A DNA stretch of 58,146 nucleotides from a bacterium. Its GTDB lineage: Bacteria; JAUVQV01; DATDCY01. The DNA is taken from the NCBI GenBank assembly GCA_036524115.1, contig DATDCY010000279.1, positions 1-58,146 of the forward strand. The letters run 5' to 3'. Each line of letters begins with the position of its first letter. The first letter of the stretch is position 1. The notes under the pieces are model-generated. The model was not told where the DNA came from. It worked only from the letters and a program-made list of their open reading frames with translations, and searched no databases. A program made the position numbers and the translations under genes. Shown piece after piece: positions 1-58,146 of the stretch.

Positions 1-246
1 CCGCGCCCGGGCTCGGGATCGCCGGCGCTCGCCGGCGCCGTCTGCTCGCCGCCGGTGCTTGTGGGCAGGGGCGTGCTCGCGGGGGCTGGCGTCGAGATCG
101 GCCCGGAGGCGGTCATCGGGCCGGAGGCGCGCATCGGTGCCGGCGCGCGCATCCGCCGCTCCGTGGTCCTCGAGGGCGCCGACGTCCCAGCGGGCACCGA
201 CCTCGACGGCGCGGTGCTCTTCCCCGGCGGGAGGCTCGACGCGTGA
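1..246 (+). CDS. C-terminal fragment of a nucleotidyltransferase-like protein (left-handed beta-helix, hexapeptide repeats); 5' end lies outside the window
   Basis: Frame +1 is open from base 1 to TGA 244-246. Translation ...VGRGVLAGAGVEIGPEAVIGPEARIGAGARIRRSVVLEGADVPAG... has the [LIV]-G-x4 hexapeptide periodicity of sugar-phosphate nucleotidyltransferase C-termini. Confidence 0.5.
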   Translation, partial: PRPGSGSPALAGAVCSPPVLVGRGVLAGAGVEIGPEAVIGPEARIGAGARIRRSVVLEGADVPAGTDLDGAVLFPGGRLDA

Positions 247-1145
247 GCCGCCATCTCCTGCGCGCGCTGGTCGCGGCCGCCGTGCTGCTGCCGCCCGCGC
301 CAGCAGCCCGCGGCGAGGGCCTCCCCGACGGCGGGCTCCTGCACACGCCGTTCGGCACCCACCTCGCCAACCGCCTCGTCGCGGACGGCTTCGAGCGCAA
401 GCGCGTCGAGGCGCTGCTGGCCGACCCGCGGCTGGCCCTCAACCAGACGACGCTCGCCTACGCGATCGTCTACCGCGAGTCCAAGGCCGACTACTCCAAG
501 TTCCTCACCGAGGAGCGCCTCGGGCGCGCCCGCGCGTTCATCGCGGAGAACGGCGCGACCCTCGCCGCGGCCACGGCGCGCACCGGGGTCCCCGGCGAGG
601 TCATCGCCTCGATCCTGATGATCGAGTCCGACTTCGGCGCCTACCGCAAGCTGCACCCGGTCTTCGGCGTCTTCGTGACGCTGCTCTGGGCGGCCGAGCC
701 GGCGAACTTCGAGGCGGTGCGCGGCGCCGTGCGCAGCCGCGTGCCGGACGCCACCGCGGAGAAGATCCGCGAGCGCTCGCGGACAAAGGCGAAGTGGGCC
801 TACGAGCAGCTGACGTACCTGCTGCGCATCGGCGAGCGCGAGAAGATCGACCTGCCGGCGCTCGAAGGCTCGTGGGCCGGCGCCTTCGGCTGGTCGCAGT
901 TCATCCCCTCGAGCTACTGGGGCTACGCCATCGACGGCAACGGCGACGGCCGCGCCGACCTCTACACCGCGGCGGACGCGGTCTTCTCGGTCGGCAACTA
1001 CCTCAAGAGCTTCGGCTGGAAGGAGGGGCTGACCGAGCAGCAGCGCCTCGCCGTCGTGCGGCGCTACAACAACAGCGAGCTCTACGCGGCGACCGTGCTC
1101 GACGCGGCGTCGCGGCTGCGCTCGCCCGCGAGAGCCGGGCCCTGA
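243..1145 (+). CDS. lytic murein transglycosylase (MltB-like family), exported
   Basis: GTG 243 overlaps the upstream stop (GTGA). Signal peptide MSRHLLRALVAAAVLLPPAPAA. Motifs ILMIESDFG, GAFGWSQFIPSSY, DGNGDGRADL and YNNSELY are typical of lytic murein transglycosylase B-type enzymes. Confidence 0.8.
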   Translation: MSRHLLRALVAAAVLLPPAPAARGEGLPDGGLLHTPFGTHLANRLVADGFERKRVEALLADPRLALNQTTLAYAIVYRESKADYSKFLTEERLGRARAFIAENGATLAAATARTGVPGEVIASILMIESDFGAYRKLHPVFGVFVTLLWAAEPANFEAVRGAVRSRVPDATAEKIRERSRTKAKWAYEQLTYLLRIGEREKIDLPALEGSWAGAFGWSQFIPSSYWGYAIDGNGDGRADLYTAADAVFSVGNYLKSFGWKEGLTEQQRLAVVRRYNNSELYAATVLDAASRLRSPARAGP

Positions 1146-1174
1146 GCACCGCGAGGCGCAACCAGCGCCGCGAG

Positions 1175-1471
1175 GTGCGCAAGTTCAGGCGCATCTACGT
1201 GCGCTACGGCCACCCGCTGCCGCTGCACCAGGCCGTCGCGCAGAAGATCACGACGAAGGGGCTGTTCCTCCTGACGAACGGCGCCGTCTACTCGGTGGGG
1301 AGCCCGATCGCGATCGAGATCAGGGGCCCGGCGGACGCCTGGGTCGCCCGCGGCGTCGTGCGCCACGCGTTCAAGGCGCCGCCGAGCCTGGCGACGTTCA
1401 CGAACCCGGGAATGGGCGTGGAGTTCACCGACGTCCCGGACGCCTGCCGCGAGTACCTCGCGTCGCTGTAG
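1175..1471 (+). CDS. PilZ domain protein (start uncertain)
   Basis: Only the tail of the long ORF 59..1471 looks protein-like: RKFRRIYVRYGHPLPL...LLTNGAVYSVGSPIAIEI...PGMGVEFTDVP resembles PilZ (RxxxR near the N-terminus, GxGvxF near the C-terminus). There is no in-frame ATG after the mltB-like stop, so GTG 1175 was chosen. Confidence 0.5.
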   Translation: MRKFRRIYVRYGHPLPLHQAVAQKITTKGLFLLTNGAVYSVGSPIAIEIRGPADAWVARGVVRHAFKAPPSLATFTNPGMGVEFTDVPDACREYLASL

Positions 1472-1472
1472 C

Positions 1473-2018
1473 CTACGGAACGAACACGGCGGCGGCGACG
1501 ACGGTGGTCCAGAAACCGCGCTTGTCGCCGATCGCCGACTGGGTGACGTTCGCCGTCTTGTAGATCTGGTTGTTGATCTTCCAGAGCTCCTTGCGCTCGT
1601 CCCAGTGCACGTTCTCGTTGAACTCGATGCCGAGCGTCGTCGCGAGCATCGAGGCCGCCAGGTCCTCGGCGTAGTCGCCGGAGATCTCCTCGGTCAGCCC
1701 GTAGCAGTGGTGCTCGGAGAGGTAGCCGTACCGCGCCTTGTTCGAGGGGCGCGCCACGCCGATCGAGGAGGCGATGAGCCGGTTCGGCTCGTTCGTCGCC
1801 TGCTCGGCGAGCACGCAGTGCACGATCGCGCCGGGCCGCAGCATGGTGTTGCCCTTGGTGCGCGAGACCACCTTGCAGTGCGGCGGGAAGATGCTCGAGA
1901 CCCGCACGAGGTTGTACTTCTCGATCTGCGCGTCGCGCAGCGCCTTCTCGAAGGACTGGAGCTTCTCCTTGTGGGTCCCCACGCCCTTCGTGAAGAAGAC
2001 CTTCGTCGGCACGTACAT
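1473..2018 (-). CDS. pdaD: pyruvoyl-dependent arginine decarboxylase
   Basis: 181 aa starting [46 protein letters not shown], with the Ser-Ser self-cleavage site (VSSI). Strong full-length resemblance to PvlArgDC. ATG at 2018 is preceded by a G-rich RBS. Confidence 0.9.
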
Positions 2019-2074
2019 GGCTCACCCCCCCCCGTTATGCGCGGGGCCGATGGTATGGCCGGCCCCTCCCCGTG

Positions 2075-3247
2075 TCAAACGCCGCGGCCGCCGCCGGGGC
2101 ACGCCCGCCGGGACGCGCCGGACGCGCGCTCCTCGCGCCGCTTGAGGCGCCCGATCCGCGCGTGCAGCGCCCGGTTGCCGCGGTACTTCGCGACGAGCTC
2201 CTGCAGCGCCGCCTCCTTGCGCACCAGCAGGTTCTTGCGCCGGCGCGGCTTCTGGGTCGCGAGCAGCCAGGCCGTGAGCAGCGGCAGCGCGATCGAGGCG
2301 TCGCAGTAGGCCGTGACGTTGTTGATGGTGGCGTCCTTGACCTTGCCCCAGGAGCGCGCCTCCGAGGCCGTCGCCCCGGAGAGGCCGCCCCAGTGCGGCG
2401 CGTCCGCCGTGTACTGGATGAAGAAGTCGTGCCCCCCCTGGTCGTCCTCGAGGATCTGCCAGAGCGTCGGCTGCGTCTGCATGAAGAAGTTCTTCGGCGC
2501 GCCGCCGCCGACCATGAGCGCGCCGTTCTTCTTCGAGGCGCGCACGAGCGCCGCGGTCTCGAGCACGTCCAGCGAGGGGTCGATGGGCACGCGGTTGCCC
2601 TCGAGGTAGTTGATGACCAGGTTCATCCCGATCGAAGAGTCCCCGGGCGAGGCGACGTAGACCGGCACGCCGAGGGCCGCCGCGCGGCCGACGAAGGACT
2701 TCCCCGCCTGGGCGGCGCGCCGGTTCACCTCCTGCCCGAGGATCGCGTGCACGTCCGCGGTGGAGACCGGGCGCGTGAACTCCCGGGTGATGAAGGCCTC
2801 GACGATCGCGCGGTCGGTCTCGATCATCGTGGAGCCCTCCTGGATGAAGACGTCGTAGATGCGGGCGATGCCGGCGTCCTTCAGCTCGTTGTCGTCCACC
2901 GCGAAGTGCCCCTGGCGCATCGGGAAGTCGAAGGCCCGGTGCAGGTCGTGGTAGAGGTTCGCGCCGGTGGCGATCACCCAGTCGACCCAGCCGTTCTCCA
3001 TGAGGGTGATCAGCGCGCCCGACATGCCGATGGGCGTCATCGCGCCGGCGAGCGTCAGGCAGACCGTCGCGTTCGCGCGGAGCATGTTCTCGTAGACCTG
3101 GCAGCTCTCGGCCAGGCGGCGCGCGTTGAAGCCCATGCCGGCGTAGACCTCGACGAGGTCCTTGACCGACATGCCGCGGCGCAGGCGGATCGGCTCGATG
3201 CTGCGTCCCCGCAGGTACTTTCGCTCCATCGCCTTCTCTCGGCTCAT
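2075..3247 (-). CDS. deoxyhypusine synthase-like protein (homospermidine-synthase-like)
   Basis: Internal ATG at 3247 of ORF 2075..3523 (MSREKAMERKYLRG...). Shows TLAGAMTPIGMSG, WVIATGANLYHD and GGGAPKNFFMQTQP, typical of the deoxyhypusine synthase family. Sits next to pdaD on the same strand. Confidence 0.85.
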   Translation of the reverse strand: MSREKAMERKYLRGRSIEPIRLRRGMSVKDLVEVYAGMGFNARRLAESCQVYENMLRANATVCLTLAGAMTPIGMSGALITLMENGWVDWVIATGANLYHDLHRAFDFPMRQGHFAVDDNELKDAGIARIYDVFIQEGSTMIETDRAIVEAFITREFTRPVSTADVHAILGQEVNRRAAQAGKSFVGRAAALGVPVYVASPGDSSIGMNLVINYLEGNRVPIDPSLDVLETAALVRASKKNGALMVGGGAPKNFFMQTQPTLWQILEDDQGGHDFFIQYTADAPHWGGLSGATASEARSWGKVKDATINNVTAYCDASIALPLLTAWLLATQKPRRRKNLLVRKEAALQELVAKYRGNRALHARIGRLKRREERASGASRRACPGGGRGV

Positions 3248-3455
3248 CGGCACCCTCCCCCTTGCGGCTCGCGTCTGATCGGCGAGGGACTTGTAGCATC
3301 CCGCCGCGGCTTCTTCAACCCCGCGAGCCGTTGACACCCCTGATCCTGTGCGGTTCAATGAGCTTCCCGTCGCCCTTCGAGCGGGCGCGGAGCGGCCGAC
3401 GACGAGGACGACGCGGGGCGCCCGGCGCACCCGCACCGACAAGGAGAGGCAAGCG

Positions 3456-4658
3456 ATGCACCCGTACCGCGCGACACAAGTGAGCGAGCACGTCTGGTGG
3501 GTGGGGGCCGTGGACTGGAACATCCGCGACTTCCACGGCTACGTCACCGGCCGCGGCAGCACCTACAACGCCTACCTCGTCATGGGCGAGAAGATCACGC
3601 TGATCGACACCGTCAAGGCGCCGTTCTGCGGCGAGCTGCTCAGCCGCATCGCCTCGGTCGTCGACCCGGCCGAGATCAGCTACATCGTCTCCAACCACGC
3701 CGAGATGGACCACTCGGGCGGCCTCGCGACGGTCATCGGCGCGGTCAGGCCGGAGAAGGTCTTCGCCTCCCAGCTCGGCGCGAAGGCGCTCGCGGAGCAC
3801 TTCCAGCTGCCGGTGCCGGTCACCCCGGTCAAGGACGGCGAGCAGCTCGACCTCGGCAACCTCAAGCTGGCGTTCGCGGAGACCCGCATGGTGCACTGGC
3901 CCGACAGCATGGTCTCCTGGCTCCCCGCCGACGGCGTACTGTTCTCGCAGGACGGCTTCGGCATGCACCTGGCCACGAGCGAGCGCTTCGCCGACCAGAT
4001 CGACGCCTCCATCATGGAGTACGAGGGCGGGCGCTACTTCGCGAACATCCTGCTGCCGTTCGCGCCCCTGGTCGCGAAGGTCATCGCGCGACTGCCCACG
4101 CTCGGCATCGCGCCGAAGGTGATCGCGCCGGACCACGGGCCGATCTGGCGGCGGGACCTCGGCACCGTCCTCGGCTGGTACGACGCCTGGACGCGCCAGC
4201 AGAAGAAGCGCAAGGCGCTCGTCGTCTACGACACGATGTGGAACAGCACCTCGCAGATGGCTCACGCGGTCGCCGACGGCCTGGATGCCGGCGGCGCGAG
4301 CGTGAAGCTGATGAGCCTCAAGGGCAACCACCGCAGCGACATCCTGCACGAGGTGCTCGACGCGGGCGCGCTGCTCGTCGGCTCGCCGACCCTCAACAAC
4401 AACATGTACCCGTCCCTTGCCGACTTCCTGACGTACCTCAAGGGTCTCAAGCCGCAGAACCTGATCGGCGCCGCCTTCGGCTCCTACGGCTGGAGCGGCG
4501 AGGCGGTCGCGCAGGTCAGGGAACTGCTCGAGGCGATGAAGGTCGAGCTCGTCCACGAGGGGCTGCGACAGCGCTTCGTGCCGGACGCGAAGTGCCTCGG
4601 CGAGTGCGCCGCCCTCGGCCGGGCGACGGCCGAGAAGCTCGCCGCCCGCGTCGGCTGA
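3456..4658 (+). CDS. flavodiiron protein (FprA/rubredoxin:oxygen or NO reductase type)
   Basis: ATG 3456 follows AAGGAGAGG. Has the metallo-beta-lactamase-like di-iron motif SNHAEMDHSGG and a C-terminal flavodoxin-like domain (ALVVYDTMWNSTSQMAH...GSPTLNNNM). Confidence 0.9.
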   Translation: MHPYRATQVSEHVWWVGAVDWNIRDFHGYVTGRGSTYNAYLVMGEKITLIDTVKAPFCGELLSRIASVVDPAEISYIVSNHAEMDHSGGLATVIGAVRPEKVFASQLGAKALAEHFQLPVPVTPVKDGEQLDLGNLKLAFAETRMVHWPDSMVSWLPADGVLFSQDGFGMHLATSERFADQIDASIMEYEGGRYFANILLPFAPLVAKVIARLPTLGIAPKVIAPDHGPIWRRDLGTVLGWYDAWTRQQKKRKALVVYDTMWNSTSQMAHAVADGLDAGGASVKLMSLKGNHRSDILHEVLDAGALLVGSPTLNNNMYPSLADFLTYLKGLKPQNLIGAAFGSYGWSGEAVAQVRELLEAMKVELVHEGLRQRFVPDAKCLGECAALGRATAEKLAARVG

Positions 4659-4667
4659 CGCGACGCC

Positions 4668-4925
4668 TCACGGGCGGGCCGGCCCGCCCCACCCGACGTC
4701 CCGCGCCTCGGTCCGCCGGAGGATGCAGCGGCAGCCGTCGCCGGTCACGCAGCGTGCGCCCATGCGCGTCGGCTCACCCCTCGCACCCTCCCGCTGCGAG
4801 CAGCCGATGGAGCGGACGAGCTGGACGATAACTTCGCTGTTGAGGCTGCGCCCGCTGCCCGCGGCCGCCATCTGAAGCCGCGCGAGCAGGGCGTCGGGAA
4901 TCCCCTCGACCGTGATGCTCGCCAT
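4668..4925 (-). CDS. ribbon-helix-helix (Arc/FitA/VapB-like) DNA-binding protein
   Basis: N-terminus MASITVEGIPDALLARLQMAAAGSGRSLNSEVIVQL matches the RHH antitoxin-type fold pattern. The C-terminal 40 aa are low-information. ATG 4925 lies 8 nt after the upstream stop. Confidence 0.55.
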   Translation of the reverse strand: MASITVEGIPDALLARLQMAAAGSGRSLNSEVIVQLVRSIGCSQREGARGEPTRMGARCVTGDGCRCILRRTEARDVGWGGPARP

Positions 4926-4933
4926 CGCGCGCC

Positions 4934-5377
4934 TCAGCCGGCGGCACCCGCCGCGGTGATGACCGCCGGTCCCGGCGCGGCAGGCGCGCCCGGGGATTCC
5001 TCGAGCAGCAGCGCCAGCGAGGCGTCGGCGGGGGCACCCTCGGCGACGAGCGCCAGGATGGCCCCGGGGTCCTCGATCAGGGCGCGCACCCGGCGCTCGC
5101 CCGCGTATTCCCAGCCGCCGCGCGGGGCGCGCACGAAGACCGGCACGGCGGCACCCGAGGCCGCGAACTCCCGCGCCACCCGGGCCTGGCCCGCGCCGGG
5201 CCCGATCACGACCTCCTCCGGCGCGCGGGGGTTCCTGGCGCGCGTCAGGCAGAGACAGACGACCCTGCCCCCCCGCGTCGGGAGCGCCGCGCGCCGGTTC
5301 CCGCCGACGGCGGCGTGGATCTGCCCCCGGGTGTACGCCCTGCCCTTCTCGAACTCCGCCGTCCCGAGCGCTTCCAC
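4934..5377 (-). CDS. hypothetical protein (start uncertain)
   Basis: This is the 3' third of ORF 4934..6046. GTG 5377 follows GGGAG. Sequence ...FEKGRAYTRGQIHAAVGGNRRAALPTRGGRVVCLCLTRARNPRAPEEVVIGPG...VPVFVRAPRGGWEYAGERRV looks like a folded domain, but I cannot place it in a family. Confidence 0.4.
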   Translation of the reverse strand: MEALGTAEFEKGRAYTRGQIHAAVGGNRRAALPTRGGRVVCLCLTRARNPRAPEEVVIGPGAGQARVAREFAASGAAVPVFVRAPRGGWEYAGERRVRALIEDPGAILALVAEGAPADASLALLLEESPGAPAAPGPAVITAAGAAG

Positions 5378-5388
5378 CGCCAAGCTCC

Positions 5389-5823
5389 CTAGTGGTAGCG
5401 GGTCGCCCGCTCGCAGGCGTCGCCCTCGCGCGGCGGGCCGGGATCCTCGCCGCCGTCGCGCCGCTGCGCCTGCCGCAGCAGGCCGCCGACCATCCGCGAC
5501 AGATCCTGCAGCTCGTTCGCGTACTGCGCCTCGGTCTCCGCCTTCATCTCCCCGAGCGCGACCATGAGCTCCAGCAGCGGGGTCAGCTCCATGAGCGCGC
5601 GCTTGGAAGCCGCGAAGTGGGTCGTCTTCCACTGCTTCTCCCAGAAGCCGAGGCCCGACGCCAGGTTGAGGACGAGCGCCAGGGTGTTCTCGCGGACGCG
5701 CTCGCCGACCGCGGAATGCGCCGTCCCGTTGCCGGCCTCCTGGTAGAGGCGCGTGCCGAGCGCGATGGACTTGCGGTACACGTCGAGGTTCTCGATCCGG
5801 TACGCGTTGGTGCCTGTCGTCAT
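5389..5823 (-). CDS. four-helix-bundle protein (23S rRNA intervening-sequence protein family)
   Basis: ATG 5823. MTTGTNAYRIENLDVYRKSIALGTRLYQEAG...ALMELTPLLELMVALGEM fits the family pattern (F/Y-x-dL-x-V-W/Y-x-k, helical C-terminal part). Confidence 0.75.
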   Translation of the reverse strand: MTTGTNAYRIENLDVYRKSIALGTRLYQEAGNGTAHSAVGERVRENTLALVLNLASGLGFWEKQWKTTHFAASKRALMELTPLLELMVALGEMKAETEAQYANELQDLSRMVGGLLRQAQRRDGGEDPGPPREGDACERATRYH

Positions 5824-6157
5824 GGCTCTCCCCTCCCGTGGGATGTTGTGCGCCGGGAGGGAGAGCATCAAGCGTGCCAACGCCTCGGAGGCCCGAAATG
5901 GCGTGGATTACGGGCGTGCAGACCGCGCCGGGCAGCGGCGTCCAGCCCCTCTCGCGGCCAGGGCCGTGCGCGGGATGTCCCCGCCGGGCACAGCCGCACC
6001 CCGCTGAGAGCGTATCTGATCGCCTCGAGTCTCGCAGGCCGCTCAAAAGGGTCCAGATGCAAGGCGGACGACGATCCGGCGACTGAGGCGACCTCGTGGT
6101 CGCCGCAGGGAGGCGGGAGGAGTCCGACGCCGCAGATGGGCGCTGTTCAGCGGCCTG

Positions 6158-6571
6158 CTAGAGGTGGCCGGCGCTGGTGACGGTGAGCTTGCCGTGCTTG
6201 ACGCCGCGGATGCCGGTCAGGGAATCCGCGATGCGCTTGATCACCGGCACCGGGCCGCGCAGCACGAGCACCTCCAGGCACAGGTGCGCGTCGAGATGGA
6301 TGTGCAGCGTCGAGAGGATCGCCGCGTGGTGCTGGTGCTGGATGCCGGTCAGCGCATCGCCCAGCTCGTGCACGTGGTGGTCGTACACGAGCGTCAGCGT
6401 GCCGATCATCTCGCCGGCGCCGCCCTCCCAGGCCGCGTCGACGAGCCGGTTGCGGATAAGGTCGCGGATCGCCTCCGAGCGGTTGGCGTACCCCGCGCCC
6501 TCGATGAGCCCATCAAAGCTCTCGAGCAGCGGCCCCGGTATCGAGATGCCGAAGCGGACGAGCCCTCCCAT
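6158..6571 (-). CDS. nikR: nickel-responsive transcriptional regulator NikR
   Basis: N-terminal RHH ([35 protein letters not shown]) plus a C-terminal His-rich metal-binding domain ([21 protein letters not shown]...HIHLD). Confidence 0.85.
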
Positions 6572-6584
6572 CGCGCCGCCGTCC

Positions 6585-7892
6585 CTACGCCGGGCTCCGC
6601 CCGCCGTTGTCGATGAGCGCCCGCACCGGGGCCAGGCCGTAGGCGCTGCCCTTCTCGATCGCCGTGAGCACCGTGCCGCCGCCGGTGAAGAAGTAGTAGC
6701 GGGCGTTGTCCATGACCGAGAGGTAGAGCCCGGGGCAGAGGTTCTTGAACTCCTGCAGCGTGTCGCCGCCGCCGTAGAGCTTCATCGCCGCGCGGTTCTG
6801 GTCGATCGTCTCGTCCAGCGCCGCCGAGCCCTCGGTGAAGTGCGGCGTGAAGCCCATGACCGCGTTGACGAAGATCGTCTTCGCCTGCCCGAGGACCGCC
6901 GCCACCTGCGGGTCGCGGAACGAGCGCGGGTCGATGTCCAGGACGTAGCGCAGGCGCTCGCCCGCCTTGAAGTCGGCGAGCGCGCGGCTGCGGCAGCCGG
7001 CGGCGTCGCGCCGGTCGGCGAAATCCGACTCCACGACGAACGGCAGCTCCACGACCTTGCGTCCCGTCCGGTCCATCTCGACGAGCTGGCGCGCGGCCTC
7101 GACGTCCGACGGCGCCACCCCCTCGATCGTCACACCGTATTTCGCGCCGAGGTAGGCGTTGTACATCACGCCGCCGAGGATGAGGTGGTCGACCTTCCTG
7201 TAGATCTCGTGCAGCGGCCCGATCTTGGTGTCGTACTTGGCGCCGGCCACGACGGCGACGAACGGCCGCTCGGGCTCGAGCACCCGCCCGAGGTTCGCGA
7301 TCTCCTCCTGCATCAGGTAGCCGGCGAACGACGGCAGGTGCCGCGTGACGTCCACCGTGGAGCAGTGCGGCTGCCAGGAGCCGAAGGCGTCGTTGACGAA
7401 GACGTCGGCGAGGCCGGCGAGCTGTCGCGCGAAGGAGACGCGCGCCGGGCCGTCGACCTCCTCGCCGGCGAACCAGCGCACGTTCGGCAGGTAGATGCCG
7501 CCGTAGCGCCGCGCGCGCAGCTCGCGCACCGCGAGGTTGATCGAGGTGTCGATGCCGAGGATGCCCCGCTCGCCGTCGGGCGCCAGCTGCGGGACGGCGA
7601 AGCGCGCGTGCAGCTTCTGCTCGAGGTAGGCGACGATGGACTCGACGGCGTCGGCGGCGTCGCAGCGGATGGCGCCGCTCTTCTTGTCGCGCGGCCGGCC
7701 GATGTGCGTCATGAGGATCGGGCGGCCGCCGCGCTCGACGATGCTGTAGAGCGTGCCGATCGTGCGGTCGATGCGGTAGGGGTCCTTGACGACCCCCTTC
7801 TTGACGACGTTGTGGTCGAAGCGCACGAGCACCACCTTGCCGTCGAGATCGGCGTTCTGGACCAGGGGGAGCCCGGGGTCGAGCGTCGTCAT
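6585..7892 (-). CDS. pgk: phosphoglycerate kinase family protein (long, divergent form)
   Basis: ATG 7892 follows GAGGAGG. Shows [30 protein letters not shown] and [12 protein letters not shown], which are PGK-type motifs. About 435 aa. Confidence 0.75.
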
Positions 7893-8203
7893 CTGCCTGC
7901 CTCCTCGCGTGGCGCGGCCGGGCGGTCGCGCGGTCCGCGTCGGATGGTATGCCAGCGCGCGGCGGCCGGTCAACCGCGGCGCGGGCACGATCCGCGCCTG
8001 CGCGCGGATCCAGCAGGCAACACTTGTTGATCTGCTTTGGATCAAGCTGGGTTCGTCGCACGTTGACACGGGAGCCACGCGAAGCAAAGCGCGATGACAA
8101 GTCTGCTCTTCTGATCCGCGCGTACGCACGGATTTGGGTGCGCGTTGTCGCGGGGCTGACGGCGGGGCTTTCCCCCGGGCGCCGCGGGGAGTAGAATCCC
8201 CCC

Positions 8204-8884
8204 ATGGAGAAGCGGCGACTGCTGCGCCGGATCGACCTCTTCGCCGACCTCACGGACCGGGAGGCCGACACGATCCTCGATGTCATGCGGGAGCGGTCCG
8301 TCCCGCGGGGGACGACCGTCTTCCACCAGTACGACAGCGGCGGCGGGCTGTACCTGATCCTCGCCGGGTCGGTGAAGATCGCGCGCACGGGCCGCGACGG
8401 GCGCGAGGTGACGGTGGCGGTGCTCGGCGAGGGGAACTTCTTCGGCGAGATGTCGCTCATCGACGGCCAGCCGCGCTCGGCGTCCGCCACGACGATCCAG
8501 GCGACACGCCTGCTCGTCCTGGACCGGGAGCACTTCCAGCGCTACGTCCTGGCGCAGCCGCGGATCGTCGCCAAGCTGCTGCGCGAGCTCTCCAAGCGGC
8601 TGCGCGCCGCCGACCAGGCGATCGAGAACCTGGCGCTCGGTTCGGTACGCGACCGGCTGACGCACCTGCTCGGCCACCTCGGGCGGCGCGTGCCGCTCAA
8701 GGAAGGACGCGGCGTCATCGAGCGCTCGCCGACGCACCAGGAGCTGGCGGAGATGGTCGGCTCCTCGCGGGAGACCGTGACGCGCACGCTCGCCGCGATG
8801 GAGGGCGACGAGCTGATCAAGTTCGACCGGCGGCGGATCGTGCTGCTGCCCGCCTTCTTCGCCGCCGAACCCCGCGGAACGTAG
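8204..8884 (+). CDS. Crp/Fnr family transcriptional regulator
   Basis: cNMP-binding domain (FGEMSLIDGQPRSASA) and a C-terminal HTH (THQELAEMVGSSRETVTRTLAAM). Confidence 0.9.
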   Translation: MEKRRLLRRIDLFADLTDREADTILDVMRERSVPRGTTVFHQYDSGGGLYLILAGSVKIARTGRDGREVTVAVLGEGNFFGEMSLIDGQPRSASATTIQATRLLVLDREHFQRYVLAQPRIVAKLLRELSKRLRAADQAIENLALGSVRDRLTHLLGHLGRRVPLKEGRGVIERSPTHQELAEMVGSSRETVTRTLAAMEGDELIKFDRRRIVLLPAFFAAEPRGT

Positions 8885-8995
8885 GCGCGCGCCGACTCCG
8901 GCCCCTCATCACCGGCGAAGTCCTCTCCGCCCCAGCGGCTTCTCGCGGGCGCTTCCCCGGGGGGCTCACGGCGGGATGGCCCGGCTTCGCCGCTG

Positions 8996-10618
8996 TCACC
9001 CCCCGAACAAGACCGGATGCGCCAGGGGCAAGGTGAGGGTCGCGGTGAGGCCGCGGCCGCGGCCCGGCGAGGCGAGCTCGATCGTCCCGCCCATGCCCTC
9101 CATGATCGAGCGGCAGATGCTCAGGCCCACGCCGCTGCCCTCGATTGACGCCGACGCCTGGTAGAAGCGCTCGAAGGCGCGCTCCAGCTCCTCCGGGGCC
9201 ATGCCGATGCCGTTGTCCGCGACGAGCACCACGGCGCGCCCCCCCGTGGCACGCGCCGACAGCTCGAGGCGCCGGCCAGCGGGGGCGGCGAACTTCACGG
9301 CGTTGTTCACCAGGTTCGAGACCACGTGCCAGAGCATCTCGGCGTCGGCCGTGACCGTGAGAGGCCCGGCCGCGACATCGACGGCGAACGCCGCTGCATC
9401 GAGGGCCGGCCGGTAGTCCTCGAGCACGCCCGCGAGCACCTCGTCCACCCGCACCGGCTCGAGGCGGTACACGCGATGCCCCGACTCCAGGCGCGCCAGG
9501 TCGAGCAGGTTGCGGATGACCCGCTGCTGGCGGCGGACGGTCTCCGCCATGACCTCGACGGTCTTGGCCACCGCGCCGGTGCACGCGCCGCCGAGCTGCA
9601 GACGGAGGATCTCCAGCTGCATCGCCTGCTTGGCCACCGGGGTCTTGAGCTCGTGGGAGACATCGCGGACGAGGCCGTCCTTGATCCGGTCGAGAGCGCG
9701 CAGCTCCATGTTCTGGCGCTCGAGCTCCTCCTTGGCGCGGCGCAGCGCCAGCGCCGCCTCGGCCTGCTCGGTGATGTCGCGCACCAGCTTCAGGCCCGCG
9801 ACCACCTTCCCGGAAGCGTCCCGCAGCGGCGAGGACACCAGCTCCATGTGCAGCGTCTTCCCCCCATGCACGACGCTGGTGACGTGCCGGTGCACCTGGC
9901 CGTCCGCGAACGTCCGCTCGACCGGACAGCCGGGGCAAACGTGGTCGAGCCCCTCGTAGGCGCGGTGACAGAGCTCGCCGATGTGGTCGCCGAAGCGGCT
10001 GCGGTTGACCTCGTTCTGGTACGTGATGCGGAAGTCGCGGTCCTGGATGATGATGCTGTCACCGAGCGCCGCTATCACCGACTCGGCCCGCTCGTGCTCC
10101 CCCGCCGCGCGCTCCGACGCGCTGCGCGCTTCCTCGGCGAGGCGCCGCACCGGTGTGGCGTCCGTGATGACGCCGATGAACGCCGGGTGGTCGGCCCACG
10201 TCGTGAGCCAGGAGCTCTGGAGCACGTCGATCGGCCGGCCGTCGCGGGCGAGCACCGTGAACTCGAACGGGAGGTGCTCCTCGCCCCGCAGGTGCATCTC
10301 GCGGCTGGCGCGCACCTTCTCCGCCGAGTCGGGGGCGATCGTCGCGAAGAAGTCGAAGCCCGGCGCGCACGCTTCCTCCGGCGAGTACCCGAGCAGCTCG
10401 TGGAACCGGCGGTTGACGTAGACCAGACGCCCCGCCGCCAGGTCGTAGAGGAAGATGACGCTGGCCGAGTCGTCGGCGAGACGCAGGAGCAGCCCCATCC
10501 GCTCGCGCAGCTCGTCGCGCTCCGCGCGGACGCGCGCAAGCTCGGCATCCTCGGGGCGCGCCTTCGCGACCGCCCGGCCGCGCCCCGCCTTTGAAGCGGA
10601 CTTCTTTCCCGCCCGCAC
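8996..10618 (-). CDS. cytoplasmic PAS-domain sensor histidine kinase
   Basis: H-box SHELKTPVA and ATPase boxes NLVNNAVKFA, DNGIGM and GSGVGLSI. Two PAS-like regions and no TM segments. The start is GTG 10618 and is uncertain. Confidence 0.85.
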   Translation of the reverse strand: MRAGKKSASKAGRGRAVAKARPEDAELARVRAERDELRERMGLLLRLADDSASVIFLYDLAAGRLVYVNRRFHELLGYSPEEACAPGFDFFATIAPDSAEKVRASREMHLRGEEHLPFEFTVLARDGRPIDVLQSSWLTTWADHPAFIGVITDATPVRRLAEEARSASERAAGEHERAESVIAALGDSIIIQDRDFRITYQNEVNRSRFGDHIGELCHRAYEGLDHVCPGCPVERTFADGQVHRHVTSVVHGGKTLHMELVSSPLRDASGKVVAGLKLVRDITEQAEAALALRRAKEELERQNMELRALDRIKDGLVRDVSHELKTPVAKQAMQLEILRLQLGGACTGAVAKTVEVMAETVRRQQRVIRNLLDLARLESGHRVYRLEPVRVDEVLAGVLEDYRPALDAAAFAVDVAAGPLTVTADAEMLWHVVSNLVNNAVKFAAPAGRRLELSARATGGRAVVLVADNGIGMAPEELERAFERFYQASASIEGSGVGLSICRSIMEGMGGTIELASPGRGRGLTATLTLPLAHPVLFGG

Positions 10619-10753
10619 GGCACCCCCGTTTCCCGGAGTCGGTCCGGATGCGAAACCCGCCCCGATATCTACCGTCCGCTCCAGGCGGTGTCAAGGAACG
10701 GGCAGTCATGGGATGACATTTTCACCGGGTTAACGCGCCCGTGTGCGCACACC

Positions 10754-10783
10754 TTGACAGCCGCGCCGGTGGCGCCATATTAT
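10754..10783 (+). promoter_or_regulatory. sigma70-type promoter TTGACA-N18-TATTAT for the PxxKW gene
   Basis: TTGACA at 10754-10759 and TATTAT at 10778-10783 form an AT-rich island in GC-rich DNA, about 40 nt upstream of ATG 10822. Confidence 0.5.
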
Positions 10784-10821
10784 TCACGGTTCGGGACACT
10801 AGGGAAGAAGGAGAAGCAGAG

Positions 10822-11109
10822 ATGGAATGCGCGACGATCAAGGAAGGGACCCGGTGCACCTTCATGGCGAAGACGGGCTGCACGTTCAGCGGCGGCCGCT
10901 GCCTGACGGTGGTCGAGAAGTGCGAGGGCTGCAGCAACGTCAAGGAGTTCCCGTCGGGGACCTACTGCACGGTGTTCGCCAACCCGGCCTCGAAGTGGAC
11001 GCTCGGCCGCTGCAACTTCGCGACGCACGTCAAGCTCGAGGTCAAGAAGGATGACAAGAAGCTCAACCCGCTGAAGGCCTCCAAGCGCAGCCAGGCCGCC
11101 AAGAAGTAG
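10822..11109 (+). CDS. PxxKW-family small cysteine-rich protein
   Basis: ATG 10822 follows GAAGGAG. MECATIKEGTRCTFMAKTGCTFSGGRCLTVVEKCEGCSNV...NPASKWTLGRCNFATHV...LNPLKASKR has 10 Cys, a P-A-S-K-W motif and a basic tail. It resembles the family that NCBI names PxxKW cysteine-rich protein (from memory). Confidence 0.75.
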   Translation: MECATIKEGTRCTFMAKTGCTFSGGRCLTVVEKCEGCSNVKEFPSGTYCTVFANPASKWTLGRCNFATHVKLEVKKDDKKLNPLKASKRSQAAKK

Positions 11110-11130
11110 CGGCGCGCCCGCGCTGGCATC

Positions 11131-11162
11131 GGGCACCCGGGGCGACCCGGGTGCCCTTTTTT
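11131..11162 (+). terminator. rho-independent terminator
   Basis: Perfect 10-bp stem GGGCACCCGG/CCGGGTGCCC with a 6-nt loop, followed by TTTTTT. Confidence 0.85.
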
Positions 11163-11227
11163 GTCCTATATTCCCCCTTGAGGCCCTCCGCCGGGGGGCC
11201 GCCACCGCCTTCGGTCCGGGGGAGGGA

Positions 11228-12484
11228 ATGCCCGTGGGTCATCTCGGCCGCCACGGCCACGCCAGGCTCGCGCAACGGCTCGGGCAGTATGTGCCGGGCG
11301 CGTTCCCGTCCGAGACCCTGTGCGCGATTCTCCGGGTCCTCGTGACGGAGGAGGAGGCGCGCCTCCTGGCCCTGCTGCCGCTGCGGGACGTCTCCGCGGA
11401 GCGCGCCGCGGCGATCTGGGACACGGACCCCGGGGCGGCCCGGGCGGTGCTCGAGTCGGCCGCCGGCAAGGGCGTCGTCTACGCCTCCGGCCCGCCCGGC
11501 GCGCGGCGCTACCTGCTGGCGGCGCCGGTGCTCGGCTTCGTCGAGTTCTCGCTGATGCGGACCGACGGGAAGTTCGACGCCGGCCTGCTCTCGCGCCTCT
11601 ACCACCAGTACTGCGACGTCGAGGAGGACTTCATCCGCCTGCAGGGCTCGGCGCACCCGGCGCTCGCCCGGGTCTTCGCCCAGGAGGCGATGCTCGGCGA
11701 GGAGGTCGCCTCGGAGGTCCTCAGCTGGGACCGCGTGAGCGCCGGCATCGACGCCGCCTCGCGCGTCACCGTCGGCCTCTGCTTCTGCAGGACCAAGCGG
11801 CGCCACCTGGGGGAGGGCTGCGGCGCGCCCGACGAGGTCTGCCTGACCTTCAACGACGTGGCCGCCTATCTCGCCGACTACGGCATCGCGCGCGAGATCT
11901 CGCGCGACGAGGCGCACCGCATCGCCCGCGACTGCATGGAACGCGGGCTCGTGCAGGTCGGCGACAACAAGAAGGGGGCCCTGGCGGTCATCTGCAACTG
12001 CTGCGGCTGCTGCTGCGAGGTCCTGCGCGGGCACCGGCGCTTCGGCGGCACGGGCCTGGTGAGCCCGTCGGCGTTCGTGGCCGCGGTGGAGGCGGGCGCG
12101 TGCACCGGCTGCGGCACCTGCGCCGCCCGCTGCCCGGCAGGGGCCGTCAGGCTCACGGACGGGCGCGCCGTCGTGGACGCGGGGGTCTGCCTCGGCTGCG
12201 GCGTGTGCGCCCGCTTCTGCCCGGGCGGCGCCAGCCGGATGCGGCCGCGCGCCGAGCGGCCCTTCGTGCCCGAGGACCTGGTCGAGAAGATGGTCATGGC
12301 CGGCATCGACGCGGGCAAGCTCGGCAACTTCCTCTTCGACGACCAGCGCAGCGCCGCCCACGCGCTCGCGCGCCGGACGGTCAACGGGCTGCTGCGGCTG
12401 CCGGGGCTCAGGGGCCTGCTGCTGCGCCCCGCGATCGTCGCGCGGATCGTGCACGTGGCCCGTGAGAGCGCCCGCGCGTCCTGA
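11228..12484 (+). CDS. 4Fe-4S dicluster domain protein with CNCCGCCC motif
   Basis: CTGCGTCAARCP and CLGCGVCARFCP ferredoxin motifs, plus ICNCCGCCCEV and LCFCRTKRRH. In-frame GTG 11234 is an alternative start. Confidence 0.7.
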   Translation: MPVGHLGRHGHARLAQRLGQYVPGAFPSETLCAILRVLVTEEEARLLALLPLRDVSAERAAAIWDTDPGAARAVLESAAGKGVVYASGPPGARRYLLAAPVLGFVEFSLMRTDGKFDAGLLSRLYHQYCDVEEDFIRLQGSAHPALARVFAQEAMLGEEVASEVLSWDRVSAGIDAASRVTVGLCFCRTKRRHLGEGCGAPDEVCLTFNDVAAYLADYGIAREISRDEAHRIARDCMERGLVQVGDNKKGALAVICNCCGCCCEVLRGHRRFGGTGLVSPSAFVAAVEAGACTGCGTCAARCPAGAVRLTDGRAVVDAGVCLGCGVCARFCPGGASRMRPRAERPFVPEDLVEKMVMAGIDAGKLGNFLFDDQRSAAHALARRTVNGLLRLPGLRGLLLRPAIVARIVHVARESARAS

Positions 12485-13016
12485 GCGCCGCGCCGGCCTC
12501 GAGGGCCAGCAGCGCCCGCTTGCGCGCGAGGCCGCCGGCGTAGCCGGTGAGCGTGCCGTCCGCGCCGACCACCCGGTGGCAGGGCACGACGATCGCGAGC
12601 GGGTTGCGGGCGCAGGCGGAGCCGACCGCGCGCACCGCCCGTGGCGAGCCCGCGGCGTGCGCGATCTCGCCGTAGGTCGCCGTCGCGCCGTAGGGGATCC
12701 GCCGGAGCGCCTCCCAGACCCGGCGCTGGAAGGGCGTCCCCGCCGGAGCGAGCGGGAGATCAAAGGCGGTCCGTGTTCCCGCGAAGTACGCGGCCAGCTC
12801 GCGCCGGGCCCGCGCGAGCGCCGCCCCTCCCGGCGCGGCGGCGGACGCGCCCGCGCCCCCGGCGCCCCGGCGCGCAAAGTGCAGCGCGACGAGGGCACCC
12901 CCCTCGAACGCGAGAACGAGCGGGCCGACGGGGCTGTCGATGGTTGCCGCACACGCCGAGCCGCCCCCGGGGCGGGAGGACGCGTTCCGGGCGACAAGCC
13001 GGCTGGAGCGTGCCAT
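12408..13016 (-). CDS. ogt: methylated-DNA-protein-cysteine methyltransferase
   Basis: FQRRVWEALRRIPYGATATYGEIA and the active-site IVVPCHRVV. ATG is at 13016. The 3' end overlaps the convergent Fe-S gene by 77 nt. Confidence 0.85.
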   Translation of the reverse strand: MARSSRLVARNASSRPGGGSACAATIDSPVGPLVLAFEGGALVALHFARRGAGGAGASAAAPGGAALARARRELAAYFAGTRTAFDLPLAPAGTPFQRRVWEALRRIPYGATATYGEIAHAAGSPRAVRAVGSACARNPLAIVVPCHRVVGADGTLTGYAGGLARKRALLALEAGAALRTRGRSHGPRARSARRSRGAAAGP

Positions 13017-13034
13017 GCATCGACATACTGTCTC

Positions 13035-13063
13035 TTGCCGCTGAAGTTGCACTCCCCGATAAT
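13035..13063 (+). promoter_or_regulatory. possible sigma70 promoter TTGCCG-N17-GATAAT
   Basis: Hexamers at 13035-13040 and 13058-13063, about 48 nt upstream of ATG 13111. Confidence 0.35.
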
Positions 13064-13110
13064 CTCGTCATGATCGTCACTCTCCGTTTCGGGCCCATCG
13101 TCGTCAATCC

Positions 13111-14238
13111 ATGAGACTCGCTCGGCGCGCGCTGCCCGCTCTGCTCACCGGCGTCGGTCTTTGCTGCTCCGCCCGCGCGGCCTCGCCGCCCGCTCCGGTC
13201 CTGCAGACCGGCCAGACCAGGTGCTACGGCGAGACGGGCGCGAGCGACGCCGTCTGCGCCGGGACGGGCCAGGACGGGGAGATCAGGAGCGGTGCGCGCT
13301 GGCCCGAGCCGCGCTTCGCGGCGGAAGGCGATCAGATGATCGTCGACCGGCTGACGGGACTGGTCTGGACCAGGGACGCCAACGCAGCCGGCGGGCCGAG
13401 GACCTGGCAGGAGGCGCTTGCGTACGTCAGGACTCTCGACGCCGGAAACCACCTGGGTCACGGCGATTGGCGCCTGCCCAACGTCAACGAACTCGGGAGC
13501 CTCTTCAACGCGCAGGCCAATCTGGCCGAGTGGCTGCAGGCCCAGGGATTTCGCAATCTCCAGGTGGACTACTACTGGACGTCCACCACCTACGCCAGCT
13601 ACCCGCGATACGCCTGGAGCGTCGACATCTACGGCGGCATCGTGGCCGGCCATGACAAGGCGGACCTCTACTTCGTCTGGCCGGTGCGCCGGAGGGAGCC
13701 GGGTGCCGTTTCCTTGCCGCAGACCGGCCAGAACACCTGCCATGATCAATCCGGAACCGTGAGCGCCTGCGCCGGAACCGGTCAGGACGGCGAATCGCAG
13801 GCCGGCGTCCCCTGGCCGAGCCCGCGCTTTGTCGCGAATGCCGACGGGACCGTGTCCGACAGGTTGACGGGGCTGGTGTGGAGCAGGGAAGGCCAGGCGC
13901 CCGGCCCCGAAGTCTGCAGGCCCGGCACGCGCATGACCCTGCGAGCTGCGCTACAATTCGTGACGTGTCTCAACGCCAACAGCTATCTGGGCTGGAAGGA
14001 CTGGCGCCTGCCGAACCGCAACGAACTCGCGACCCTGGTGGACCGCGGCCAGGCCGACAGCTCCGCGTGGCTGAACACGTCGGGATTCTCGAGGGTGCAG
14101 TCCGCCAGCTACTGGTCCTCGAGCGCCTTCGTCTACAACCCCGGCAACTGGTGGAGCGTGAATCTTCACGACGGCGCCGTGACGACCTACGCCAGGGGAC
14201 ACGGCATCAACGTCTGGCCGGTCCGCGGCGGGGAGTGA
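13111..14238 (+). CDS. secreted DUF1566 (Lcl C-terminal domain) protein, two-domain
   Basis: Signal peptide, then two repeats of TGQ..CY...C.GTGQDGE...WP.PRF...DRLTGLVW...DWRLPN.NEL..L...YWSS. Confidence 0.75.
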   Translation: MRLARRALPALLTGVGLCCSARAASPPAPVLQTGQTRCYGETGASDAVCAGTGQDGEIRSGARWPEPRFAAEGDQMIVDRLTGLVWTRDANAAGGPRTWQEALAYVRTLDAGNHLGHGDWRLPNVNELGSLFNAQANLAEWLQAQGFRNLQVDYYWTSTTYASYPRYAWSVDIYGGIVAGHDKADLYFVWPVRRREPGAVSLPQTGQNTCHDQSGTVSACAGTGQDGESQAGVPWPSPRFVANADGTVSDRLTGLVWSREGQAPGPEVCRPGTRMTLRAALQFVTCLNANSYLGWKDWRLPNRNELATLVDRGQADSSAWLNTSGFSRVQSASYWSSSAFVYNPGNWWSVNLHDGAVTTYARGHGINVWPVRGGE

Positions 14239-14243
14239 CGACC

Positions 14244-14951
14244 ATGCCGGCACGGTTCGCCGCCATCTTCTTCGTGCTGCTGGCCTTGCCCCTGCCCGCC
14301 GGCGCCGGGACGATCCAGCTTCCGCGGACCGGGCAGAGCACCTGCTACGACGCGACCGGCGTCATCATCGACTGCGCCAACACCGGCCAGGACGGCGACA
14401 CGCAGACCGGGGTGCCCTGGCCTTCCCCCCGCTTCACGGACAACGGGGACGGCACCGTCACCGACAACCTGACCGGGCTGATCTGGCTCAGGGACGCCAA
14501 CTGCACCGACACCGTCGGGGGGATTCCGCGGGCCGGCGGGCTGCTGAACTGGCCCTCGGCGCTCACGTGGTGCAACAGCCTGGCGCACGGCAGATGCGGC
14601 CTCGCCGACAACTCCGTGGCCGGCGACTGGCGCCTCCCCAACATCAACGAGCTGAAGAGCCTCGTCGACCACTCGCGACACGACCCGGACCTGCCCGGCG
14701 GTCATCCGTTCCGCAATGTTCAACCCCTGTGGTACTGGTCGTCCACGTCGAACCCGGTCTACACCGCCGGCGCGTTCAACGTCGGGATGAGCCGCGGCAG
14801 CATCCACGTCACCGACAAGCTGCCCAGCCGGTTCGGCTCCAGCAATGTCTCGGACAAGGAGGAAAGCGCCCTCGGGGTCTGGCCGGTCCGCGGCGGGCAG
14901 CCGGCCCGCGAGCGGAGGAATCCCTCCCCTACCGTGCCTCCGGCGCCATGA
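14244..14951 (+). CDS. secreted DUF1566 (Lcl C-terminal domain) protein, single-domain paralog
   Basis: ATG 14244 lies inside ORF 13878..14951. Signal peptide MPARFAAIFFVLLALPLPAGAG, then TGQSTCYD...NTGQDGD...DWRLPNINELKSLV...YWSSTS. Confidence 0.75.
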   Translation: MPARFAAIFFVLLALPLPAGAGTIQLPRTGQSTCYDATGVIIDCANTGQDGDTQTGVPWPSPRFTDNGDGTVTDNLTGLIWLRDANCTDTVGGIPRAGGLLNWPSALTWCNSLAHGRCGLADNSVAGDWRLPNINELKSLVDHSRHDPDLPGGHPFRNVQPLWYWSSTSNPVYTAGAFNVGMSRGSIHVTDKLPSRFGSSNVSDKEESALGVWPVRGGQPARERRNPSPTVPPAP

Positions 14952-16053
14952 TCACGGCGTCGAAGAACGGCGGGAGAGGCTTCTCCTCGACGAGCCGGTA
15001 GCCGGCGACGGCGAGTTCCCTGAGCATCACGTACTTGCTGGTGTGGCGGTTGGCGTCGCCAGCCGGGAAGTAGGCGCCCCTCCCGCCTTCCGCAAGGCAG
15101 TCGCCGAACCGCGCGCTGAAGAAGAGACGGTTCAGCTTGATCACCGCGCGCAGCTTCCTCTGGTCGCCCCGATCGAAGGTGTCGTCGAGCGCGCCGTCCT
15201 CTTCGAGCGTCATGAGCAGCCAGTTGGCGAGATCGCGCTCCGCCGGCGAGAACATGCCCCGGGTGAAATACGAGTCCCGGTAGAAGTGCCGGTAGAACTG
15301 CGGGTCCAGGAGCATCCGATTGAAGTCCCGGACCAGGGCGTCCTTGAGCGCCGCGTCCTTCCCGGGACTCCTGAGAAGCTGCCGCGTGGCGTCCGACAGT
15401 CGCGAGACGAAGGGGCTCTCGGGCGGCTCCTGGGCGAGACGTCCCGCCAACTCTTCGGGGCGGGCGAGATCGTCTTCGGAAAACAGCGGCGTCTGGTTGT
15501 AGAGGATGACGACCAGCCGGCCGCCCGGCTTGAGGAAGGCGCGCAGCTTCGTGAAGTAGTCGACACGGGCGTCGAGGGCGTGATAGACGTTCGAGAGGAA
15601 CACCAGGTCATACCGGTGCCTGGCGTAGAACTCGTCCAGGCCGTTGGCGGAAACCACGGCCGCGGAGAGGTTGCCGAGGCCGCGCCGCTTCGCCTCCGCC
15701 GTAATGTGCTCGACGAAGTCCGCGCGGATGTCGGTCGCGTAGACCGCGCCGCTTCCCTGGAGCCTCTCGGCAAACAGGAAGGAGGCGTAGCCCGGGCCGG
15801 CGCCAATGTCGAGGATCGACATCCCCGTCGCGATGCCCAGGGTGTCGACGAACGCCTCGAGATTGATCTTCTCCTGCCGGGAATTCTGCCGCCGGACCGC
15901 CACCTCGAGGGGAGGATGCGAAGAGGGCGGACCCGCCTGCAGGAGCCCCTGCTGCTGGGCGGGCGGCACCGGGACTTCGGCCGCAAGGGCCCGGCCGAGC
16001 ATGGCCGCGCCGGTCACCGCGAGCGCAGCGCAGACCAGCCTCACGCCCTTCAT
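14929..16053 (-). CDS. class I SAM-dependent methyltransferase with N-terminal signal peptide and long C-terminal extension (paralog 1)
   Basis: MKGVRLVCAALAVTGAAMLGRALAAE, then motif I ILDIGAGPGYASF and GGRLVVI. ATG 16053 follows GGAGGTGAC, 1 nt after the upstream stop. Confidence 0.8.
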   Translation of the reverse strand: MKGVRLVCAALAVTGAAMLGRALAAEVPVPPAQQQGLLQAGPPSSHPPLEVAVRRQNSRQEKINLEAFVDTLGIATGMSILDIGAGPGYASFLFAERLQGSGAVYATDIRADFVEHITAEAKRRGLGNLSAAVVSANGLDEFYARHRYDLVFLSNVYHALDARVDYFTKLRAFLKPGGRLVVILYNQTPLFSEDDLARPEELAGRLAQEPPESPFVSRLSDATRQLLRSPGKDAALKDALVRDFNRMLLDPQFYRHFYRDSYFTRGMFSPAERDLANWLLMTLEEDGALDDTFDRGDQRKLRAVIKLNRLFFSARFGDCLAEGGRGAYFPAGDANRHTSKYVMLRELAVAGYRLVEEKPLPPFFDAVIMAPEAR

Positions 16054-16054
16054 G

Positions 16055-17479
16055 TCACCTCCGGTAGGGACTCAATTCCCCGTCGGCATAGGCCGACCGC
16101 GGGAAGGGGATGTAGTCGGGGTGATAGAACTGGATGACGACCTCGTCCGCGAAGAACCGCCCCTTCTCGGTGAGCGTCACCAGCCCCTCCCGCTCCTCGA
16201 GCAGGCCGTACCGCGCCAGCCTCTCGATCCTGTCGCCGAACTCTCTCTCCAGCGGCGTGCCCGTCACGGCTTCGTAGCGCCTGCGGTCGACGCCGGCGTG
16301 CTTCAACGAGACGCAGACCGCCCACCGGCGCACGTCGTCCGCGGTCTTGATCTTGCCGCGGGCCACGGGCAGCCTCCCCCGGTCGACGGCGGCGTGATAA
16401 TCGTCGAGGCCCCTGCCGGTGTTGATGAAGAAGCGGTCCTGGAGGTTGTTCCAGGCCGAGATGCCGAATCCCAGGACGTTGGCAAGGCGGTCCGTGTGGT
16501 CCTGCAGGTACTCCGAGTTGTGCTCCGGCCCGCGGGCGAACACCCGCCTCGAGGTCTCCCGATAGCCGTTCCGCTCCGAGATCAGCAGTCCCAGCTCCTT
16601 CATGAGGTAGATCTCCTCCAGCGGGGGGAAGATCTCGGGGGAGGTGTCGTACATCTTCGTGATCGAGCCCGGCCGTGCTCCGTGGGGGACGATGCGCAGG
16701 CGGTACAGCTGATAGGCGTCGACGCCGAGGGCGGCGGCGGTCATCAGCGTCTCCACCCAGTTCTTCAGGGTCGACCCCGGGTAGCCGTAGATCAGATCGA
16801 TGCTGACGCTTTCGAAGCCGGCGTCGCGGATCGCCTGGAGCGCGTCCCGTGCATCCCGGGCGGTGTGCAGCCTCCCCGTGCCCTTCAGGATGCCGTCGTC
16901 GAAGGACTGGACGCCGAGGCTGATCCGGTTCACGCCGCCAGCCTTCATCGCCCGCAGCTTGGCCCTTCCCTCCGGGCCGAGGATGGTCGTCGGCTCCGTC
17001 TCGCAGGTGATCTGACGGCAGTTCCCGAGGTCGAAGTCCTCGGCGATCCCCCGCAGGAACCTCTCCGTCTGGGCCGGGGAGAGCATCGAGGGCGTGCCGC
17101 CCCCGACGAGGATGGACGTCGGGGAGATGACCGCCCCCCCGAGGAGGCCCTGGTAGATTCGCACCTCCCGCCGCAGGGCGTCGAGGTAGCGGTCGACCTC
17201 CTCGCTCGAATTGCCGACGCAGACCACCCAGTGGCAGTAGGCGCACCTTCTCGGGCAGAAGGGGAGATGGAAGTACAGCGAATTCCGGCCTCCCGCAGCG
17301 AACGAGAAGCCGCGGAAGATGTCCTCCTGGGTCGCCTCGGGATACTTGGTGATCGGCGGGTAATAGATGGCGGGGAAGTAGCCGCCGTCCAGCGGCAGGA
17401 ACCCGGCCTTGCGCAGCTCCTCCGTGGCAAAGGATCGAATCCTCGCGCTCGCCAGTGCCAACATCTCAGCGTGCTGCAT
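16055..17479 (-). CDS. HemN/HemW-like radical SAM protein (coproporphyrinogen III oxidase family)
   Basis: CPRRCAYCHW (CxxxCxxC), GGGTPS, SLGVQSFDD and DLIYGYPG, plus a C-terminal HemN_C-like region. Start is ATG 17479 or 17464. Confidence 0.85.
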   Translation of the reverse strand: MQHAEMLALASARIRSFATEELRKAGFLPLDGGYFPAIYYPPITKYPEATQEDIFRGFSFAAGGRNSLYFHLPFCPRRCAYCHWVVCVGNSSEEVDRYLDALRREVRIYQGLLGGAVISPTSILVGGGTPSMLSPAQTERFLRGIAEDFDLGNCRQITCETEPTTILGPEGRAKLRAMKAGGVNRISLGVQSFDDGILKGTGRLHTARDARDALQAIRDAGFESVSIDLIYGYPGSTLKNWVETLMTAAALGVDAYQLYRLRIVPHGARPGSITKMYDTSPEIFPPLEEIYLMKELGLLISERNGYRETSRRVFARGPEHNSEYLQDHTDRLANVLGFGISAWNNLQDRFFINTGRGLDDYHAAVDRGRLPVARGKIKTADDVRRWAVCVSLKHAGVDRRRYEAVTGTPLEREFGDRIERLARYGLLEEREGLVTLTEKGRFFADEVVIQFYHPDYIPFPRSAYADGELSPYRR

Positions 17480-18575
17480 CGCTCTTGTCCGGCCTGGGGG
17501 CCGCCCGGGTGAAGACAAGGACATCCTCCAGGGGGACGAGATCGGCGTACTCCCGCTGCAGGGCATACCCCGCGCGTGCAAACGCCTCCCTGCCCGCCTG
17601 CGACAGCCCCGACGTGAACAAGGCGTCGCTTCTCAGGAACTTCCGGAATCGCTGGACGATCAGGAGCTTGTTGATCATCCTGGCCTTTTCACCGGAAACC
17701 CAGGTTGCGTTCGGTGTCCCCCGCACCACGCTCTGCCGGTTGTTGGAGAGGGCGAGCCATTGAACGAACTCCCGCTCTCCGGGGCTGAATGCCAGATCCT
17801 TCCTGAGGGCCTCGCCGTCGAGGAAGGCCATGCCGAAGTTGGCGTCCGCCAGCGTGGCGTTGAAATCCCCGGCAACCGCAGCGGCCAGACCCGCAGCAGC
17901 GCCCGATCCCGCCGACGCCCTCATCACCTCCGGGGTGGATTCCCGAAAGACCCGGGAGAACGGGGAGTCGAGGCGTTCCCGCAGGATCTCCCTGGCAAGC
18001 GCTTCGTGGTCGTCGGTGAAATCGGCCGCGGAGAAGTCGGGGACGCTCTTCTGGAGGATGAGGACGAGCCGCCCGCCCGGCGCCAACGACCCCAGGAGGT
18101 ATCTCAGGAACTCGGCTTCCTTCCCGTAGTCCATGAGGACGTGGAACATGGCGATCAGCTCGTAGGTGTCCGATCGATAGAAGGGGTCGAGGCCGTCGCG
18201 TTTCACCAACGCGGGGACGATGTTCGGAAGCCCCCGTGCCGCTGCCTGCTCCTGCACGTACCGCACGCAGCCCTCGTTGACATCGGTGGCGTACACTCTT
18301 CCCTGCCCGTGGAGCCGATCGGCGAAGGCGTATGCGAACTGGCCGGTGCCGGTGCCGAGATCCAGGATGGTCATCCCCGGCCTGATCGCCAGCACGTCCC
18401 AGAGCGCCGCCGTGTTCAGCATCTCGAAGCGCCGGCTGTCGCGCTCGATCCTCCCGGGGACGAGGACGCCGCTCTGGGTGCCCGAATGCGCAGCCGCCGC
18501 GGGGTTCCCGGCCGCGACGAGCAGCGCCGGCACCAGGCACAGGAGCCGGAAGGCGGCCGTTCCGTGGTTCTTCAT
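17466..18575 (-). CDS. class I SAM-dependent methyltransferase with N-terminal signal peptide and long C-terminal extension (paralog 2)
   Basis: ATG 18575 overlaps the upstream stop (ATGA). MKNHGTAAFRLLCLVPALLVAAGNPAAAAHSG, then ILDLGTGTGQFAY and GGRLVLI. Alignable with 14929..16053 over its whole length. Confidence 0.8.
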   Translation of the reverse strand: MKNHGTAAFRLLCLVPALLVAAGNPAAAAHSGTQSGVLVPGRIERDSRRFEMLNTAALWDVLAIRPGMTILDLGTGTGQFAYAFADRLHGQGRVYATDVNEGCVRYVQEQAAARGLPNIVPALVKRDGLDPFYRSDTYELIAMFHVLMDYGKEAEFLRYLLGSLAPGGRLVLILQKSVPDFSAADFTDDHEALAREILRERLDSPFSRVFRESTPEVMRASAGSGAAAGLAAAVAGDFNATLADANFGMAFLDGEALRKDLAFSPGEREFVQWLALSNNRQSVVRGTPNATWVSGEKARMINKLLIVQRFRKFLRSDALFTSGLSQAGREAFARAGYALQREYADLVPLEDVLVFTRAAPRPDKSDAAR

Positions 18576-19828
18576 CGCTCGTCCGTCCTCTTGCCGGCGA
18601 CGCGGCTCATGACGCGGTAGGCGCAGACATCGCCGCAGACGCTGCACCCCGCTCCTTTCTCGCCGGCCTGCCTGAGCACGGTCCTCACCCGCTCGTCCCG
18701 GGCGAACGGCAGCTGGTCCTTCCAGGAGCCGGCCTCACGCGCGACGGAAAGAGCGTGATCCATCTCCCGGTCCTTTCCCCGCGCCAGATCGGCGCCGTGG
18801 CAGGCCAGCGCCGCGACGATGCAGCCCTCCCTGGTCTGCTCCTCGTCCGGCATGCCGAGGTGCTCCGCCGGCGTCACGGCGAAGATTTCGTCGGCCCCGG
18901 CGAGGAGGGCGATGATCTGCCCCATGGCGGCGCTGGCGTGATCGAACCCCAGCGAGATGTCGGTGACCTGGGGGCCGAAGCAGGTGATGGGGACGCGCAG
19001 CAGCTCCTTCTGATAGCGGATGAAGGGGCCGATCCTGTCGGCAGGCAGGTGCCCCCCGGAGCCGGCCATGATCTGCACGCCGGCCGCCCTGGCGCGGCCG
19101 ACATACTCGGCCATCGTCTTCAGCTCCTCGTACTGCGGGCCGTCGAGCGCGTCGTGAATGCAGCCCGAGCGGAAGGAGCCGACGACGGACAGGGTCGTGC
19201 CGTGCTCCTTTGCCAGCGCGAGGATCTCGTCGAAATGGCGGCAGTAGGGGTTCTCCCGGTCGTTGTGCGCGATCCAGGCGCTCATGATCGAGCCGGACTT
19301 GCTGCAGCAGGGCATCACGCGCCCGCTGTCGTTCAGCCCCGCCACGATCGACCGGGAAATGCCCAGCGGCAGCAGCAGCACCTCGATGCCCTGCTCGATG
19401 TCCCTCCTGGCCGCCTCGATGAATTCGCCTTCGGCGAGATCGACGAAGGGCCTCTGGCGGAGGCAGGCGTCGGCCATGACACCGATGGGATGGCACAACG
19501 CAAGGGGGGCGGCCACGGCGTCCCGGAGGCGCCGGTGCATCTCCCGCACGTCGCCGCCGGCGCTGCCGTCGTGGACGACGGCCGCCCCCTGCTCGACGGC
19601 GATCTTCGCCTTCCTGACGACCGTCTCCATGTCCGGCTCCGCCGTGGACGTGCCGACGATGCAGGCGAATTTCGCCCTGAGGCCCTTCCCGATGCCGACC
19701 GGCCGCACCCCCGCCCGCCCGGACGTGATGATCACCGCCTCGCCGGCGGCGTGGGCGGCGGCGAGCGCCTCGACGGGCACCTGCTCCCGGTGGGCCACCT
19801 CGGCTACTTCCTTCGGCGAAACAGGCAT
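18572..19828 (-). CDS. ThiC-family (phosphomethylpyrimidine synthase/BzaF-like) radical SAM-dependent enzyme, divergent
   Basis: GSGGHLP (compare GPGHVP), FGPQVTDISLGFDHASAAMG, TPAEHLGMP and the C-terminal Cys cluster CSVCGDVC. Confidence 0.8.
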   Translation of the reverse strand: MPVSPKEVAEVAHREQVPVEALAAAHAAGEAVIITSGRAGVRPVGIGKGLRAKFACIVGTSTAEPDMETVVRKAKIAVEQGAAVVHDGSAGGDVREMHRRLRDAVAAPLALCHPIGVMADACLRQRPFVDLAEGEFIEAARRDIEQGIEVLLLPLGISRSIVAGLNDSGRVMPCCSKSGSIMSAWIAHNDRENPYCRHFDEILALAKEHGTTLSVVGSFRSGCIHDALDGPQYEELKTMAEYVGRARAAGVQIMAGSGGHLPADRIGPFIRYQKELLRVPITCFGPQVTDISLGFDHASAAMGQIIALLAGADEIFAVTPAEHLGMPDEEQTREGCIVAALACHGADLARGKDREMDHALSVAREAGSWKDQLPFARDERVRTVLRQAGEKGAGCSVCGDVCAYRVMSRVAGKRTDER

Positions 19829-19832
19829 ATCC

Positions 19833-21038
19833 CTAGGGCGATGTGGTGAACGAGCGGCCCTCGACCCCTTTCCAGTAACGCTCGACCGCGGCCGCCAGGT
19901 CCTCCTCCCGCCCGATCAGACACTCGGGGACCGCCTCGCGCCCGGAGAACCCCCCGGCGCCCCCGGTGAAGAAGGACAGGACCGTTTCCCCTTCCCGGAT
20001 CGTACCCTCGTCGATCGCCTGGAGCGTGCCGGCAAGGGCCATGATCCCCGCCTTCTCCATGATCTCCTCCCGGCCGTTCACCTCCCTCGTCTTCACGGGG
20101 ATGTCGTTGTTCGCGAGCTCTCGCAGCAGCAGCGGCAGGCGCCTTTCGTACTCCTCCCGCCGCAGGGCGCGCAATTCGCCGCCGTAGCGCTCCAGGTGCC
20201 GGCAAAGCAGGGGATAGCTCCCCTCGGGGTTGGTGTTGTACAGCGCCTGATCCAGCAGGTCGTCCGAGACGCACTCGGCGTCCTCGGCCTCGATCCGCCG
20301 GTGCCCCTTCCGCCAGGCCCGCGCCATCGGCGAGCGCGCTTCCTGCTGAATCCCGAGGAACTTCGGCACGCCCTCGACGCCCATGGCGCCTTCGCGCACC
20401 AGCGCTCCGACCCGGTCGTAGAAGCCGATGGGGCCGAACCCCGCGCAGATCGTCTGGCTCACCCAGTCGAAGCGCAGCCGCCGCTCCACCATGGTCTCGA
20501 AGACGAACAGCGCCCGCAGGCCCGTGGCGGCGAAGCGCCACTCCAGCGCCGGAACGTGCGGGATCCCGCTCATCTCCGCGAAGAGCAGGGCGGCCCTCTT
20601 GACGTCCCTCTCCGGCCTGTCGACCGAGATGACGTGCGCGCCGGGGAACGCGAAGGAGGCGTCGTCGAGCTTCCAGGAAGTGGCGTCCGGGTGGAAGAAG
20701 AAGGTCTCGACGCCCGCGCTGCGGCCGTACAGCGAAAGGGCCGCGCCGAGATTGGCCCCCGAGGAGAAGGCCGCCGCCCGGTAACCCCTCTTGCGGCACA
20801 GGGCCATGACGAAACAGGCTTCCAGCGACTTGAAGGTGCCGGACGCCATCAGCGTCGATTCGTCGTCGAGATAGACCCGGACGCCCTTGTATTCGAGGAA
20901 CTCCAGGATCCGGGCCCCTTCCCGGAGGCTGACCCGACGATAATCGTCCTCGCTCAATTCATCGAACCCGATTGCCCGATGGTAGCGAAGGATCAGGCTC
21001 TCTCCCGGGGCGAACGCCGGGTCGACGTGCCTATCCAC
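19833..21038 (-). CDS. PLP-dependent enzyme of the tryptophan-synthase-beta/threonine-synthase-like fold (start uncertain)
   Basis: ASGTFKSLEA is a candidate PLP-lysine motif, with SSGANLGAALS and a Gly-rich FFTGGAGG near the C-terminus. GTG 21038 overlaps the upstream stop by 8 nt. The track's start at 21128 would overlap by 98 nt. Confidence 0.6.
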   Translation of the reverse strand: MDRHVDPAFAPGESLILRYHRAIGFDELSEDDYRRVSLREGARILEFLEYKGVRVYLDDESTLMASGTFKSLEACFVMALCRKRGYRAAAFSSGANLGAALSLYGRSAGVETFFFHPDATSWKLDDASFAFPGAHVISVDRPERDVKRAALLFAEMSGIPHVPALEWRFAATGLRALFVFETMVERRLRFDWVSQTICAGFGPIGFYDRVGALVREGAMGVEGVPKFLGIQQEARSPMARAWRKGHRRIEAEDAECVSDDLLDQALYNTNPEGSYPLLCRHLERYGGELRALRREEYERRLPLLLRELANNDIPVKTREVNGREEIMEKAGIMALAGTLQAIDEGTIREGETVLSFFTGGAGGFSGREAVPECLIGREEDLAAAVERYWKGVEGRSFTTSP

Positions 21039-22200
21039 GGCTCGGACTCTTCGGCCGGGAGCGCACGGTCTTCCGAATGAGCGCGAGGATCTCGGCTTCG
21101 GAGACGCCGCGCTCCCGGCTTGCGGCACGCAGGGCGCGGAGGATCGCGGCGCTCTCGCGCCTCCCCGGGGCGAGCCCGAGCTTCCGGCAGAACGGCTCGA
21201 GCGCGTCGGTGTAATCCACCGGGAGCGTGAAGGCGAACTTCCTGGCCGCGCCGATCGCCTCCGGCTCGAAGGGCTCGAAACCGCGGCGGTTGCCGGACGC
21301 CGCGTTGCGGATGTGCTGGACCGGCGAGTGGAGAAACGTGAATTCCCCGACGACGGCCTTCACGCGGCACTTGTCGATCCCGGAGAGTTTCTCGACGAGC
21401 CCCGAGAGGGCGCTCACCTTCTCCAGCCGGAGCCCGGTCCGCACGCCGTGGAGCACCTCCAGCGCGAGCACCACCTCTTCCAGAGCGGCGTTGCCCCCGC
21501 GGTCCCCCAGGCCGTTCGTCACGACGTCCGCGCCGGCGGCGCCGGCGGCGAGGCCGGCGAGCGTGTTCGCCGTCGCGAGGCCGAAATCGTTGTGACAATG
21601 CACGACGATCGGCAGGGAGCATTTCTTCTTCGCGCCGGAGACCATGGCCGTCATCAGCTCCGGTGTGGCGACGCCGGTCGTGTCGTAGAGGATGACCCGA
21701 TCCGCGCCGGCTCCCTGGCCCTCGCGCATCAGCCGGACGAGAAATGCGAGATCCGTCCTCGTGGCGTCGACAAAGCCCAGCCCCACCCGCACCCGGCGTC
21801 TCTTCGCGTGGGCCAATCCGTCCCGGAGCAGCCCGGGCAGGCCGCCCTTGCTGATCTTGTAGTAGTCCTTGAGATTCAGGAGGGTGTCGGACGTGGGAAC
21901 CAGCAGCTCGACCCGATCGAGGCTCGATGCCGCGGCGACGTCGATATCCTCCCTGCACCTCGCGCGGTGGGCGAGGACGAGCGCCGATGTCCGGATTCGC
22001 AGGCCGCGGGACTTGATCGCCGCCGCCAGGGGCAGGCAGCCCCGGATGCCGTAGGGCATGCCGATCTCGATCTCCGGGACCCGCATCTCCTCGAGCATCA
22101 GAACGATCTTCAGCTTCTGCGCGAGGGACAGCTCGACGCCGGGCAGCTCCAGCCCCTCGCGCAGGGTGGAATCTCTGATGAGCACGGGCTTCACGATCAC
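21031..22200 (-). CDS. HMGL-like DRE-TIM metallolyase (homocitrate/isopropylmalate/citramalate synthase family)
   Basis: IRDSTLREG, HCHNDFGLATANTLAGLAAGA and LGDRGGNAALEEV. GTG 22200 follows AGGAGA. Confidence 0.85.
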   Translation of the reverse strand: MIVKPVLIRDSTLREGLELPGVELSLAQKLKIVLMLEEMRVPEIEIGMPYGIRGCLPLAAAIKSRGLRIRTSALVLAHRARCREDIDVAAASSLDRVELLVPTSDTLLNLKDYYKISKGGLPGLLRDGLAHAKRRRVRVGLGFVDATRTDLAFLVRLMREGQGAGADRVILYDTTGVATPELMTAMVSGAKKKCSLPIVVHCHNDFGLATANTLAGLAAGAAGADVVTNGLGDRGGNAALEEVVLALEVLHGVRTGLRLEKVSALSGLVEKLSGIDKCRVKAVVGEFTFLHSPVQHIRNAASGNRRGFEPFEPEAIGAARKFAFTLPVDYTDALEPFCRKLGLAPGRRESAAILRALRAASRERGVSEAEILALIRKTVRSRPKSPSRG

Positions 22201-22216
22201 TCGGTCTCCTGTTGAC

Positions 22217-23101
22217 TTACCTGCTGACGAGCAGGAGGGCGACGCCGCCGACCGCCACGGCCGTCGCCAGGCCGGCCTTCAGGGAAATTCGTTCCCCGAG
22301 CAGGATAGCTGCGATGGGCAGGATGAACAAGGGCGCCGTGGAGCCGAGCGCGCCGGCGAGAGAAGCGTCGAGATGCTTCAGCGACAGCAGGGAGAGCCAG
22401 AAGCCGCCAAAGACCACGATGAAGACGATGAGGGAGACCTTTCGCAGGAGCCTCGGGTCTCCGAAGGGAGCCACCCAGCCCCGCAGCTGGCGACTGAGGA
22501 ATCCCCAGCAGAGCAGTCCGCCGACGCCCCAGAGCATCCGGATCAGGGTGGCCTGCACCGAGGGGACGGCGCGGACGCCGATCTTGGCGCAGATGATCCC
22601 GGCGGTCATGAAGAGGACGGAGAGGAGCCGGAGCACGACCCCCCGCGACGTGCCGCCTGCCAGCCCCACGCGCGCCTGGCGCGCCTGCACGACCCAGGCG
22701 ACGCCGCCCACGGTGAGGCAGATGCCGGCCCACGCGGCGATGGATGGTCGCTCGCCCAGGAAGATGACGGCGGAAGCGGCCACGCAGACAGGGACGAGGG
22801 TTCCCATGAGCGAGGAGAGACTCGGGCCCAGGTGCATCAGGGAGAGGAAGAAAAACGTATCCCCGAGGGTGATCCCGAGCAGACCGCTGATCCCGAGGTA
22901 GAGAAAGTCGTGCAGGCTCATCGGCTCCAGGCGGATCACGAGAAAGGCCGCGGCGAGAAAGAGGCTGCCGATGACGCCCTTGCCCAGGTTCATGCTGAAC
23001 GGGGAGATCTCCTCCCCGATCTTGCGCCACAACACGGTGCCGAGGGCCCAGGAGGCGGAGGATGCCAACGCCACGAGACCGAAGAAGAGCTGGCTGTCCA
23101 C
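22217..23101 (-). CDS. EamA/DMT-family transporter
   Basis: About ten hydrophobic segments in two EamA-like halves. N-terminus ...LASSASWALGTVLWRKIG. GTG start. Confidence 0.85.
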   Translation of the reverse strand: MDSQLFFGLVALASSASWALGTVLWRKIGEEISPFSMNLGKGVIGSLFLAAAFLVIRLEPMSLHDFLYLGISGLLGITLGDTFFFLSLMHLGPSLSSLMGTLVPVCVAASAVIFLGERPSIAAWAGICLTVGGVAWVVQARQARVGLAGGTSRGVVLRLLSVLFMTAGIICAKIGVRAVPSVQATLIRMLWGVGGLLCWGFLSRQLRGWVAPFGDPRLLRKVSLIVFIVVFGGFWLSLLSLKHLDASLAGALGSTAPLFILPIAAILLGERISLKAGLATAVAVGGVALLLVSR

Positions 23102-23128
23102 AACCTCCCCGAACTGCCGCGCCTCTGG

Positions 23129-25519
23129 CTAAAAGAAGTTGTAGTCGGTGACGGCCACGGCCAGGTTCCGGGCCTTTGCCAGCTCGGCTTCGGTCGGGAC
23201 AGTCGACCGCACCGTGATCTCGAACGTGACCGTCCCGGCGGTGCGCCCCGCCGTGTAGTGCGTCGCGCTCTCGCCGTTCTTGCCGGTCAACCCCTTGTCG
23301 TCCCGCAACTCTCCGCCGCCGCTGGCGATCGCGTACTCGACCTCGGTGTTGTCGTTCGGGTTGTCGTTGATGTCGGTCACCAGCACCGACAGCTCGGCGC
23401 GGCTCCGGCCATCGGCCGGCAGCTTTTCCGGATTGAGCGTGATGGCGATCTTCGCCGGGGCATCGCTGCGCAGCTCGATCGACACCGTGCCGCTGATCTC
23501 CGCGGTCCTGTCGGTCGCCGTGATCAGCACGATGCCGATCTTCTTCCCGGCGGTGTAGACCGCGCGCGCCTCGCCTTTCCTGTCGGTGATGTCCTTCACC
23601 GTCCGGATCGAGCCGGCTCCGGAGGCAACGCCGAAGTCGACCGTGTGGCCCTCTACCGGCGCGCCGCCGAGGGTCACCCGCGCCGTGATCCGCGCCTGGC
23701 TCCTGCCATCCGCCGTCAGCCATTCGTCGCTGGAGGTCACCGCGATCTCGTACCCCGCCGCCATCGCAGCGGTTTCCTGCGCCGGCTCGAGCTCGAGCTG
23801 GGCGGCCGCCGTGATGTAGGTCTTCACCCAGGCCGAGCCGGTGCTGTTGCTCACCATGTCGCGCGCCACGATGATCGCCGTCTTCGCAGCGAAGCCGGCG
23901 ACATAGGTCAGTTCCACCCGGCCGAACAGGTCGGTCTCGAGCCAGCGGTCCTGCGTGATCCTGCCGCCGACCTGGTCGGCGAAGTCCCCGCCGCCGACCA
24001 CGCCGGTGTACGTCGAGGTCGTGGCCAGCAGGAATTTCACCTTGTGGCCGGGAACGGCCTTGCCATTGGCATCCGTCACCGTCACGGCAACCTTGGACCT
24101 GGAGACCTCATCCGCCTTCAGCTCGTTCGGCTCGGCGGCCACCGCGACGGTGAGGCCAGGGTCGATCGCGAGCACCGTCGTGTCGGTGAGCGTGGTTTCG
24201 GCGCCCAGACGCTCGAGACGGCCGACGACCACGGCCCGGGGGTAGCGGTCCTGCCACCCGGCTCGATAGGAGCCGCCATAGACCCCGGGCTCCGTCTCCG
24301 TCAGCGGCTGCCGTGTGATCGGCGCGAGAACCGTCCGGGTCGTCCCGTCGCGCATGAGCGCCACCGCAGCCAGGTAGTAGGGCGTGTCGACCTGCAAATA
24401 CTCGAAGGTGTAGGACTGCACGCCGGCTTCCAGCTGCTCGACGGGCTCCACCCCCGGGGCGGCCGGGTCGAAGGGCACCGTGCTCGCGTAGACGCGGTAG
24501 CTCTCGACGTCGCGCAGATTGACCTCGCCCGGCTCGTAGAAGGCCTTTTCCTCGAGATAGACCCCCCAGCCGCGCCAGTCGAGGGTGATCCTGCCGCCGA
24601 GGTCGGGGTAGTGCACGAGGTCGAAGGTTGCCGTCGCGCCGGGGTTCCCTTCCAGGGTCACGTGAAGCGTGTCGCCGGCCACGAGCTTGCCGGAGAAGCC
24701 GGAGACCTTGGCCGCGTCGTGGCCCACCGACGAGATGGCGGGGGGCTGGGACGCCGGGACGTCGTCCACGGAGGCGGTGAAGCTCTCGACGAGGGCGCTG
24801 CGGAGATAGGGACGCCTCTTCCCTGGGGGGAGAGCGCGGGCGCCGTCGGGGTCGGGGACCGGGGGGCCGTAGCTCCCGAGCTGGACCGAGACCACGCCGG
24901 AGAGGAAGGCGCCGAGGGGCCTGGAATCGAAGGCCTTGGGCTGGCCCAGCCGCTCGCGGTCGCTGTTGACCCGCTCTCGCTCCGCCGGGCTCAGGGACCT
25001 CCCGGGCTCGTCGTCCCCGGCCTTCCTGGTCTGCTCCTTGCCGTCGACCGAGACGGCGTACTTCCTGGCCCCATCGTCCCAGGTCAGGTCCACGTGGATC
25101 GATTCGCCGCGGGCCACCGGCCGGTCCAGCTCGACGACCGGTCCCCAGAGGCCGATCCCGTGATGTCGATACTCATCGCCTTTTCCCGGGCCGCGAAACG
25201 TGAGCGTGGGGTTGCGGCCCGCAGCCGGCGCCCAGCTCACCTGCAGGCGCAGCACCTGGACGCCGGAACGGTCCAGCAGGGAGAAGACGGTCTCCCCCGC
25301 CGCCGCCGGGGTGTCGCCCGTGCGCTGCAGGTCGAAGGAGATGGCTCCCCGGCTCGCCCCCGCGAAGGAGACGGGCAGCGCGAGGGAGTCCGCGACCTCC
25401 GACTGGTTCCAGCCCTTCCCCCCGAACGTCCGCCCCGCGACCTCACGGGCCGGGACGGCGCTCGCGCCCGCGAGCAGCCAGATGCCGAGGACCCCGAGAG
25501 AACACCATTTCTTTCCCAT
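23129..25519 (-). CDS. secreted protein with three C-terminal Big_1 (invasin/intimin-type Ig-like) domains
   Basis: ATG 25519 lies inside ORF 23129..26656. Signal peptide MGKKWCSLGVLGIWLLAGASAVPA. Repeats of the form L.ADG.S.a.vtv.VtD.nG.pv.g..V.F (LKADEVSRSKVAVTVTDANGKAVPGHKVKF, LTADGRSQARITARVTLGGAPVEGHTVDF, LPADGRSRAELSVLVTDINDNPNDNTEVEY). Confidence 0.75.
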   Translation of the reverse strand: MGKKWCSLGVLGIWLLAGASAVPAREVAGRTFGGKGWNQSEVADSLALPVSFAGASRGAISFDLQRTGDTPAAAGETVFSLLDRSGVQVLRLQVSWAPAAGRNPTLTFRGPGKGDEYRHHGIGLWGPVVELDRPVARGESIHVDLTWDDGARKYAVSVDGKEQTRKAGDDEPGRSLSPAERERVNSDRERLGQPKAFDSRPLGAFLSGVVSVQLGSYGPPVPDPDGARALPPGKRRPYLRSALVESFTASVDDVPASQPPAISSVGHDAAKVSGFSGKLVAGDTLHVTLEGNPGATATFDLVHYPDLGGRITLDWRGWGVYLEEKAFYEPGEVNLRDVESYRVYASTVPFDPAAPGVEPVEQLEAGVQSYTFEYLQVDTPYYLAAVALMRDGTTRTVLAPITRQPLTETEPGVYGGSYRAGWQDRYPRAVVVGRLERLGAETTLTDTTVLAIDPGLTVAVAAEPNELKADEVSRSKVAVTVTDANGKAVPGHKVKFLLATTSTYTGVVGGGDFADQVGGRITQDRWLETDLFGRVELTYVAGFAAKTAIIVARDMVSNSTGSAWVKTYITAAAQLELEPAQETAAMAAGYEIAVTSSDEWLTADGRSQARITARVTLGGAPVEGHTVDFGVASGAGSIRTVKDITDRKGEARAVYTAGKKIGIVLITATDRTAEISGTVSIELRSDAPAKIAITLNPEKLPADGRSRAELSVLVTDINDNPNDNTEVEYAIASGGGELRDDKGLTGKNGESATHYTAGRTAGTVTFEITVRSTVPTEAELAKARNLAVAVTDYNFF

Positions 25520-25533
25520 GGCTGATGCTCCCC

Positions 25534-28500
25534 TCACTGCCCGGGGGCCAGGATATGCCAGCCGTCCGTCGTCGAGGTCTTGCGGTGGCAGTTGTTGGCC
25601 GCGAGGTTGGCGCCGCTGACCCCCCAGGTGCTGAGGCCCGTGTCGATGCAGCTCTGGATGAGCAGCGCCGGCAGCCCGCTGGCGTGCGGGCTGTGGCACT
25701 TGGAGCAGGTGAACGCGTGGGCCTTGCTGCCCGGCCCGTCGGCGCCGCCGACGGTGCCGCTGCCGTACCAGTTGGCGTAGTCCGCGCCGTACCACCCGCT
25801 GTTCGCGACGACCCAGCCGCAGCCCGAGGGCGGGCACTGCTTGGAGGTGCACGACTGGGAGAAGGGATAATTCCCGTTGTCGCAGCCGCTCGAGCAGCCC
25901 ATCTGCAGGCCCATCCCGCAAACGGCATTGACCGGGTCGCGGTTGCCGGAGAAGAGGTCCACCTTGGACGCACCCGTCCCCCCCAGGCAGGAGTTGCTGT
26001 GGCCGTTGGTCATCCCGGGAAGCCAGAGCTTGGAGCTGCCGTAGTAGTCCATCGTGTCCACATTCGCGCCGTGGCACAGGGCGCAGAGCCCCGCCGTCTC
26101 GTCCACGGTGTCCATCGCCGCGTTCTTCGTCGGCCAGTTGCTGTTCTGGTCGATGAAGTACCCGCCCTTGTCCCGCGACGTGCTCAGGCCCCGGGGCGTC
26201 GTGCTGTATCTGCCGACCTGGGTCGTGTACGTGTACGTGCTGCGGGGCGGAAGCTCGGGTGGATAGGGGTTGCCCACCCAGGTGCCCCGGAGGTAGGGCT
26301 TCCCACTGGGGCCGAAGGTGTCGTGGACGTCGTGGCAGTACGAACAGCGGATCGTCCCCTTGGGCTCCAGGGTCGGGGAGGTCCGCTCGACCATCCCGTT
26401 CCCGCGGACGTTGGCGGCCACGCTCGAGGATTGCCCGGCGGCGTCGAAGCTCGCGGTGTGCACCGACGCGACGCGACGCTTCAGGCGCGAGTCGTAGGCG
26501 GACATCCAAAAGCCCTGCGTCCAATCGGAGGCCTTGGTTGCGTAGGACGACGAGGTGTAGAGCCAGCCGTGGTCCTCGGACTCCTGGTTGCCGTCCGATG
26601 TTGGGAAGGTGGCGACCGGAAATCCGACGGGAGTCGTCTTCGTGTTGTAGCCCCACTCACTGACGGGGGTCGCCACGCCCTCGTGACACCCCCAGCAGAT
26701 GTCGGCCTCGTTGGCCCTTCCGTTGATGGAGGCCACCGTGCCCGGGCCGCCGAGGCCGATCCCCCCGGCGTAGGCGATGCCCAGTTGGGTCCGCATGTTC
26801 GTGGAGCCGAGGTTGGGATTGCTCCAGCTGGTGGGCGGCAGGGGAATCCGCACTCCCTTGTAGTGACCGGCGTGGCAGTCCTTGCAGGTGCCCGACCCCC
26901 CGGGTGCCGTGATGTGCGAGCTGGCCATCGTGACGACCGGGGCGAGGGTCCCGCCGCCGCCATTGTGGCAGGAGGAGCAGGCCACCGTCGTGCTTCCCCA
27001 GGCCGGCGTCGCCGCGCCATGACAGGTGCTGGCCGGCGTGCCGGCGCAGGTCCCGTCGTCGATCCCGTCGCCGGCGCTGCCGGTGAGGATGCCGAAGCCG
27101 TCGGGGTCGTTGTAGATCACCACTGCGTTGTCGGTGTAGGAAAGCTGGCTGCCGTTGTATGCGGCCGTGGCGGCCGTGCCGTCGAAGGCCAGCTGCCCGG
27201 CGCCATCCTGGTGGCTGTTCGTGTAGGAGGTCGTCCCGGGGTGGCACGAGTTGCACTCCGTGTAGTCCGTGTCGCTGTTCGCGTGCGCGGCGTGGCTGCC
27301 TGCGCTGGGCCCCGATGTCGGCGGGGAGGCGTGGCAGCTCTCGCAGCCGAAGGCGGGGCCCCGGGAGGGGGTCGCCGTCGCCGACTGGGCGTCGTTGCTG
27401 GTGGCGTTCAACGGGTCTGCGCTGTCCCTGGCGCGCACGCCGTAGCAGTAGGTGAGGCCGTTCGCGAGCCCCGTGTCCTGGAAGGAGGTCGAGCCCAGGC
27501 CGGGCCGATACAGGTTGATGCCGTCCCAGAGCCCGGCGCAGGAGGCGTTCTGGACGCGGTAGAGATCATAGAAGACCGGGGGGGTGGTTGCCAGCCCGGG
27601 GTCGGTGGCGCTGTTCCAGGAGACCTGGACCACGCCGTCCGTGCTGGCGTCCTGCGCCGCGATCCCGGAGACGCCTCCGTTCCACGTCGGCGGAAAGGTG
27701 TCCAGGATTGTCTCGTTGAGGGTGACCTGGTTCGCGATTCCCGGGTAGCTGTCGTAGGCGATCCGGTGGTTCACGGAACCGTAGAAGTAGTTGTAGTAGT
27801 AGAAGAGGATCGCCAGACGGCTGCCCGCCGGCACCGTCACCGCGAGGGGACTCAGATTGAGCGAGTAGGCGGCCATCGCGGTGGTGAGCCCCCCCGTCTG
27901 CACGTACCGCGTCATGTCCGCCGTGTGGTTTCCGCTGGCGTCCACCGCGGCAAAGACCACAAGCACCTGTTCGAGGTAGGAGAGGTTGAGCTCACCCTGG
28001 AAGCCGAAAGTGTTCCCGGTGGCCGATCCGGTGACCCGGGTCTTGTTCGCGTACGGCGCGCTGTAGAACCCGGCGAAGTTGCGCCACTGATAGCTCCACG
28101 GCGTGGCGTCCGATGCCATGTAGTTCTCGGTGCTTTCCGTTCCGCAGTTCTTCGCCGTGGTCAGGAGCCCCAGGCCCGCCGGCGGTGCCGCGGGCGTCGG
28201 CACCGCGTTCCACAGGGGTGCGCCACTGACCGCGAGGTTGGCGGTGGCAGTCCCGCAGGTCAGGCTCAGGTTCGTGTTGACCGAGCCCCAGAGGTTGGTG
28301 GCGCCGGCGGGCTTGGTGAGGTAGTAGACCGTCTGTGAGCTCGTCGGAGGGGTTGCCGCCCCCGGCGCCACGCCGGCGGAGATGTCGGTGTTGGTGGTCT
28401 CGTTCCTGGTGACCCAGTTGTCCTTGGCGCGGACGCCGAAGTAGTAGGTCGTGCCGACCGTGAGTCCCGTCACCGTGGTGCTCGTCCCCGTCAAGTCCGT

Positions 28501-31500
28501 GGCGATGGGCGGCCCGACGAAGACCGCGGCCGCGGAGTTCGTCGTTGAGGCATAGAGATCGTAGCTGACCGGGTTCGAGGGGTAGGCGTCGGTGGCCGCG
28601 TTCCAGGTCACGTTCAAGACCCCGCCCAGGTTGGGGTTCGTGGCGGCGATGCCGGAGTTCGGGGACCAGGCCGGAGGCGCCGTGTCCGGCGTGTAGTACC
28701 AGCCCGGCGTCGTCGAGCCGGCGTGGCAGTCGACGTTCGTGCAGGTGCTCGAGGCCGCGACGAAGGCGCCGTCGGCGTCGGTGCCGCCCGTGATCGTCTT
28801 GAACCTGCTGCTCACGCCGTCCATGACGTCGGCGGGCGGGGCGGACTGGTCGCCCGAGTGAGCGCCGCCGGGGTGGCACCAGTTGCACGTGCTGGCGTTG
28901 TCCGCGCTCGTCCCCGGGTTGCCGGCCACGATCGCCGCGACGTGCTTCTGGTGCGCGCCGGGGCGGTTCTCGTAACCCGAACCGTTCTGCACGCCGCCGT
29001 CCGGGTAGACGTTCGCGCCGCTTGTGCCGTGGCAGGCGCTGCAGCTGCCCGGACCGATGTCGCGGGCGCGCAGCGGGCTGACGGTCGGCATGGTCCCGGC
29101 CGCCGGGCCGATCCGGTGGCTGGCGTCGTCCAGGTGACAGGCGGCGTTGGCGCAGCCGCCACTGGACGGGTTGTAGTTCGCGTCGTCGGTCGAGGCGGCG
29201 TTGCCGTCGTCGTTCATCGTCACGCTGCCGTCCCGGTGGTCCGTGGCCGGCACGTAGGTGTAGCTGCCGTTGAGCACGGCCGGGTCCTGCACGACGAAGC
29301 CGTCCAGGGTGCCGTTGGCCTTCACGCCGTGGCAGATCCCACACTCGTTGTGGTTGCCCTTGAGCGCGGCGGTGTTCCCGGGCGTGATCGAGTCGTGATA
29401 GACCGCCTCGGCGCCGGCAGCGTGCAGGTTGTAGTTCGCGCCCCCGTCGGCGGCACCCGTCGGCGGGTAGCCGTGGCAACTCGTGCACGAGGCCCCGCCG
29501 AAATTGACCGCGGACACGCTCCAGTTCGAGTTCTCGAGCCGGTGCCCGGCGTCGTTCCCGTGGCAGACCGCGGCGTTGCTGCAGCCGAAGTTCGCCTCGT
29601 CGTACCCGGTGCCGGTCGAGGGTTGCGGGCCGTTCATCTGGATGGCGCCATCTCCGTGCATGCCCGAGCCATCCCGCGGGTTCCAGAAGTTCGCCCCCGC
29701 CGTGTAACCGGCGTGCCTGTCGCTGCGGGAGTTCGCCCCGTGGCAGGTTCTGCAGGTCTGGTGCGTCCCGGCCGCCAGGAGCTCGGACGAGGCGTCGCCG
29801 TCCCAGTTGTACCCGTGCTCGACGGAGTTGTCCGCGCCGTTGTGCGCGCCGCCGCCGAAGGTCCAGTCATTTGCGAACCCGCCATGGCAATTGGCGCACT
29901 CCGTCCCGTCGGTGTTGGCCGCGCTCGTGTCCCAGCGACGTCTCCAACTCCCGGCGTCGCCGTTGTTCACCGTCGGGCCGTGGCACGTCGCGAAGGCGCC
30001 GCCGTTCGGGCCGCAGGTGGGCGTAGCGGCGTCGACGAAGCCGACGCTCGAGTCGAGATGGACTCTCGGGAGGCTGCCGTCGAGGGACCCGACGCTGGCG
30101 TCGAACACGCCGTCGATGTGGTTGGCCGCCGGCTCCGTCGGCGTTGTCGTGTGGCACGTGGCGCAGTCGCCCACGACCGGGCCGTCCGCGCCGTCGGCGT
30201 CCCAGGAGCCGTCGTGGCTGTTGCCCGTGACGCTGGGTGTCACGGCGTGCAGCCCGCTCACCGGGGCGTTCGCGCCGCCGCCGATGTAACTGCCGTCATG
30301 GCAGTCCAGGCAGGCCAGCGTCGTCGCGCTCGTCCAGTCGCGCCCGTCCGTCACCGCGTGGCAGGTATTCGCGCACACGCCCGTCGCCGGCGTGTACGGG
30401 AACGCAACGTCGTGGCTGCCGTTGAAGTGCGCTGCGTGCCGTCCCGCCGCCGCCCCCGCGCCGTGGCAATCGCTGCAGCCCCCGGACACGTACGCGCTGT
30501 TGTTCAGGTGCGGCGTGTGCTCGCCCGACGTCAGCGGCCAGCCGCTGAGGATCCCGCTGGCGTACAGCATCTTGCCGCTCGCGGCGTGGCAGTCGGCGCA
30601 GGAGGCCAGCGTCGTCGCGCTCCACGCGCCCGCGCCGCCCGAGCTGTTGTGACAGCCGTTGGCCGCGCCGTCGCAGTTCGCCTCCGTGTCGAAGGCGCTC
30701 GTGTAGTCGAACGCCGCCGTCATGTACGAACCGCCGAAGTTCACCGTCCCGCCCGTCCCGTGGATGCCCGTCCCCGGCGGCTGCGACCGGCCGTCGTGCG
30801 GGTGGCACACCTGGCAGCCTGCGACGTAGCCCGAGGCGACGTGCGCGTCGTGCGTCGCCTGGCTCTTGGTCGTCCCGAGGTGGCTGCGGCCGTTGGCCGC
30901 GTGGCAGTCGTTGCAGGAGGACTGCGCCCGCCAGCCCCCCAGCGCATCCTTGTTGTGGCTGTGGCACGTGTTGCAGTCGGTCCCCGGAGCCTGCTGCCCG
31001 CCCTTGTGCGTGGTGCTCGGCGAGTTGATCCACGCCGACAGCGGCGAGTACCCGCTCCCATGGCAATCGGCGACGTCGCAGACGCCGTTCGCGTCGCCGG
31101 TGCGGAAGAAGTCGAGGATGGTCGTGGAGTTGGCGTGGTAGTCCCCCGTCGAGGCAAGGTCCCACTTGGGCGTGTCGTAGACGACCGTCTCCGTGCCGGC
31201 CCTGTTCGCGAACTGGGACAGCGGCGCCTTGTAGTACCCGGCCCTCTTGGCCTTCTCCGGGATCATCATCACGTTCGAGGTGGTTCCCACCCCCTCGGCG
31301 TGCTCGTCGTGACAGTCCTGGCAGCCCACCCCGCCGGCGCTCGCCGTCTGGTGCGCCTGGTAGCTCTGGTGACAGGAGATGCAGATGCCCACCAGCGGGT
31401 TGCCCATCGCCGAGCCCGTGTCCCACGCCTGCAGCGTGCCGCTGAGGTTGAACTTCCGGAGGTACCGGTCCTGGTCCGTCGACCCCGACGTGTCGTTCGC

Positions 31501-32652
31501 GTGCGGCTTCTGCGCCGGGTCCAGCCCCACGTGGCACGCGGTGCAGGTGTAGCCCATCGTGACCTCGGTGCCGCTCGCGTCAGGCGCTGCGTTCTTGTAC
31601 CGGTAGGTGCTCTGCGCCATGCCGTGGCCGTGCTTGTAGTAGTTCCCCCCGTCGGCCAGGTTGTTCCAGTCGCCCGCGTAGTGGCACACGCTCGTGCAGT
31701 CCCCGCTGACCACCGGCGTGTCCGCCGTCATCCCGGTCCCGGTCTTGTGCTGCTCGTGCCCGTCGTTGAACAGCCGCCGGTTCGAGGAGTAGTGCGTATC
31801 GTGGCAGACCGTGCACTGCGCCGTCATCGCCAGGCCGGTGACGTCCGCCGCGCCGTTCGCGTCCAGGTCGGCGGTGCGCAGCACCGTGCTGTCGTTCTCG
31901 CGGAGCGGACGCCCCGCGCGCCCGTCCGCGTGCGCCAGCAGCCGCATGCTCACGCCCTTGATCGTCTGCGCAGCGTCGCTGCTGTGGCACGTCCGGCACA
32001 GCGTGTCGTACTCGCCGGCCGCCGTGACGCTCTTGAGCATGAACGGGTTGCCCACCGGGTCCGCCGGAGGTCCGTGTTCGGGGTACTTGTCCGCCGGCCC
32101 GCCACGCGAGGTCGCGGCGTTGCCATCGCTGCCCTCGTCGACGGTCGTGGTCGCCGGGTCGTCGCGGCCATCCGCGCAGCTGACGAGATCGTGGCAATCG
32201 ACGCAATCGAGCTCGTAGCTCGTCGCGGAATCGAGGGTGCTGAGGAACTCGTTGCGCGTATCGCTGCCCGCGCCCCGGAAGTCGTACCCCACGGGGTGGA
32301 AGGACGTCCGGCTCCGAAAGTCGCTGAGCGCCGGCTTCATCGTCCCCGTCCGGCCGCTGTCGTTGTGGCAGAAGGTGCAGCCGAGTCTCGGGGGGCTCTG
32401 GCCGGCCGGCAGCCCGGCGTACTGCGCGATCAGCGGGAAGGTGCGGACCAGCCTGTTGATGAAGCTGGTGCCCGCAGCGCCCTCGGTCTCATCCAGGGTG
32501 TGGCAGGCGTAGCAAGCCTCGCCGGCGTCGTGCGCGGCCTGTGCGGCGGGGGGGCGCGCCGCGGCGAGGGCGACGAGCGTCACCAAGCACCCCGCGAGGA
32601 GCAGGAGGCTTCGCGGCGGCGGTCCTTGTTGCACCGTATCCGCCATAGTCAT
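25534..32652 (-). CDS. giant (2372 aa) exported multihaem c-type cytochrome with Geobacter-type CxxxxCH...CxxCH repeats and two FN3-like domains
   Basis: Signal or anchor sequence ...PRSLLLLAGCLVTLVALAAARPPAAQA. Hand count from the translation gives 29 CxxCH and about 10 CxnCH variants (for example CDVADCH, CANAACH, CTNVDCH). FN3-like modules VLNVTWNAATD...YYFGVRAKD and VVQVSWNSATD...YCYGVRARD. Confidence 0.9.
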   Translation of the reverse strand: MTMADTVQQGPPPRSLLLLAGCLVTLVALAAARPPAAQAAHDAGEACYACHTLDETEGAAGTSFINRLVRTFPLIAQYAGLPAGQSPPRLGCTFCHNDSGRTGTMKPALSDFRSRTSFHPVGYDFRGAGSDTRNEFLSTLDSATSYELDCVDCHDLVSCADGRDDPATTTVDEGSDGNAATSRGGPADKYPEHGPPADPVGNPFMLKSVTAAGEYDTLCRTCHSSDAAQTIKGVSMRLLAHADGRAGRPLRENDSTVLRTADLDANGAADVTGLAMTAQCTVCHDTHYSSNRRLFNDGHEQHKTGTGMTADTPVVSGDCTSVCHYAGDWNNLADGGNYYKHGHGMAQSTYRYKNAAPDASGTEVTMGYTCTACHVGLDPAQKPHANDTSGSTDQDRYLRKFNLSGTLQAWDTGSAMGNPLVGICISCHQSYQAHQTASAGGVGCQDCHDEHAEGVGTTSNVMMIPEKAKRAGYYKAPLSQFANRAGTETVVYDTPKWDLASTGDYHANSTTILDFFRTGDANGVCDVADCHGSGYSPLSAWINSPSTTHKGGQQAPGTDCNTCHSHNKDALGGWRAQSSCNDCHAANGRSHLGTTKSQATHDAHVASGYVAGCQVCHPHDGRSQPPGTGIHGTGGTVNFGGSYMTAAFDYTSAFDTEANCDGAANGCHNSSGGAGAWSATTLASCADCHAASGKMLYASGILSGWPLTSGEHTPHLNNSAYVSGGCSDCHGAGAAAGRHAAHFNGSHDVAFPYTPATGVCANTCHAVTDGRDWTSATTLACLDCHDGSYIGGGANAPVSGLHAVTPSVTGNSHDGSWDADGADGPVVGDCATCHTTTPTEPAANHIDGVFDASVGSLDGSLPRVHLDSSVGFVDAATPTCGPNGGAFATCHGPTVNNGDAGSWRRRWDTSAANTDGTECANCHGGFANDWTFGGGAHNGADNSVEHGYNWDGDASSELLAAGTHQTCRTCHGANSRSDRHAGYTAGANFWNPRDGSGMHGDGAIQMNGPQPSTGTGYDEANFGCSNAAVCHGNDAGHRLENSNWSVSAVNFGGASCTSCHGYPPTGAADGGANYNLHAAGAEAVYHDSITPGNTAALKGNHNECGICHGVKANGTLDGFVVQDPAVLNGSYTYVPATDHRDGSVTMNDDGNAASTDDANYNPSSGGCANAACHLDDASHRIGPAAGTMPTVSPLRARDIGPGSCSACHGTSGANVYPDGGVQNGSGYENRPGAHQKHVAAIVAGNPGTSADNASTCNWCHPGGAHSGDQSAPPADVMDGVSSRFKTITGGTDADGAFVAASSTCTNVDCHAGSTTPGWYYTPDTAPPAWSPNSGIAATNPNLGGVLNVTWNAATDAYPSNPVSYDLYASTTNSAAAVFVGPPIATDLTGTSTTVTGLTVGTTYYFGVRAKDNWVTRNETTNTDISAGVAPGAATPPTSSQTVYYLTKPAGATNLWGSVNTNLSLTCGTATANLAVSGAPLWNAVPTPAAPPAGLGLLTTAKNCGTESTENYMASDATPWSYQWRNFAGFYSAPYANKTRVTGSATGNTFGFQGELNLSYLEQVLVVFAAVDASGNHTADMTRYVQTGGLTTAMAAYSLNLSPLAVTVPAGSRLAILFYYYNYFYGSVNHRIAYDSYPGIANQVTLNETILDTFPPTWNGGVSGIAAQDASTDGVVQVSWNSATDPGLATTPPVFYDLYRVQNASCAGLWDGINLYRPGLGSTSFQDTGLANGLTYCYGVRARDSADPLNATSNDAQSATATPSRGPAFGCESCHASPPTSGPSAGSHAAHANSDTDYTECNSCHPGTTSYTNSHQDGAGQLAFDGTAATAAYNGSQLSYTDNAVVIYNDPDGFGILTGSAGDGIDDGTCAGTPASTCHGAATPAWGSTTVACSSCHNGGGGTLAPVVTMASSHITAPGGSGTCKDCHAGHYKGVRIPLPPTSWSNPNLGSTNMRTQLGIAYAGGIGLGGPGTVASINGRANEADICWGCHEGVATPVSEWGYNTKTTPVGFPVATFPTSDGNQESEDHGWLYTSSSYATKASDWTQGFWMSAYDSRLKRRVASVHTASFDAAGQSSSVAANVRGNGMVERTSPTLEPKGTIRCSYCHDVHDTFGPSGKPYLRGTWVGNPYPPELPPRSTYTYTTQVGRYSTTPRGLSTSRDKGGYFIDQNSNWPTKNAAMDTVDETAGLCALCHGANVDTMDYYGSSKLWLPGMTNGHSNSCLGGTGASKVDLFSGNRDPVNAVCGMGLQMGCSSGCDNGNYPFSQSCTSKQCPPSGCGWVVANSGWYGADYANWYGSGTVGGADGPGSKAHAFTCSKCHSPHASGLPALLIQSCIDTGLSTWGVSGANLAANNCHRKTSTTDGWHILAPGQ

Positions 32653-32671
32653 ACTCGCCTAATCCTGACTG

Positions 32672-32680
32672 ATATTACCA
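32672..32680 (-). promoter_or_regulatory. possible extended -10 promoter (TGGTAATAT) of the giant cytochrome gene
   Basis: The reverse complement of 32672-32680 reads TGGTAATAT. It lies in an AT-rich patch about 20 nt upstream of ATG 32652 (AGGA RBS in between) and downstream of a terminator-like hairpin. Confidence 0.35.
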
Positions 32681-32739
32681 GAAATTGACGGAAAGGTTAC
32701 ACGAGAGTTACGGACTTCGCGGCAACGGACAAACGGATA

Positions 32740-32770
32740 GAGGGCGGGTCCCTTGCCGGGGCCCGCCCTC
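32740..32770 (-). terminator. terminator-like hairpin after the octahaem cytochrome gene
   Basis: GAGGGCGGG (32740-32748) pairs with CCCGCCCTC (32762-32770), and flanking ACGGAT/ATCCGT can extend the stem. On the minus strand it is followed by TATCCGTTT. Confidence 0.6.
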
Positions 32771-32820
32771 TGGATCCGTCCTGTGCCTTCCTGCCCGCGC
32801 CGGTGCGAGCGGGGACGGCG

Positions 32821-34032
32821 CTACTTCTTCGCTTCCGCCCGCATGGAGGCGGCGTCGGCCTTGATCTCGACGAGGTCCTTCTTCAGCTCCGCGTAGCCGT
32901 ACCAGGTCACGTAGTCGGGGTTCATGTGGAACGCGCCCTGGAACGCCCGCATGCGGTGCTCGAGGAACATCACGTAGAGCGTCTGCTCCACGGGCGTCGT
33001 CGCGTCGTAGAAGGTCAGGAGGTCCGGGTAGGCTGGCTGGCCCTCGGCCGGCTTGATGATGCCGTCCCTGTAGAGCCCGGCGACGATCTCGATCGCCTCG
33101 GCCATGATCTTGTCGGCCTCCTTGACCATCGCATCGGCTTCCTTGAGGTTCTGCTTGTAGAACGAGGCGCTGTGGCACTGCGAGCAGACCTTCTCCATCT
33201 TCCCGCGCTCGGCGTCGAACGCCTCCTTGGTCAGCCGGGCGACGTCCCCGGCCTTCACGACGTCGAGCCGCGCGGTCGGCTTGCCGTCGACGTCGAGCAC
33301 CCGCAGCGCCTTGAGGATCGTCGCGCGGTAGCCCATCCACTCGGCGTCGTCCTCCGGCAGCCGCAGCGCGAGGAAGCCCCAGGCGGTCTTCACGCCGTGG
33401 TCGCCGCCGGGCATGTGGCAGGTCTGGCAGACGGGGGCGCGGCCGGTATCGTTGGTCGAGAGCGCGATCGAGCCATGCTTGGAGGTCGACCACATCTCCC
33501 ACTGCGGGTGGTCGAAGCCCATGTGGCAGGTCTGGCAGGCCTGCGGCTTGCTCGCCTCGGCCTTCGAGAAGACGTGGCGGGTGTGGCAGGAGTTGCAGCC
33601 CATCCCGTAGCGGTTGTACTGCTTCTCCGCCTCCGGCTTGACCCCGACGCGGTGGCAGCCCCCGCAGCCCTTGAGGCCCGAGATGTACGGGTGCGGCTGG
33701 AGGCTGTTGGTCGGCATCGCGGCCATCGCGACCCAGCCCTTGGAGTGCTTGCCGGCCATGTAGCCGTCGTACTGCTTGGCGTGGCACTTCTTGCAGGTCT
33801 CCGGGGTCGGGAGCGCCGCCTTGGTGGCGTCCTTCTCGCTGGTGTGCGCGGTGCCGTGGCACTCCTCGCAACCCATCGCGTCGTTCATCGCGCTCTTCTT
33901 CCAGTCCGCGACGATGCCCGGGCTGACCTTCTCGTGGCAGGTGATGCACGCGCTGTCGGCGGCCGCCGCCGGTCCCGCCGCGAGCGCGAGCAGGCCGATC
34001 GCCGCCATGGTCAATGCCGCTGCCTTCTTCAT
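32821..34032 (-). CDS. octahaem c-type cytochrome, hydroxylamine-oxidoreductase (HAO)-like family
   Basis: ATG 34032 follows GGGAGGGAAGGG. Signal peptide MKKAAALTMAAIGLLALAAGPAAA. Eight CxxCH motifs (CITCH, CEECH, CKKCH, CGGCH, CNSCH, CQTCH, CQTCH, CSQCH) and a helical C-terminal part. Confidence 0.85.
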   Translation of the reverse strand: MKKAAALTMAAIGLLALAAGPAAAADSACITCHEKVSPGIVADWKKSAMNDAMGCEECHGTAHTSEKDATKAALPTPETCKKCHAKQYDGYMAGKHSKGWVAMAAMPTNSLQPHPYISGLKGCGGCHRVGVKPEAEKQYNRYGMGCNSCHTRHVFSKAEASKPQACQTCHMGFDHPQWEMWSTSKHGSIALSTNDTGRAPVCQTCHMPGGDHGVKTAWGFLALRLPEDDAEWMGYRATILKALRVLDVDGKPTARLDVVKAGDVARLTKEAFDAERGKMEKVCSQCHSASFYKQNLKEADAMVKEADKIMAEAIEIVAGLYRDGIIKPAEGQPAYPDLLTFYDATTPVEQTLYVMFLEHRMRAFQGAFHMNPDYVTWYGYAELKKDLVEIKADAASMRAEAKK

Positions 34033-34139
34033 CCCTTCCCTCCCTGCGTGTGGTGGTGGACTGCGGTTGCCCGCGAACACGGGGGCGGGCCGCTGCCCGC
34101 CCCCACCTTGAAGACGCCTGACGGGACCCTTGCGCCGTG

Positions 34140-34955
34140 CTAGACGGGGACGCCCGTGGTCTGGGCGCGCTCGGAGACGACGTCGCCGCGCACGCCGACG
34201 ACCACCTCGCGCACCGGCAGGTCCGCCCGCCCCGAGAGCTGGATCGCCTTCTGCACCGCCCAGGAGAGGCCGCCGCAGCAGGGGACCTCCATCCTGACGA
34301 CCGTGACGCCCGTGATGCCGCCCTCGGCCATGATCCCGGCGAGCTTCGGGATCACGAAGTCCTGCTCGCCGAATTTCGGGCACTGGATGACGACCGACGC
34401 GCCCTTGAGGAACCGCCGGTGGAAGTCGCCGAACGCCACCGGCGCGCAGTCCGCGGCGACGACCAGCTCCTTGCCGCGGAAGAACGGCGCGCCGGGGCCG
34501 ACCAGCTGCAGCTTGACCGGCCAGTGGCCGAGTTCGGAGCGGACCTCGCCGGCGGGAGCGCCCGCCGTCGCCGGACGCTCGTGGACGATGGCGCGCGAGG
34601 ATGGGCAGACGAACCCGCCGCCGTGGTGGCCGTGCCCGCGGTGCGCGTGGTGCCCCTCGTGGTGCCCATGGTGGCCGTGGTGGTGCCCGCCGTGGGCGGG
34701 CGCCGGCTCGCGGCCGATCGCCTTGAGGTGCTTCTCCACCACCGTCTCGTCGAAGGCGTCGGCGTCGCGCTCCTCGATCGTGATCGCCCCTTCGGGGCAC
34801 TCGCCCAGGCAGGCCCCGAGGCCGTCGCAGAGGTTCTCGGCCACGAGGCGGGCCTTGCCGTCGATCACCTGGATCGCGCCTTCGGCGCAGTTCGGGACGC
34901 ACAGTCCGCAGCCGTTGCACTTCTCCGCGTCGATGTGGACGATCTTGCGCTTCAT
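34140..34955 (-). CDS. ferredoxin-like 2x[4Fe-4S] protein with His-rich linker and Cys-containing C-terminal domain
   Basis: ATG 34955 follows AGGAGGAGA. CNGCGLCVPNC and CDGLGACLGECP. His tract HGGHHHGHHGHHEGHHAHRGHGHHGG. C-terminal part has CPKFG and VPCCGG. Confidence 0.8.
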   Translation of the reverse strand: MKRKIVHIDAEKCNGCGLCVPNCAEGAIQVIDGKARLVAENLCDGLGACLGECPEGAITIEERDADAFDETVVEKHLKAIGREPAPAHGGHHHGHHGHHEGHHAHRGHGHHGGGFVCPSSRAIVHERPATAGAPAGEVRSELGHWPVKLQLVGPGAPFFRGKELVVAADCAPVAFGDFHRRFLKGASVVIQCPKFGEQDFVIPKLAGIMAEGGITGVTVVRMEVPCCGGLSWAVQKAIQLSGRADLPVREVVVGVRGDVVSERAQTTGVPV

Positions 34956-35015
34956 CTTCCGTCTCCTCCTGCCGCCCGCGGCGGCCGCGTCGTTGCGGTG
35001 TCGCTGTCGGAGGGA

Positions 35016-35057
35016 AACGTAGCACCCGTCCCGGAACGGGTCTTTGACTTGGGTCAA
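35016..35057 (-). promoter_or_regulatory. class II Crp/Fnr-type promoter: TTGAC-N4-GTCAA box plus extended -10 TGCTACGTT
   Basis: Perfect palindrome TTGACTTGGGTCAA at 35044-35057. The reverse complement of 35016-35024 is TGCTACGTT. The box centre lies 29.5 nt from the -10 upstream edge, which places it near -41.5. About 55 nt of 5' UTR precedes ATG 34955. Confidence 0.6.
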
Positions 35058-35235
35058 ACATAGGTCCTGTCCGCGAATCGCGCACCGCACCCGCCGCAAC
35101 GCGGTCCGGACGTTCCCAGGCCGGGCCACGACCCGAGGACGCCTGTTCCGTTCGGTCCGCGTGCCCGCGGGGGCGGGGCGGTGCCGTGCGGCCGCTTCGT
35201 TACGCGCTCGACCTGGGCCTGTCCGGTCCTCCGCT

Positions 35236-35280
35236 CGAAACGCATAACTCGCCCCTGCGGGGCTCAAACAATGCGTTTCG
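35236..35280 (-). repeat. structured hairpin element, copy A (10-bp outer stem, conserved core)
   Basis: CGAAACGCAT...ATGCGTTTCG form a perfect outer stem. Read on the minus strand, the core is TGTTTGA-GCCCC-GCA-GGGGC-GAGTT. Confidence 0.6.
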
Positions 35281-35480
35281 CCCTACGGGCCGCTCCGGTC
35301 CGGCCGCCCAGGTTCCCTCGCGCTCCACCATGCGTCCGCCCGTCACCGCCCCGCCCCCGCTCAGTGAACGTGCCCGCTGTTAGCGTTGGCTTCAGCGAGG
35401 CGGCGGGTTTGCTCCCGCAGGGAGATAGAGTGGAGCGGCCGTGAAGCCGGCGAACGGGCCGAGGGCGGTCCCGCAGGGAC

Positions 35481-35521
35481 GCGGGCTGTTGTTTGAGCCC
35501 GCAGGGCGAGTTACAGCCCGC
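35481..35521 (+). repeat. structured hairpin element, copy B (9-bp outer stem, same core, opposite orientation)
   Basis: GCGGGCTGT...ACAGCCCGC form a perfect outer stem. The core is TGTTTGA-GCCC-GCA-GGGC-GAGTT. Confidence 0.6.
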
Positions 35522-35673
35522 GAGCCCCCGGACCATTCGCCGGTAGGCCGCGGAAACCCACGACCGAGGGAGCGGGCCCGCCGCCTCGCGCACTCGCCCG
35601 ACAGCGCCAGGGCGAGACGGAAGTGAACAGGCGACCCCGGGCCGTGGCCCGGCACGGGAACGGGACGGAAACG

Positions 35674-36369
35674 TCAGGAAGCCAGGTCGCGGAGGGCGGC
35701 GAGGTCCTTGATCGTGATCTCGCGCTCCTCGACCTCGATCACGCCCTCGTCGCGCAGCTTCGCGAACGCCCGCGACAGCGTCTCCGCCACCGTCCCGAGG
35801 TGCGCGGCCAGCTCCCCCTTGTTCACCGCCAGGCGCACCCGCGCCCCGTCGGCGAGCGCGGTCGGCCGCTGCCGCAGCGCCTCCGCGAGCAGGTAACCGG
35901 CGAGCCGCGAGGGCACGGCCTTCGAGTACTCCGCGATCAGGTCCGTCAGCCGCCGCACCCACAGCGCCGAGCCGGCAAGCAGCTTGAACGCGATGTCCGT
36001 GCGCTTCTTGACCAGGCGGAACAGCTCCTCGCGCGGGATGAAGGCCACCCCGCTGGCCTCGAGCGCCTGCGCCGAGGCGGGATAGGAGCGCCCGACAAAC
36101 AGGGCGACCTCGGCGAAGGTCTCGCCCGGGAAGATGAAGTGCAGGATCTGCTCGCGCCCGTCCGGCGCGGTCTTGAAGACCTTGAGCTTGCCCGAGGCGC
36201 AGACGAAGAAGCCTTTCGCCTCGTCGCCCTCGGCGAAGAGCGCCCCGCCCCGCGGCACCTCCCGCAGCGTGGCCATCGCCGCGAGCGCCGCGAGGTCCTC
36301 GGGGTCGAGCCCCGAGAAGATCGGGGCCCGGCGCAGAATCTCCGCGAGGCCCGGTGCGCCCTTGCCCAT
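35674..36369 (-). CDS. Crp/Fnr family transcriptional regulator (candidate regulator of the adjacent ferredoxin/HAO-like genes)
   Basis: cNMP-binding-like domain (FPGETFAEVALFVGRSYPASAQA) and C-terminal HTH (NKGELAAHLGTVAETLSRAFAKL). No N-terminal Cys cluster is seen. Confidence 0.9.
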   Translation of the reverse strand: MGKGAPGLAEILRRAPIFSGLDPEDLAALAAMATLREVPRGGALFAEGDEAKGFFVCASGKLKVFKTAPDGREQILHFIFPGETFAEVALFVGRSYPASAQALEASGVAFIPREELFRLVKKRTDIAFKLLAGSALWVRRLTDLIAEYSKAVPSRLAGYLLAEALRQRPTALADGARVRLAVNKGELAAHLGTVAETLSRAFAKLRDEGVIEVEEREITIKDLAALRDLAS

Positions 36370-36378
36370 GACGGCGCG

Positions 36379-36387
36379 ACTATAGCA
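36379..36387 (-). promoter_or_regulatory. extended -10 (TGCTATAGT) for the Crp/Fnr gene, implying a near-leaderless mRNA
   Basis: The reverse complement of 36379-36387 is TGCTATAGT. Its last T lies 9 nt upstream of ATG 36369. Confidence 0.45.
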
Positions 36388-36415
36388 CGCGGGCCGGCGG
36401 GACGAGCGGCCGCGG

Positions 36416-36424
36416 TGCTATAAT
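36416..36424 (+). promoter_or_regulatory. extended -10 (TGCTATAAT) for the MetE-like/TMTC-like operon
   Basis: Consensus TGnTATAAT at 36416-36424, 46 nt upstream of ATG 36471, with a GAAGAGAGGG RBS in between. Confidence 0.5.
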
Positions 36425-36470
36425 CCGCGGGCGATCAACGGTTTCGACGACTGAAGAGAGGGCCCGCGGG

Positions 36471-37520
36471 ATGACGCACGACTTCAATTTCCTGGCCACG
36501 GGGATCGGCAGCCTGCCCCTGACGGACCCGGCTGCGGCCGTGGCGCTCGCACTGCGCTACCTCCCCGAAGCGCCGATCTGGCCGCAGCTGCCGAAGCGCG
36601 GATATCGCGAGCACATGGGCGGCCAGTACGCCGAGGGCCTCCCCGGCCTCGTCGAGGACCCCGCGCGGGAGAGCTTCTCGATCGATTCCTCCCGCGATCT
36701 CACCGGCGAGCTCGAGCGTTTCTTCGAGCGCTACCTCGCGCGGGACCTCGGGCACTTCGCGATCTCGGAGGCACACGCCGCCGGGCTGCACGCGCTGCTG
36801 CGCGCGCTCGAGACGGGCGGGCCGCCGCCGGGCGCCCGCTTTCTCAAGGGCCACGTCACCGGACCGCTGACCGCGGGGCTCTCGCTCAAGGATGAACAGG
36901 GCCGCGACATCATCCACAACGAGCTGCTCTTCGACGTCGTCGTCAAGAACCTGGCGCTGAAGGCGGCCTGGCAGGTCGAGGTCCTCGGCCGCTTCGGCCG
37001 GCCGGTGATCGTCTTCATCGACGAGCCGGCGATGGAGACCCTCGGCTCGGCGTTCTCCGCGGCCGCGCCCGAGCTCGTCGCGGAGAAGCTCGAGGAGGTC
37101 ATCGCGGCGATCCACGAGGGCGGCGGCATCGCCGGCATCCACTGCTGCGGCAACGCGGACTGGCCCCTGCTCTTCGGGACGCAGGTGGACATCGTGAACT
37201 TCGACGCCTTCGACTACCTCGAGCGGGTGCTGCTGTTCCCCGCGGAGGTCGCCGCGTTCCTCGCGCGCGGCGGCGCGCTGGCGTGGGGGATCGTGCCGAC
37301 CAGCGGCTCCACGGGAACCGAGACCGCCGCGGGGCTCATCGAGCGGCTCGAGGGCGGTTTCGCCCGGCTCGGGGCGGCCGGGATCGCCCGGGAGACCCTT
37401 GTCCGGCAGGGGATCGTGACGCCCTCCTGCGGCCTGGGGAGCCTCTCGCCCGCGCAGGCCGAGGCGGCGCTGCGACTGACGCTCGAGATCTCGGCGCGTC
37501 TGCGGCGGCAACCCGCGTGA
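36471..37520 (+). CDS. cobalamin-independent methionine synthase (MetE C-terminal)/URO-D-like Zn-dependent alkyltransferase family protein
   Basis: IFIDEPAM, GIHCCGNADW and VTPSCGLG resemble the His-x-Cys...Cys zinc site of the MetE catalytic domain. 349 aa. Confidence 0.65.
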   Translation: MTHDFNFLATGIGSLPLTDPAAAVALALRYLPEAPIWPQLPKRGYREHMGGQYAEGLPGLVEDPARESFSIDSSRDLTGELERFFERYLARDLGHFAISEAHAAGLHALLRALETGGPPPGARFLKGHVTGPLTAGLSLKDEQGRDIIHNELLFDVVVKNLALKAAWQVEVLGRFGRPVIVFIDEPAMETLGSAFSAAAPELVAEKLEEVIAAIHEGGGIAGIHCCGNADWPLLFGTQVDIVNFDAFDYLERVLLFPAEVAAFLARGGALAWGIVPTSGSTGTETAAGLIERLEGGFARLGAAGIARETLVRQGIVTPSCGLGSLSPAQAEAALRLTLEISARLRRQPA

Positions 37521-39247
37521 GGCCGGCCGTGGCGGGCGCCCTGAGGACGCCGCGGTTTCTCCTGCTCGCCGCGGCGCTCGTCGTGGCGGTCTTCGCCATC
37601 TACGGCCAAGTCTACGACCACCAGTTCATCGCCTACGACGACGACTCCTACATCTACACCGTGTCGGAGGTGCAGGACGGCCTCACCCTCCACGGCCTGC
37701 GCTGGGCCTTCGATGGCGCCCACGCCGGCAACTACCACCCGCTCACGTGGCTCTCGCACATGCTCGACGTCTCGCTCTTCGGCCTGCGCCCGGGCGGGCA
37801 CCACGTGATGAACGTCGCATTCCACGCCGCAAACGCGGTGCTGCTCGCGGGGGTGTTGATCTCGGCCACCGGCGCGTTCCGGCCGGGCGCCGCGGTCGCG
37901 GCCCTCTTCGCCCTGCACCCGCTGCGCGTGGAGTCGGTCGCCTGGGCCTCCGAGCGCAAGGACGTGCTCTCCACGCTCTTCGGCCTGCTCGCGCTGGCGG
38001 CGTACGTGCGCGCGGTGCGCCGTCCCGGCATCGGCAGGACGCTTGCGGACTTCGGCCTCGCGCCCCGGCACCTCGCGGTGCTCGGCCTCTTCTTCCTGGG
38101 CCTGCTCGCGAAGCCGATGCTCGTGACGCTCCCCTTCGCGCTGCTGCTCCTGGATTTCTGGCCGCTCGGCCGGTTCCGCGCCGCCGGGACCGGCGGCGCG
38201 ACGGCCACGGCCTTCCGGGAGCGCCCGTGGGTTCGGCCGGCGCTCGAGAAGCTGCCGCTGCTCCTGCTTTCGGCCGCCTGGAGCTTGCTGACGGTGTGGG
38301 CGCAGACGACGGACGTGCTGCCGATCGTGAAGCCGGCGTTCCTGACGCGCCTCGGCAACGCCGCCCTCTCCTACGTGAAGTACCTCGGGAGCTTCGTCTG
38401 GCCCGCGCAGCTTGCGTTCCTCTATCCGTACCCGACCGAGGGAGGCGCCGTGGCCGTATCCCCGGCGGCCTCCATCGTCGCCGCGGCCATCCTTGTCGCC
38501 ATCACCGCCGTGGTGATTGTGTATGCCAAGCGCCGGCCGTTTCTGCCGATGGGCTGGTTCTGGTACGCGGGCATGCTCGTGCCGGTGATCGGGCTGGTCC
38601 AGGTGGGGGGCCAGGAGCGCAGCGACCGTTACACGTACCTCACGACCACGGGCATCGCGATCGCCTTCGTCTGGCTGGCGGCCGCCAATTGGCCGCGTCG
38701 TGCCGGCCTGCGGCGCGCGCTGGGTGCCGGATTCCTCCTCGTGCTCGCGCTGCTGGGGACCGTGGCCTGGACCTACACCGGGTACTGGAGGGACAGCCTC
38801 AGGCTCTTCGCCTACACCGTGGACCGCACCCGCGACAACTACCTGGTCCTGAACAACTACGGCACTGCGCTCATGCAGGCGAACCGGATCGACGAGGCGA
38901 TCAAGTGGCTGCGCGAAACGGCCCGGGTCAACCCGGAGCACTGCAACGCCCACTACAACCTCGGCGTCGCCCTCGTCAAGCAGGACCGCTTCACGGAAGC
39001 GGTGATCCCGCTGCTGCGCTCGCTGAAGTGCTACGAGGACGAGGGGCGGGTCGGGATCTACATCGCCGACACCCACTACAACCTCGGGGTCGCCCTCTCG
39101 GGCATGGGCAAGTACGCCGAGGCCGAGAGCCACCTGCGCGCCGCCCTCGCCATCGCCCCCCGCTACCCCGGCGCCAGCGCCGCCCTCGGCGAGACGCTCC
39201 GCCGCAAGGCGCTGACGTCCGGTGCGCCCGCGGCGACGCGGCCCTGA
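37517..39247 (+). CDS. TMTC/DUF1736-like GT-C membrane glycosyltransferase-like protein with C-terminal TPR repeats (paralog a)
   Basis: GTG 37517 overlaps the upstream stop (GTGA). YDDDSY, NYHPLTWLSHMLD, HPLRVESVAWASERKDVL, LLLLDFWPLGR and VIGLVQVGGQERSDRYTYL, then TPRs (AHYNLGVAL...). Confidence 0.8.
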   Translation: MRPAVAGALRTPRFLLLAAALVVAVFAIYGQVYDHQFIAYDDDSYIYTVSEVQDGLTLHGLRWAFDGAHAGNYHPLTWLSHMLDVSLFGLRPGGHHVMNVAFHAANAVLLAGVLISATGAFRPGAAVAALFALHPLRVESVAWASERKDVLSTLFGLLALAAYVRAVRRPGIGRTLADFGLAPRHLAVLGLFFLGLLAKPMLVTLPFALLLLDFWPLGRFRAAGTGGATATAFRERPWVRPALEKLPLLLLSAAWSLLTVWAQTTDVLPIVKPAFLTRLGNAALSYVKYLGSFVWPAQLAFLYPYPTEGGAVAVSPAASIVAAAILVAITAVVIVYAKRRPFLPMGWFWYAGMLVPVIGLVQVGGQERSDRYTYLTTTGIAIAFVWLAAANWPRRAGLRRALGAGFLLVLALLGTVAWTYTGYWRDSLRLFAYTVDRTRDNYLVLNNYGTALMQANRIDEAIKWLRETARVNPEHCNAHYNLGVALVKQDRFTEAVIPLLRSLKCYEDEGRVGIYIADTHYNLGVALSGMGKYAEAESHLRAALAIAPRYPGASAALGETLRRKALTSGAPAATRP

Positions 39248-39309
39248 CCGCCTTCGGCCCCGGTGACCGGCGAGGGCGCGACCCCGCGGGCGAGGGCCTC
39301 GGGCAGACC

Positions 39310-41037
39310 ATGGACGTGAAGGACGCTTCTCCGACGCGCCCGCGCCCGCTCGCGCTGCCCGCGGCGGTTGCGGCGGTCCTGGCGCTCGCGGTCGCCGGCG
39401 TCTACCGGCACGCGGGGGGATTCGCCTTCGTGTTCGACGACGGCGGCTTCATCCTCGGCAACCCCCGCGTCACCGGCGGCCTGAGCGTCGAGAGCGCCCG
39501 TTGGGCCCTCACGGCGACCTACACCGCGAACTGGCACCCGCTCACCTGGCTCTCCCACCTGCTCGATGTCAGCCTCTTCGGCCTCCGGCCCGGGCCCCCG
39601 CACCTGGTCAACGTGGTCATCCACGCGGTCAACACGGTGCTCGTGCTCCTGGTGCTGCGCCGGCTCACGGGGACGCTCTGGCCGGGCGCGTTCGCCGCCG
39701 CGCTCTTCGGGGTGCACCCGCTCCACGTCGAGTCCGTGGCGTGGGTCTCGGAGCGCAAGGACGTGCTCAGCGCGCTGCTGTGGCTGCTCGCGACCGCGGC
39801 CTACGTCCGCTATGCCGCCCGACGGAGCGTGGCGCGGTACCTGCTCGTCTGCCTGCTCTTCGCCCTCGGGCTTGCGGCCAAGGCGATGGTGGTCACGCTG
39901 CCGGCGGTCCTGCTGCTGCTCGACTTCTGGCCGCTGGGCCGCCTCGGGCCCGCCGCGCGCGGCGGCGGCCGCTGGCGCGCGCCGCTCCTCGAGAAGGTGC
40001 CGCTGCTGGCGATCTCCGCCGCCGGCAGCCTGCTGGCGATCTTCGCCCAGCGCGACAGCGGCGCGCTCGCCTCGGGCGAGGTCTACCGCCTGGCCTGGCG
40101 CGCGGCAAACGCGGCGATCTCCTACGCCGTCTACCTTGGCAAGACGCTCTGGCCCGCCGGCCTCGCCGCCTACTACTCCTTCCGCCTCGAGGCGCCGCCG
40201 GCCTCGGAGACGGCGGCGGCGGCGCTCCTGCTGCTGTGCCTGTCCGCCGCGGCGCTCGCGCTCGCGCGCCGCGCGCCCTGGCTGGCAGCCGGGTGGGGCT
40301 GGTACCTCGTCACGCTCCTGCCCGTCATCGGCCTGATCCAGGTCGGCGGCCAGGCCCGCGCCGACCGCTACCTCTACCTGCCCATGATCGGCCTGGCGAT
40401 TGTCGCGGCGTGGGGTGCGCCGGCCCTCGCCGCGCGCCTGCATCGCGCCCCGACGGCGCTGGCCGCGCCTGCGGCGGTTGCGCTCCTGGCCCTCGCCGCC
40501 GCCGGCTCGCTCCAGGCCGGCTACTGGCGCTCCAACGAGACGCTCTTCCGGCACGCCCTGGCGGTGACGCGGGACAACTGGCTCGCGCACAGCTTCCTCG
40601 GCGCGGAGGCGCGCAAGCGGGGCGACGCGCAGGCCGCGGTCGCGCACTACCGCGAGGCGGTCCGGGGCAACACCGCCTCGGCGGACATGCGCTACAACCT
40701 CGGGCTGGCCCTCGCCGAGGCCGGCCTCACGGCCGAAGCCATCAGCGAACTGCGCATGGCGCTGCACCTCAACCCCGCGAAGGCGGAGGCCACGCTCCTG
40801 CTCGCGCGTTCCCTCGCGCTCGCCGGCGACGTGCCGGCGGCCCTCGCGACGTTCCGCGCCGCCGCGCGCCTGATGCCGGACCGCGCCGACGTCTGGAACG
40901 ACCTGGGCAACGCGGCCTTCCGTTTCGGGGCGCTGCCCGAGGCCGAGGCCGCGTTCAGCCAGGCGGTGCGCCTGCAGCCGGGCTCCCCGCTCTACCGGTG
41001 GAACCTGCAGCAGGCGCAGGCGCCCCGGGCCCGTTAG
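39310..41037 (+). CDS. TMTC/DUF1736-like GT-C + TPR protein (paralog b)
   Basis: ATG 39310. FDDGGF, NWHPLTWLSHLLD, HPLHVESVAWVSERKDVL and LLLLDFWPLGR, with C-terminal TPRs. Confidence 0.8.
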   Translation: MDVKDASPTRPRPLALPAAVAAVLALAVAGVYRHAGGFAFVFDDGGFILGNPRVTGGLSVESARWALTATYTANWHPLTWLSHLLDVSLFGLRPGPPHLVNVVIHAVNTVLVLLVLRRLTGTLWPGAFAAALFGVHPLHVESVAWVSERKDVLSALLWLLATAAYVRYAARRSVARYLLVCLLFALGLAAKAMVVTLPAVLLLLDFWPLGRLGPAARGGGRWRAPLLEKVPLLAISAAGSLLAIFAQRDSGALASGEVYRLAWRAANAAISYAVYLGKTLWPAGLAAYYSFRLEAPPASETAAAALLLLCLSAAALALARRAPWLAAGWGWYLVTLLPVIGLIQVGGQARADRYLYLPMIGLAIVAAWGAPALAARLHRAPTALAAPAAVALLALAAAGSLQAGYWRSNETLFRHALAVTRDNWLAHSFLGAEARKRGDAQAAVAHYREAVRGNTASADMRYNLGLALAEAGLTAEAISELRMALHLNPAKAEATLLLARSLALAGDVPAALATFRAAARLMPDRADVWNDLGNAAFRFGALPEAEAAFSQAVRLQPGSPLYRWNLQQAQAPRAR

Positions 41038-41051
41038 GGCGAGGGCTGCCG

Positions 41052-42650
41052 GTGCGTCGCGGCGCCCTCTGCCTGGTCCTCACCGCGGCGACCTTCGCGA
41101 TCTTCTCCCGCACCGGCGCCAACGAGTTCCTCCTCTACGACGACGCCCAGTACGTCGTCATGAACCCGCGCGTCGCCGGCGGACTCTCTGCGGCGGGAGT
41201 GCGCTGGGCCTTCACGGAATTCCACGCCTACAACTGGCACCCGCTGACGTGGCTCTCGCACATGCTCGACGCGCAGCTCTTCGGCGGCGACCCGCGCGGC
41301 CCGCACCTCGTCAACGCCGGCCTGCACGCGGCCGCGGCGGTGCTGCTGTTCCTCGCCCTGGAGGCGGCGACGGGCGCGCTGGCGGCGCCGGCCTTCGTCG
41401 CGGGCGCGTTCGCCCTGCACCCGCTGCACGTCCAGTCGGTGGCGTGGGCGGCCGAGCGCAAGGACGTGCTCTCGGCCCTCTTCTGGTTCGCGGCCCTGCT
41501 CGCCTGGGTACGCTACGCGCGCCGGCCCGGCCTCGCGCGCTACCTCGCGGCCGTTGCCCTCTTCTCGCTGGGGCTGCTCTCGAAGCCGATGGTCGTGACG
41601 CTGCCGCTCGTGCTGCTGCTCCTGGACTTCTGGCCGCTTGGACGCGCGCCCGGCTTCCCGAAACCGCGGGCGCGAGCCGGCGGGGACGGCAGCTGCCCGG
41701 CCTGGGGTCGCCTCGTCCTGGAGAAGGCGCCGCTCGCGGCGCTCGCCGCGGCGGCGGCCCTGCTGGCGTTGCGCGCCCAGGCCGCGGGCGGGTCGATCAA
41801 CCGCCTGTACCCGGCGTCGCTCCGGGCGGAGAACGCCCTGGTCTCGCTCGTCGCCTACCTCGGCGGGGCGCTCTGGCCCGCCGGCCTCGCCGTCCACTAT
41901 CCCTACCCCGTCGACGGCATCCCGTGGTGGGGCGCCGCCGGCGCCGCCCTCCTGCTGGCGGGGGTCACGGCGGCCGCGGCGCGCCGGCTGCGCGACGCGC
42001 CCTGGATGGCCACGGGCTGGGGCTGGTACCTGGTGACGCTGCTGCCGGTCATCGGGATCGTCCAGGTCGGCAACCAGGCCAGGGCCGACCGCTACACCTA
42101 CCTGCCGCTGACAGGCGTCTTCCTGGCCGTCGCGTGGGGCTGCGGCGGCGTCGCGCGGCGATTCCGCCGTGGCCGCGCCGTCGCCGCCGCCGCGTGCGCC
42201 CTGCTGGCGGCGTGGGCCGCCGCCTCGTGGGCGCAGATCGGCTACTGGCACGACGGCGTCACACTCTTCACCCGCTCGCTCGCGGTCACGCGGGACAACG
42301 GCGACGCGCGCTACCAGCTGGGGCAGGCCCTGCTGCGCCAGGGGAGGTTCCCCGAGGCGCTGGCCCAGTTGACGCGGTCCGTGGAGCTGAACCCCGCGGA
42401 CCCGCACGCGCAGAACGACCTCGGGGTGGCGCTCTCGCGCACGGGAGGCCGCGCGGCCGCGGTCGCGGCGTTCAGGCGCGCCATCGAGCTCTCGCCGACG
42501 TACGCGGACCCGTACCTGAACCTCGCGACGGCGCTCCTTTCGCTGGGCGAGCGGACGCAGGCGCTCTCGGTCTGGCGGGAGCTGCGCGCGGTGGACCCCG
42601 AGGCCGCGGAGCGCCTCGCGCCGTTCGTCGGCGCGGGGGGGGCGCCGTGA
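41052..42650 (+). CDS. TMTC/DUF1736-like GT-C + TPR protein (paralog c)
   Basis: GTG 41052. YDDAQY, NWHPLTWLSHMLD, HPLHVQSVAWAAERKDVL and LLLLDFWPLGR, with C-terminal TPRs. Confidence 0.8.
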   Translation: MRRGALCLVLTAATFAIFSRTGANEFLLYDDAQYVVMNPRVAGGLSAAGVRWAFTEFHAYNWHPLTWLSHMLDAQLFGGDPRGPHLVNAGLHAAAAVLLFLALEAATGALAAPAFVAGAFALHPLHVQSVAWAAERKDVLSALFWFAALLAWVRYARRPGLARYLAAVALFSLGLLSKPMVVTLPLVLLLLDFWPLGRAPGFPKPRARAGGDGSCPAWGRLVLEKAPLAALAAAAALLALRAQAAGGSINRLYPASLRAENALVSLVAYLGGALWPAGLAVHYPYPVDGIPWWGAAGAALLLAGVTAAAARRLRDAPWMATGWGWYLVTLLPVIGIVQVGNQARADRYTYLPLTGVFLAVAWGCGGVARRFRRGRAVAAAACALLAAWAAASWAQIGYWHDGVTLFTRSLAVTRDNGDARYQLGQALLRQGRFPEALAQLTRSVELNPADPHAQNDLGVALSRTGGRAAAVAAFRRAIELSPTYADPYLNLATALLSLGERTQALSVWRELRAVDPEAAERLAPFVGAGGAP

Positions 42651-44203
42651 GAGCCGCGCCGGCCGCCGGCGCGGCGCTGCTGCTGCTGGTGCTGGTGCTC
42701 GTCTGCTTCCTGCCCGTCCTGGACAACGGCTTCGTCAACTACGACGACGACAAGTACGTCACGGCCAACGCGAACCTGGACGCGGGGGCGGCGCACATCG
42801 CCCGCTGGGCGTTCACCGGCTTCACCGCGTCCAACTGGCACCCGCTCACCTGGCTCTCGCACGCGCTCGACGTCGCCCTCTTCGGCAGGGTGCCGCGCTG
42901 GCACCACCTCGTCAGCCTCCTGCTCCACGTCGCGAACACGCTGGCGCTCTTCCTGCTGCTGCGCCGGCTGACCGGGGCGGTCTGGAGCAGCGCCTTCGCG
43001 GCGGGGGTCTTCGGCGTCCACCCGCTGCACGTCGAGTCCGTCGCCTGGGTGGCCGAGCGCAAGGACCTGCTCGCCGGGCTTTGCCTGTGGCTGGCGCTCC
43101 TGGCGTACCGGCGCTATCTGGCGCGCAAGAGCGCGCCGCGCTACCTCGCCGTGCTGCTCCTGCACGGGCTCGGGCTGATGGCGAAGCCGATGCTGGTGAC
43201 CCTGCCCGCCGTGCTGCTGCTGCTCGATTTCTGGCCGCTCGGGAGGCTGCGCCCGGGCGCGGCGTCGGGCGGCGGCGCCGGTGGCCGCGAGCCGCCGGCA
43301 CGGGTGCTCGCGGAGAAGCTCCCCTTCCTCGCGCTGTCGGTCGCGTCGGTCGCCGTGACGCTCGTGGCGCAGGCCCGGGGCGGGGCGATGAAGAGCCTCG
43401 AGGAGTACCCCCTCGCGCAGCGCGCCGGCAACGCGCTGGTCAGCCTGGCGCGCTATCTCGACAAGGCGCTCTGGCCGCGCGACCTCGCCGTCTTCTACCC
43501 GCACCCGGGCGCAGCGCTCGGCACGGCGGCGGTCCTTGCGGCCGCGGCGGCGCTCGTCGCCGTCACGCTCATGGCCGTGCGCGGCGCGCGCAGCCGGCCG
43601 CACCTGGCCGCCGGATGGCTCTGGTACCTGGTCACGCTCTCGCCGGTGCTGGGCGTCGTCCAGGTCGGTGCGCAGGCGATGGCGGATCGCTACATGTACA
43701 TCCCGCTCGCGGGGCCGGCGATCGCCGCCGCCTGGTGGCTCGCCGCCGCGGTGCGGCGCAGCAGGCACGGCGAAGCGCTGGCCGCCGCGGCGTGCACGGC
43801 GATCCTCCTCGTCCTCGGCGCCCAGGCGCGCAGCCAGGTCGGCGTCTGGCGCTCGAGCGTCACGCTCTTCGAGCACGCCCTGGTCGCGACGCGCGAGAAC
43901 TACGTGGCGCACGACAACCTGGCCGTCGCCCTCGCCGAGGCAGGGCGCACGCGCGAGGCGCTGCTCCACGCCCTGCAGGCCCAGCGCATCCGACCCGACC
44001 GGGAGCCGGGGCGCTACCTGGACCTCGCCCGCGCGCTGATGGGGCAGCGGTTGTACCCGGAGGCGGTGGAGGCCCTCGGGATCGCCCAGCGCATGCTGCC
44101 GGGCGACGACCAGGTCCGCCAGCTCATGGTCGTGGCGCGCGCGACGGCACTGAGGCATGCGCCCGCCGGCCCGCCCGTCTCGCCTGCCCCGCCGGGCCGC
44201 TGA
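42647..44203 (+). CDS. TMTC/DUF1736-like GT-C + TPR protein (paralog d)
   Basis: GTG 42647 overlaps the upstream stop (GTGA). YDDDKY, NWHPLTWLSHALD, HPLHVESVAWVAERKDLL and LLLLDFWPLGR, with C-terminal TPRs. Confidence 0.8.
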   Translation: MRAAPAAGAALLLLVLVLVCFLPVLDNGFVNYDDDKYVTANANLDAGAAHIARWAFTGFTASNWHPLTWLSHALDVALFGRVPRWHHLVSLLLHVANTLALFLLLRRLTGAVWSSAFAAGVFGVHPLHVESVAWVAERKDLLAGLCLWLALLAYRRYLARKSAPRYLAVLLLHGLGLMAKPMLVTLPAVLLLLDFWPLGRLRPGAASGGGAGGREPPARVLAEKLPFLALSVASVAVTLVAQARGGAMKSLEEYPLAQRAGNALVSLARYLDKALWPRDLAVFYPHPGAALGTAAVLAAAAALVAVTLMAVRGARSRPHLAAGWLWYLVTLSPVLGVVQVGAQAMADRYMYIPLAGPAIAAAWWLAAAVRRSRHGEALAAAACTAILLVLGAQARSQVGVWRSSVTLFEHALVATRENYVAHDNLAVALAEAGRTREALLHALQAQRIRPDREPGRYLDLARALMGQRLYPEAVEALGIAQRMLPGDDQVRQLMVVARATALRHAPAGPPVSPAPPGR

Positions 44204-44295
44204 CGCCAACGGCCGCGGCGGAACGCTTGACGAATGCACCGGCGGCTTCTACCTTCCGGGGAGGTCCGCCGCCGGCCGGGAGGTGATCCTTCAGA

Positions 44296-46350
44296 GTGCC
44301 TGTTCCGTCGAAGAAGCCTGCGAGAGCGCCCTCTGGCCCGTCGGGCCTGGCGCGCGTCGCCGTCGCCGCCCACTGCCTCGTCGTCGCCGTGGCGGCGGTG
44401 CTCGCCCTCTGGCGACCCGCGCCGGTCGAGGAACGCATCGAGGGCCCGCTCCTCGACCTGCGCTTCCACGCGCGCAACGCCTGGTGGCAGCTCACGGGGG
44501 CCGACGCCGACTGGCGCCGGCGGCCGCGCGCGGGCGGCGGCTCGGCGACCCAGTCCCCGCGCGTCGTCGTCGTCGCGATCGACAAGGCGAGCGAGGACCG
44601 CTACGGCGCCTGGCCCTGGCACTCCGTGCGCATCAGCGCGCTGCTCCAGAGGATCGCCGGCGGCGGGCCGCGGGCGATCGCGCTCGCGCTCGCCCCGCCC
44701 GGGGAGGGCGAGCCGTGGGAGGACCGCAGCTTCGTCGAGGCGCTCTCGGGGCTGCGCGGCCGGATCGCGGTCGGCGTCGACTTCAGGACCGGGACGGCGC
44801 GCGCGGGCGAGGACCCGGCATGGCTCGGCGAGTCGGTGATCACGCGCGTCGAGCAGCCGCGGCTGCTCGAGCCGCTGGAGGCCGCGGGCCCGCTGCCGGG
44901 GTACGGGCCGGCCGCGCGGGCCGCGTCGGTGGGTCACGCGCGCTACGAGCGCGACGGCAGGGGCGTGGCGCGCCGGGAGATCCTCTACCTGCGCTACGAC
45001 GGCGCCTTGGTCCCGTCGCTCGCCCTGCAGGCCGCGCGCCTCGCCGAGGGGCTGCCGGCCGGCGCGGTGGGGATCCGCGGAGACGGGTCTGTCTCGTTGG
45101 GCGGCACGACGATCCCCGCCGACCGGCGCGGGCGGCTCACCGTCAACTACTACGGCCCCGAGGGGTCGCTGCCGCGATACGCGGCGACGGCGGTCCTCGA
45201 GGGCGACACGGACCCCGGCGCCTTCGAGGGCGCGGTCGTCTTCGTCGGCACGACCGGCATCGCCTCGTACGACCTCGTCGGGACCCCGTTCACGGACGAG
45301 CTGCCCGACGTGGAGCGCAGCGCCACCGTCGCGGCGAACATCCTCCGCCGCGACTTCCGCCGCGAGGCCTCCCCGGGCCTCAACGTCCTGGTGGTGCTCG
45401 CCGCGGGCGCCGCTGTCCCCCTGCTCTGCCGCGGGCGCCGCGGCGCGCTCTCGCTGCTGGCCCTGGCCGCGCTGGCGGCGGCGCTCGCCGCCGGCGCCAC
45501 CGGGCTCTTCCTGCGCGGGGTCGACGTGGCGCTGTGCTATCCGCTCGCGCTCGTCCTGGCCACCGGTGGCGCGACCGTCGCGCGCCAGTTCCAGGCGCAG
45601 CGGCGGGTTGCGCGCCGCATGCGGGGGCTGTTCTCGAGCTACGTCACCGAGCGCGTCGTCGAGCGGCTCATCGCGGACCCGGCGATGGCGCGGCTCGGCG
45701 GGGAGCGCCGCGAGGTGTCCATCCTCTTCGCGGACATCCGGGGCTTCACCGGCTTCTCCGAGAAACACCCGCCCGAGCGCGTCGTCGCGACGCTCAACGA
45801 GTACCTCGGGGCCATGACCGAGGTCGTCTTCCGCTGGGAGGGGACCCTCGACAAGTTCATCGGGGACACCATCCTCGCCTTCTGGGGCGCGCCGCTGCCG
45901 CAGGAGGACCACGCCGAGCGCGCGCTGCGCTGCGCCCTGCACCTGTGCTCCCGGCTCGACCGGCTCAACGCCGCGTGGACCGCGGCGGGACGGCCTCCGC
46001 TCGAGATCGGCATCGGGGTGACCAGCGGCACCGTGCTCGTGGGCAACATCGGCGCCGAGGGCAAGAAGATGGACTACACCGTCATCGGCGACCAGGTGAA
46101 CCTCTGCTCGCGCGTCGAGGAGCTGACGAAGCCGCTGCGCGCCCGGATCCTCATCGCGGCGGGCACGTTCGAACGCCTGCGACCGCTGCTCGCAGGCCGG
46201 GGCTTCGGGCACGTCGTCCTCGAGGGCCCCGTGCAGGTCGCCGTCAAGGGCAGGGAGGAAGCCGTCGGCGTCTACCGCGTCACGCCGCGGGACCACGGCG
46301 AGCCGTCCGAGGTCATCGGCGGGGGCGACGTGCCGCAACCCGGGGGGTGA
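44296..46350 (+). CDS. CHASE2 sensor domain-containing class III adenylate/guanylate cyclase
   Basis: CHASE2-like VVVVAIDKASEDRYGAWPWHSVRISALL, then a TM cluster. Cyclase core VSILFADIRGFTGFSE...GDTILAFWGAP...IGIGVTSGTVLVGNIG...YTVIGDQVNLCSRVE. Confidence 0.85.
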   Translation: MPVPSKKPARAPSGPSGLARVAVAAHCLVVAVAAVLALWRPAPVEERIEGPLLDLRFHARNAWWQLTGADADWRRRPRAGGGSATQSPRVVVVAIDKASEDRYGAWPWHSVRISALLQRIAGGGPRAIALALAPPGEGEPWEDRSFVEALSGLRGRIAVGVDFRTGTARAGEDPAWLGESVITRVEQPRLLEPLEAAGPLPGYGPAARAASVGHARYERDGRGVARREILYLRYDGALVPSLALQAARLAEGLPAGAVGIRGDGSVSLGGTTIPADRRGRLTVNYYGPEGSLPRYAATAVLEGDTDPGAFEGAVVFVGTTGIASYDLVGTPFTDELPDVERSATVAANILRRDFRREASPGLNVLVVLAAGAAVPLLCRGRRGALSLLALAALAAALAAGATGLFLRGVDVALCYPLALVLATGGATVARQFQAQRRVARRMRGLFSSYVTERVVERLIADPAMARLGGERREVSILFADIRGFTGFSEKHPPERVVATLNEYLGAMTEVVFRWEGTLDKFIGDTILAFWGAPLPQEDHAERALRCALHLCSRLDRLNAAWTAAGRPPLEIGIGVTSGTVLVGNIGAEGKKMDYTVIGDQVNLCSRVEELTKPLRARILIAAGTFERLRPLLAGRGFGHVVLEGPVQVAVKGREEAVGVYRVTPRDHGEPSEVIGGGDVPQPGG

Positions 46351-46385
46351 GGGCCCGCTTCCGCTTTGTCTTCGCCTGGCGCCTG

Positions 46386-46394
46386 TGCTACGGT
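46386..46394 (+). promoter_or_regulatory. possible extended -10 (TGCTACGGT) for the DsbC-like gene
   Basis: Lies 41 nt upstream of ATG 46435. It shares the GTGCTAYRNT pattern seen at three other promoter positions in the window. Confidence 0.35.
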
Positions 46395-46434
46395 ACGGGC
46401 AGTGTCTTTCCGACAACGAAGGAGGCAACCGACC

Positions 46435-47256
46435 ATGCTTGAGACTCGCCCCGCCGCGCGACGCACGTTGATCGCGCTCCTGCCGGCCCTGGCCATGCCC
46501 GCCGTGGCCGCCGCCCAGTGCCCGTCCGCCGAGCAGGTGAACGCCAATATTCTCGAGGTCTTCAAGCGCCCGGGGATCGAGGTCAGGAAGGTCTCCCCCT
46601 CGCCCGCCAAGGGCCTGTGCGAGGTCATCGTCTACTTCCAGGGCAAACCGAACGCGCTCTACGTCGACGCGGCCGGCGGCTTCTTCGTCACCGGCCACCT
46701 CATCGACGTCAAGAACGGCAGGGACGTCACCGAGGAGACGCTCTCCGCGCTCAACAGCCTTTCCCCCGAGGACATGAAGAAGGTCGAGGGCCTGGTCGCG
46801 ATGACGGTCGGCACGAAGGGGCCGGTCGTCTACTTCGTGACCGACCCCCAGTGACCGTACTGCAAGAGGGCCGGTGCGGCCCTCAGGGAGCTGGCCGACA
46901 AGGGCGAGGTGCAGGTGAAGGTGCTGCTCTTCCCGCTGGCAATGCACAAGGGCGCGCGCGAGCAGTGCGTCGCGGCGTACTGCGACAAGAAGAGCTTCGA
47001 GGAGCTCGAGAACGGCTACACGTCCGACAACCAGTGCGCGGCGGGGGCGAAGCTCGTCGACGACACCATCGCCCTGCTCTCGTCGAAGGGGGTCTCCGGG
47101 ACGCCGACGTACCTCTTTGCGGACGGGCGCTACCAGTCGGGCGTGCTCGAGGCTGACGGCCTGCGCCAGCGCCTCGGGCTCGCGACGGCGCCCAAGCCCC
47201 CCGCCGAGGGGGCGCCCCCGGCGCCGAAGAAGCCGGCCGCCCCGCCGAAGAAGTAA
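46435..47256 (+). CDS. DsbC/DsbG-like thiol:disulfide isomerase with in-frame UGA (predicted selenocysteine) in a U-P-Y-C redox motif
   Basis: ATG 46435 follows GAAGGAGG. There is a signal peptide and a DsbC N-terminal-like domain. ORFs 46366..46854 and 46909..47256 share one frame and are split only by TGA 46852-46854, giving FVTDPQ-U-PYCKR. The downstream part carries the cis-Pro loop SGTPTYLF. Confidence 0.8.
46866..46884 (+). promoter_or_regulatory. SECIS-like stem-loop
   Basis: GAGGGCC-GGUGC-GGCCCUC, a perfect 7-bp stem that starts 11 nt after the UGA and has G/U in the apical loop. Confidence 0.6.
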
Positions 47257-47266
47257 CCGGCGACGG

Positions 47267-47285
47267 CGCGGCCGCGGCGGCCGCG
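47267..47285. terminator. GC hairpin between convergent genes (possible bidirectional terminator)
   Basis: CGCGGCCG-CGG-CGGCCGCG lies between stop 47256 (+) and stop 47288 (-). There is no U-tract. Confidence 0.35.
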
Positions 47286-47287
47286 AT

Positions 47288-49852
47288 TCAGAGAAGCCGC
47301 GCGAGGGCCTCCTCGAACGCCCTGATGGTGTAGGGCTTGGGGATGAACGCGGCGAAGCCCGCCCCCGGCCAGTCGGCGACGGCGGGGTGGTCCACGTGCC
47401 CGCTCGAGAGCGCCGCGCGCACCCCCGGGTCGATCTCGCGCAGCCGCGCGAGCGCCTCGGGCCCGCCGAGGCCGCCGGGGACCGTCAGGTCGAGCACGAC
47501 GGCGTCGAACGACCGCCCCGCCTCGAGCGCGATCTGGTACTGCACGATGGCCTCTGCGCCCGAGCGCGCCAGCGTCGCTGCGTAACCCAGGCGCCGGAGC
47601 ACCGCGCCCGCCATGTCGAGGACCAGCGGCTCGTCGTCCATCACGAGCACGCGCCCCTTCGCGGGCCCCTCCGGCGCGCGCTCCTCCGGCCCGGAAATGG
47701 ACTGCCCCCCCGGCCCGCCCGCGCCCTCCGGCGCCGGCTCCTCGTCCTCCTCCTCTTCCTCGTCCGGCTCGCGGGCAGACTCCGGCAGGTAGACCGAGAC
47801 CGTCGTGCCCGTGGCGGGGCTGGACTCCGCGGTCATCGTCCCGCCGTGGTTGCGCACGATCGAGAAGCTGACGGCCAGACCGAGCCCGCGGCCCTTCACG
47901 GTGTCCATCTCCTTGGTCGAGAAGTAGGGATCGAAGATCCGGGAGAGGTGGTCGCGCTCGATGCCGCTGCCGCAGTCGTGGAAGTCCAGGCGCAGGTAGC
48001 GGCCGGCCGGGAGCCCCTCGATCCCGCCCTCGGCGACCTGGAGGGCACGCGCGCCCACCCGCAGCTCCCCGCCGCCGGGCATCGCCTCGCGCGCGTTCTG
48101 CACGAGGTTGTGGATCACCTGCCGCATCTGCCCCTCGTCGAACTCGACCGCGGGAAGGTCCTCCGGCAGATCGAAGACGCAGGAGACGTTGGACCCGGTC
48201 GCCGCGAACGAGACGGTCTCCCGCAGCGTGCGCGCGATGCTGGCGACGCGCTTGACGGGGTGCCCGCCCTTGGAGAAGGTGATCAGCTGGCGCGTGAGGT
48301 CCCCCGCGCGCAGCGCCGCCTCCGAGGCGTGGTCGAGGGCCTCCGCCGCGTCGGGAATCGTCCCGGCGAAGAGCCGCGCCAGGTCGAGGTTCCCGAGGAT
48401 GATCGTGAGCAGGTTGTTGAAGTCGTGCGCCAGGCCGCCGGCGAGCACGCCGATGGACTCGAGCTTCTGCGCCCGGATCCGCTCCTCCTCGAGGCGGCGC
48501 TGCGCCGCGAGGTCGGTGGTGATGCCGACCATCGCGATGGGGCGGCCCGCGTCGTCGCGGACGAGCGAGGCGGTCAGCCAGAAGGCAGCGCGCTGCCCGT
48601 CCTTCGTCCCGGTAACCTCGCCGGCCCAGGAGCCGGCCCGCATGATCCCGGGCATGATCATGCTCGCGACCCGCTCCGGGAACTGGTGCATCTCGGCCAC
48701 CCCCCTGCCGATGTACGCGCCGGGGTCGGGGCCCCACGTCGTGCGGCCCGCGGGGTTGACGTAGAGGATCCGGCCGTCGAGCCCGACGATGTAGAAGCCC
48801 TCCGCGGCGCCCTCCACCGCCGCGGCGAACAGGCGCAGGCGGTCCTCGTTGCGGGTGCGATCCGTCACGTCGCGCAGCAGGGCGCACGTCCAGAGCCGCC
48901 CGCCGCGCTCCACGGCCGACATCGCCAGCTCCATCGGGAAGCTCTCGCCGTCGCTGCGCCTGCCCTGGGTGACGAGGCGCCGTCCGGCGGGCACGCCCCG
49001 CCCGCCGCCCAGCCATGCGCGGTGCTCTGCGGCCAGGTCCCCGGCCTTGTCCGGGGGGACGAGCAACGCAATGGCCTCGCGCCCGAGCACGTCCGCCGCG
49101 GGGTGACCGAATATCCGCTCCGCCGCCGTGTTCCAGTAGCGCACCCGTCCCTCCGGATCGAGCATCACGATCGCGTCCGGCACCGCCGCGGCGATCGACG
49201 CGAGCAGCCCCTGGCTCTCGCGCAGCTCGGCGTCAGCCCGCGCGCGTCCTGCGGCCTCCGCCTCCAGGCGCGCATGGCTGAGCGTCAGGTCGTGCCGTAG
49301 CGCGATCTCCTGCGCGATGCGCCGCCGGTTCAGCCAGTTCACGAGGACGAGCGCGCCGAGGAACGCCGCGAACAGGACGACCTCCACGGCGGTGGAGCCG
49401 CCGGGAAGCGGCGCGCCGGGGAAGAGCATCGGGCCCACATACGCGGCGAACGTGGCGCCGGCGACCGCGGAGGCGACCGCCGGGCCGGCCGGGACCAGCC
49501 CCAGGACCGTGACCGCCACGAGCACCAGGCCGATCACGTACGGCGACTCATGCCCGCCGAACTCCAGGATCATCGCCTCGAGGACGGCGACGGACGCCAG
49601 CACTCCCAGGAGGATCGCCGCCCGGACCGTCGCCCGGGGCCGCGGCCGTCGCAGGAAGAGCCCCACGGCGACGAGCCAGGCCGAGACCGCGCACCGGTAG
49701 GCGAGGAAGCGCAGCGCGCGCCCCGGGACGGCGTAAAAATCGAGCGGGCCGAGCGCCAGGCACATGGCGGCCCCGATGAAGGCCGTCCGGGCCGCCCACT
49801 CCTGGACGATCCGGTCGAGTTCCCGTCGGACGCCGGCCGACTTCTGTTCCAC
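47288..49852 (-). CDS. membrane-bound hybrid sensor histidine kinase (TM region, PAS domains, HisKA, HATPase, receiver)
   Basis: N-terminal hydrophobic segments. H-box HDFNNLLT and ATPase boxes NLVQNAREAM, DCGSGI and GRGLGLAV. C-terminal receiver VLVMDDE...VVLDLTVPG...IPKP. Confidence 0.85.
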   Translation of the reverse strand: MEQKSAGVRRELDRIVQEWAARTAFIGAAMCLALGPLDFYAVPGRALRFLAYRCAVSAWLVAVGLFLRRPRPRATVRAAILLGVLASVAVLEAMILEFGGHESPYVIGLVLVAVTVLGLVPAGPAVASAVAGATFAAYVGPMLFPGAPLPGGSTAVEVVLFAAFLGALVLVNWLNRRRIAQEIALRHDLTLSHARLEAEAAGRARADAELRESQGLLASIAAAVPDAIVMLDPEGRVRYWNTAAERIFGHPAADVLGREAIALLVPPDKAGDLAAEHRAWLGGGRGVPAGRRLVTQGRRSDGESFPMELAMSAVERGGRLWTCALLRDVTDRTRNEDRLRLFAAAVEGAAEGFYIVGLDGRILYVNPAGRTTWGPDPGAYIGRGVAEMHQFPERVASMIMPGIMRAGSWAGEVTGTKDGQRAAFWLTASLVRDDAGRPIAMVGITTDLAAQRRLEEERIRAQKLESIGVLAGGLAHDFNNLLTIILGNLDLARLFAGTIPDAAEALDHASEAALRAGDLTRQLITFSKGGHPVKRVASIARTLRETVSFAATGSNVSCVFDLPEDLPAVEFDEGQMRQVIHNLVQNAREAMPGGGELRVGARALQVAEGGIEGLPAGRYLRLDFHDCGSGIERDHLSRIFDPYFSTKEMDTVKGRGLGLAVSFSIVRNHGGTMTAESSPATGTTVSVYLPESAREPDEEEEEDEEPAPEGAGGPGGQSISGPEERAPEGPAKGRVLVMDDEPLVLDMAGAVLRRLGYAATLARSGAEAIVQYQIALEAGRSFDAVVLDLTVPGGLGGPEALARLREIDPGVRAALSSGHVDHPAVADWPGAGFAAFIPKPYTIRAFEEALARLL

Positions 49853-49867
49853 GGTCGCTACGGCGGG

Positions 49868-50734
49868 TCAGAAGCTGAAGTCGAAGGCCTTCGGGTCCAC
49901 GCGCGCCTTCCGCAGCACCGCGAAAGTCGGGGCGAAGTCCATCCCCGTGGTGGCGACGAAGCCCTTGCAGCCGAAGGCGCGCCTCGCCGCCTCCGCCTTC
50001 TCGCCCGTGTCGGCCTCGAGTCCGAGGAGGGCCTTCGCGATCAGCGCGCCGACCTTCTCGAACACCACCGGCGGCATGATGAACGTGTTGTCCGGGTGCT
50101 CCTCGGCGCCGGAGCCGACGAGCGCGAGGCCCGGGCGCTCCGTCGGCGAGAACACCGTGCTCTTGACCACCGCGTAGTCGGCCGTCCCGGCGGCCACCGC
50201 CTCCAGCGCCGCCTGGTGCGAAGCCACCGGCACCGGCGTCCACACGCTCTCGGGCGCGTCCCCCGGCGCGAGCAGGCCGCGGAGGAAGACCTCGCCCGCG
50301 GAGGCCAGCGGCGTGAACGCAACGCGCCTGCCCCTGAGATCGTCGACCCCGCCGAACGGCTTCGTGCCCTCCTTCGCGACGATGGAGGCGTGATAGGTGG
50401 ACCCGCCGTTCGCGGCCAGCGGCCGGGCGACCGGCTTCGCGAGCCCCTTGGCGATGAAGACCGCGGCGACGAAGGAGCCGGAGAACATGCCCTCGACGTC
50501 GCCCTGCTTGAACAGCCGCGCGGCCTCGGGGTAGTCCTTCGCGATGCGCAGCTTGATGTCGCCGAGCAGGGGGTTGACCGAGCGCAGGTACTCGCCGAGC
50601 GCCTCGTACCTCGGCCGCTCCTTCTCGGCGTCGAGCGGCGCCATGACGACGAAGTGCAGGGTCTCCGCGGCCCGGGCGGCCGGCGCGGCGGCCAGCGCGA
50701 GGCACGCCGCGAGGATCACCATGGCTCTCTTCAT
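49868..50734 (-). CDS. PhnD-like periplasmic substrate-binding protein (phosphonate/phosphite-binding fold)
   Basis: ATG 50734 and signal peptide MKRAMVILAACLALAAAPAARA. RYEALGEYLRSV...IKLRIAKDYPEAARLFKQGDVEGMFSGSF fits the PhnD-type SBP pattern. It ends 15 nt before the kinase gene. Confidence 0.7.
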   Translation of the reverse strand: MKRAMVILAACLALAAAPAARAAETLHFVVMAPLDAEKERPRYEALGEYLRSVNPLLGDIKLRIAKDYPEAARLFKQGDVEGMFSGSFVAAVFIAKGLAKPVARPLAANGGSTYHASIVAKEGTKPFGGVDDLRGRRVAFTPLASAGEVFLRGLLAPGDAPESVWTPVPVASHQAALEAVAAGTADYAVVKSTVFSPTERPGLALVGSGAEEHPDNTFIMPPVVFEKVGALIAKALLGLEADTGEKAEAARRAFGCKGFVATTGMDFAPTFAVLRKARVDPKAFDFSF

Positions 50735-50860
50735 CCCACGTCCCTCCCTCGTTGCCCCGTCCGGATCTGCCGTGCGCCCGATGCGCCCATTGTGGCACCG
50801 CCCGGGACGACCCTCAAGCCTCGCGAGCCGCAGGGGCAGCGCAATGACTGACGCACATCG

Positions 50861-50869
50861 TGATAAAAT
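50861..50869 (+). promoter_or_regulatory. extended -10 (TGATAAAAT) for the acyltransferase gene, near-leaderless
   Basis: An AT-rich TGnTAAAAT ends 9 nt before ATG 50879. Confidence 0.4.
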
Positions 50870-50878
50870 ATACCGATA

Positions 50879-51994
50879 ATGTTTGGAATCTACCGCACGC
50901 TCCTCGCGCTGCTGGTCGTCACCACCCATCTCTACGGCCTGTTCTTCAACGGGATCTACGCCGTCTTCGGCTTCTACCTGCTCAGCGGGTTCCTCATGAC
51001 GATGATCATGCACGAGACCTACGGCTACACCCTCCCGGGGCGCTGGCGGTACCTCGTCAACCGCTTCCTGCGGATCTTCCCGCCGTACTGGGCGGCCATC
51101 GCGCTCACCGTCGTCCTGATCCTCGTCTTCGGCGAGGGCGCGCTCACCCGCTTCCACCGGGCGATCTATCTGCCGCGCACGGCCGGGGAGATCCTGCGCA
51201 ACGTCTTCCTGGTCTTCCAGAAGGACTCGCTGCCCCGCCTCTCCCCCGCGACCTGGGCGCTGACCGTGGAGCTCACCTACTACCTGCTGATCTGCCTGGG
51301 GATCAGCGCCACCAGGAGGCGCGCCGGCGCGTGGGCGGCCGCCAGCGTCCTGTACACGGCGGGCGCGCTGGCCTTCGCGAAGAGGGGCAGCCTGCCGGCG
51401 CTGACCTACTCGAGCATCCTCGCGGGCTCGCTGCCGTTCTCGCTGGGGAGCTTCCTGTACTTCGTGGCGCGCGAGCGCAGGTTCGAGGGGCTCTTCCGCA
51501 GGAGCCTGCTGCTGCGCCCGGAGGCGCTGACGGTCGCGCTGCTCGCCAACATGACGCTCTTCACCGCCCTGGCGCGCGCGAAGAAGTCCTACACGATGCT
51601 CGGCTTCACCCACGGACTGTACGTGAACCTGGCCATCGTCCTGCTCCTGACGCTGAGCCTCTTCCACGGCAAGGGGTACGCGGGCACCTCGGCGCGCTGG
51701 GACAAGGCCATCGGGGACTTCAGCTACCCGGTCTACCTGCTCCACTGGCAGACGGGCTTCCTCACCTCGATCGCCGTCGTGGGCCGGCCGTTCCACGGGT
51801 TCGGCGGGAGAGGCCTCCAGAACCTCCTGGTCGCGATTCCCGCCGTCCTCCTCCTCTCCTTCCTGTTCATCCGCGCGATCGACGGGCCGATCAACCGCCT
51901 GCGCCGGCGGGTGAAGGCCGCGGGGGCGGACGAGGGCGGGCGCGCGAAGGGCGAGGCGCCGCTCGCCCCTGCGCCGAGCTCCGCGCAGGGGTGA
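50879..51994 (+). CDS. acyltransferase family 3 (OafA-like) integral membrane O-acyltransferase
   Basis: Polytopic. The N-terminal pattern LLALLVVTTHL...GFYLLSGFLMT and ...RFLRIFPPYW is typical of acyltransferase_3. Confidence 0.8.
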   Translation: MFGIYRTLLALLVVTTHLYGLFFNGIYAVFGFYLLSGFLMTMIMHETYGYTLPGRWRYLVNRFLRIFPPYWAAIALTVVLILVFGEGALTRFHRAIYLPRTAGEILRNVFLVFQKDSLPRLSPATWALTVELTYYLLICLGISATRRRAGAWAAASVLYTAGALAFAKRGSLPALTYSSILAGSLPFSLGSFLYFVARERRFEGLFRRSLLLRPEALTVALLANMTLFTALARAKKSYTMLGFTHGLYVNLAIVLLLTLSLFHGKGYAGTSARWDKAIGDFSYPVYLLHWQTGFLTSIAVVGRPFHGFGGRGLQNLLVAIPAVLLLSFLFIRAIDGPINRLRRRVKAAGADEGGRAKGEAPLAPAPSSAQG

Positions 51995-52026
51995 GCGGCG
52001 CGGAGGCGGCGCGTCGTGAGCGGGAG

Positions 52027-53766
52027 ATGACCGCGAAGCGGCGCGTGGCGGCGATCGGCCTCGGCCTCGCCGGCGCGATCCTGCTCGCCTACCTGCCGGT
52101 CCTCGGCAACGGTTTCGTCAACTTCGACGATTACGCCTACCTCTGGGACGGCAGCCTCGTCAGGGACGGCCTCAGCGCCCGGGGCCTCGTCTGGGCGTTC
52201 ACGACCACCCACGCGGGCAACTGGCACCCGCTCACGTGGCTCTCGCACATGGCGGACGTGCAGGCCTTCGGCATGGACGCGCGCTGGCACCACGGGGCCA
52301 GCCTGGCACTGCACGCCGCCAACGCCGTGCTCCTCTTCCTCGGGCTGCGCTCGCTGACGGGGGCGACCCGGGCCAGCGCGGTCGTCGCCGCGCTCTTCGG
52401 CCTCCACCCGCTCCACGTCGAGGCCGTCGCCTGGACGTCCGAGCGCAAGGAGCTGCTCTGCACCTTCTTCTGGCTGCTCGCCGCCGGCGCCTACGTGCGA
52501 CAGGTGCGCCGGCCGCGGCCCTTCGGCGGTGTGCCGGCGTTCGCACTCCTCGCGCTCGCGCTGCTCGCCAAGCCGATGGCCGTCACGGCACCCCTTGTCT
52601 TCCTCCTGCTCGATTTCTGGCCCCTGGGTCGCCTCGCGGGACTGGCGCAGGGCAATCCGCGCGGGCAACGCGTCACACGCCTCCTCCTCGAGAAGGCGCC
52701 GCTGTTTGCGCTCGCCGGCGCCGCCGCGATCGTCACCTACCTCGTCCAGTCCGGCTCGGGGGCCATCCGCTCCATGGAGAGGCTCCCGCTGGGGCTGCGC
52801 GTCGCGAACGCGGCCGTGAGCACCGCCGGCTATGCGCTGCAGGCGCTCCTGCCGCGGGACCTGGCGGTGTTCTATCCACACCCCATGGGGGGGCTCGACT
52901 TCGGGAAGGCCCTCGCGGCGGCGGTCGCGCTGGCGGCCGTGACGGCGCTCGTCCTCGCGCGCGCCCGGCGCGCGCCGCACCTGGCCTGGGGGTGGTGCCT
53001 GTTCCTGGTCACGCTGGCGCCCGTCATCGGCATCGTCCAGGCCGGAGGGCAGGGAATGGCCGACCGCTACACCTACGTCCCGCTGACGGGTCTGTTCGTC
53101 GCGGCGGTCTGGGGCGTCCGCGGGCTGCCGGGGCGGGCGCCGGCCGCCGGAAGGCTGCTGGCGCCGGCCGTCGCGGCCGCCCTGCTCGGGTGCGCGGCGC
53201 TGACGTGGCGCCAGGCGTCGTACTGGCGCGACAGCGTCACCCTCTACGAACGGGCGCTGGCCGTCACCCCGCCGAGCTGGATCGTGGTCAACAGCCTCGC
53301 GACGGCCTGGTACGAGCGGGGCGACCTGGCGCGGGCGGAGCGGCAGTACCGGCGCGCCCTCGGGCTCCAGCCGCGCAGCCCGGAGTCGCTGGTGAGCCTC
53401 GGCATCATCCTGGCGCGGACCGGCCGCGTGCAGGAGGCCGACGGCTATTTCCAGGCCGCGATGCTCGCGGACCCGAAGTACCCCAAGGCGCGCCTGAACT
53501 ACGGGCTCGCCCTGGCGTGGAAGGGCCGGGGCGCGGAGGCGCTCGTCCAGCTGCGCGAGGCGGTGCGCCTGGACGCCGCCTACGCCGAGGGGCGCCTGGC
53601 CCTCGGGACTGCGCTCGAGGCCGCCGGAATCGCGCAGGAGGCGTCGGCGCAGCTGCGGGAGGCCTTCAGCCGCGATCCCGGCCTCATCGCGCGCAAGGGG
53701 GAATACGAGCAGCTCCTGCGCCGGGCCTTTCCGCGCCGGGACGACGGGGGCGTCCCGGCTCCTTGA
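52027..53766 (+). CDS. TMTC/DUF1736-like GT-C + TPR protein (paralog e)
   Basis: ATG 52027. FDDYAY, NWHPLTWLSHMAD, HPLHVEAVAWTSERKELL and FLLLDFWPLGR, with C-terminal TPRs. Confidence 0.8.
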   Translation: MTAKRRVAAIGLGLAGAILLAYLPVLGNGFVNFDDYAYLWDGSLVRDGLSARGLVWAFTTTHAGNWHPLTWLSHMADVQAFGMDARWHHGASLALHAANAVLLFLGLRSLTGATRASAVVAALFGLHPLHVEAVAWTSERKELLCTFFWLLAAGAYVRQVRRPRPFGGVPAFALLALALLAKPMAVTAPLVFLLLDFWPLGRLAGLAQGNPRGQRVTRLLLEKAPLFALAGAAAIVTYLVQSGSGAIRSMERLPLGLRVANAAVSTAGYALQALLPRDLAVFYPHPMGGLDFGKALAAAVALAAVTALVLARARRAPHLAWGWCLFLVTLAPVIGIVQAGGQGMADRYTYVPLTGLFVAAVWGVRGLPGRAPAAGRLLAPAVAAALLGCAALTWRQASYWRDSVTLYERALAVTPPSWIVVNSLATAWYERGDLARAERQYRRALGLQPRSPESLVSLGIILARTGRVQEADGYFQAAMLADPKYPKARLNYGLALAWKGRGAEALVQLREAVRLDAAYAEGRLALGTALEAAGIAQEASAQLREAFSRDPGLIARKGEYEQLLRRAFPRRDDGGVPAP

Positions 53767-53800
53767 ATCCATCCGTGATCGGCGACGCACCTTGACCCCG

Positions 53801-55225
53801 ATGCCGGAGAAGCGGCCGCTCAGTCGCTCCCTGCCCTGGCTGCTGCTTGCGATCGTGGCCGTCGGGACGCTCCTGCGCCTCCCGGGGCTCCGGACCGAGC
53901 TGTGGTTCGACGAACTCTGGTCGCTCCTGCGTGTCGCGTCCTTCCGCTCCCCGGCGGAGGTCTTCACGAACTTCCCCAGCGCGACGAATCACCACCTCGT
54001 TTCCCTCTGGCTCTGGCTGCTCGGGCCGGACCGCGCGTGGTGGAGTTACCGCATCCCATCGCTGGTCGCCGGCGTCGGGGCCGTGCTGCTGGCGGCGCGC
54101 CTGGGCCTGCGCCGCTCGCCGCGGGCCGCCCTGTGGTGCGCGGGGATTCTCGCCTTCTCGCACGTGATGATCCTCTACTCGACCGAGGCCCGCGGCTATG
54201 CCCTGGCCTGCTTCTTCGCGCTGCTGGCGTGGGAGCGCCTCGAGACATACTTCGAGAGGCACTCCGTCGCCGCCCTGGCGGGGTACTGGGCGGCGTGCAT
54301 CCTCGGCGCCCTGGCGCATCCCACGTTCCTCTCGGCCGCCGTCGGCCTGGCGCTCTGGTCGGCCGCCGTCCTGATGCTGCCGGAGAGACGCTGGCGCGGC
54401 GCGCTCCGGTTCGTCGCGCTGCAGGGCGTGCCGGCGCTCTTCGCCGCGACCTGGTACTGGCTCGAGCTGCGCCAGGTCTCGGATGCGGGGGGCGTCGCCG
54501 TCTCGTTCTGGGACGCCCTGCGCGGGCGCGCCGGCGACCTGCTCGGGGTCGGCGACCTGCCCGCGCTCCAGACGGCGGCTGCCGTCCTGCTCGGCGTCGC
54601 GACCCTGGCGGCCCTCATCCGCCTGGCCCTGGCGCGGGACCTGCGCTGGCTGCTCTACGCCGGGGCCTGCGCGATCGGTCCCGCGATCGTCGCGGCCCTC
54701 AACGAGCAGTCGCTGCGCTTCCCCCGCTACTACCTCGTTCCCGCCGGTTTTCTGTCCGTGCTGCTCGGCACTGAAATCGCGCGCTCCTGGGACCGGAGGC
54801 ACGTCCGGCCGGCCCTCGTCCTCCTGGCCGTGGCGTGGGTGGCCGCAAACGCCTGGCAGACCTGGGTCTTCGCGCGCGACGGCCGCGGCCACTATCTCGA
54901 GGCCGTGCGCTACATGGACGAGCGCAGCCCGGGGGCTCCCTTCCGCTTCGCTTCGATGGGTGACACGCGCGCCGAGGTGCTCGTGGGGTACTACCGGCGC
55001 TACCTGCCGCCGCACCGCCAGCCGCGCTTCGTGCGCGGCCGCGACCTGGTGACGGTTGCACCGGAGTGGTTCCTCAACCACCTGGTCCCCGACGAGCAGG
55101 CGATGATGGCCCCGGTCGTCCAGTTCGGACCGGTCCGGTACCGGCTGCTCGCCTCGTTCCCCAGCTCGCGCCTGTCCGGCTTCCGGGAGGGCGTCTATCT
55201 GCGCGCCGACCTGCCCACGCCATGA
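53801..55225 (+). CDS. GT39/ArnT/PMT_2-like membrane glycosyltransferase
   Basis: ATG 53801 (the track starts at TTG 53792). Polytopic, with LRLPGLRTELWFDELWSL (a DE-type first-loop motif). Confidence 0.7.
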   Translation: MPEKRPLSRSLPWLLLAIVAVGTLLRLPGLRTELWFDELWSLLRVASFRSPAEVFTNFPSATNHHLVSLWLWLLGPDRAWWSYRIPSLVAGVGAVLLAARLGLRRSPRAALWCAGILAFSHVMILYSTEARGYALACFFALLAWERLETYFERHSVAALAGYWAACILGALAHPTFLSAAVGLALWSAAVLMLPERRWRGALRFVALQGVPALFAATWYWLELRQVSDAGGVAVSFWDALRGRAGDLLGVGDLPALQTAAAVLLGVATLAALIRLALARDLRWLLYAGACAIGPAIVAALNEQSLRFPRYYLVPAGFLSVLLGTEIARSWDRRHVRPALVLLAVAWVAANAWQTWVFARDGRGHYLEAVRYMDERSPGAPFRFASMGDTRAEVLVGYYRRYLPPHRQPRFVRGRDLVTVAPEWFLNHLVPDEQAMMAPVVQFGPVRYRLLASFPSSRLSGFREGVYLRADLPTP

Positions 55226-55290
55226 CGGCGACCGCGCGGCGCTCGTGCCGCCATTGACAGCCCGCCGGCGGACCGCTACATAGCCGGGGC

Positions 55291-56979
55291 ATGCGCGGAT
55301 CCCGCTGGCTGGCCGGAGTCCTGCTCGGCGTCCTCGCCGTCGGTGTCTACCTGCCCGCCATCGTCCAGGGCGGATGGATCTGGGATGACGACTTCTACGT
55401 CACGAAGAACGAGCACCTCGACGGGGCGGCGGGCCTCGCCGACATCTGGCTTGACCGCCGCTCCACGCCCCAGTACTACCCGCTCGTCTTCACGACCTTC
55501 TGGGTCGAGAAGCGCCTCTGGGGGCTCGCGCCCGCCGGCTATCACGCCGTCAACGTCCTGATCCACGCAGCCGCCGCGGTGCTCGCCTGGCTGGCGCTCC
55601 GGCGCCTCTCGCTGCCCGCGGCCTGGGTCGCGGCGGCGGTCTTCGCGCTGCACCCCGTGCAGGTGGAGTCCGTCGCCTGGGTCACCGAGCGCAAGAACGT
55701 CCTCTCGGGACTCTGCTATTTCGGCTCCTTCCTCGCCTACCTGCGCTTCTCGCCGCCGGATCGGGAGGAAGCGCCGCCGGCCCGCCGCTGGCGCTTCTTC
55801 GCCCTCGCCTTCCTGCTCTTTCTCGGCGCGCTGCTCGCCAAGAGCGTGACGAGCACCCTGCCCGCGGCGATCCTGCTCGCGCTGTGGTGGAAGCGCGGCC
55901 GTCTCGCGCCGCGCGACGTGCTTCCCCTGGTCCCCTTCTTCCTCGCCGGGGCGCTCCTCGGCGCGAACACGGCCTGGCTCGAGAAGTACAAGGTCGGCAC
56001 CCACGGACCGGAGTGGGCGCTCTCCGCCCTCCAGCGCACGCTGATCGCCGGCCGCGCGGTCTGGTTCTACGCGGGCAAGCTCCTCTGGCCCCATCCGCTC
56101 ACGTTCATCTACCCGCGCTGGCCGGTGGCCGCCCCGGCGTGGTGGTGGTACCTCTACCCGGCCGCGGCGGCGGCCCTGGTGGCCGCCCTCTGGCGCCTGC
56201 GCGGGCGCATCGGCCGCGGGCCCCTCGCGGCCGCCCTCTTCTTCGGCGGGACGCTGCTTCCGGCTCTCGGCTTCGTCAACTTCTACCCGATGCGCTACTC
56301 CTTCGTCGCCGACCACTTCCAGTACCTCGCCAGCCTGGGGCCGATCGCGCTGCTCGTCGGCGGCGCCGCCTGGCTGCTCCAGCGCCGCGCGCCGGGCCAC
56401 CCGCGCCTGCCCGCCGCCGCGGCGACACTGCTGCTGGCCGTCCTCGCGACCCTCACCTGGCGGCAGGCCGGGATCTACCGCGACGAGGAGACGCTCTGGC
56501 GCGACACCGTCGCGAAGGACCCCGGCTCGCCGCTCGCGAACTTGAGCCTGGGGAACCTGCGCTTCGCCGCGGGCGACCTGGCCGCCGCCAGGCGCCACTT
56601 CGAACTGGCGCTGGTCGACAAGCCCGACTTCGCGCAGGCCTGGCACAACCTCGGCATGATCGTCGGCCGCGAAGGGGACCTTGCGGGGGCGGCCCGCGAC
56701 TTCGACCAGGCGATCCGTTTCAACCCGTACTTCGCGGAGGCGTACGAGAACCTCGGCGTCGCGCGCGGCATGCAGGGCGACCACGCGCGGGCCGCCGCCG
56801 CCTTCGAGAGGTCCGTCGCGCTCAAGCCGGAGGCGCCCGGCGCCTGGCTCAACCTCGCGCGCTCCTACGAGCGGCTCGGCCGGGCGGCCGACGCCGTGGC
56901 GACCCTGCGCGCGGCGCGCGAGCGCTTCCCCGGCGATGCCGCCGTGCTGCAGCGACTGCGGGAGGCGGCGCACCGATGA
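55291..56979 (+). CDS. TMTC/DUF1736-like GT-C + TPR protein (divergent paralog f)
   Basis: WDDDFY, YYPLVFTTFW and HPVQVESVAWVTERKNVL, with C-terminal TPRs (AWHNLGMIV..., AYENLGVAR...). Confidence 0.8.
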   Translation: MRGSRWLAGVLLGVLAVGVYLPAIVQGGWIWDDDFYVTKNEHLDGAAGLADIWLDRRSTPQYYPLVFTTFWVEKRLWGLAPAGYHAVNVLIHAAAAVLAWLALRRLSLPAAWVAAAVFALHPVQVESVAWVTERKNVLSGLCYFGSFLAYLRFSPPDREEAPPARRWRFFALAFLLFLGALLAKSVTSTLPAAILLALWWKRGRLAPRDVLPLVPFFLAGALLGANTAWLEKYKVGTHGPEWALSALQRTLIAGRAVWFYAGKLLWPHPLTFIYPRWPVAAPAWWWYLYPAAAAALVAALWRLRGRIGRGPLAAALFFGGTLLPALGFVNFYPMRYSFVADHFQYLASLGPIALLVGGAAWLLQRRAPGHPRLPAAAATLLLAVLATLTWRQAGIYRDEETLWRDTVAKDPGSPLANLSLGNLRFAAGDLAAARRHFELALVDKPDFAQAWHNLGMIVGREGDLAGAARDFDQAIRFNPYFAEAYENLGVARGMQGDHARAAAAFERSVALKPEAPGAWLNLARSYERLGRAADAVATLRAARERFPGDAAVLQRLREAAHR

Positions 56980-58146
56980 CCCGGCCGCGCCCGACGGCGC
57001 CCGGACGGCCCCTGTCGAGCGCTCGTGCCGTCGCTGCCCTGCTCGCCGCGGCGACCCTGGCCGCGTTCCTGCCGCTGCTCGACGCCGGTTTCATCAACCT
57101 CGACGACCCGACCTACGTGACCGAGAATGCGCACGTGCGGGACGGCTGGAGCGCCGCGGCCGCGCGCTGGGCACTGACCGGCTTCGATGCGGCCAACTGG
57201 CACCCGCTCACCTGGGCCTCGCACCTGACCGACGTCTGGCTCTTCGGGCTGCGGCCGGCGGGCCACCACGCCACGAGCCTCGGGCTTCACGCCCTTGCCG
57301 CGGCGCTGCTGGCGCTTGCACTGGCGCGCCTGACGGGCCGCGTCTGGCCTGGGACGCTCGCCGCGGCGCTCTTCGCGCTGCACCCGCTGCGCGTCGAGTC
57401 CGTTGCCTGGGTCGCCGAGCGCAAGGACGTCCTCGCCGGCCTCCTCGGCGCGGCCACGCTCCTGCTGTACGCGCGACACGTGCGCCGCCCCTCGCCGCGG
57501 CGGCTGGTCGCGGTGACCGCCGCCTTCGCGCTCGGGCTCATGGCCAAGCCGACGCTGGTCACCCTCCCGCTGCTCCTGCTGCTGCTGGACTGGTGGCCGC
57601 TGGGGCGGCTGCGCGCCGCTTCGACCGCGCCGCGCGCCCGCCTCATCCTGGAGAAGGCGCCGCTGCTGGCGCTGTCGGCGGCCTCCTGCGTCGTCACCTA
57701 CCTGGCGCAGGCGCGGCAGGGGGCCATGGTCGGGGCCGAAGTCTTTCCCATCGGCGACCGTGCGCTCAACGCGCTGTCGTCGTACGGCGCCTACCTCGGC
57801 AAGACCCTCTGGCCGGCCGCCCTCGCGCCGTTCTATCCGCACCGCGGCGCAGGCCTGGCGCCCGCAACGGCCCTCCTGCTTGCAACGCTGCTGGCCGGGA
57901 TCTGCGCCGCGGCCTGGACGCTGCGGCGGCGGTGCCCCTGGCTCCTCTGCGGCTGGCTCTGGTTTCTCGGGGCGCTCGTCCCCATGATCGGCCTGGTGCA
58001 GGTCGGCCTCCAGGGAATGGCGGACCGCTACACCTACCTCCCCTCGATCGGTCTGGCCCTGGCGTCGTCGTGGGCGCTGCTGCCTCCCGGGGCGGGGGGC
58101 GGGCGCGCCGGCGCGGCCCGCACGGCGGCAGCCGCGGTCGTCCTCG
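56976..58146 (+). CDS. TMTC/DUF1736-like GT-C protein (paralog g), 3' end outside window
   Basis: Not in the ORF track because it has no stop in the window. ATG 56976 overlaps stop 56977-56979 (ATGA). My translation gives MTRPRPTAPGRPL...FINLDDPTYV...NWHPLTWASHLTD...HPLRVESVAWVAERKDVL...LLLLDWWPLGR...IGLVQVGLQGMADRYTYLP. Confidence 0.75.
   Translation, partial: MTRPRPTAPGRPLSSARAVAALLAAATLAAFLPLLDAGFINLDDPTYVTENAHVRDGWSAAAARWALTGFDAANWHPLTWASHLTDVWLFGLRPAGHHATSLGLHALAAALLALALARLTGRVWPGTLAAALFALHPLRVESVAWVAERKDVLAGLLGAATLLLYARHVRRPSPRRLVAVTAAFALGLMAKPTLVTLPLLLLLLDWWPLGRLRAASTAPRARLILEKAPLLALSAASCVVTYLAQARQGAMVGAEVFPIGDRALNALSSYGAYLGKTLWPAALAPFYPHRGAGLAPATALLLATLLAGICAAAWTLRRRCPWLLCGWLWFLGALVPMIGLVQVGLQGMADRYTYLPSIGLALASSWALLPPGAGGGRAGAARTAAAAVVL

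Follow-up and report, generated by a model that had tools for sequence, protein, structure and literature searches.

The window, the whole 58,146-nt stretch of soil-bacterium DNA that was analysed, carries seven paralogous genes for putative TMTC-like membrane enzymes (G1 to G7), all intact and all on the + strand. The four consecutive genes of 518-576 aa that an earlier note on this DNA had placed at 37517-44203 were recovered there as G1 to G4, and the three further paralogs that it had put at 52027, 55291 and 56976 were found as G5, G6 and G7. The array and its close neighbours are as follows.

36471-37520, + strand: MetE-like gene, 349 aa; stop codon TGA and G1 start codon GTG share nucleotides (GTGA)
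37517-39247, + strand: G1, 576 aa; predicted GT-C membrane domain (about aa 1-426), then a TPR domain
39310-41037, + strand: G2, 575 aa; architecture as G1; ATG start
41052-42650, + strand: G3, 532 aa; architecture as G1; GTG start
42647-44203, + strand: G4, 518 aa; membrane domain as G1; TPR tail short and degenerate
50879-51994, + strand: Acyl_transf_3 membrane acyltransferase (Pfam PF01757, E=5e-13); ends 32 nt upstream of G5
52027-53766, + strand: G5, 579 aa; architecture as G1
53801-55225, + strand: ORF X, polytopic, with about nine hydrophobic segments (translation, hydropathy) and, following helix 1, the motif WFDELWS
55291-56979, + strand: G6, 562 aa; divergent subfamily
56976-58146, + strand: G7, membrane domain as G1; the window ends after 390 aa

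All seven proteins matched a family HMM along the whole length of the model (454-593 bits, far beyond chance), and no frameshift or internal stop was found in any of them. Against the family membrane-domain HMM, G4 scored 593 bits. The first four genes had been described as translationally coupled, with two GTGA junctions among them. Within the array such an overlap was borne out for G3/G4 only; G1/G2 and G2/G3 are separated by 62 nt and 14 nt, respectively. The junction sequences also contain the reported GTGA overlap between the upstream MetE-like gene and G1, while G6 and G7 overlap by ATGA. The start of G3 is backed by an ortholog of 83% identity in the related contig L084, whose first residues are VRRGALCLV. 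Neither the Rfam nor the tRNA scan gave a hit in the window. Two sediment RNA-Seq runs were considered as evidence of expression or operon structure and set aside as uninformative on both, since their contigs are all short and 96% of them continue into unlike sequence; a few, 151 nt long, align to G2 with 96-99% identity.

The genes beside the array are the MetE-like gene, a CHASE2 cyclase, the Acyl_transf_3 gene and ORF X. The name of the MetE-like gene agrees with the JGI name of its homologs (64-89% identity), "methionine synthase II (cobalamin-independent)", but its sequence had no match in Pfam, NCBIfam or PDB. It also lies 5' of the G1 ortholog in the related contig L083. In a conserved-neighbour survey of 81 loci, however, the MetE-like, Acyl_transf_3, ORF X, DsbC-like, histidine kinase and PhnD-like genes were absent near members in other phyla, and we therefore regard the coupling of the MetE-like gene to G1 as local synteny and not as a family-wide functional link. 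The CHASE2 cyclase was the only window neighbour that recurred, and it did so only in the closest relative, L081. ORF X had no Pfam match, and its sole match, to TIGR03663 Agl23, was weak (E=0.0014, far under the cut-off). It could be a further GT-C-type enzyme lacking a TPR domain; a place as eighth family member was not supported, and it shows no relation to the family profile. From their adjacency in the window, which is not kept at other loci, the Acyl_transf_3 enzyme and G5 may act on one glycan. No gene for a polyprenyl-phosphate sugar synthase was detected among the scanned window ORFs. In a census of neighbours at 80 loci (taken with no control set), the commonest families were GT2 (6/127) and other PMT_2 proteins (5/127), and in L081 the G2 ortholog is adjoined by PGM/PMM and GT4 genes.

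The TMTC-like family to which G1 to G7 add new members is known and very large, with 113,712 clusters at 50% identity and a spread over Planctomycetota, Verrucomicrobiota, Acidobacteriota, Desulfobacterota and other phyla. Most of the homologs are named "tetratricopeptide repeat protein", "PilF" or "TadD" in databases, and some are named "protein O-mannosyl-transferase" in JGI records, an automatic label. In agreement with the earlier view that the bacterial proteins are essentially uncharacterised, a literature search found no characterised bacterial member. The seven-fold expansion, from which a set of acceptor-specific transferases had been suggested, has parallels elsewhere in the family. 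Tandem arrays of at least two members were present at 32/80 loci from many phyla, with up to seven members, and a multi-copy array is therefore normal for the family and no peculiarity of the source genome. The window is a clear example, its seven paralogs being old and intact, and by itself it shows nothing beyond what other loci of the family show.

Structure predictions were of high confidence for the full-length G2 protein (AlphaFold, pLDDT 95.2, pTM 0.93) and for the membrane domain of G1 (pLDDT 91.3, pTM 0.92). As both the PDB sequence search with a full-length profile and the Foldseek search with the full-length G2 model were dominated by TPR proteins (OGT, designed CTPR and APC/C), the membrane domain was modelled and searched by itself. 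With this domain as the query against the PDB, all 13 Foldseek matches with a probability of at least 0.96 were GT-C enzymes, among them Pmt4, PglB, AglB, STT3, Pmt1/2, ArnT and AftA (query-normalised TM-score 0.37-0.53), while the remaining matches, to transporters and GPCRs, had probabilities of at most 0.15. The E-values were weak, the best being 1.6e-3. When PDB sequences were searched by HMM, using profiles of the membrane domain built from 7 and from 19 sequences, no GT-C enzyme was retrieved; the only marginal match, to BesB, was judged to be due to chance. The PMT_2 Pfam model gave weak matches across helices 2-6, and with the membrane domain alone it scored 27.0 bits for G2 (gathering threshold 26.1), 23.9 for G3 and 20.7 for G7, and gave none for G1, G4, G5 and G6. 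As judged from the models, the paralogs have the GT-C fold, in line with the earlier note, which had proposed structure modelling as a check.

The G2 model comprises 11 membrane helices, followed by TPR hairpins from residue 409. Motif-bearing loops and short Arg-rich ones (residues 171-173, 207-222, 318-322 and 377-380) alternate along the chain, so by the positive-inside rule both the loop with the DD pair and the TPR domain would be periplasmic. The conserved residues sit in loops that this rule assigns to the periplasm. The acidic motif noticed earlier in the first of these loops contains the DD pair, which directly follows helix 1 and was found in 7/7 paralogs and in 112/112 aligned family members. 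Across the same 112 sequences, which come from many phyla, H136-P137, K191, D352 and Y356 are invariant as well. All the quoted first-loop motifs (YDDDSY, FDDGGF, YDDAQY and YDDDKY) and the other quoted blocks (NWHPLTWLSH, HPLHVESVAWVSERKDVL, LLLLDFWPLGR and VIGLIQVGGQARADRYLYLP) are present. G6 has DHF for DRY, ERKN for ERKD and QYYPLVF for NWHPLTW, and does not have the loop 5 Arg that the others keep.

The noted resemblance to the animal TMTC proteins, which are protein O-mannosyltransferases of family GT105 in CAZy (Eisenhaber et al. 2021, PMC7801869), extends over the whole membrane domain. An hhalign comparison of 19 bacterial membrane domains with 8 animal TMTC N-domains (sequences from supplementary file 2 of PMC7801869) gave a probability of 99.8% (E=7e-30, 26% identity) over 376 columns (query 24-405, template 8-429), pointing to clear homology to TMTC1-4 along the full length. 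A control comparison with a single ArnT sequence detected no similarity (probability 1.4%), which suggests that the fold is common to both while the sequences are too far apart. Among the TMTC motifs M1 to M7 (Eisenhaber et al. 2021, PMC7801869), M1 corresponds to the bacterial DD pair and is kept, as are M3 (HPIHTEAVAG..GRAD, HPLHVESVAW..ERKD in bacterial members, with the RxD retained except for ERKN in G6) and M7 (ERxxY, bacterial DRYxY, except for DHF in G6). M2 (xxRPL) is kept in part as WHPL, and only the second Pro of M6 (PxxP) remains. In M4 (KE(T/Q)xxT), the K..T pair is kept but the Glu is replaced by Pro, Ala or Ser, and in M5 (DW) Phe or Tyr stands in place of the Asp. This Glu and this Asp are the modelled metal ligands in TMTCs (Eisenhaber et al. 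2021, PMC7801869), and since both are missing, the active-site chemistry may differ from that of TMTC. DNPA, like DW a motif of loop 4, is also absent, although the loop itself can be aligned. The label "DUF1736-like" could not be upheld. This Pfam segment (PF08409), which lies between helices 7 and 8, had no match in G1 to G7 even at E ≤ 10 and does not figure among the Pfam domains precomputed for the best 120 homologs, whereas human TMTCs match it at E<1e-30, except for the canonical TMTC1 entry Q8IUR5 with 3e-19 (PMC7801869). Taken together, the earlier reading is partly supported, in that it holds for fold and homology.

On this basis we favour, with moderate confidence, the interpretation that G1 to G7 are inner-membrane GT-C glycosyltransferases of the TMTC-like (CAZy GT105-like) lineage. 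As donor they would use a monosaccharide linked to polyprenyl phosphate, made by a cytoplasmic GT2 enzyme, flipped and then bound at the periplasmic face. We infer this type of donor because the loop 3 Lys and the loop 5 D-R-Y-x-Y align with the donor-phosphate motifs of TMTC; the donor phosphate would accordingly be held by the invariant loop 3 Lys (K191 in G2) together with D352, R353 and Y356 of loop 5. The invariant DD of loop 1 (D43/D44) would activate or position the acceptor hydroxyl, and the periplasmic TPR domain would recruit the acceptor, which, if TMTC, PMT and TfpW are a guide, would most probably be a protein that is secreted or part of the envelope. The paralogs may share out acceptors, or donors, among themselves.

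The arrangement of the genes could instead reflect a recent amplification confined to this lineage, driven for instance by diversifying pressure, with redundant, interchangeable copies, some of them decaying. The tandem order on a single strand, the short or overlapping junctions and the short, low-scoring TPR tail of G4 would fit such a history. The divergence of the copies does not: identity among paralogs is only 47-54% in the membrane halves and 24-37% in the TPR halves, consistent with the earlier remark that the TPR domains are divergent, and the G6 membrane domain is 36-41% identical to the others and has its closest relatives in other phyla (55% to a gene of L034). Each paralog is as near to homologs from other phyla as to its neighbours in the array. 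Furthermore, G1, G2 and G3 have separate orthologs of 66-87% identity, with the order kept, in the related contigs L083 and L084 (66% for G1 in L083; for G2, 87% in P0002/L084 and 77% in L083, besides 65% in P0010/L081). Selection was assessed from ortholog pairs only. Paralog dN/dS values (0.56-1.7) were discarded as unreliable given alignments of 26-54% identity and a GC3 of about 90-97% that compresses dS. Among orthologs, dN/dS lay between 0.30 and 0.39 in the membrane half and between 0.39 and 0.56 in the TPR half, compared with 0.22 for the MetE-like neighbour. All copies are full length, and the paralogs are intact and under purifying selection, as expected from the earlier note, which had seen no sign of recent, degenerating duplicates. 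The duplications are old, to judge from the identities and the orthologs. These comparisons already contradict a recent amplification, which we regard as extremely improbable.

Two further explanations concern what the proteins do. They might have no enzymatic role and serve as TPR scaffolds or chaperones, fixed in the membrane by a now inactive domain of GT-C origin, as the "PilF" and "TadD" names prevalent among homologs would imply and as the missing metal-ligand residues could suggest. Those names stem from the TPR repeats alone, however, while conservation is highest in the membrane domain and not in the TPR domain, and the invariant DD, K191, D352 and Y356 coincide with the motifs for catalysis and donor binding in TMTC and other GT-C enzymes; we consider a scaffold role very unlikely. 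Doubtful, yet deserving more weight, is the possibility that these are GT-C transferases acting on a lipid or polysaccharide (lipid A/LPS core as for ArnT, peptidoglycan, exopolysaccharide or a GtrII-type side-branch), with the TPR domain docking to an envelope assembly machine. The structural matches include ArnT, AftA, AftB and EmbB, the GT2, GT4, PGM/PMM and Acyl_transf_3 neighbours are typical of polysaccharide loci, and proteins of polysaccharide export can likewise carry TPR domains, with BcsC, PgaA and PrsT among the weak NCBIfam TPR matches. Against a non-protein acceptor, TMTC1-4, the closest sequence relatives of known function, modify proteins (PMC7801869), as does TfpW, the sole characterised bacterial GT-C enzyme with a TPR domain, whereas ArnT shows no profile similarity, and the surveys of 80-81 loci found no conserved polysaccharide gene cluster around the arrays.

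If the preferred reading of G1 to G7 as TMTC-like glycosyltransferases of proteins is carried further, bacterial TMTC-like arrays would constitute a widespread, unrecognised system of periplasmic protein O-glycosylation, in which the TPR domain of each paralog chooses a class of envelope proteins. We offer this extension as speculation and think it unlikely. Beta-sandwich (Ig-like, fn3) domains could be among the acceptors, for example those of the neighbouring Big_1 protein and of the 2372-aa multihaem cytochrome. Given the two missing metal-ligand residues, the bacterial enzymes might also work by another mechanism, possibly one that is independent of metal. Were this true, the periplasmic system would parallel, and perhaps predate, the animal TMTC pathway for O-mannosylation of cadherin domains, and would provide a tractable model for acceptor choice by TMTC-type TPR domains. 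Should the family glycosylate envelope proteins, it would rank among the most abundant unstudied post-translational systems of environmental bacteria.

To our knowledge, GT-C protein O-glycosylation in bacteria has been well studied only for actinobacterial Pmt, PglL/TfpO-type enzymes and TfpW. With the PMT family (GT39, including yeast Pmt1/2/4 and actinobacterial Pmt), the window proteins have in common the GT-C fold, Pmt4 (9i5k) being the best structural match and Pmt1/2 (6p25) another, and the acidic pair of loop 1. The recruiting modules differ: PMT has a MIR domain in loop 5, whereas the window proteins have a C-terminal TPR domain, a loop 5 of about 20 residues in the model and no Pfam match to MIR in G1 to G7. 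ArnT (GT83) and STT3/PglB/AglB share the GT-C core (TM-score 0.39-0.53) and differ in their C-terminal domains. R353 before helix 10 is the counterpart of an Arg conserved in STT3-type enzymes (per PMC7801869), while no profile similarity to the family was detected for ArnT and the other GT-C enzymes of the PDB.

TfpW of Pseudomonas aeruginosa, a pilin D-arabinofuranosyl transferase, is a GT-C enzyme for which 11 helices are predicted and whose TPR domain is periplasmic, and pilin glycosylation needs its DDX motif; tfpW lies directly 3' of pilA and depends on the D-Araf synthesis genes DprE1/2 (bioRxiv 10.1101/2020.04.19.049825). Set side by side by description, TfpW and the window proteins resemble each other in architecture, and the genetic context is not matched, with no pilin or Dpr genes (DprE included) found beside the window genes by Pfam scans. 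Compared with the animal TMTCs, the window proteins have a far shorter TPR domain, with about 3-5 repeats, which Pfam detects strongly in G1, G2, G3, G5 and G6, as the earlier note had it for C-terminal TPR repeats in general, and weakly in G4. Their donor would be a sugar on a bacterial (undecaprenyl-type) polyprenyl phosphate instead of Dol-P-Man, and cadherins, the acceptors of TMTC, do not exist in the bacterial host. Both groups nevertheless have several paralogs per genome and share the TMTC-like architecture of a cytoplasmic N-terminus, 11 helices and a non-cytoplasmic C-terminal TPR domain, the sidedness of the bacterial proteins being that predicted by the positive-inside rule.

Seven genes of one family lie in the window, all on the + strand:

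G1, 37517-39247, +, 576 aa, GTG start
G2, 39310-41037, +, 575 aa, ATG start
G3, 41052-42650, +, 532 aa, GTG start
G4, 42647-44203, +, 518 aa, GTG start
G5, 52027-53766, +, 579 aa
G6, 55291-56979, +, 562 aa
G7, 56976-58146, +, 390 aa, cut by the window end

All seven matched the family HMM full-length (454-593 bits) with no frameshift, in agreement with the intact copies described in the earlier note, and every motif that it quoted was recovered in the window proteins. The coupling by overlap that it proposed holds only in part: the MetE-like gene stop and the G1 start, as well as G3 and G4, share a GTGA overlap, whereas G1 and G2 are 62 nt apart and G2 and G3 14 nt. G6 and G7 are joined by an ATGA overlap. 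The G3 start at 41052 was backed by its ortholog on comparison contig L084, which opens with the identical peptide VRRGALCLV. G+C content is ~72% over the window's 58,146 bases and ~90-97% at third codon positions, and near-identical sequence was found in many soil metagenomes. Two sediment libraries labelled 'RNA-Seq' gave a few 151-nt contigs that matched G2 (window 39315-39853) at 96-99% identity; other 'RNA-Seq' matches were mostly short conserved-motif fragments from related genes. At most, this hints at transcription of a G2 ortholog, and DNA carry-over is a possible source.

Pfam placed strong C-terminal TPR matches in G1, G2, G3, G5, and G6, while the TPR part claimed for every copy was weak in G4; NCBIfam matches were restricted to this part. 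Over the N-terminal 400 residues, only marginal matches to PMT_2 (Pfam) were obtained (27.0 bits for the G2 membrane domain alone, against a cut-off of 26.1; under the cut-off in G3 and G7; none in the other four proteins). The label 'DUF1736-like' had no support from Pfam, as PF08409 matched none of the seven proteins even at E≤10. The full-length AlphaFold model of G2, built from a 112-sequence alignment (pLDDT 95.2, pTM 0.93), predicted a membrane part of 11 long helices, with TPR hairpins beginning at residue 409. The conserved-motif loops alternate with short loops rich in Arg (171-173, 207-222, 318-322, and 377-380), and from the positive-inside rule we infer that the loop carrying the conserved DD pair and the remaining motif loops face the periplasm, as does the TPR domain. 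Because a search with the whole G2 model was swamped by TPR proteins, the G1 membrane domain was modelled alone (pLDDT 91.3). All 13 PDB structure matches at probability ≥0.96 were GT-C glycosyltransferases: Pmt4 (9i5k) matched with E=1.6e-3 and a TM-score of 0.50, PglB, AglB, and STT3 reached TM-scores up to 0.53, and Pmt1/2, ArnT, and AftA were also included. DPY19, AftB, and EmbB came next (probability 0.80-0.91), and unrelated transporters and receptors scored ≤0.15. An HMM search of PDB sequences found nothing. As every high-probability match is a GT-C enzyme, the model supports the GT-C resemblance proposed earlier, though the solved structures are all distant.

The animal TMTC N-terminal domains were taken from the grand alignment in the supplement of Eisenhaber et al. 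2021 (PMC7801869), from which eight sequences (human and Drosophila TMTC1-4) were rebuilt. With hhalign, these were aligned to a profile built from 19 bacterial membrane domains, the window's seven among them, with a probability of 99.8% and E=7e-30 over 376 columns, covering the whole domain at 26% identity; the same profile against a single ArnT sequence gave nothing. On this comparison, the window proteins are true TMTC homologs, far nearer to TMTC than to ArnT, which bears out the TMTC resemblance suggested before.

Other features of the window are as follows:

8204-8884 and 35674-36369, two Crp/cNMP-binding regulators
13111-14238, +, Lcl_C (Legionella collagen-like C-terminal) ORF
13878-14951, +, second, adjacent Lcl_C ORF (pair E=8e-58 and 8e-24)
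14929-22200, -, biosynthesis-like run: class-I methyltransferase, radical SAM/HemN_C, ThiC-family radical SAM (E=3e-97), PALP, HMGL-like
22217-23101, EamA transporter, after this run
23129-25528, -, ~800-aa protein, three Big_1/invasin Ig-like domains
25534-32652, -, 2372-aa protein, cytochrome c7/c3-type multihaem modules, weak fn3 match
44296-46350, +, CHASE2 sensor and adenylate/guanylate cyclase fusion, 92 nt downstream of G4
46366-47256, +, DsbC-like gene (DsbC_N and thioredoxin-like domain)
53801-55225, +, ORF X, 474-aa polytopic membrane protein between G5 and G6

The MetE-like gene (36471-37520) has many homologs at 64-89% identity under the JGI name methionine synthase II, and had no match in Pfam, NCBIfam, or PDB. 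Since it was absent near family members of other phyla in the loci compared, its coupling to G1 is regarded as local synteny. Downstream of G4 follow the CHASE2 cyclase, the DsbC-like gene, a PAS hybrid histidine kinase, and a phosphonate-binding-type protein. In comparison locus L081, a homolog of this gene (17931-19841) that shares 53% identity across the cyclase part is found close to the G2 ortholog, and PGM/PMM, GT4, and GDSL genes also lie near that ortholog. An Acyl_transf_3 gene ends 32 nt 5' of G5. ORF X carries WFDELWS (FDE) after its first helix, and it matched nothing but the flippase-associated protein Agl23, and that weakly (TIGR03663, E=0.0014). It could represent a further GT-C-type enzyme lacking TPR, for which tests gave no support. 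The window ORFs that were scanned included no polyprenyl-phosphate sugar synthase. Among 127 ORFs within two genes of family members at loci other than the window, the commonest families were Glycos_transf_2 (6), Radical_SAM (5), and PMT_2 (5), counts that have no control set. The neighbours are weak evidence for a glycan-related role.

The 2372-aa cytochrome and the adjoining Big_1 protein are large envelope proteins encoded upstream of the array at a distance of a few kb, with Fer4 and Crp genes between. The 14929-22200 run has the look of a biosynthetic cluster for a small molecule or a cofactor. As the listed coordinates of the Lcl_C pair overlap, the second ORF probably starts farther downstream. 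The DsbC-like gene has a single in-frame TGA (46852-46854) at the first position of its redox motif (VTDPQ-[TGA]-PYCKR), so that readthrough would give UPYC instead of CxxC. Starting 14 nt past this TGA is a stable hairpin rich in G+C, GAGGGCCG-GUG-CGGCCCUC (~46866-46884). Rather than being a pseudogene, the DsbC-like gene probably encodes a disulfide isomerase that contains selenocysteine.

A profile search over 1.84 billion cluster representatives returned 113,712 family proteins at E≤1e-3 and 34,399 at E≤1e-30. GTDB relatives occur in Planctomycetota, Verrucomicrobiota, Desulfobacterota, Acidobacteriota, Hydrogenedentota, Gemmatimonadota, Ignavibacteria, and Chlorobiaceae, usually named 'tetratricopeptide repeat protein', 'PilF', or 'TadD' and in a few cases 'protein O-mannosyl-transferase'. 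At least two members lay within 10 kb in 32 of 80 fetched loci, mostly in tandem on a single strand and with up to seven members; tandem arrangement is therefore normal in this family, and the array in the window is ordinary. The window paralogs, 47-54% identical in membrane domains and 24-37% in TPR domains, are no nearer to each other than to homologs from other phyla. G6 belongs to a divergent subfamily, with ERKN, DHF, and QYYPLVF at motif sites, 36-41% membrane-domain identity to the other paralogs, and nearest relatives from other phyla at 55%. That the array is a redundant recent amplification is highly improbable, being contradicted by separate orthologs that keep their order on two related metagenome contigs: L083 has cytochrome, Fer4, Crp, and MetE-like (83% identity) genes and then orthologs of G1 (66%) and G2 (77%), and L084 has G1, G2 (87%), and G3 (83%) orthologs. 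Ortholog dN/dS (Nei-Gojobori) was 0.30-0.39 for membrane halves, 0.39-0.56 for TPR halves, and 0.22 for the MetE-like gene, values inflated because dS is compressed by GC3; paralog comparisons were saturated and left out. These are intact paralogs under purifying selection; the duplications are old, and each copy has been maintained individually. L083 (DATMXB010000206.1, GCA_035562375.1) is a 6.9-kb contig syntenic with window 33-40 kb, with the cytochrome-Fer4-Crp-MetE-like order in common. Its MAG is labelled 'Candidatus Methanoperedens sp.' (an archaeon), and the presence of Crp and bacterial TMTC-like genes suggests that L083 was wrongly binned.

The best explanation as a whole, which we hold to be reasonably probable, is that G1-G7 are TMTC-like GT-C transferases using a periplasmic lipid-linked sugar and a TPR-found acceptor. 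At the periplasmic face, each protein would accept a monosaccharide linked to polyprenyl phosphate, whose phosphate would be held by K191 and the D352-R353-Y356 loop (G2 numbering); the DD pair would position or activate the acceptor hydroxyl, and the TPR domain would find the acceptor. Their being active GT-C enzymes with a lipid-linked donor is quite likely, and catalytically silent scaffolds are very unlikely. By analogy with TMTC, PMT, and TfpW, the one characterised bacterial GT-C with a TPR domain (bioRxiv 10.1101/2020.04.19.049825), the most likely acceptor would be an envelope protein. A protein acceptor is nonetheless a tentative proposal, and a non-protein acceptor seems unlikely.

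A full-text literature search found no characterised bacterial member, an absence that is not proof and that agrees with the earlier view of these proteins as essentially uncharacterised; prokaryotic TMTC homologs are mentioned just in passing (PMC7801869; bioRxiv 10.1101/2023.08.23.554508). G1-G7 are a sound annotation of additional members of an already known kind, and the interest sits with the whole family, which is very abundant, uncharacterised, and possibly a bacterial counterpart of the TMTC pathway. The seven TMTC motifs defined in PMC7801869 compare with the window proteins as follows:

M1, DD: kept, invariant
M2, SHKSYRPL: N-W-H-P-L, partial
M3, HPIHTEAVAG..GRAD (RxD): HPLHVESVAW..ERKD, kept
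M4, KE(T/Q)xxT: Lys and Thr kept; Glu replaced by Pro, Ala, or Ser
M5, DW: (F/Y)-Y; preceding DNPA absent
M6, PxxP: second Pro only
M7, ERxxY: DRYxY, kept

Unlike TMTC, the window proteins have neither the M4 Glu nor the M5 Asp, which are the pair of metal ligands in the TMTC models (PMC7801869). This loss, together with the divergence of loop 4, accounts for the missing DUF1736 match, and active-site details of the TMTC model are not simply transferable. Given the missing Pfam match and the two missing residues, the proteins are best filed as bacterial TMTC-like (GT105-like) GT-C enzymes rather than TMTC orthologs: their likeness to TMTC is one of homologous sequence, and their mode of action is taken to be alike by analogy.
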